From an uncultured bacterium (GTDB taxonomy: Bacteria > Chlamydiota > Chlamydiia > Chlamydiales > SM23-39): a stretch of DNA of 24,355 nt. The notes beneath the pieces were generated by a model. The model did no database searches. It was not told the DNA's origin and worked only from the letters and a program-made list of their open reading frames with translations. The stretch is taken from NCBI GenBank assembly GCA_964631635.1, contig CAZVXG010000002.1, positions 1 through 24,355 on the forward strand. The letters run 5' to 3'. The position numbers and the translations under genes are program-made. Shown piece after piece: positions 1 to 24,355 of this stretch. The first letter of the stretch is position 1; the number at the start of each line of letters is the position of its first letter.

Positions 1-280
1 GATCGACGAAATGCCCCGTGATCGAGCTTGTTTCGATCAGCTGCATGAGCGAATATCCTGTGAGGTGTGCCGATCCGAAATGGACAATAGTCGCCTCGCC
101 AAATCGCGTCATGTCGATCGCATCGACGAGTTCAATGACAAATCGCTCGATGTTCTTTGGATCGGTCACAGAACAGATTTTGCCGCCGCGGCAGTCCAGG
201 ATGAGGTGATACCCCCAAGATCCACAACTTTCTTTCGTCGACGCCGAATATTCAGATGTACAAGTCAAGAGATCCTCCAT
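1..280 (-). CDS. speD: S-adenosylmethionine decarboxylase (SpeD)-family pyruvoyl-dependent proenzyme, 3'-truncated by the window edge; substrate uncertain
   Basis: Not in the ORF track because it runs off the window. Manual translation from ATG 280: MEDLLTCTSEYSASTKESCGSWGYHLILDCRGGKICSVTDPKNIERFVIELVDAIDMTRFGEATIVHFGSAHLTGYSLMQLIETSSITGHFVD. The WGxHLILD start, the VHFG and the G(Y)SxxxLIETSSIxxH segment match the AdoMetDC fold. Alternative TTG start at 268 with a GGAGG SD. Confidence 0.8.
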   Translation of the reverse strand, partial: MEDLLTCTSEYSASTKESCGSWGYHLILDCRGGKICSVTDPKNIERFVIELVDAIDMTRFGEATIVHFGSAHLTGYSLMQLIETSSITGHFVD

Positions 281-321
281 ATTTTGATGAAAAAACGTAT
301 AACGTATTTTTTCTTTCTTTT

Positions 322-1182
322 TCAAACAACAGAAAATTTTGTAGGCATCCTCTCAATGACGTTCATCAATTTCTGGATAAAATGGAAGGTGCCAAAGTCT
401 GAATCTAACGTTGGGTTATATTCGACCATCTCGAAAGCTAGGGGAGGGAATTCTTGAAGCAGAGAAAGAGAAGAAAAAAACTCGTTCGCATCGATTCCTC
501 CCGGTACAGGAGTCCCGACCGCTGAAACAAAAGAGGGATCGATGCTGTCGAGATCGAAACTGAACCCATAACCGACCGTACGGCGGGAAACAATTTCTAA
601 TGCCTCTTTCATCACAGTTTCCAGTCCTCTGGAAATGACTTCTTCCATGAAATAGACCCTCACATTTAATGCCTTCAATAGCTTAGCTTCGCCAGATTCA
701 AAGCTGCGGATGCCGATTAATACAAGATGTTCAGGCTTAATTTTCGGAAAAGGATCGGAAATCTGCGTTAACTGCGCATCCCCATGCCCTAATAGGACTG
801 CGAGAGGCATGCCATGAATGTATCCGCTTTCGGAAGTGGAGGGAGTATGCGCGTCCATATGCGCATCAAACCAAATCAGTCCCAGATCTCCTTTTGGCCT
901 CAAAGCGCTGGCCGCTCCAGACCAAACTCCAATGGCGCTGGAATGATCTCCTCCTATGGAAACAAAAAAAGAATCGTTTTTTACAAACTGGAAAGAAAAT
1001 TGAGCTAGCCTTTGGTTGGAAAAGGCAATCGATCGCAGAATCTTTTGGATTCTTTTATTTGGGAGAATGATCTCGTGACAAGAAAAATTTGGAGAAAGTC
1101 GATCCCTTAAAAATAAAGGACTCTCTCCGCTCCCGGGGCGATTTCCTCCCAAATCTGAAGCCAAGCCAACCCATGGGATCAT
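322..1182 (-). CDS. rocF: Arginase (ureohydrolase family, binuclear Mn)
   Basis: Motifs GGDHS, DAHMD, HGMP, SFDLDSIDP, GTPVPGG and EYNP. ATGA overlap with the tpx stop. Confidence 0.88.
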   Translation of the reverse strand: MIPWVGLASDLGGNRPGSGESPLFLRDRLSPNFSCHEIILPNKRIQKILRSIAFSNQRLAQFSFQFVKNDSFFVSIGGDHSSAIGVWSGAASALRPKGDLGLIWFDAHMDAHTPSTSESGYIHGMPLAVLLGHGDAQLTQISDPFPKIKPEHLVLIGIRSFESGEAKLLKALNVRVYFMEEVISRGLETVMKEALEIVSRRTVGYGFSFDLDSIDPSFVSAVGTPVPGGIDANEFFSSLSLLQEFPPLAFEMVEYNPTLDSDFGTFHFIQKLMNVIERMPTKFSVV

Positions 1183-1700
1183 CGCTTACTTCCCTGATGG
1201 CCTTGCAGCACTTCGAGAGCTTTATGATAGTTGGGTTCCTGGGTGATTTCAGGGACCAGTTCGGTATAGAGAACGTGATCCTTCTCATCGAGGACGATGA
1301 CGGAGCGGGCGAGGATGCCGGCGAGAGGGCCGTCTTCGATCAGGATACCGTACGCAAGGCCGAAATCCTTGCTGCGCATCATGGAAAGAGTCAGTACATT
1401 GTGGACGTTCTCTCCTTCGCAGAAACGCTTTTGCGCGAAAGGGAGATCCGCGGAAACTGTGAGGAATATAAGATCCGGATGCTTCTTGGCAAATTCATTG
1501 AAATGACGGGTCATGATGCTGCAGACGCCGGTGTCCAGGCTGGGAACAGTGGCAAGCAGCTTCCGTTTGCCTTGAAATTCGTGCAGGGTGCGGTCGTTCA
1601 AGTCCTTGTCCACCAACTTGAAGTCAGGCGCTTTGATGTGAAGGGCAGGGAGGGTGCCGTTGGTGCGGATCGGTTTTCCTTTAAGCGCGATCTGTGCCAT
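1179..1700 (-). CDS. tpx: Thiol peroxidase Tpx (atypical 2-Cys peroxiredoxin)
   Basis: VPSLDTGVC peroxidatic motif, SADLPFAQKRFC and LARSVIVLD. Strong SD (AAAGGAG) before ATG 1700. Confidence 0.95.
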   Translation of the reverse strand: MAQIALKGKPIRTNGTLPALHIKAPDFKLVDKDLNDRTLHEFQGKRKLLATVPSLDTGVCSIMTRHFNEFAKKHPDLIFLTVSADLPFAQKRFCEGENVHNVLTLSMMRSKDFGLAYGILIEDGPLAGILARSVIVLDEKDHVLYTELVPEITQEPNYHKALEVLQGHQGSKR

Positions 1701-1723
1701 AAAACTCCTTTCTGATGGAACGA

Positions 1724-2491
1724 TTAAACGACAAAAGGCGCTTTTTCAGCAATGCCGCAATAACCTGTCTTAAGACTTTTGGAAAAACAAAAGCGAAAGT
1801 CTTCACAGACCTTTCGGGTGAAGATCATTTTCCAAAAGGAGCTCGAGCCGAATTTTGGCCTGACGCCCATGATCGTTCGAACGCGAAGACGATGATCGAG
1901 ACAATATTGTTTTAATTCCGCCGGTTTGATGAAGAGCGAATAAACATGCATATTTTTCGGCGTGTTTCGGACGCACCATTCCACTCCTTTGATGACGACG
2001 AGATAGCTCAGGGGATTGCGATTGAACGTATGGAAAAAGAAGACGCCTCCCGGTTTGAGGACCCGCGAGGCTTCCGCGATCAGGAGCTGCGGCTCCTCAA
2101 CGTGCTCGAGTACATCCAGGGCGCAAGCCGCGTCGAAACTTTCATCTGGGAAGGGGAGCGAGTAGGCGCTGGCCCGTTTATAATGAACCTTGCCGGTCGA
2201 GTCGAATTTCCGGGCGATCAAGAGACTGCTTTCAGACAAGTCGATGCCGGTCGCATCATGTCCCACTTGTGCAAGGGCATTGGTTAGGATGCCGGCGCCG
2301 CATCCGATATCGAGAATGGAGATTTTCGCGAGGAAACGCTTTCCGATCTCATCGATGATCCAGGGGGTGCGCAGCTTATTCTCGGCGCGCAAAAGCGCAA
2401 CGGGGTGGTTGCAGGAAGTGTACCATCCTTCATCGAGGCGATCATAGAATTCATTATTGATTAGTGTTTGAGAACCGGTTTGTCTTTCCAT
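1724..2491 (-). CDS. ubiG: UbiG-like SAM-dependent O-methyltransferase (3-demethylubiquinone 3-O-methyltransferase family)
   Basis: Motifs ILDIGCGAG (SAM motif I), LDVLEHV, LKPGGVFFFHTFNRN and HVYSLFIKPAEL; the N-terminal AENKLR resembles UbiG NPLR. Start moved to ATG 2491 (255 aa) because the track start at 2602 lies inside the upstream gene. Confidence 0.82.
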   Translation of the reverse strand: MERQTGSQTLINNEFYDRLDEGWYTSCNHPVALLRAENKLRTPWIIDEIGKRFLAKISILDIGCGAGILTNALAQVGHDATGIDLSESSLLIARKFDSTGKVHYKRASAYSLPFPDESFDAACALDVLEHVEEPQLLIAEASRVLKPGGVFFFHTFNRNPLSYLVVIKGVEWCVRNTPKNMHVYSLFIKPAELKQYCLDHRLRVRTIMGVRPKFGSSSFWKMIFTRKVCEDFRFCFSKSLKTGYCGIAEKAPFVV

Positions 2492-2967
2492 ATGAAATTC
2501 CAGAATACGATTTGATAGATCATAAAACAAGCCACGGCTGAAAATTGCAGTTTCAAGAAGAGCTCGAGCGGTTCTCTTCGGTCTAGCCAGGCGGCGATCC
2601 ATGGCGCAGTCTCGGCTCCATGAACAATCGGCCAGATGAGAGCGGCTGAGCTAAGCGCAATCGGATGGAGGAGAAAGAGCATAGCATGGAACCAATTCTC
2701 AGCGCCGGAGCAATGTTCTTTATGAATGAACTCATCTTTCGTCACCATGAGGCAGGAAAGAGCAGCGAGAAGGCAATAGGGGAGGAGGGTTCCTTTAGAG
2801 AATGGGACGAAGAGGACGTAGCCTACGCAGACGAGGATCGTGAAGGTATCCAAAGGGTGGCCGATCCGCTCCCAGCGCGGAAGTCCACGTCGGCGGTGGA
2901 ACCAGAGCTCATCGATTCCGATGATAATCGCTTGCAAAATAAAGGGGAGAATACTCAAAATCCACAT
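2461..2967 (-). CDS. Uncharacterised ~4-TM membrane protein with a duplicated DE-x2/3-H...E-x3-H motif
   Basis: 168 aa with hydrophobic segments. Overlaps the PKS (13 bp) and the methyltransferase (31 bp). Motifs DELWFH...ERIGHPLD and DEFIH...ENWFH...HP. Confidence 0.8.
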   Translation of the reverse strand: MWILSILPFILQAIIIGIDELWFHRRRGLPRWERIGHPLDTFTILVCVGYVLFVPFSKGTLLPYCLLAALSCLMVTKDEFIHKEHCSGAENWFHAMLFLLHPIALSSAALIWPIVHGAETAPWIAAWLDRREPLELFLKLQFSAVACFMIYQIVFWNFIWKDKPVLKH

Positions 2968-4085
2968 GACTTTTCCATAATGGCTCCGGAAATGCTCAAG
3001 CCAGGTCCGAAGGCGAGGCTGACGACATTCGTTCGATCCTTTGCTTGAGGGTCGGCGAGGATTGCTTCCCAGATATGGGGAAGAGTTGCGGAAGACATAT
3101 TGCCGCAGTTTTTCAAGATTTGGCAGCTATAGGCCATCTGCTGATCGGACAAAGAAAGAAGATTTTGAATATGATCGAGGATTTTTGGGCCTCCAGGATG
3201 GATAGCAAAGAGCATGTTCGAAAGAATCGAGTCGGAAAGTCCAGCCTTCTTGCAAAGTCTTGCGAGATAGCTTTTTAAAGCGCGGGCAATCAGGACTGGA
3301 AGTTCTTTGGATAGAGTCATTTGGAAGCCCCAGTTGACGACATTCCAGGTCATGCTGTTGGACGAGTCGGGAATGATCTCTTCGTGGATCGCAATGATTT
3401 TGAAATGAGGCCCCCGAGGGTCGGCGGAGAGGGTGTATTTGATGAATCCGTCGGCAAACAGGCTTTGGGAGACGAGCTGATCGATCTGGTGCAGGGAAGG
3501 GTTCGAATGGAGACAGCAGATTTCAGTATGGACGATATCAGCCCGCGATCCATTTTTTAAAAATCCAGCCCCCATCCGAATAGCAGGAAAAGCTCCATAG
3601 CACCCCATGTGGTAGGCATGAGTGACAGTCGTGGCGATCCCCCAACCTCGCTTGGAAACAAGCTTCTGCGCGCCGCTAGGCGAGACATAACCGGTACAAC
3701 TCACATGGATCAAATCGGCAGGAGGATCATTCGAATCGGGATAATAGGCTTCGAAGATCCCATCGACGTGCTGCTCGAAGAATTTCGAACGAACCGAGAG
3801 ATCTTTTCCATTCGGAGATTCGATGAGGCGATAGACGTCCATCTTGTCCCAATTGCGATGGAGGAAATCGGCCAGGATGTGTCCCCGTTTCTCAATGTAT
3901 CCAGGCTTGCATCCGACGCGCCAGAGCTTCTGCCGCAATTCTTCTCGAAAAAGGGAGGCTTCTTTTTCGCTCATTCCCCGGGTCAGTTCAGCTTGGCAGT
4001 GAGCTTCTATGAACCAATCGAACGTTTCCAACTGCATGGTTTCGAAAGGAGGGCGGATCGAATGAAAATTAGAAAGTGCGATCAT
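2955..4085 (-). CDS. Type III polyketide synthase (chalcone/stilbene synthase-like)
   Basis: Catalytic triad motifs HMGC*YG (Cys), AIH*PGGPKIL (His) and GN*MSS (Asn), plus HVSCTG and the C-terminal AFGPGL loop. Confidence 0.93.
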   Translation of the reverse strand: MIALSNFHSIRPPFETMQLETFDWFIEAHCQAELTRGMSEKEASLFREELRQKLWRVGCKPGYIEKRGHILADFLHRNWDKMDVYRLIESPNGKDLSVRSKFFEQHVDGIFEAYYPDSNDPPADLIHVSCTGYVSPSGAQKLVSKRGWGIATTVTHAYHMGCYGAFPAIRMGAGFLKNGSRADIVHTEICCLHSNPSLHQIDQLVSQSLFADGFIKYTLSADPRGPHFKIIAIHEEIIPDSSNSMTWNVVNWGFQMTLSKELPVLIARALKSYLARLCKKAGLSDSILSNMLFAIHPGGPKILDHIQNLLSLSDQQMAYSCQILKNCGNMSSATLPHIWEAILADPQAKDRTNVVSLAFGPGLSISGAIMEKSCGF

Positions 4086-4143
4086 GTAGCTTTCATATTT
4101 ATTGATTCTGAATTATATCGCCAGATAATGTGCGCATCGATGG

Positions 4144-4229
4144 ACCCAGGCCTTACGGCCTGGGATTGCAAGCGGTTTGAAAATATCCGGCCTGCCTCGC
4201 AAGTCTTCGACAGAGGGCCGGGTTTCCCG
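4144..4229. repeat. Dispersed structured element, copy A (86 bp; short hairpin plus long irregular hairpin)
   Basis: acccaggccttacggcctggg-attgcaag-cggtttgaaaatatccggcctgcctcgcaagtcttcgacagagggccgggtttcccg aligns to the reverse complement of 7262-7343 with 6 substitutions and 2 indels. Confidence 0.9.
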
Positions 4230-4240
4230 ACGGAGGAGGG

Positions 4241-4447
4241 ATGAAACGATTTTTTTGGCTTTGCCTTTTTTTCGGAGGCTATATCTGGATGATCGTCACC
4301 GGCAACGAACAGTTGGTCCTGGAGCGAACTAGGGCGCTGTACAATTTAGTAGCGCATTGGCTCGAGGATGCCGACATAGATTTTCAACTGCACAACAAAA
4401 AAAAATCGCCCAAGGAAAAGCATCTTCGCCCCAGAAGATGGGATTAA
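4241..4447 (+). CDS. Small hypothetical membrane protein (68 aa)
   Basis: Strong SD (GGAGGAGG) before ATG 4241. N-terminal hydrophobic helix (FFWLCLFFGGYIWMIV) and basic C-tail. Fills the gap convergent to the TauE gene. Confidence 0.7.
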   Translation: MKRFFWLCLFFGGYIWMIVTGNEQLVLERTRALYNLVAHWLEDADIDFQLHNKKKSPKEKHLRPRRWD

Positions 4448-4450
4448 CTC

Positions 4451-5266
4451 TTACCTTCCAAACAATAGTGTTGCGCCCGTGAAGGCCAGTACGCAGGAGA
4501 AAATCCGTTTGATCAATGGCGTCGGAAGCGTGTGCGCAAGCATGACTCCCAAAGGCGTCGTCAAAAGCGAAGCCAATCCCAGAGTCAAAAAACCGGGCAG
4601 ATTAATATAACCGATCGATTGGGGGAGGGGAGGGGCTTTTTGTGCGATGATGATAAAGGCTATGCTGCCGAAAAATGATGAGGTGAGGGTGGAGACAGAA
4701 GAAACCGCCACCGCATTTTTGAGCTGCATTTGATAGCCAAGGAGGATGGGAACCATGAAGATCCCGCCCCCAATGCCCAAAAGAGTCGAGAGACATCCTA
4801 CTCCAAGAGTCCAAATCATCAAGGTCCAGTTCAGATGTGAAGCGATATGCAGCGGAGGCAATTTCGGGAAAAAAAAATAGACGCTTAAAAGAACGATTAC
4901 GATGCCGAAAATGTATCGCAGGAATTCATTTGGAAGATAAAGCGTGAGAATAGCCCCCGCTATGCAGCCCAAGGCAAGACCCGGCACGATCCATTTCAGT
5001 GTATGGAAGATGATCGACTGCCTCCGATGATGAGACCAAACGGCCCCGCAAGAGGTAATGAACGTACTGGCCAAAGCTGTCGCGATGGCGACATGCATGA
5101 GGTTTTCTCTGGGGAATTGGTAGGATCGCAGCATAAAATAGAGAAGAGGAACCGTGATGACCCCTCCGCCGATCCCCAACATTCCCGCAAGAACGCCTGT
5201 CATCGCGCCGAAAAAAATAAAAATCAAAATCTCTTCGATCACTTCTCTTATAATACCATTTATCAA
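4451..5266 (-). CDS. TauE/SafE (TSUP) family sulfite exporter-like membrane protein
   Basis: Two repeated G(M/L)LGIGGG(V/I)xxVPxL motifs in the N- and C-halves, ~8 TM helices and the C-terminal IKRIF motif typical of the family. Confidence 0.85.
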   Translation of the reverse strand: MINGIIREVIEEILIFIFFGAMTGVLAGMLGIGGGVITVPLLYFMLRSYQFPRENLMHVAIATALASTFITSCGAVWSHHRRQSIIFHTLKWIVPGLALGCIAGAILTLYLPNEFLRYIFGIVIVLLSVYFFFPKLPPLHIASHLNWTLMIWTLGVGCLSTLLGIGGGIFMVPILLGYQMQLKNAVAVSSVSTLTSSFFGSIAFIIIAQKAPPLPQSIGYINLPGFLTLGLASLLTTPLGVMLAHTLPTPLIKRIFSCVLAFTGATLLFGR

Positions 5267-5338
5267 AATTAAACTTCAGAACTGCGGACGACTTTTACCT
5301 GCGATCCTGCGCCTTCACTCAAGGCAACTTTCCTCAAA

Positions 5339-5368
5339 TTGTCCTTTCGCTCCAAGCTATGGTATAAT
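5339..5368 (+). promoter_or_regulatory. Sigma66/sigma70-type promoter for the lipoprotein gene
   Basis: TTGTCC (5339-5344), an 18-bp spacer, then TATAAT (5363-5368) with an extended TG (TGGTATAAT). Confidence 0.5.
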
Positions 5369-5423
5369 TACCATATTGACAGTTTTTATTCTACAGGATA
5401 TCGGGTGGATCAAAGAGAGCCTC

Positions 5424-6296
5424 ATGAGATCCGTATTCCTTTGCCTTCCGCTTGCCTTGCTATACGGCTGCATAGCCAATGATGGCCTGAGGTCGGACAG
5501 CGTTGCAGAAACTAACGTCGTGAATCTGTCCCGTTTAAACGTCGGCATGAACCAATCCGATGTTCTCAGGATTATGCGGCAGCCCCACAGTCAGCAGACA
5601 TTCGAAATGGACGAGGCTATTTTCGATATTTGGTTCTATGTGACCAACCCCACCGTCTTAGGACAAACTCGCATGGTGCCGCTGAATCTCACGCCTCTGG
5701 CTTTCAAAAATGGGAATTTGATCGGCTGGGGATTCATCTATTATAACTATTTGGCCAAGCGCAGGGAAGAGGCGTTGAATCCCAAAACACCACCAGCTCC
5801 TCCGATCGAGAAGATCGAAGAGCCAAAAGAGAATATCGAGCTTGAAAAAGTTTTACAGCCAGCTACCGGACAGCAGCAGGCCTCTCCGCCATCCCAAGAG
5901 CAACCGAAGAGGGGACAGCAGCCATCAACTCAGCAACTGCCCAAACAGCAGCAGGCCTCTCCGCCATCCCAAGAGCAATCGAAGAAGGGACAGCAGCCGT
6001 CAACTCAGCAACTGCCCAAACAGCAGCAGGCCTCTCCGCAATCTCAAGAAAACCCGAATTGGGGACCGATAGAGTCGCCGCAGCAACGACCGCAATCAAA
6101 GCCTCAGCAACGACCGCAACCGAAGCCGGGCAACGCCAAGCCCCCAATATCCATGTCTTCCAAACCCCAGAAACCAGATCCGCATCCGCCTGACTCCCAG
6201 CCAATGCAGGAACAAGAGAAAAAAAAATTGCCTTTGAATGAAAAGGATGAGCAAATGCTCGAAGAGGAATTAGAGCAAAACTTCAATCAAACCTGA
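5424..6296 (+). CDS. Putative lipoprotein, DUF3192/SmpA-OmlA(BamE)-like domain with a long Gln/Pro/Ser-rich C-terminal tail
   Basis: Start moved to ATG 5424 (290 aa): MRSVFLCLPLALLYGC has a lipobox-like LYG-C16. The domain pattern LxVGM...V..IM..P...WFYVT...TPLAFKNGxLIGWG matches DUF3192 as I recall it. Confidence 0.7.
   Translation: MRSVFLCLPLALLYGCIANDGLRSDSVAETNVVNLSRLNVGMNQSDVLRIMRQPHSQQTFEMDEAIFDIWFYVTNPTVLGQTRMVPLNLTPLAFKNGNLIGWGFIYYNYLAKRREEALNPKTPPAPPIEKIEEPKENIELEKVLQPATGQQQASPPSQEQPKRGQQPSTQQLPKQQQASPPSQEQSKKGQQPSTQQLPKQQQASPQSQENPNWGPIESPQQRPQSKPQQRPQPKPGNAKPPISMSSKPQKPDPHPPDSQPMQEQEKKKLPLNEKDEQMLEEELEQNFNQT
5871..6049 (+). repeat. In-frame 75-bp tandem repeat (about 2.4 copies; QQQASPPSQEQxKxGQQPSTQQLPK)
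   Basis: Units start at 5871, 5946 and 6021. A second 24-bp duplication (PQQRPQxK; cagcaacgaccgcaa at 6081 and 6105) follows. Confidence 0.95.
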
Positions 6297-6327
6297 TGCG
6301 TCTTACCTTTGGATATCGTCTTGCATA

Positions 6328-6355
6328 ACGTCTGATAATACATGTTATGTTAAAC
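6328..6355 (+). other. dif: dif site (XerCD chromosome dimer resolution site)
   Basis: ACGTCTGATAA-TACATG-TTATGTTAAAC has the 11-6-11 architecture. The right arm matches the E. coli XerD arm TTATGTTAAAT at 10/11 positions and the left arm ends in the conserved ATAA. It is intergenic between convergent genes, and KOPS-like octamer polarity flips here. Confidence 0.85.
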
Positions 6356-6375
6356 AAAAAGAAGGCGCTCCGGTC

Positions 6376-6421
6376 GATACGCGGCAGCTCCCTGGCGGCA
6401 AACCGGTGCCGGCCGCGTCTT
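6376..6421. terminator. GC-rich stem-loop between convergent genes (possible terminator or structured element)
   Basis: acgcggc (6379-6385) pairs with gccgcgt (6412-6418), with an inner ctgg/ccgg stem. Followed by only a short T run. Confidence 0.35.
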
Positions 6422-6452
6422 TAATGGCTGTCGCCCTCTGCATCCTTGCGGA

Positions 6453-7025
6453 TCAATAGCTACAGAAAATTCTCATTCTATCGTAGATTGTCTTGCCTTG
6501 CTCTGCGATCTGATCTCGATACATGTAGCCAGCAATTCCGGCTGCGCCAAGAACACCGAGGCCGGCCCCTGCCATTGCGACTGTTTTTATTGATGGACGG
6601 CGAGAAACTGGTTGCTTTGTTATTTGATCGTCTTGTTTTTGAACGATGCCAGTTTGCTCTGTTATTTGATCGTCTTGTTTTTGAACGATACCAGTTTGTT
6701 CAGCTGCTTTCTGAACGTTTTCTGCTACAGAAGCGATTCTTGCTTGCAGCACTTGGTGTGCATTTTCAAGCGCGGGGCTGATGTGTGCGTCATCAATAAT
6801 TGCGCGCTGTACATCTGCCGTCTTGTCGCTAAGAGAGCGGAATGCGTCAAGAATGACTTGATAAGAAACGGGTTCTTCGGTTTGTGCGTTTACAATTTTT
6901 TTACCTTGTAAAGTCTGTTCTGTAACAAATACAATTTTGTCCAGATTTCTTTCGCGACAATTTTGGTTTCTCGCAAAAGACTCCATGACCGCCGCAGTGC
7001 TTGCTGAAGATACATTCGTTGCCAT
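6453..7025 (-). CDS. Orphan protein with a C-terminal single TM helix (candidate secreted effector)
   Basis: Start moved to ATG 7025 (190 aa; SD-like AAGGGT; the track start at 7079 overlaps the -10 box). Ser/Thr/Ala-rich N-terminus, helical Q-rich middle and a Gly-rich TM VAMAGAGLGVLGAAGIAGYMY. Confidence 0.65.
   Translation of the reverse strand: MATNVSSASTAAVMESFARNQNCRERNLDKIVFVTEQTLQGKKIVNAQTEEPVSYQVILDAFRSLSDKTADVQRAIIDDAHISPALENAHQVLQARIASVAENVQKAAEQTGIVQKQDDQITEQTGIVQKQDDQITKQPVSRRPSIKTVAMAGAGLGVLGAAGIAGYMYRDQIAEQGKTIYDRMRIFCSY
6612..6698 (-). repeat. In-frame 42-bp tandem duplication (EQTGIVQKQDDQIT x2)
   Basis: Units 6612-6653 and 6654-6695 differ at 2 positions. Confidence 0.95.
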
Positions 7026-7067
7026 AATAAATACCCTTTGTTTAATATTATTATCAAAAACAATTAA

Positions 7068-7096
7068 ATTATAGCACATTCTAAATAAAATGAAAA
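7068..7096 (-). promoter_or_regulatory. Sigma66/sigma70-type promoter for the orphan gene
   Basis: Minus strand: TTTTCA (7096-7091), 17 bp, TATAAT (7073-7068) with an extended TG, inside a very AT-rich tract. Confidence 0.6.
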
Positions 7097-7261
7097 CTAA
7101 AAAAAACGAAAATTAACTTGTATATAAATAAAAAATAAATATAAACTAAAATATGTTTAATTTTAAAATTGATTTTTTATAACAGTGAACACAAAGTAAA
7201 TTCAAAAATTCGATAGACTTTTGCAGCGAGTTCGTGATATAAAAATTGCTCTATCCCGAAG

Positions 7262-7343
7262 CGGGAAACCAGGCCCTCCTCTGTCAAAGACAAGCGAGGC
7301 AGGCCGGGTATTTTCAAACCGACCCAGGCCTTAAGGCCTGGGT
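7262..7343. repeat. Dispersed structured element, copy B (82 bp), inverted relative to copy A
   Basis: Reverse complement aligns to 4144-4229. Includes the perfect 22-bp palindrome acccaggccttaaggcctgggt (7322-7343). Confidence 0.9.
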
Positions 7344-7361
7344 TCATTAAATGGGATAACC

Positions 7362-7643
7362 GTGGCAAATGAACTTCCGTTTCCTCAAGCCAAATCGACG
7401 ACATTGGAAAACCTGGAAGTAATCCAAACGAGCCTGATCCGCTGCGTAGGCGAAGGAATGATCGATCTGGAGGATACTTATTATAACGAGATTCTCGGGC
7501 TCATCGAGGAAGCCGAGATCGTCGATACGTGGGATGAGCTGATGGAGGTCATTACGCATGCCAAGACCCTAGAAAACGATGTAGCCGCCTGGCTTTCCGT
7601 GCATGGCCGTACGACCGTTTCCCTCCCCTGGCCAAGACGATGA
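7362..7643 (+). CDS. Small acidic hypothetical protein (93 aa)
   Basis: GTG start with a GGGA SD-like sequence. Amphipathic helical pattern; 17 Asp/Glu vs 6 Lys/Arg. Fits the gap before the convergent rlmB. Confidence 0.7.
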   Translation: MANELPFPQAKSTTLENLEVIQTSLIRCVGEGMIDLEDTYYNEILGLIEEAEIVDTWDELMEVITHAKTLENDVAAWLSVHGRTTVSLPWPRR

Positions 7644-7657
7644 GGGAAATGGCCCCA

Positions 7658-8437
7658 TTAGAAGTTTTTTACTTGATACAAAGCGATCAGGATCGAAGCG
7701 GCGGCCGAGACATTCAATGAGTCGATCTTCCCGTTCATCGGGATAAAAAGGGACCGGTCAGCCTTTTTGCGGATTAGAGGCTGAATCCCCTCCCCTTCAG
7801 ACCCGACAATGAGAAGAGTCCGTGGAGCAAAGGAGAAGGTAAAGGCATTCTCTGAGGAGGGATTTAAAAGAGCGGCGCATGCCTCAAAGCCCCCCTCCTG
7901 AAACTGCCCTACCGCTTCAGCCAGGTTGGAGATCCGGATTAAAGGAAGCAGTTCGCTTGCTCCGCAGCTAGCTTTTGCAACTGTTGGAGTAAGCCCAGCG
8001 CCCCGATTCTTCGACCAGGCGATCGCGTCGGCTCCCAAGCACTCGGCGCTCCGGATCAAGGAGCCAAAATTCTGCGGATCGAAGATCTGGTCGACCATCA
8101 AAACAAGAGACTTTTTTTTCCCTTCGATCCCTTGCAAAAATTGTTTCACGCTGAGAAAAGAGCGCCCTTTTACATGCGCGACTACGAATTGGTGCGATTC
8201 GGATTCAGTCATCCGGTTGAGCTGTTGCTGAGAGGCGATAGAGAAAGGAACCCCATTTTTTTCGCAAAGTTGTAAAAGCTCTGATTTCCTCCCTCCTTTT
8301 GGTTCCTCGATATAGACTCGGATCAGCCGCTCCGGAACATGGAGCAACAGTTCGCGTACAGCGTGGATGCCCATCACCAGCTGATCGCTTGGCGGTAGAC
8401 GGGAGCCAGGTTGGCGATAGGAATGGGGATCGTTCAT
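7658..8437 (-). CDS. rlmB: 23S rRNA (Gm2251) 2'-O-methyltransferase RlmB, SpoU/TrmH family
   Basis: N-terminal GIHAVRELL, SpoU motifs DPQNFGSLIRSA, GSEGEG and IPMNGKIDSLNVS. Confidence 0.9.
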   Translation of the reverse strand: MNDPHSYRQPGSRLPPSDQLVMGIHAVRELLLHVPERLIRVYIEEPKGGRKSELLQLCEKNGVPFSIASQQQLNRMTESESHQFVVAHVKGRSFLSVKQFLQGIEGKKKSLVLMVDQIFDPQNFGSLIRSAECLGADAIAWSKNRGAGLTPTVAKASCGASELLPLIRISNLAEAVGQFQEGGFEACAALLNPSSENAFTFSFAPRTLLIVGSEGEGIQPLIRKKADRSLFIPMNGKIDSLNVSAAASILIALYQVKNF

Positions 8438-8440
8438 CCG

Positions 8441-9409
8441 TTATAACTCTCTAGACACCATAAACCACCCTGAGATGGGAGTCCAGCGCACTTTGAGTTT
8501 TTGAGAGATCGTACTCGCTGCGGGCGCAGCAGCCGGTTGGATCGAAATGGTTTGGCTGTGGAGATTCGTTTCCAAAAGGGTCGAAGAGAAATAATGGATC
8601 TGGGTTCCAAAACCTACGCGCCATAGATTGGAAATTACGCAATCGATCTGCGCCCAACCCGTTTGGCCGATATTTCCATTCCCTTTAGTCCGAAAAAACC
8701 AGAAGGTTTCCTGTTGGCTGACCAGGTTGTGATCGAACAAAGAGACCGTTTTCCTGAACTGGGTTCTAAACCGAATATTTAGCCAATGATAGCTATACCC
8801 TCCATTGAAGATCAGCCTGTTGCCAGGTTCGATCATGAATCCAACGCCGACAAAAAAACCGTACCAGGCGGAATGGAGTCTGCCAGGAAGGAAGGATTGC
8901 ATCGCAAAAGAAGTCGCTCCGACGGCGTCTGTCGATTCCAATGGATTCGGCCGGCTGCCGCTCCTCCGGATCTGTTCGAAATGAGCGCTGTAGCCGACTA
9001 AAGGGAGCAGGATCGTTTTGTAGGTGCGATCGGCGGTGAGATTGACCGCGTAGCTGAACCTGCCTGAAGCGTCCGCCGCCCACCCATCTGTATCGAACCG
9101 GAATTGAGGCTGCTGAGCCGTGAATGGGAGATCGGAGTAGCGCTGGAAAAGGCTCCCTTTTCCAAAGGCCGCATAGCTCCCGCAAAGAAAGAAGGCAAGG
9201 TCGCGGTGGATGGCTTTTAAACTTAAACCATTCTCCCAGAATCCGACATCGCGGTACCGTTCGCTATACGTGAGAAGACCCGTCCCCCCTTCCTGTAAGT
9301 GCCAATGGAGCCGGTCGTTCCGATATCCGCTCAAAAGCTCGAAGCGAAGAGGTTCATTCATCGTAGCGGCCAGAGAAATGGCGAATAGAAAGGGCCAGAA
9401 AAATCTCAT
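8441..9409 (-). CDS. Outer-membrane beta-barrel protein, Pom (Protochlamydia outer membrane protein)/omptin-like
   Basis: Sec-type signal peptide, GYRxDxLxW near the N-terminus, alternating aromatic beta-strands (PLVGYS, WYGFFVGVG, GGYSYHW). Confidence 0.6.
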   Translation of the reverse strand: MRFFWPFLFAISLAATMNEPLRFELLSGYRNDRLHWHLQEGGTGLLTYSERYRDVGFWENGLSLKAIHRDLAFFLCGSYAAFGKGSLFQRYSDLPFTAQQPQFRFDTDGWAADASGRFSYAVNLTADRTYKTILLPLVGYSAHFEQIRRSGSRPNPLESTDAVGATSFAMQSFLPGRLHSAWYGFFVGVGFMIEPGNRLIFNGGYSYHWLNIRFRTQFRKTVSLFDHNLVSQQETFWFFRTKGNGNIGQTGWAQIDCVISNLWRVGFGTQIHYFSSTLLETNLHSQTISIQPAAAPAASTISQKLKVRWTPISGWFMVSREL

Positions 9410-9420
9410 GACGGAAGAGT

Positions 9421-10101
9421 TTATCCGATTTGCTTCAAGCTGTCGAGGTGTTGCGGCCGCTTGCGGGTGGACCAGTAGTCTGGGCCGTAGTCATAAAGGA
9501 GCTGCGCCCCTTTTGGAATCGGCTCATTTGCGAGCAAAATGATATGGCTGATCCTGTCGAATGTTGCGAGCGTCGAGAGTAAATTAGGGGTGTCGCTGTG
9601 GTTGATGAATCTGGCGATCCCCCCCTGGTTTTGAGCATCGATGATGTAAGGAGTAGGGACGCCCGCCGCTGCAGCATACTCGAAACAATAGGCGTTTTTC
9701 CTGTCTTCCCGCCGCCGCTTCCGTACTTTTCCGCAATATTCTCCGATGAATTCTCTCTTTTTGAAAGGTCGATGCGCAAAGACCCCCCAACCAATGTCAG
9801 GATCAATCCATCGGAAGATTATATCGGGAAGAAATAAGGATTCGATTTCCTTTCGATAATAGCTGCCCAGCCAAAGCTGATGACGGGTGAACTCCCCCCG
9901 TTTATGGAGCTGCTCAGTCCGCGCGGCGAGTCTTTGCAAGGTCTTCCGATCTCCGAAGTCTAACTGAGGAACAAACGCAAAGTTGGTAAGCGCTTCGAAT
10001 TCCGGGATCGAGAGGAGCTTTTCCTCTTCCTCGATTTCGACGCGGATCGAACCGCTGACGCGGCGCAGGGGCGGAAGTGACGGAAGATCCTTAAAGAGCA
10101 T
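9421..10101 (-). CDS. SET-domain protein lysine methyltransferase (chlamydial NUE/CT737-like size and architecture)
   Basis: GWGVFA, IGEYCG, RFINHSDTPN and LLYDYG motifs. Start moved to ATG 10101 (226 aa), which overlaps the upstream TAA (TAATG). Confidence 0.88.
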   Translation of the reverse strand: MLFKDLPSLPPLRRVSGSIRVEIEEEEKLLSIPEFEALTNFAFVPQLDFGDRKTLQRLAARTEQLHKRGEFTRHQLWLGSYYRKEIESLFLPDIIFRWIDPDIGWGVFAHRPFKKREFIGEYCGKVRKRRREDRKNAYCFEYAAAAGVPTPYIIDAQNQGGIARFINHSDTPNLLSTLATFDRISHIILLANEPIPKGAQLLYDYGPDYWSTRKRPQHLDSLKQIG

Positions 10102-11069
10102 TAAAATAATTTTGGCTTTTGATGATGTCCCTTCCAGAAAACAGCGCCGTAATCGAAGGTGAGTTGCTCTCCCTCGTGGATCTCTTTCAAAGCGACGAAG
10201 ATCATCCTGGGAATGCCTCTCCAATAAACTGATTGCAATCCTAAATTTGGCTGAGCGGAGTGGTTGATGAACCGGGTGAAATTCCCCATCTTTTCCGCAT
10301 CGAGGACATATTTCCTGCCTCCCATTTCCCAGATCGCATAGCGGATGTAATGGAACTTGGATTTCAACGCTCTTTTTTTTGCCTCTACCAATTGGCCTGT
10401 GTATTCCCCTACAAGAGCGCACGGGGAGATCCGTTGCGCGGCAAAAACTCCGAATCCCACCTCGTCGTCGATAAAACGAAGGGAGACCTTGGGATGGATG
10501 TCTGCGAGGAGCTCGTAATCGAAATAGATCCCCATCCAGATCCTTTCATTGGGAATCGCATCCTCCGCTTTTGCTTTTTGCGCCAGGCGCATCACCTCGC
10601 GGAGTACTTTTTCCGATTCGAAAAGAGGCTGGGAAATGTACGTCAAATCATACAAGGCCTCGAAGCGCTTTCTGTCCTCAAAAGATACGTTGGGCTGCTC
10701 GCAAAAGATAATACTGGGAGAAGGTCGGAGGATGGAGATGATTTTTTCACGCGGAAGCAGCCGCGCCAATTCCACTGGCGTCAAGCCCGACGCATTCCTC
10801 CGCCGTTTCAAATGCGGCTGCTCTCTTGCGGCCGCCTCCGCGATATCGGCCAGGTTCAACAAAACAGCTAAGTGGAGGACCGAATAGCTCTCTCCTGTAG
10901 ACGCCAAGCGGGAGAAGAGATAGGCATCTCTTGGATGCCGTTGAAGAAACTCCTCCCAGGACAGCTTTCCCTCTGAAAGGAGATTCAGTTCCGATTGGAA
11001 TTGGCCATCTGGCGGAGAGCCGTTTTCTGGCGCAGAAACGGAAAGAGGAAAAAAAAGAGCAGTCTCCAT
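10101..11069 (-). CDS. Ankyrin-like repeat plus SET-domain protein
   Basis: ANK-like YSVLHLAVLLN...GLTPVELA; SET motifs GFGVFA, VGEYTG, RFINHSAQPN and LTFDYG. Start ATG 11069 has a GGAGGT SD 7 nt upstream (alternative start 11108). Confidence 0.85.
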   Translation of the reverse strand: METALFFPLSVSAPENGSPPDGQFQSELNLLSEGKLSWEEFLQRHPRDAYLFSRLASTGESYSVLHLAVLLNLADIAEAAAREQPHLKRRRNASGLTPVELARLLPREKIISILRPSPSIIFCEQPNVSFEDRKRFEALYDLTYISQPLFESEKVLREVMRLAQKAKAEDAIPNERIWMGIYFDYELLADIHPKVSLRFIDDEVGFGVFAAQRISPCALVGEYTGQLVEAKKRALKSKFHYIRYAIWEMGGRKYVLDAEKMGNFTRFINHSAQPNLGLQSVYWRGIPRMIFVALKEIHEGEQLTFDYGAVFWKGHHQKPKLF

Positions 11070-11176
11070 ATCGTACACCTCCCTCGGCTGTTTTTTTTTG
11101 AAGAACATAACCTATTAGCACTTCAACAACCTTTATACAAGTTTTTTTGGAGTTCAAGAGAAAAAAGAGCCGGTGT

Positions 11177-11557
11177 TTAACTATCAATGAATGCTTTAGC
11201 TCTCAGCGTCTGAGCCTGTTCCTGCAGAAGCCGGTGCATTTCTTCTCGGGAAATCTCATTCTTCTTGCCGAAGAGGCGATGGTAGAGATTATAGGAGATT
11301 CCAGCGACTAAAAGAAAAAGAACCATTTGCCCTGGAACCCCATAATATTCCCCCGTTTTTTCCCAGGTCCATTTCGCATGGTCGGCGATTGGAGTCGTTT
11401 TCTTTTGCATCCAATCTGCAGCCGACTGGGCGGATTGATAGGCTCTCTCAGCGCGTTCGCAAAGCGGTTTGCAATAGGCGTCGAATTCCCACGGTTTCAG
11501 ATAGTCTTTACAGGTTTTTTGAAACGAAGTGCAAAAGGCCGAGCTAGGCATAGGCAT
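11177..11557 (-). CDS. Hypothetical protein with one TM helix (126 aa)
   Basis: ORF overlaps the upstream gene by 14 bp. TM segment MVLFLLVAGISYNLY is flanked by helical charged regions. Confidence 0.6.
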   Translation of the reverse strand: MPMPSSAFCTSFQKTCKDYLKPWEFDAYCKPLCERAERAYQSAQSAADWMQKKTTPIADHAKWTWEKTGEYYGVPGQMVLFLLVAGISYNLYHRLFGKKNEISREEMHRLLQEQAQTLRAKAFIDS

Positions 11558-12299
11558 TAAAATCCTTCTTCAACTCTTTTTTATCTTCTTCGCCTTTTGG
11601 GCGAGTCCAAAACCAAGCCAGCGCAAGCAAGGCGAAAGTTGTAGCTAACGATATTTTGTCCTCGATCTCCTGTGTGTTAACTCCCGTTGCCGTCGCAGCG
11701 AAACATAGGAAACTTGCCTTCGCAGAAGATTCGTCAGCACAGTCCGCAGCCATGCCTGCCGCATTGCCGACTGGAGAGGGAAGTTCGCTTAGAATACACA
11801 GCGCCTTAGCGATCAACCCGCGTTTTGTGAGAAAGCATTGTCCGCCATTGCCGACGAAACGAGCGGCTTGAACAGGAGGAGTTTGGGCAAGCTCACTTCT
11901 TGCCCAAGCCTGCTTTATGCACGCAGCGCTTCCCGTGGAGAAAGGAAGGGGACATTGAAGCAAGTCTCCAAATCCATTGACTTCCGGAAACAAGTCGGTT
12001 TGTTGATTTACGGCGGTTTGTTGATTAACAAGAGTGTCTTGGGCAACCTCGTCTGTTTTCCGAGCCGTCTGGCCGCTGAGGAAAGCATGGTCGTAAATTT
12101 TTGAGACGACAGCCAACTGAGCGCCTTCGCCGATTGCTCCTCCGATGAATCCCAATGGATATTTTACTAGAGGTCCTCCGAGCCCGCCAATTGCCTTACC
12201 CGCCCGCCAACCCCATCTGGAGCCTAAAGTTGAGGCATACAAGAGATAGCCAAGGACTGTGACGGTGGCTGTAAAAGAATTTCTGTAAGCCGCTACCAT
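11544..12299 (-). CDS. Hypothetical membrane protein (251 aa; Gly-rich hydrophobic N-terminus, 6 Cys, C-terminal TM)
   Basis: AAGGA SD and a near-consensus promoter upstream. Contains an 18-bp duplication (VNQQTx x2; cggtttgttgatt at 11996 and 12014). Confidence 0.65.
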   Translation of the reverse strand: MVAAYRNSFTATVTVLGYLLYASTLGSRWGWRAGKAIGGLGGPLVKYPLGFIGGAIGEGAQLAVVSKIYDHAFLSGQTARKTDEVAQDTLVNQQTAVNQQTDLFPEVNGFGDLLQCPLPFSTGSAACIKQAWARSELAQTPPVQAARFVGNGGQCFLTKRGLIAKALCILSELPSPVGNAAGMAADCADESSAKASFLCFAATATGVNTQEIEDKISLATTFALLALAWFWTRPKGEEDKKELKKDFNAYA

Positions 12300-12326
12300 A
12301 CCAGATCCTTATTTATGAGTGCATAT

Positions 12327-12355
12327 AGTATCGTTTATTTTCTTATTAATGTCAA
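12327..12355 (-). promoter_or_regulatory. Sigma66/sigma70-type promoter
   Basis: Minus strand: TTGACA (12355-12350), 17 bp, GATACT (12332-12327), 27 bp upstream of ATG 12299. Confidence 0.65.
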
Positions 12356-12457
12356 ATTCAATAGATAATTAACTGCGCTTTTCATAGATCTGGCATCGAA
12401 GAGAACGCAAGTGCAATGCATAGAACTGCTCCGCGAAAAAAAATGTATTAGATAAAT

Positions 12458-12485
12458 TATTATCTCCGACAAATGGGAGATAATA
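12458..12485. promoter_or_regulatory. Perfect 10-bp inverted repeat with 8-bp spacer in a divergent intergenic region
   Basis: tattatctcc-gacaaatg-ggagataata. Confidence 0.45.
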
Positions 12486-12669
12486 GAGGCCATAGCCCAG
12501 ACTTGCGGAAAAATCGATCATCGTCGGATTGGTTGAGCGGCTGGTCATGAAAACGCTTCCATTTGTTATTTTGCGGCAAACTCAATTCTAGCAGGCTACT
12601 CGTCACTTTGCAACTGAAATAAATTCAACCAGTTACGAATAAATTCTTTCGGTTGATTTTTTCGGTGTC

Positions 12670-12707
12670 ACTATTCTAAAATAAGTGGGTACTATCTAAA
12701 ATAAGTG
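12670..12707 (+). repeat. Direct repeat with 20-bp period immediately upstream of adk
   Basis: tctaaaataagtg at 12675-12687 and 12695-12707, each preceded by acta(t). Confidence 0.8.
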
Positions 12708-12723
12708 AGTATTGAGAAGGACA

Positions 12724-13503
12724 ATGAGATTTTTGATTGGATGGATTGTTATGTTTACAGCGGCTTTGGCAGGAGAAGCGAACGCCGGAATTTCGGCCAA
12801 CGGAATTGGCACCCAAGACCGGGTGCAGGAAGCGCCGTTCGTGATCATTCTAATGGGGCCGCCTGGAGCGGGAAAAGGGACTCATGCAGTGCCGCTGAGC
12901 GATCACCTGCAGATCCCCCACATTTCCACGGGCGATCTTTTCCGTGAGAATATCCGCAACCAAACCTCTCTCGGACGGAAAGCGAAAAGCTATATCGATC
13001 AAGGGAAACTCGTTCCCGACGAAGTGGTTCTGAACCTGATCTTTGCAAGAGTTGAACAGGCCGATTGCAAACGGGGCTATATCCTCGATGGCTTCCCACG
13101 CACGGTGGCTCAAGCCAAAGCCCTGGATCAACACCTGCGAAGCCATTCTTGCCGGGTCTTTGCAGTGAACCTGGATGTTCCCGACGCTCTGCTCATCGAG
13201 CGGATTTCAGGGCGAATCGCTTGCAAAAATTGCGGCCAGCCCTATCACAAAAGCTACACTCCCCCGAAAAAAGAGGGCGTATGCGACAGTTGCAAAGGCG
13301 CTCTTTATCAGCGCGATGACGATCGGGAAGAGATCCTGCGGAAACGGCTGGAAGTCTATCATGCGCAAACCAAGCCGCTGATCGAGTACTACAGCCGGCA
13401 GAAAAATGTCTTGCGCGAAGTCGAGGCGTGGCAGGGTAAAGAAGAGGTCTTTCAATCGGTTCTGAAAGCGGTAGATGCTCCCGCAATGGCTTCAGCTGGT
13501 TAG
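12724..13503 (+). CDS. adk: Adenylate kinase (long, Zn-binding LID) with an N-terminal signal-peptide-like extension
   Basis: P-loop GPPGAGKGT, HISTGDLFR, LDGFPRT, LID CKNC-x16-CDSC and QRDDD. ATG 12724 follows GAGAAGGA. Confidence 0.95.
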   Translation: MRFLIGWIVMFTAALAGEANAGISANGIGTQDRVQEAPFVIILMGPPGAGKGTHAVPLSDHLQIPHISTGDLFRENIRNQTSLGRKAKSYIDQGKLVPDEVVLNLIFARVEQADCKRGYILDGFPRTVAQAKALDQHLRSHSCRVFAVNLDVPDALLIERISGRIACKNCGQPYHKSYTPPKKEGVCDSCKGALYQRDDDREEILRKRLEVYHAQTKPLIEYYSRQKNVLREVEAWQGKEEVFQSVLKAVDAPAMASAG

Positions 13504-13508
13504 ATATT

Positions 13509-13540
13509 TGAGCCAGTTGCAAAACTCCACGTCTGGCTCA
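13509..13540. terminator. Inverted repeat between convergent adk and ankyrin genes (possible bidirectional terminator)
   Basis: tgagccag (13509-13516), 16-nt loop, ctggctca (13533-13540). The large loop and weak U-tracts lower confidence. Confidence 0.4.
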
Positions 13541-13541
13541 T

Positions 13542-15305
13542 TTACTTGCAGTATCCATATTTTTGAAGCGTTTTGTAGGAGGTGCCGATGTCCGCAAACG
13601 TATATTTAGACTTACACTGACCCTGCTCTAATTTATCGGGATGACACTCGTGAGCAAGCCGCTTATAATTGCTCTTACAATTTGGATCGTTCGGTCCATT
13701 GAGTTCTAAAATTTCAGACGCTTTCTTCTCAATCTTTTGTTTATATTGATCCTGCTTGCAAATCGGCATCGCCCATTCATACGGCTCTTCGCAGTTGAGA
13801 TCGCCAGTCCAAATTGCTCCTGCTAGCCCATAGGCCGCTACCGCGGTGTTAAAAATATGGAGTCCGGCATTCCTGAGCGGACGGAGAGTTTCCAGGTGCC
13901 GGTTTTCCCAACAGGTTTGCAATCCTTGCATAGCGGCCTTACCGATGCAGTGGAGTTGCCGAGCTTTCCATAACACTTTTACTGCTGGGAATTCGGAATA
14001 CAGACTGCCCCAGAAGATTAGTGTGCCCAACGTTCCTACCACTTCTCTAAATTGCCACTGGCCAGGAACGTTCCAGACGGCTGGGGCGGCGTCTGCCAAT
14101 TGGCCCAGGGTATGCAATACCTTCTTCGCTGGATTTCCCTCAGCAAAGGCTTTAGCCGCTTCGTCCAGCCCCAGGGCGCTTCCATAAGCTACGGAATTAA
14201 AAATCGTAGACGCCTCTAATTTCAAAGGATCGCGTTGCTCAGATCCTTCTTTTGATACGTGCAGCAGAAGCGCAAATGGAATCGTTTTCATGGTCGCGAT
14301 CAAAGGGTCGGCCCCTTTCTGGACCAATAGGCGCGCGACATCGAGATTTTCCGCAAAGATCGCGCAATGGAGCGGGGTTTTCCCTTGCGCATCAGTCCCA
14401 TTCACATTCACATCGAATTCTGGCCTGTCGAGAAGCCATTTGATAACACCTGTATGCCCCTTCATTGCAGCCAAATGGAGAGGGCTTTTCCCGTCGGCTG
14501 TGAAGGAATCGACCTTTGCTCCCCTCTTTAAAAGTTGTTCGATCGCCGCAGTCTGCCCCCCTAAGGCTGCAAAGTGAAGCGGAGTCAGCCCCTCAGAACC
14601 TGAAGGGGCATTGATGTCAGCTCCCTCCTTCGCAAGGGCGTCATTCAATCTCCTCAGTTCTCCGAGATAGGCTGCCTGGCATAAAGGAGGGAGTTTCGAG
14701 ACAGGAATGAAACGGTAACGTTGTTTTTCTGCCTGCATCTGTTGCAGATCTGTAGGTTGTACTGAACATAAAAGCGCGCTTTCCGGGATATCCCGTTTTC
14801 CGATTGCGGCTCCGAGGACAAGCGCGATCATTTTTGGATCTTTTGTGAGCATGGCATGGTCGAGAAGAGTCAATTTCTGACGGTCCCGGATTGAGGTGTC
14901 GATGGAAAACTCTTTCACTATTCGTTCCACGGTCGCGTGGCTTCCGCAGCGGATCGCGTAGGCGAGCGGCAGATGGCCATTCGGGAGCTGACGGCCAATT
15001 AAATCTTTCATTCTTAATATATTGAATACTAAATCCGCATCGTCTTTACGCAGGGCGTTCTGCAGCTCCGTTGGGGCGACTTTTACAAAAACTCTAGCGA
15101 CCCGGTCCGCTAAACTTTGGAGCGGTTCGCCGAGATCGTTACCAGCCTTTTGATCGACCAGGTCGAGGTAGGACGCGGCATAGGGAGAGAAGCCGCGCTT
15201 CAATGTATTTCCCCGTTCGTATTCCGAAACCGCTTGCTCGATCATACGCGCTTGATCGGAATACATGGAAAGCGCAGCGTTTGGGATAGAAACGGCGTTA
15301 TTCAT
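13542..15305 (-). CDS. Ankyrin-repeat protein with hydrophobic segments and a C-terminal DnaJ-type J-domain (candidate effector)
   Basis: ANK repeats (GLTPLHFAA, GKSPLHLAA, GKTPLHCAI and others). The C-terminus ASEILEL...NYKRLAHECHPDK...FADIGTSYKTL follows J-domain helices I-III with HPD. ATG 15305 has an AGGA SD (alternative start 15329). Confidence 0.85.
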   Translation of the reverse strand: MNNAVSIPNAALSMYSDQARMIEQAVSEYERGNTLKRGFSPYAASYLDLVDQKAGNDLGEPLQSLADRVARVFVKVAPTELQNALRKDDADLVFNILRMKDLIGRQLPNGHLPLAYAIRCGSHATVERIVKEFSIDTSIRDRQKLTLLDHAMLTKDPKMIALVLGAAIGKRDIPESALLCSVQPTDLQQMQAEKQRYRFIPVSKLPPLCQAAYLGELRRLNDALAKEGADINAPSGSEGLTPLHFAALGGQTAAIEQLLKRGAKVDSFTADGKSPLHLAAMKGHTGVIKWLLDRPEFDVNVNGTDAQGKTPLHCAIFAENLDVARLLVQKGADPLIATMKTIPFALLLHVSKEGSEQRDPLKLEASTIFNSVAYGSALGLDEAAKAFAEGNPAKKVLHTLGQLADAAPAVWNVPGQWQFREVVGTLGTLIFWGSLYSEFPAVKVLWKARQLHCIGKAAMQGLQTCWENRHLETLRPLRNAGLHIFNTAVAAYGLAGAIWTGDLNCEEPYEWAMPICKQDQYKQKIEKKASEILELNGPNDPNCKSNYKRLAHECHPDKLEQGQCKSKYTFADIGTSYKTLQKYGYCK

Positions 15306-15381
15306 AATTTTCCTGTTTATCTGTGTCATTATATCAGGAATAGGTATTTATTATCATTAAAATTTATGAATGTAAATTAAA

Positions 15382-17067
15382 TTATTTAGTTAGGTCGGCG
15401 GCTTTTAGAAGGGCCTCATCGATATGGGGGAAAATATGCTCTTCGCCGATGAGGTCGGTCAATCCGAATCCTTTGAGATCTTTTCGGGTCTGTTCCTGGA
15501 TGCCGGAAAGGAGAAGGACAGTGTTTCCCTTGCGGCAATTGTGGTAAAATTTCTTGAGGGCGTGCATTCCCGACGCATCGACTATTGGGACATGGCGCAT
15601 CCGCAAAATGAAGACTTTCGGAGGGGTTCTGAAAAGCTGGCACAGATCCTTGAGCAAGTCGGCCGCGCCGAAAAAAAAGGGTCCCTGGATCTCATAGACT
15701 TCCACTCCATCCGGAACGGCTCTTTTAGAAATGGCGTCGGGGTCGGTCCGCTCGGGAAATTCGCTCCCCCGTTCGCGAAACCCTTGCGTAAGGGCCGCGA
15801 TGCGGGAATAGTCGCTCATCCGTTTCATGAAGACGAACAATGCGATGACCATTCCGAGCGAGATCGCGACGGTGATATCGACAAAAACGGTCAATAGGAA
15901 AGCGACGGCGAGGATGGCCCTATCGCCCGCTGGAGCCTTGAAGAGCTGCAGGAAGTGGGTCATTTCGCTCATGTTCCAGGCAACCATCATCAAAACGGCC
16001 GCGAGAGCTCCAAGCGGGATTTGGCTGACGACCGGAGAGAGGAACGCGATGATGGCCAATAGGGTCATCGCATGAATCATGCCGGCAAGAGGGGTCTGCC
16101 CGCCGGTTTTGACATTCGCGGCGGTACGGGCGATCGCACCCGTTGCCGGAATGCCGCCGAACAGGATGGATCCGAAATTGGCAATCCCCTGCCCGACCAG
16201 TTCGCAATTGGATTTATGGCGCCCTCCGATCATTCCGTCGGCGATCACGCAGCAGAGAAGCGATTCGATCGCTCCGAGAAAGGCGATCGCGAACCCATTC
16301 ATGAGAATCTCGCCGAATTTTCCCTCCGGAATAGCCAGGCTTGGAAAATGGGGAACGGGAAGATGATGGGGAAGAGAGCCGAATTTCGAGTGGATCGTCT
16401 CCACGGGAAGTTGAAGGGCCCAGCAAACAAGGGTCGATAGAGCGATTGCCAAAATGCCCCAGGGGATGCGCGGAATAAATCGGCGGATCAAAAGGATCGC
16501 CGCCAAGGTGGTCCCGCTAACGGTTAGGGTGAGTGGATCGAAGCTCGGGAACGCTTGAAAATAGGCTGCCCATTTATCTACGAAATCGGCAGGAGGGGCT
16601 CCCATTTGAAGTCCGAAAAAATCTTTGATCTGCGATGAGAAGACCACGATGGCAATGCCAGTGGTAACCCCAACGATCAAGGGATGCGGTACGTATTTGA
16701 TCCAGGACCCGAGGCGGAAAATCCCAAGGAGCAAAAGGATGGCTGCGGCAATTAGAGTAGAGACCGCCAGGCCTTCGTATCCGGTCCGCTGGATAATTCC
16801 GTAAATGACGACGACGAAAGCTCCCGTAGGGCCGCCGATCTGGACGCGGCTGCCTCCGAGAGCGGAGATCAAAAAGCCCGCGACGATGGCCGTAAACAGC
16901 CCCCTGTCTGGAGTCACTCCCGCTGCGATCGCGAATGCCATAGCCAAAGGAAGGGAAAGGATCCCCACCGTGATGCCGGCTAGCAAATCTTTTTTAAAAA
17001 TATCGCGCGTATAATGCGAGCGAAGATAGAGGTAAGACTTGGGAACAAACTCATGCCAGGCTTGCAT
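15382..17067 (-). CDS. SulP/SLC26 family anion transporter with C-terminal STAS domain (YchM/DauA-like)
   Basis: DLLAGITVGILSLPLAMAFA, GGSRVQIGGPTGAF, TGAIARTAAN and STAS GPFFFGAA...VPIVDASG. Alternative TTG start at 17112. Confidence 0.92.
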   Translation of the reverse strand: MQAWHEFVPKSYLYLRSHYTRDIFKKDLLAGITVGILSLPLAMAFAIAAGVTPDRGLFTAIVAGFLISALGGSRVQIGGPTGAFVVVIYGIIQRTGYEGLAVSTLIAAAILLLLGIFRLGSWIKYVPHPLIVGVTTGIAIVVFSSQIKDFFGLQMGAPPADFVDKWAAYFQAFPSFDPLTLTVSGTTLAAILLIRRFIPRIPWGILAIALSTLVCWALQLPVETIHSKFGSLPHHLPVPHFPSLAIPEGKFGEILMNGFAIAFLGAIESLLCCVIADGMIGGRHKSNCELVGQGIANFGSILFGGIPATGAIARTAANVKTGGQTPLAGMIHAMTLLAIIAFLSPVVSQIPLGALAAVLMMVAWNMSEMTHFLQLFKAPAGDRAILAVAFLLTVFVDITVAISLGMVIALFVFMKRMSDYSRIAALTQGFRERGSEFPERTDPDAISKRAVPDGVEVYEIQGPFFFGAADLLKDLCQLFRTPPKVFILRMRHVPIVDASGMHALKKFYHNCRKGNTVLLLSGIQEQTRKDLKGFGLTDLIGEEHIFPHIDEALLKAADLTK

Positions 17068-17182
17068 AGTTGGAATGGGAAAAACCAAGGCGATCTTACC
17101 AGAATGGGCCAATAGGCGCTATCCAAATTCAAAGCATTTGACCGATCGTGGTATGCGGTAGATATCTGAAGAAGAAATTATT

Positions 17183-19147
17183 TTAATTGGCACTCAACTC
17201 GCCGTGTTTGATCATGTAGTTGATGAGCCCCCCTGCGAGGAGAACATCCCGCTCATGCCGGGTCAAGGGACACTTCATGACGATTGCTTTATTCTTTGTC
17301 TGGTTGAAGACAGTGAGATCGGATCCCTTCTTGATGGCTTCATGGATCTCTTTGATGACCAAGACATCGTCCTTGTCGATCCCTTTCCAATCGTTTTCAT
17401 TGCTGAAAATCAGGGGCAAAAGGCCAAAATTGACTAGGTTGCTCCGATGGATGCGCGCATAGCTTTTCGCAAGGACCGCTTTGATGCCGAGAAAACTGGG
17501 AGAGAGAGCTGCATGTTCGCGGCTCGATCCTTGTCCATAATTCGATCCGGCGACGATGAATGAACCGCTCTTTTGGGTTTGCATAGCCCGTTTGTAAAAG
17601 GTTTCATCGACTTGAGAGAACGTAAATTTACTAATTTCGGGAATATTGCTTCGGAACGGGAGGACTTTCGATCCGGCCGGCGAGATTTCATCGGTCGAAA
17701 TGTTATTCTCCAATTTTAGAAGGACTGGTCCCTGGAGATGGTTTGCAATAGGGTCGAATTTCGGCAAAGGTTGGATATTCGGTCCGCGGATCACTTTGAC
17801 GCCAGCGCCATCTTTTGGAGGGGGATGGACCATCTGCTTGTCAATGATGATTTTTGTCGATTCCCTATAGAGTGGATAGGCGATTTTCAGTTTTTTCTCG
17901 AGATCCCGCGGATCGGCGATACTTCCGAAGATCGCTGCCGCAACAGCAGTTTCGGGACTGCAGAGATAGACTTTGTCTTCTTTCGTTCCCGATCGGCCGG
18001 GGAAATTCCTGGGAACGGTTCGAAGCGAAATTTTATCGGTTGCGGGGGCTTGCCCCATTCCGATGCAGCCATTGCATCCAGCCTGATGGATCCTGGCGCC
18101 TGCCTGAATCAGATGGAGCAGATAGCCCATTTCGGTCAGGTTTTCGAGGATTTGCCTGGAGGAGGGGTTGATGTCGAGGGAAACCCTTGGATGGATGTTC
18201 CGTTTTTTCAAAACAAGCGCAGGGATGGCAAAATCGCGCATGCCTGGATTCGCCGAGGATCCGATCATCACCTGGAAGACTTCGCGTCCCGCCACTTCGC
18301 GCACCGGAACTACATTGCCAGGACTGCTGGGGCAGGCGATCAGCGGTTCGAGCTTCGATAGGTCGATCGCGTCATGAAGATCGTAAATGGCTTTTGGATC
18401 TGCATCGAGCGGCTGCCAATCCTTTTCTCTTTGTTGCTGTTTCAGAAAAGCGCGCGTTTGCCGGTCGGAAGGGAAAACCGAGGTCGTCGCACCCAGTTCG
18501 GCCCCCATGTTCGCGATGACGTGCCGATCCATAGCGGTCAGCTGGTCCAGGCCGGGTCCATAATATTCGATGATTTTTCCCACTCCCCCATCGACATTAT
18601 GGCGGCGCAGCATTTCGAGGATCACATCCTTGGCGCTGACCCAGCGCGGCAGCTTGCCCGTCAATTTCACGCCGAGAACTTTTGGCATTTTGACATAAAA
18701 CGGTGCGCCGATGGCAGCAAGAGCGACTTCCAATCCTCCGGAACCGATCGCCAGCATCCCCATCGATCCGGCGGCGCAGGTGTGGCTGTCCGATCCGAGA
18801 AGGAATTTGCCCGGTTTCCCAAACCGTTCCATATGGACGGGATGGCTGACCCCGTTGCCAGCTGGGCTGAACCAGATTCCATATTTAGCGGCCGAAGTTT
18901 GGAGGAAGATGTGGTCGTCGGCGTTTTTGAAATCGTTCTGGACGAGATTATGGTCGACGTACTGGGCCGAAATCTCTGTTTTCACCCGTTTCACTCCCAT
19001 GGCGTCGAGTTCCAGCATGACCATGGTTCCCGTCGCATCCTGGGTCAAGGTCTGGTCGACCTTGAGTCCGATCTCTTCGCCTGGAGTCATCTTCCCGGTC
19101 AGTAAATGGCTCGCGATTAGTTTTTGCGCGACGTTTTTTGCACTCAT
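17183..19147 (-). CDS. acnA: Aconitate hydratase, short Aquifex-type family (654 aa)
   Basis: TLTQDATG, YVDHN, GSDSHT, NMGAE, GCNGCIG, RNFPGR and the swivel-domain YGQGSSREHAA. The canonical GSCTN reads GSSAN. Confidence 0.85.
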   Translation of the reverse strand: MSAKNVAQKLIASHLLTGKMTPGEEIGLKVDQTLTQDATGTMVMLELDAMGVKRVKTEISAQYVDHNLVQNDFKNADDHIFLQTSAAKYGIWFSPAGNGVSHPVHMERFGKPGKFLLGSDSHTCAAGSMGMLAIGSGGLEVALAAIGAPFYVKMPKVLGVKLTGKLPRWVSAKDVILEMLRRHNVDGGVGKIIEYYGPGLDQLTAMDRHVIANMGAELGATTSVFPSDRQTRAFLKQQQREKDWQPLDADPKAIYDLHDAIDLSKLEPLIACPSSPGNVVPVREVAGREVFQVMIGSSANPGMRDFAIPALVLKKRNIHPRVSLDINPSSRQILENLTEMGYLLHLIQAGARIHQAGCNGCIGMGQAPATDKISLRTVPRNFPGRSGTKEDKVYLCSPETAVAAAIFGSIADPRDLEKKLKIAYPLYRESTKIIIDKQMVHPPPKDGAGVKVIRGPNIQPLPKFDPIANHLQGPVLLKLENNISTDEISPAGSKVLPFRSNIPEISKFTFSQVDETFYKRAMQTQKSGSFIVAGSNYGQGSSREHAALSPSFLGIKAVLAKSYARIHRSNLVNFGLLPLIFSNENDWKGIDKDDVLVIKEIHEAIKKGSDLTVFNQTKNKAIVMKCPLTRHERDVLLAGGLINYMIKHGELSAN

Positions 19148-19239
19148 ATCTTCGTTCCTTATTTCTCAACTAATGCGCATTTCTAAATCTTATTTTTGAT
19201 CAATGGTATCATTCGAGTCATAAACGAATGGCCAAAAAA

Positions 19240-20649
19240 TTACCAGAGGCCGAGGACTTTCCACCAAAGACCGCCGAACACCATCCAGATCAGAATATTG
19301 AGCAGCCCGACGATCGCGCCGATTTTCCACCATTGGCCGACAGGTACGAATCCGGTTCCAAACAGGATCGGGGCCGGGCCTGATGCGTAATGAGTCAAGC
19401 CGCCGAAAAGGCTGCTGAAAAAACCGAGCACCAGAGCTGCGAGTTCCGGAGGCGTGCCGAGGGAAATCGCGACGATGAGGAAGGGTACGTACATAGCGCT
19501 GATATGCCCGACGTTGCTGGCGAAAAGATAATGGGAATAGAAATAGATCAATCCAATGATGGCGAAACCCGCCACCCATTCAAAACCGGCGACGTGGCCG
19601 ACGACCCATTGGCTAAACCAGGAGGTAAATCCATACTTGTTCAAGAATCCAGGCATAGTGATGAGCGTTGCAAACCAAATGAAAGTATCCCAGGCGCAGC
19701 ACTCTTCGAGGACATCTTTCCAGCGGATGACGCCGGTCAAGAGGAGGATGCCGAGTCCTGCCATTGCCGCGACCGTGGCTTTCAATCCGAGAGCGTCCCC
19801 TGCAATCCAGAGGACGATCAACAGGATGAACGTGCCGAGCATGATCCATTCCTGTTGTGTCATCGGTCCCAGCGCAGCGAGTTTTTTGCTCGCCATTTCC
19901 CGGGCATGAGGCGTCTGTCGGATGGTCGGCGAAACGAGGCGGTAAATGACATAGGGAACCAGGCTCAAACTGATCAGGCCAGGAACGATCGCCGCGGCTG
20001 CCCATCTGACCCATGTAAGGTGAACTCCATTGCTGGATGCGAATTCGGCAATGAGCGGGTTACCGGCCATCGAAGTTAGGAACATCGCGCTTGTGATCGC
20101 AGTGCCCTGAAAAGCGGCGAGCGTAAGAAATGCGCCCATTCTCGGATCGTGAGACATCCCCGTGAAGATCTCGGTAAGGGATTTCAGCAATGGAAAGATC
20201 ACTCCCCCGCCGCGCGCGGTCAGGCTGGGGATAAGCGGAGCGATGACGAGATCGGTTGCGACAAGGCCATAGCCAAGTCCCAGGCTATTTTTTCCGATCA
20301 GGTGCATGATCCGATAAGCGATCCTGTTGCCGAGCCCGGACGCTATGAATCCTCGCGCAATGAAAAAAGCGAAGACGACGAGCCAGACGATTTCGTTGCT
20401 GAAACCGCTGAACGCATCGGCAAAGGAAAGGGTTCGAGTGAGGACGGATGCGGTGAGTCCCAAAATGGCGACGACTCCCATCGGGAACGGCTTCAAGATG
20501 ACGCCGATGATGGTGGCGGCAAAAATCGCGAATAACCTCCAGGCTTCAGGCTTTACGCCTTTTGGCTCGGGAACGAACCAAAGGATCAGTCCGACCGCTA
20601 CTGCAATGGCGAGGAAAACCGCATTCTTTTTTGGCATCGCCTCGAGCAT
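19240..20649 (-). CDS. DASS family di-/tricarboxylate transporter (CitT/YbhI/2-oxoglutarate-malate translocator type)
   Basis: PSLTARGGG, TSAMFLTSMAGNP, HYLFASNVGH and LTHYASGPAPI motifs; ~12-13 hydrophobic segments. Confidence 0.92.
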   Translation of the reverse strand: MLEAMPKKNAVFLAIAVAVGLILWFVPEPKGVKPEAWRLFAIFAATIIGVILKPFPMGVVAILGLTASVLTRTLSFADAFSGFSNEIVWLVVFAFFIARGFIASGLGNRIAYRIMHLIGKNSLGLGYGLVATDLVIAPLIPSLTARGGGVIFPLLKSLTEIFTGMSHDPRMGAFLTLAAFQGTAITSAMFLTSMAGNPLIAEFASSNGVHLTWVRWAAAAIVPGLISLSLVPYVIYRLVSPTIRQTPHAREMASKKLAALGPMTQQEWIMLGTFILLIVLWIAGDALGLKATVAAMAGLGILLLTGVIRWKDVLEECCAWDTFIWFATLITMPGFLNKYGFTSWFSQWVVGHVAGFEWVAGFAIIGLIYFYSHYLFASNVGHISAMYVPFLIVAISLGTPPELAALVLGFFSSLFGGLTHYASGPAPILFGTGFVPVGQWWKIGAIVGLLNILIWMVFGGLWWKVLGLW

Positions 20650-20735
20650 AATCGATCCAGATATTTTTTGATATCCTCCGAGATCGATTCTGGTCCGACC
20701 TCAGCCTCGTCGTCCGCCGATGCGGGTCCTACCGT

Positions 20736-21299
20736 TCAGCGCACGGAGCTGGCATAATAAAAGAGCAGCGCCGCTACGATGATCAGCGCCGACAACGCGA
20801 TGCGCCACTGCCCAATGGGCGCATGGGACACTGTGATATGGTCGTCCCGATCCCAACTCGTCCATTGCAGGGTTTTTAAACGGTAATAAGCGAAAGACAT
20901 GCAAATGCAATTCACGATTGGGATCATCATTCCGAGACCGCGGAACCAGACGTTGAAGCTCCTCCGCAAAGCGGTCGCAAAATCGAGTTTTAACCGCCTC
21001 CCCTGCCGGAGTTTCATTTTCAGGAAGAACTTTCCAGGGGTGGTTCCCCAAACCCAAAGAAGAAGCGCCTCGACCGGGATCCATGCGAAGAACTCAAGCG
21101 GCACCATCGATTCATATTTCCCTAAAGAGAACCCCCCGTGCAGCAGCTTCCTCAGCCCCCAAAGAACGAGAAGGAACAGGGCATAATCGAAAAACCGGGC
21201 AAGGAATCGGATCCAGGGATTCGGATGGAAGCTATATTCTCTCACCGTGCCCGACGGACCGATGAGGATCTCGGATGGATCGATGACCTTCATAGACAT
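20736..21299 (-). CDS. RDD family membrane protein
   Basis: WIRFLARFFD (R...D), GTTPGKFFLK and C-terminal WDRDD signature. Confidence 0.85.
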   Translation of the reverse strand: MSMKVIDPSEILIGPSGTVREYSFHPNPWIRFLARFFDYALFLLVLWGLRKLLHGGFSLGKYESMVPLEFFAWIPVEALLLWVWGTTPGKFFLKMKLRQGRRLKLDFATALRRSFNVWFRGLGMMIPIVNCICMSFAYYRLKTLQWTSWDRDDHITVSHAPIGQWRIALSALIIVAALLFYYASSVR

Positions 21300-21319
21300 C
21301 AATGTAAACGAAAAGAAGC

Positions 21320-22228
21320 TTATCTGGAAGAGGCGCGCAGGAGGCGATTAAAAAGGGCTGCGTCGGCCTGGACCGAAGGGGCGCAATCGATTTCGATCTC
21401 GGCAACCCCCAGCCGATCGGCTTCCCGAAGCGCAGCGTAAAGCGTGTGGGCGCTCAAAAGGCGCTCCCCTGGTTGCGGATCGGAGGATAGGACGAAAGAT
21501 CCCTTGACCTCGCTCCGATTGAAGAGCAGCCGCACCCGCGCTTTCGGAGCATAATGGCGGTATTTCATTCCAGGTGCGAGAATCGGTTCGCCAGGCGATG
21601 GAAGAGCGACTGCTTCCCCTAAAACGGCCTCGATGTCCTCTTTGGTGATCGCGCCGGGCCTAAGCAAGACCGGCTTTGGATGCACCAAACTGAGTACGGT
21701 AGATTCGATCCCGATCCGGCACGGCCCCCCGTCCAGAATCAGCTCCACCTTTCCATCGAGATCTTCCAAAGCGTCCAAAGCCCGCGTCGGGCTTGGGCGC
21801 CCCGAGAGATTGGCAGACGGGGCAACCAGAGGCTGGCCCACTCGCTTGATCAATCGCAAAGCCCCTTCGCAATCGGGCATCCGAATCGCAATCGTCGGAT
21901 GGCCGGCAGAAACAATCGGAGGCACGGTTTCCTTCCGTTTTAAAATCATGGCCAGAGGTCCCGGCCAAAATCGCCTGGCCAGCTGAAAAAAGGCCGGCGG
22001 CGGCGCCTCGCATAATTGCGGAACATCCTCGATGGCGGAGATGTGGACGATCAAAGGATTATCGATTGGCCGGTCCTTGATCAAAAAAATTTTTAAGACT
22101 GCTTCAGGCAAGAATACAGGAGCCCCAAGGCCATAGACTGTTTCCGTTGGAAATACAACAGGCATCCCCATTTTTAGCAAATCGGCTGCCCGATCGATTT
22201 CTGAGAGAGTTGCGATGCAAGTCTTCAT
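21320..22228 (-). CDS. sua5: L-threonylcarbamoyladenylate synthase, Sua5 type (TsaC domain plus SUA5 domain)
   Basis: PTETVYGLG, KDRPIDNPLIVH, WPGPL, APSANLSG, GIESTV and PGMKYRHYAP. Start moved to ATG 22228. Confidence 0.93.
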   Translation of the reverse strand: MKTCIATLSEIDRAADLLKMGMPVVFPTETVYGLGAPVFLPEAVLKIFLIKDRPIDNPLIVHISAIEDVPQLCEAPPPAFFQLARRFWPGPLAMILKRKETVPPIVSAGHPTIAIRMPDCEGALRLIKRVGQPLVAPSANLSGRPSPTRALDALEDLDGKVELILDGGPCRIGIESTVLSLVHPKPVLLRPGAITKEDIEAVLGEAVALPSPGEPILAPGMKYRHYAPKARVRLLFNRSEVKGSFVLSSDPQPGERLLSAHTLYAALREADRLGVAEIEIDCAPSVQADAALFNRLLRASSR

Positions 22229-22304
22229 GGAGAAACAGCATAGTGAAGAGAGGCAATTTTTCCAATTCTTCAAAAAAATCTGCGAATCAGGTACAAAAGT
22301 TCAT

Positions 22305-22850
22305 ATGATGATCGAGTACTCGCAGCACAAGCCGCTTTCCTTGAGTCGATGGATCAAGCCAAGTCATAGAACCTTTCCCGAACAAGCGATCGGCTTGGCC
22401 ATTTTCCTCATCATCAGTCTGGCTTTCGAGCTGTTGAGCAGATGGTTGATCCAGGTCTCTTGGCAAACCGATTGGGCCCTTCAGATTTTTTCCACTCACT
22501 CGGCTCTAACAATGGCCGTCTACCATCCTTTTTGGATTGTGTACCATATTTTGGCTGCCTGTGCGATCTGGAACCTGTGGCGCCGCAACTCTTTGAGAAT
22601 TCTGAAATTGGAACTTTCGTTATTCCTCTTTCAATTTTTCTTGAGCGTGGCTTGGTCGCTCAGCTTTTTTATCCTCCAGGAAGTATTGCTTGCCATGGCA
22701 GCGCTCCTATTCCTTTGCAGCAATACGATCCTCGCCGCGCCGATCTATTGGAAATAAGAGCGGATTTCCGGACAGGTTTTGATTCCCTCATTTCTCTGGA
22801 TATTTTATGTAATGTGGGTCAATATGTTCATTTGTATTTCCAACCCATAA
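22305..22850 (+). pseudogene. TspO/MBR-like membrane protein interrupted by an in-frame TAA at 22755-22757
   Basis: TspO-like pattern PFWIVY...AIWNLW...LFLFQFFLSVAWSLSFF. The same frame continues past the stop as ERISGQVLIPSFLWIFYVMWVNMFICISNP* (stop 22848-22850), resembling the TspO last helix (LLxPYxxW...LN). Confidence 0.65.
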
Positions 22851-22857
22851 ATCGACT

Positions 22858-23187
22858 ATGCTGAACAAAACGACCATCTGGTGCATCTTGATCTACGGTC
22901 TGATCATTCTAGGTCTGGGATGCCTCGGCTACGTGGAAGCAGGGAGCAAAGCTTCTCTCTGGTCGGGGCTCGGGTTCGGCCTGCTGCTGATCTTGAGCGC
23001 TCTCTCCATGTTCTCAGGCCGGACTATCGGCGCCTATGTATCGCTCGGCGCTACGATCCTATTGACAGTCGTTTTTGCTTACCGCTATTCGGCGAGCGGC
23101 AAAGGACTTCCCGCTATCCTCGCGATCTTGAGCGCTGGGATGCTCCTCTTCTTGTTGATCCGCTTTGCCAAGTGGAAATCGAACTGA
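22858..23187 (+). CDS. TMEM14 family small membrane protein
   Basis: YGLIILGLGCLGYVEAGSKASLWSGLGFG matches the TMEM14 signature (Y..l...GG..GY...GS..SL..G..FG). Four hydrophobic segments. Confidence 0.8.
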   Translation: MLNKTTIWCILIYGLIILGLGCLGYVEAGSKASLWSGLGFGLLLILSALSMFSGRTIGAYVSLGATILLTVVFAYRYSASGKGLPAILAILSAGMLLFLLIRFAKWKSN

Positions 23188-23221
23188 TGCCGTGGGTGGA
23201 TCTTGTTGAGAGGCGTCCTAT

Positions 23222-23289
23222 GCCCAGGTCCTTCATAAAGGCAATGAGAGGTTCGTAATCGCCGCGGTCCGCGTCTTTAGCGCTAAGTA
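23222..23289 (-). pseudogene. Possible remnant of a Fic-family (mobile mystery protein B-like) C-terminus
   Basis: With one frameshift it reads YLAL(K)-DADRGDYEPLIAFMKDLG, resembling the YxxALxxADxGDYxPLxxF tail as I recall it. Only ~22 codons. Confidence 0.3.
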
Positions 23290-23291
23290 AG

Positions 23292-23942
23292 TCAAGGCGC
23301 TGATTCCTTGGAGGGGAAACGCGATGCGGCGACCTTCCAGTCGATATTACTGAAGAAAGCTTCGATGTATTTTCCCCTGTCCAATCCGAATTGCGGCATA
23401 TAGGCATGTTCGAAGACATCCATGATCAAGATCGGGTCTCCTCCTGCCAAGTGACCTACGTCGTGTTCGTTGATCCAAATATTCGCCAATCTTCCTTGCT
23501 GAGGATCCAGATAAAGGATCGCCCATCCGATTCCCCGCATAGAGCCGGTGGCGATGAAGTCCTTCTTCCATTGTTCGAAACTCCTGAATTGGGAGACGAT
23601 GGCCGCATAAAGGGGGCTTTTGGCGTCGGGAATTCCATTGCCTCCGAGATTGTCGAAATAGAATTCATGGAGGCGCATCCCGTCGAATTCCCAGCCCAGC
23701 CTTCTCTTCAAGGCTCCATATTCATAGCTCATCCCCTGCCCCCCCTCTCCCATCGCTCGCAATTTGGCCAAGAGGTCATTGGCGTTTTTTACATAGCCTT
23801 CATAGAGCTTCAAATGCATCTGGATCAAACTCGCGTTGAAACCAGGCATCTCCAATAAATTCGAGTAGTTCTTAGGAACATAATTTTGTGCATGAACGAA
23901 CAAGCCAATCGCAGACAGGCAGAGAATCAAAATGAGTCGCAT
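23292..23942 (-). CDS. sod: Fe/Mn-family superoxide dismutase (ChrC-like) with N-terminal signal peptide
   Basis: Metal ligands H(LKLY), (L)H(EFY) and D(VFE)H; GIGWAIL. AAGGAG SD. Signal-like MRLILILCLSAIGLFVHA. Confidence 0.9.
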   Translation of the reverse strand: MRLILILCLSAIGLFVHAQNYVPKNYSNLLEMPGFNASLIQMHLKLYEGYVKNANDLLAKLRAMGEGGQGMSYEYGALKRRLGWEFDGMRLHEFYFDNLGGNGIPDAKSPLYAAIVSQFRSFEQWKKDFIATGSMRGIGWAILYLDPQQGRLANIWINEHDVGHLAGGDPILIMDVFEHAYMPQFGLDRGKYIEAFFSNIDWKVAASRFPSKESAP

Positions 23943-23984
23943 AACAGCTCCTTGGAACTCTTCATTTTTTTTTGTGCGACCTAC

Positions 23985-24355
23985 TCACGACTCGATGGGG
24001 ATAGATTGTGAAACCATCTTCACGGTCGCTCTCCATTCCTTCCAATCGCTCTTCAGTCTCTTCTTCACAAGGCGGATTTCAGCAAGGAGCTCTTTATGCC
24101 CCTTTTTATATCTCTCGATGAGCATTTGCTTTTGAGCCAGCTCAGCGGCGAGATGATCGCAGAGCGAGGTGATTTTTTCAGCCCAAAGATCTTTTTGCTG
24201 GTGGAACGAGGCTTTCACTTTTTCTAGAATGTGGTCGCGGTGGCCAATCAAGAGCTGACGGACGATCCGCTCGTTATTTACGCTCTTGAGATCGTAGGCA
24301 AGTCCAAACTTATGAAGGACCCAGATCAGCCATTTCGCAGGATCGAAATGGTACC
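23985..24355 (-). CDS. Acyl-CoA (delta-9) fatty acid desaturase, C-terminal part (5'-truncated by window edge)
   Basis: The frame of track ORF 23985-24251 stays open to the edge: YHFDPAKWLIWVLHKFGLAYDLK matches the desaturase post-His-box motif (DPTKWLIW..GLA..LK), followed by a coiled-coil tail ending WKEW. Confidence 0.8.
   Translation of the reverse strand, partial: YHFDPAKWLIWVLHKFGLAYDLKSVNNERIVRQLLIGHRDHILEKVKASFHQQKDLWAEKITSLCDHLAAELAQKQMLIERYKKGHKELLAEIRLVKKRLKSDWKEWRATVKMVSQSIPIES

What the first reader, a model, noticed from the sequence alone, without database searches (positions are those of the whole stretch)
1724..4085. Type III PKS + putative membrane metallo-enzyme + UbiG-like O-methyltransferase: candidate prenyl-free polyketide-quinone pathway
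Seen: three overlapping genes; the PKS has an intact Cys-His-Asn triad and the methyltransferase has UbiG-specific motifs. Established: bacterial type III PKSs make alkylresorcinols/alkylpyrones from acyl-CoA/ACP. Streptomyces SrsABC (PKS, methyltransferase, hydroxylase) makes alkylquinones, and mycobacterial type III PKS-derived polyketide quinones act as alternative electron carriers. UbiG methylates ring hydroxyls of ubiquinone precursors. Inference: this cassette may build an alkyl-methoxy-(hydro)quinone, a ubiquinone analogue, as a respiratory carrier or membrane antioxidant in an intracellular bacterium. I know of no characterised product for this three-gene combination.
Basis: partly seen in the sequence, partly recalled or inferred. 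Interest (0 to 1): 0.75.

Follow-up and report, generated by a model that had tools for sequence, protein, structure and literature searches.

The report
Chlamydial alkylresorcinol operon, unknown membrane protein
A soil chlamydia carries three tightly coupled genes (a resorcinol-type polyketide synthase, an unclassified metal-site-like membrane protein and a UbiG-like methyltransferase) that probably make a methylated phenolic or quinone membrane lipid; the middle protein belongs to no described family.

Summary
Three translationally coupled minus-strand genes lie at 1724-4085 in a soil Chlamydiota MAG.

- **PKS (2955-4085):** a type III PKS with its Cys162/His296/Asn329 triad. Its closest solved relative is Azotobacter ArsC, and it has Trp247 at the ArsB position that directs alkylresorcinol rather than pyrone formation.
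- **Membrane protein (2461-2967):** 168 aa, five helices.
- **Methyltransferase:** UbiG-family. It most likely starts at 2491, not 2602.

The ubiquinone alternative fails. This is the only UbiG-class gene in five chlamydial genomes checked. Their UbiA-family genes that I classified are heme O synthase and MenA. The MenA-less genomes carry MqnP-like prenyltransferases instead.

The trio keeps its order in 76 of 81 loci, including cultured Pigmentibacter ruber. The membrane protein and the methyltransferase are fused in planctomycete-like contigs and in two chlamydiae.

The membrane protein folds confidently (pLDDT 97) but matches no Pfam family and no solved fold. Its invariant Asp/Glu/His cluster lies on the cytoplasmic side.

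Best reading: alkylresorcinol synthesis, then ring modification (probably hydroxylation) by the membrane protein, then O-methylation. A respiratory role is untested, and every cassette genome I checked also had a prenylquinone prenyltransferase.

This scan has already reported the same cassette in at least 13 other genomes.

The parts
2955..4085 (-). Type III polyketide synthase (376 aa), ArsB/ArsC-like, predicted long-chain alkylresorcinol synthase. Triad C162/H296/N329. Trp247 sits at the ArsB Trp281 position.
   Evidence: Pfam Chal_sti_synt_C/N. PDB 3VS9 1.3e-67 against 3VS8 7.9e-66; the query Trp aligns to Trp of the ArsC G284W mutant and to Gly of the wild type. Motif positions. Role of Trp281/Gly284 from PMC6274091.
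2461..2967 (-). 168-aa five-helix integral membrane protein of an undescribed family. Invariant or near-invariant D19 E20 H24 R27 E33 H37 D40 K77 D78 E79 H82 C86 E90 H94 H101 lie at the cytoplasmic ends of helices 1, 2 and 4 and in the 3-4 loop. Candidate dimetal ring-modifying enzyme and obligate partner of the methyltransferase.
   Evidence: No Pfam or NCBIfam match. 292 clusters at 50% identity. Conservation. AF2 pLDDT 97.4, pTM 0.91. No fold match. Fused to the methyltransferase in other genomes.
1724..2491 (-). UbiG/Coq3-family SAM-dependent O-methyltransferase (255 aa from ATG 2491; the longest ORF runs from 2602).
   Evidence: TIGR01983 UbiG 140 bits, cut-off 103. E. coli UbiG 4KDC 8e-27. 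Start inferred from the conserved Met in relatives and the fusion junction.
2955..2967 (-). 13-nt overlap of the PKS stop with the membrane-protein start (translational coupling).
   Evidence: ORF coordinates. The same arrangement recurs in relatives.
2461..2491 (-). 31-nt overlap of the membrane-protein 3' end with the methyltransferase start. This is the point where the two ORFs are fused in other genomes.
   Evidence: Sequence read. Relatives. Fusions.

Best explanation
This is a three-gene operon for a tailored phenolic membrane lipid.

Step 1 (inferred from homology and one diagnostic residue): the ArsB-like type III PKS takes a long-chain acyl-CoA or acyl-ACP starter, adds three malonyl units and cyclises by aldol condensation to a 5-alkylresorcinol.

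Step 2 (inferred, the weakest step): the five-helix membrane protein holds its Asp/Glu/His cluster in the cytoplasmic leaflet. There it binds the amphipathic product and modifies the ring, most likely by metal-dependent hydroxylation. It would take the place of the FAD monooxygenase of the srsABC, pkqABC and hidABC clusters.

Step 3 (inferred from family membership): the UbiG-like enzyme O-methylates a ring hydroxyl. It is physically coupled to the membrane protein and fused to its cytoplasmic C-terminus in some genomes. The product would be a methoxy-alkyl-(hydro)quinol or quinone, or at minimum an alkylresorcinol methyl ether.

My probabilities:
- Methylated alkylresorcinol-derived lipid: about 0.75.
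- Membrane protein is catalytic: about 0.6.
- It is specifically a ring hydroxylase giving a quinol: about 0.35.

The physiological role is open. It could be an envelope or antioxidant lipid, or an auxiliary electron carrier.
For: - PKS family, triad and Trp247 at the ArsB Trp281 position (PMC6274091).
- The methyltransferase scores above the UbiG equivalog cut-off and aligns through UbiG's specific C-terminal segment.
- No ubiquinone route: the cassette gene is the only UbiG-class hit in 5 genomes, and the classified UbiA-family genes are heme O synthase and MenA.
- Coupled ORFs with 13-nt and 31-nt overlaps.
- PKS, membrane protein and methyltransferase are in order in 76 of 81 loci, including Pigmentibacter ruber from another phylum.
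- Membrane-protein::methyltransferase fusions lie directly after a PKS in planctomycete-like and other contigs and occur in two chlamydiae.
- The membrane protein has a confident model. About 15 invariant charged or His residues lie on the side carrying the positively charged loops and the C-terminus that is fused to the cytoplasmic methyltransferase.
- No FAD oxidoreductase lies beside any cassette I inspected. That is consistent with displacement of the SrsC/PkqC/HidB step.
Against: - There is no biochemical datum for any member.
- The membrane protein has no detectable homology or fold match to any hydroxylase or metalloenzyme.
- The apparent DE-x-H / E-x3-H motif repeat aligns in register but without statistical support (hhalign probability 1.5%).
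- No electron donor is encoded in the operon.
- I could not inspect model coordinates, so the residues are not shown to form one site.
- Family assignment of the methyltransferase does not fix its substrate or regiochemistry. In Gimesia maris a cluster methyltransferase gave C-methylation (PMC10896814).
- No RNA run was listed, so expression is unshown.
Confidence: 0.55

Rival explanations
1. The membrane protein is not an enzyme. It anchors the soluble UbiG-like methyltransferase to the membrane and presents, or flips and exports, the alkylresorcinol. The end product is then a simple alkylresorcinol methyl ether with no extra oxygen and no quinone.
For: - Fusion to the methyltransferase and strict adjacency fit an anchor equally well.
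- There is no fold or family link to any oxygenase.
- No reductase or electron donor is in the operon.
Against: - An anchor would not need about 15 invariant Asp/Glu/His/Lys/Arg/Cys residues kept across phyla at 32-57% overall identity.
- E. coli UbiG binds membranes through its own insertion segment, and that segment is conserved here.
Confidence: 0.25
2. Functional reading: the product is a polyketide quinone used as an auxiliary respiratory electron carrier. This would parallel mycobacterial and Streptomyces PkQ, for example in the dormant elementary-body stage.
For: - PkqABC and SrsABC show that PKS + methyltransferase + oxygenase trios give alkylbenzoquinones, which are induced in dormant or hypoxic cells alongside menaquinone (PMC9927152).
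- As in actinobacteria, the cassette here co-occurs with a menaquinone-type prenyltransferase.
Against: - No cassette genome I tested lacks a prenylquinone prenyltransferase.
- The cassette is patchy: 91 of 400 genomes of the order and 23 of 49 in the window's own family. It is therefore dispensable.
- Quinone formation itself is unproven.
Confidence: 0.15
3. Functional reading: the product is a structural or protective envelope lipid, like Azotobacter cyst alkylresorcinols or the Streptomyces phenolic lipids, or a membrane antioxidant.
For: - The closest PKS relatives (ArsB/ArsC) make cyst-coat lipids (PMC4824345).
- In this lineage the operon lies beside a peroxiredoxin, which follows the methyltransferase in 44 of 81 loci.
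Against: The peroxiredoxin link is lineage synteny. It occurs without the cassette (genera g19, g49), and the cassette occurs without it in all cassette-bearing genomes of families f29 (13) and f3 (4). The planctomycete type III PKS mutant did not reproduce the known alkylresorcinol phenotypes (PMC10896814).
Confidence: 0.3
4. The UbiG-like gene is an ordinary ubiquinone-biosynthesis gene, and its position beside a PKS is coincidental.
For: It scores above the UbiG equivalog cut-off, and sources annotate fused relatives as UbiG.
Against: - No 4-hydroxybenzoate prenyltransferase was found. The UbiA-family genes classified are heme O synthase and MenA.
- The trio is conserved across phyla, and the methyltransferase is fused to the membrane protein.
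Confidence: 0.02

Closest known systems
srsABC (Streptomyces griseus) and pkqABC (Mycobacterium smegmatis, Streptomyces sp. MNU77): alkylresorcinol to alkylbenzoquinone operons
   Same: A three-gene operon led by a Trp281-type alkylresorcinol synthase, followed by two tailoring genes, one of them a methyltransferase. It occurs in organisms that also make menaquinone (PMC9927152).
   Different: The oxygenase there is a soluble oxidoreductase/hydroxylase. Here that slot is held by a 168-aa membrane protein with no homology to it. The methyltransferase here is UbiG-class. I did not compare it directly with SrsB or PkqB.
hidABC (Cyanobium hierridins) and the planctomycete methyltransferase / FAD-oxidoreductase / type III PKS operon
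   Same: Alkylresorcinol synthase plus methyltransferase plus an oxygen-adding step. It is widespread in the sister phylum Planctomycetota (PMC10896814, PMC8086630).
   Different: The gene order is reversed (methyltransferase, oxidoreductase, PKS). It has an FAD oxidoreductase instead of the membrane protein. The planctomycete-like contigs carrying this family instead have PKS followed by a membrane-protein::methyltransferase fusion.
ArsB/ArsC of the Azotobacter vinelandii arsABCD operon
   Same: The closest solved structure (1e-67 over 290 residues). It shares the catalytic triad and the Trp that specifies resorcinol.
   Different: No ArsA/ArsD-type dedicated fatty-acid synthase genes lie here, and the ars operon has no methyltransferase or membrane partner.
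Coq7/UbiF followed by Coq3/UbiG: the last two steps of ubiquinone synthesis
   Same: The logic of a membrane-associated metal hydroxylase handing a new ring hydroxyl to a UbiG-family O-methyltransferase. The membrane protein's carboxylate/His pairs recall E...ExxH di-iron motifs.
   Different: The resemblance is only by analogy. The fold searches returned no ferritin-like protein, the motif spacing differs, and the substrate would be a polyketide rather than a prenylated benzoquinol.
BpsA/BpsB (Bacillus subtilis): type III PKS with a small membrane methyltransferase
   Same: A type III PKS followed by a membrane protein of about 170 aa that tailors the lipid (from my own knowledge, not checked here).
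   Different: BpsB is an ICMT-family methyltransferase. The protein here has no ICMT or PEMT Pfam match and is accompanied by a separate soluble methyltransferase.

Membership tests
Type III polyketide synthase (chalcone/stilbene synthase superfamily) | Thiolase-fold KS domains with a Cys-His-Asn catalytic triad | tested here: met
   Pfam Chal_sti_synt_C 5e-22 and Chal_sti_synt_N 2.5e-7. C162, H296 and N329 align to ArsC's triad.
ArsB-type alkylresorcinol synthase | An aromatic residue (Trp281 of ArsB) at the position that is Gly284 in the pyrone-forming ArsC | tested here: met
   The query SMTW247 aligns to TMTW of 3VS9 (ArsC G284W) and to TMTG of 3VS8 (wild type). The mutant scores 6 bits higher. 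Rule taken from PMC6274091.
ArsB-type alkylresorcinol synthase | Product is a long-chain 5-alkylresorcinol | not testable with these tools
   This needs expression and GC/LC-MS.
UbiG/Coq3 O-methyltransferase | Scores above the curated equivalog threshold and carries the UbiG-specific segment after the Rossmann core | tested here: met
   TIGR01983 140 bits against a cut-off of 102.95. It aligns to 4KDC residues 43-221.
UbiG/Coq3 O-methyltransferase | Acts within a ubiquinone pathway (UbiA-type 4-hydroxybenzoate prenyltransferase and ring hydroxylases present) | tested here: not met
   The UbiA-family genes classified are heme O synthase (own genome, G004) and MenA (G004). The own genome also has MenA matches. 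The only UbiG-class gene in each of 5 genomes is the cassette one. It is therefore UbiG-like in sequence but not a ubiquinone enzyme.
srsABC/pkqABC/hidABC-type alkylresorcinol-tailoring operon | A flavin-dependent oxidoreductase/hydroxylase gene in the operon | tested here: not met
   The neighbours are TauE, peroxiredoxin and arginase. No FAD enzyme lies beside the cassette.
Ferritin-like di-iron carboxylate oxidases (Coq7, AOX) | A four-helix-bundle fold with 2 x (E ... ExxH) | tested here: not met
   No such chain appears among the Foldseek or VIA-align matches. The motifs are DEx3H/Ex3H and DEx2H/Ex3H.
Any Pfam or NCBIfam membrane-protein family (FA_hydroxylase, ICMT, CPBP, UbiA and others) | A significant profile match | tested here: not met
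   0 families for the protein itself. Across 72 family members no family was matched by more than 4 members, and the best E-value was 0.0036.

The most novel reading that the evidence does not exclude
The 168-aa protein founds a new class of integral-membrane dimetal (probably di-iron) aromatic-ring hydroxylases. It would work as a hydroxylate-then-methylate module with a UbiG-like O-methyltransferase and would non-orthologously replace the flavin monooxygenase of the known alkylresorcinol-to-quinone pathways. Environmental chlamydiae and several other phyla would then make a prenyl-free methoxy-alkylquinone alongside menaquinone.
Probability: 0.3. Interest if true: 0.8.

Novelty: new variant of a known kind. 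Interest (0 to 1): 0.58.

Why it matters
Alkylresorcinol-derived lipids and polyketide quinones are known in Azotobacter, actinobacteria, cyanobacteria and planctomycetes. There they serve dormancy, envelope protection or respiration at low oxygen.

This cassette would extend that chemistry to obligate intracellular chlamydiae. About a quarter of the genomes sampled in the order carry it.

It also points to a compact membrane protein family that is well conserved and absent from Pfam. The family has 292 clusters at 50% identity. In the 84 genomic contexts inspected, a type III PKS is adjacent or within about 3.5 kb in all but one locus, which is cut at the contig end. Where the contig extends far enough, a UbiG-like methyltransferase almost always follows the membrane gene or is fused to it.

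If the protein is a new membrane metallo-oxygenase, it would be of interest to enzymologists. It would also give a handle on lipid remodelling in the chlamydial developmental cycle. A cultured carrier, Pigmentibacter ruber, makes this testable.

Tried and rejected
1. Fold identification of the membrane protein. Foldseek against the PDB gave a best E of 0.78. AFDB clusters returned only two unnamed family members. VIA-align over 48,161 chains gave a best Z of 9.4 (a bestrophin), below the roughly 13 expected by chance for helical bundles. The ESM Atlas returned only the protein's own cluster. No assignment.

2. Pfam at E up to 10 for 72 family members gave only scattered noise.

3. Internal duplication. 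hhalign of residues 1-57 against 58-118 aligns the DE..H/E...H motifs in register but at probability 1.5%. I treat this as suggestive only.

4. Test of whether the cassette replaces menaquinone. Families f29 and f3 have the cassette but no MenA. Five such genomes all carry a second UbiA-family gene. Three of the four I classified exceed the TIGR01475 cut-off, with MqnP models next. I reject the idea that the cassette is a sole quinone route.

5. Peroxiredoxin as a fourth operon member. It follows the methyltransferase in 44 of 81 loci. Close orthologues also occur without the cassette, and the cassette occurs without them (f29 0/29; in f3 the two sets do not overlap). I reject it as an obligate partner.

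6. TauE as an operon member. It lies upstream on the same strand in 34 of 81 loci, but a terminator-like hairpin (4440-4421) separates it here. I do not include it.

7. The 142-nt overlap, or a frameshift-made fusion. The overlap is explained by an upstream in-frame ATG. I did not search for slippery sites.

8. Expression. No RNA run was listed.

9. The search for related loci with the 72-sequence alignment failed because no conserved stretch was usable. I repeated it with 12 sequences.

10. I could not read the model's coordinates, so no distances between the invariant residues were measured.
Full report
**What is there**

The window is contig C2 of a 1.30-Mb Chlamydiota MAG of 279 contigs, 79% complete. 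The same sequence occurs in several soil metagenome runs. Homologues of its genes are almost all labelled Chlamydiae, Parachlamydiales or Rhabdochlamydiaceae.

Three ORFs lie head to tail on the minus strand:
- 2955-4085, 376 aa.
- 2461-2967, 168 aa.
- 1724-2602, 292 aa as the longest ORF.

**The PKS**

It carries both chalcone/stilbene-synthase domains. Its best solved relative by a wide margin is Azotobacter vinelandii ArsC (3VS9 1.3e-67, 3VS8 7.9e-66; the next hit is 8.6e-28).

The triad Cys162/His296/Asn329 aligns to that of ArsC.

The two ArsC entries differ at one residue, and the query scores better against the G284W mutant. Its SMTW247 aligns to TMTW in 3VS9 and to TMTG in the wild type. 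According to PMC6274091, Trp281 of ArsB and Gly284 of ArsC decide between aldol cyclisation (alkylresorcinol) and lactonisation (alkylpyrone). The same criterion was used for PkqA and the Streptomyces MNU77 enzyme (PMC9927152). The chlamydial enzyme is therefore predicted to be an alkylresorcinol synthase. This is inference from one diagnostic residue plus homology.

**The methyltransferase**

It passes the NCBIfam UbiG equivalog threshold (140 bits against 103). It aligns to E. coli UbiG (4KDC, 8e-27) through the segment that follows the Rossmann core.

The longest ORF would overlap the middle gene by 142 nt. Several observations point to a later start:
- In natural fusions the membrane domain ends at ...YQxxYWN and is followed after a short linker by INNxFY....WY. 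That corresponds to residues 45-61 of the long ORF.
- A Met just upstream of INN is present in 10 of the 11 related chlamydial loci that carry the methyltransferase. In nine of them it reads ME(R/K/G/T).
- That Met is ATG 2491-2489 here.

The gene therefore most likely runs 2491-1724. The real overlaps are 13 nt (PKS/membrane protein) and 31 nt (membrane protein/methyltransferase).

**Is UbiG explained by ubiquinone synthesis? No.**

- In the window's genome and four relatives, the only hit above the UbiG cut-off is the cassette gene.
- Those five genomes carry two or three UbiA-family matches each. The ones I classified are heme O synthase (own genome and G004) and MenA (G004). The own genome also has MenA matches.
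- This lineage therefore makes menaquinone, which needs no O-methylation.

**The middle protein**

It has no Pfam or NCBIfam match, even at E up to 10 across 72 family members. It nevertheless has 1240 word-indexed homologues and 292 clusters at 50% identity in an exhaustive search.

AlphaFold2 with a 72-sequence alignment gives pLDDT 97.4 and pTM 0.91. The model has five long helices plus two short ones.

No search assigns a known fold:

| Search | Result |
|---|---|
| Foldseek, PDB | best E 0.78 |
| Foldseek, AFDB clusters | only two unnamed family members |
| VIA-align, 48,161 chains | best Z 9.4, within the noise stated for helical bundles |
| ESM Atlas | only the protein's own cluster |

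Invariant or nearly invariant residues are D19 E20 H24 R27 E33 H37 D40 K77 D78 E79 H82 C86 E90 H94 H101 Q152 W156.

They map as follows:
- The end of helix 1.
- The start of helix 2.
- The helix 3-4 connection.
- One face of helix 4.

All of these are on the side that carries the basic loop RRRGLPRWER and the C-terminus. Because the C-terminus is fused to a cytoplasmic SAM enzyme in other genomes, that side is the cytoplasm. This topology is inferred from the positive-inside rule and the fusions.

The pattern DE-x3-H-x8-E-x3-H (helices 1-2) recurs as DE-x2-H-x7-E-x3-H (helices 3'-4). hhalign places the two in register but without significance (probability 1.5%). A cluster of five His and six or seven carboxylates at a membrane interface is what a dimetal site would look like. 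I could not measure distances in the model, and no metalloenzyme homology exists.

**Linkage**

In 12 chlamydial genomes first sampled, the middle gene is flanked by the PKS, and in 11 of them the methyltransferase follows.

I then examined 81 loci: the best 80 of 400 species-level genomes that encode a relative, plus Pigmentibacter ruber. PKS, membrane protein and methyltransferase occur in that order on one strand in 76. Most exceptions sit at contig ends. P. ruber, from a different phylum and cultured, has the same trio with overlapping genes.

All ten long representatives (304-420 aa) are membrane domain + methyltransferase fusions. In the three whose context could be read, the fusion gene starts at the stop of a type III PKS. 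One contig carries planctomycete signature families DUF1501 and PSD2. Two chlamydiae (G405, same family; G400) also encode single 460-aa and 480-aa fusion ORFs. This recurrent fusion is the strongest evidence that the membrane protein and the methyltransferase act together on the same substrate.

**Distribution and the respiratory hypothesis**

| Group | Cassette marker | MenA |
|---|---|---|
| Whole order | 91/400 (78/302 high-quality) | 264/400 |
| f1 (window's family) | 23/49 | 40/49 |
| f7 | 35/48 | 46/48 |
| f27 | 4/4 | 4/4 |
| f29 | 13/29 | 0/29 |
| f3 | 4/23 | 0/23 |

Families f29 and f3 carry the cassette without MenA, which could have meant that the cassette replaces menaquinone. It does not. 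Five such genomes each have a second UbiA-family gene. Three of the four I classified pass the TIGR01475 'UbiA-like polyprenyltransferase' cut-off, with MqnP (futalosine-route) models as the next hits.

The cassette is therefore optional and always accompanied by a prenylquinone prenyltransferase in what I tested. That is the same situation as PkQ in actinobacteria (PMC9927152). It neither supports nor excludes an auxiliary-carrier role.

**Neighbours**

A Redoxin-family peroxiredoxin (1179-1700) follows the methyltransferase in 44 of 81 loci. A TauE-family permease (4451-5266) precedes the PKS in 34 of 81.

Close peroxiredoxin orthologues occur without the cassette (genera g19, g49). The cassette occurs without them: 0 of 29 in f29, and in f3 the two sets do not overlap. 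I read this as lineage synteny and not as part of the pathway.

A terminator-like hairpin at 4440-4421 lies between TauE and the PKS. This is a consensus match only.

**Comparison with known systems**

The gene logic parallels srsABC/pkqABC (PKS, methyltransferase, oxidoreductase giving an alkylbenzoquinone; PMC9927152). It also parallels hidABC and the planctomycete methyltransferase / FAD-oxidoreductase / PKS operon (PMC10896814, PMC8086630).

The difference is the third component. No flavoprotein lies beside any cassette I inspected, and an unrelated small membrane protein holds that slot, coupled to a UbiG-class methyltransferase. UbiG's natural partners are ring hydroxylases (UbiH, UbiF or Coq7) that create the hydroxyl it methylates. 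That is why I favour hydroxylation as the membrane protein's reaction. This rests on analogy.

Chlamydial type III PKS clusters are mentioned in the literature only as antiSMASH predictions (PMC9666466, PMC13229535). I found no paper on the membrane family.

**Earlier notes of this scan**

After I had formed the reading above, I found that the same cassette had been reported on at least 13 other genomes (chlamydiae and a Fibrobacterota genome). Follow-ups reached the same conclusions: ArsB-like PKS, undescribed metal-site-like membrane family, fusion to the methyltransferase.

- The explicit 3VS8/3VS9 residue comparison.
- The corrected methyltransferase start.
- Chlamydial fusion ORFs.
- The MenA/MqnP cross-check.
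- Rejection of the peroxiredoxin as an obligate partner.

**Verdict**

This is a real, conserved operon. It is a new variant of the known alkylresorcinol-tailoring pathways, and its interest lies in the uncharacterised membrane protein. The polyketide-quinone and respiratory reading remains a reasonable but unproven hypothesis.

Noticed in passing
window 4173-4216 and 7278-7321: A 44-nt inverted-repeat pair, 91% complementary and 3 kb apart. One arm lies about 90-130 nt upstream of the PKS start codon. There is no Rfam match in 1-8000.
   Followed up: partly
window 5870-6094: Three tandem 75-nt repeats (96% and 72% identical to the first) inside the 380-aa DUF3192-containing ORF 5154-6296. They encode a Gln/Pro-rich repeat.
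   Followed up: no
window 6612-6695: A 42-nt tandem duplication (95% identical) within the region of the unassigned ORF 6453-7079.
   Followed up: no
window 1179-1700: A Redoxin/AhpC-family peroxiredoxin lies 23 nt downstream of the methyltransferase. It is 56-86% identical across the 44 of 81 related loci that carry it downstream of the methyltransferase (directly adjacent in about two thirds of these), but it is not an obligate partner of the cassette.
   Followed up: yes
window 9421-11108: Two adjacent SET-domain proteins (ORFs 9421-10422 and 10101-11108) next to a Protochlamydia-type outer membrane protein (8441-9409).
   Followed up: no
window 12712-13503: An adenylate kinase whose ADK domain begins only at residue 47 of the longest ORF. 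It has either an N-terminal extension or a later start.
   Followed up: no
window 13542-15329: A 595-aa protein with ankyrin repeats and a weak C-terminal DnaJ match (9e-5, below the Pfam cut-off).
   Followed up: no
genomes G265, G241, G112, G103, G038 (loci L104-L108): Chlamydial families f29 and f3 show no MenA in 0/29 and 0/23 genomes. They carry a UbiA-like/MqnP-like prenyltransferase instead, which suggests family-level use of the futalosine route rather than the classical menaquinone route.
   Followed up: partly
L114 203-1585 (G405) and L115 253-1695 (G400): In two chlamydiae the membrane protein and the methyltransferase form single ORFs of 460 and 480 aa with linkers of roughly 50-70 residues. 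Split and fused forms therefore interconvert within the phylum.
   Followed up: yes
L011 (G007:C91): One relative has PKS and the membrane gene but no methyltransferase within the 1.5 kb that follows, and its membrane protein has a divergent C-terminal tail.
   Followed up: no
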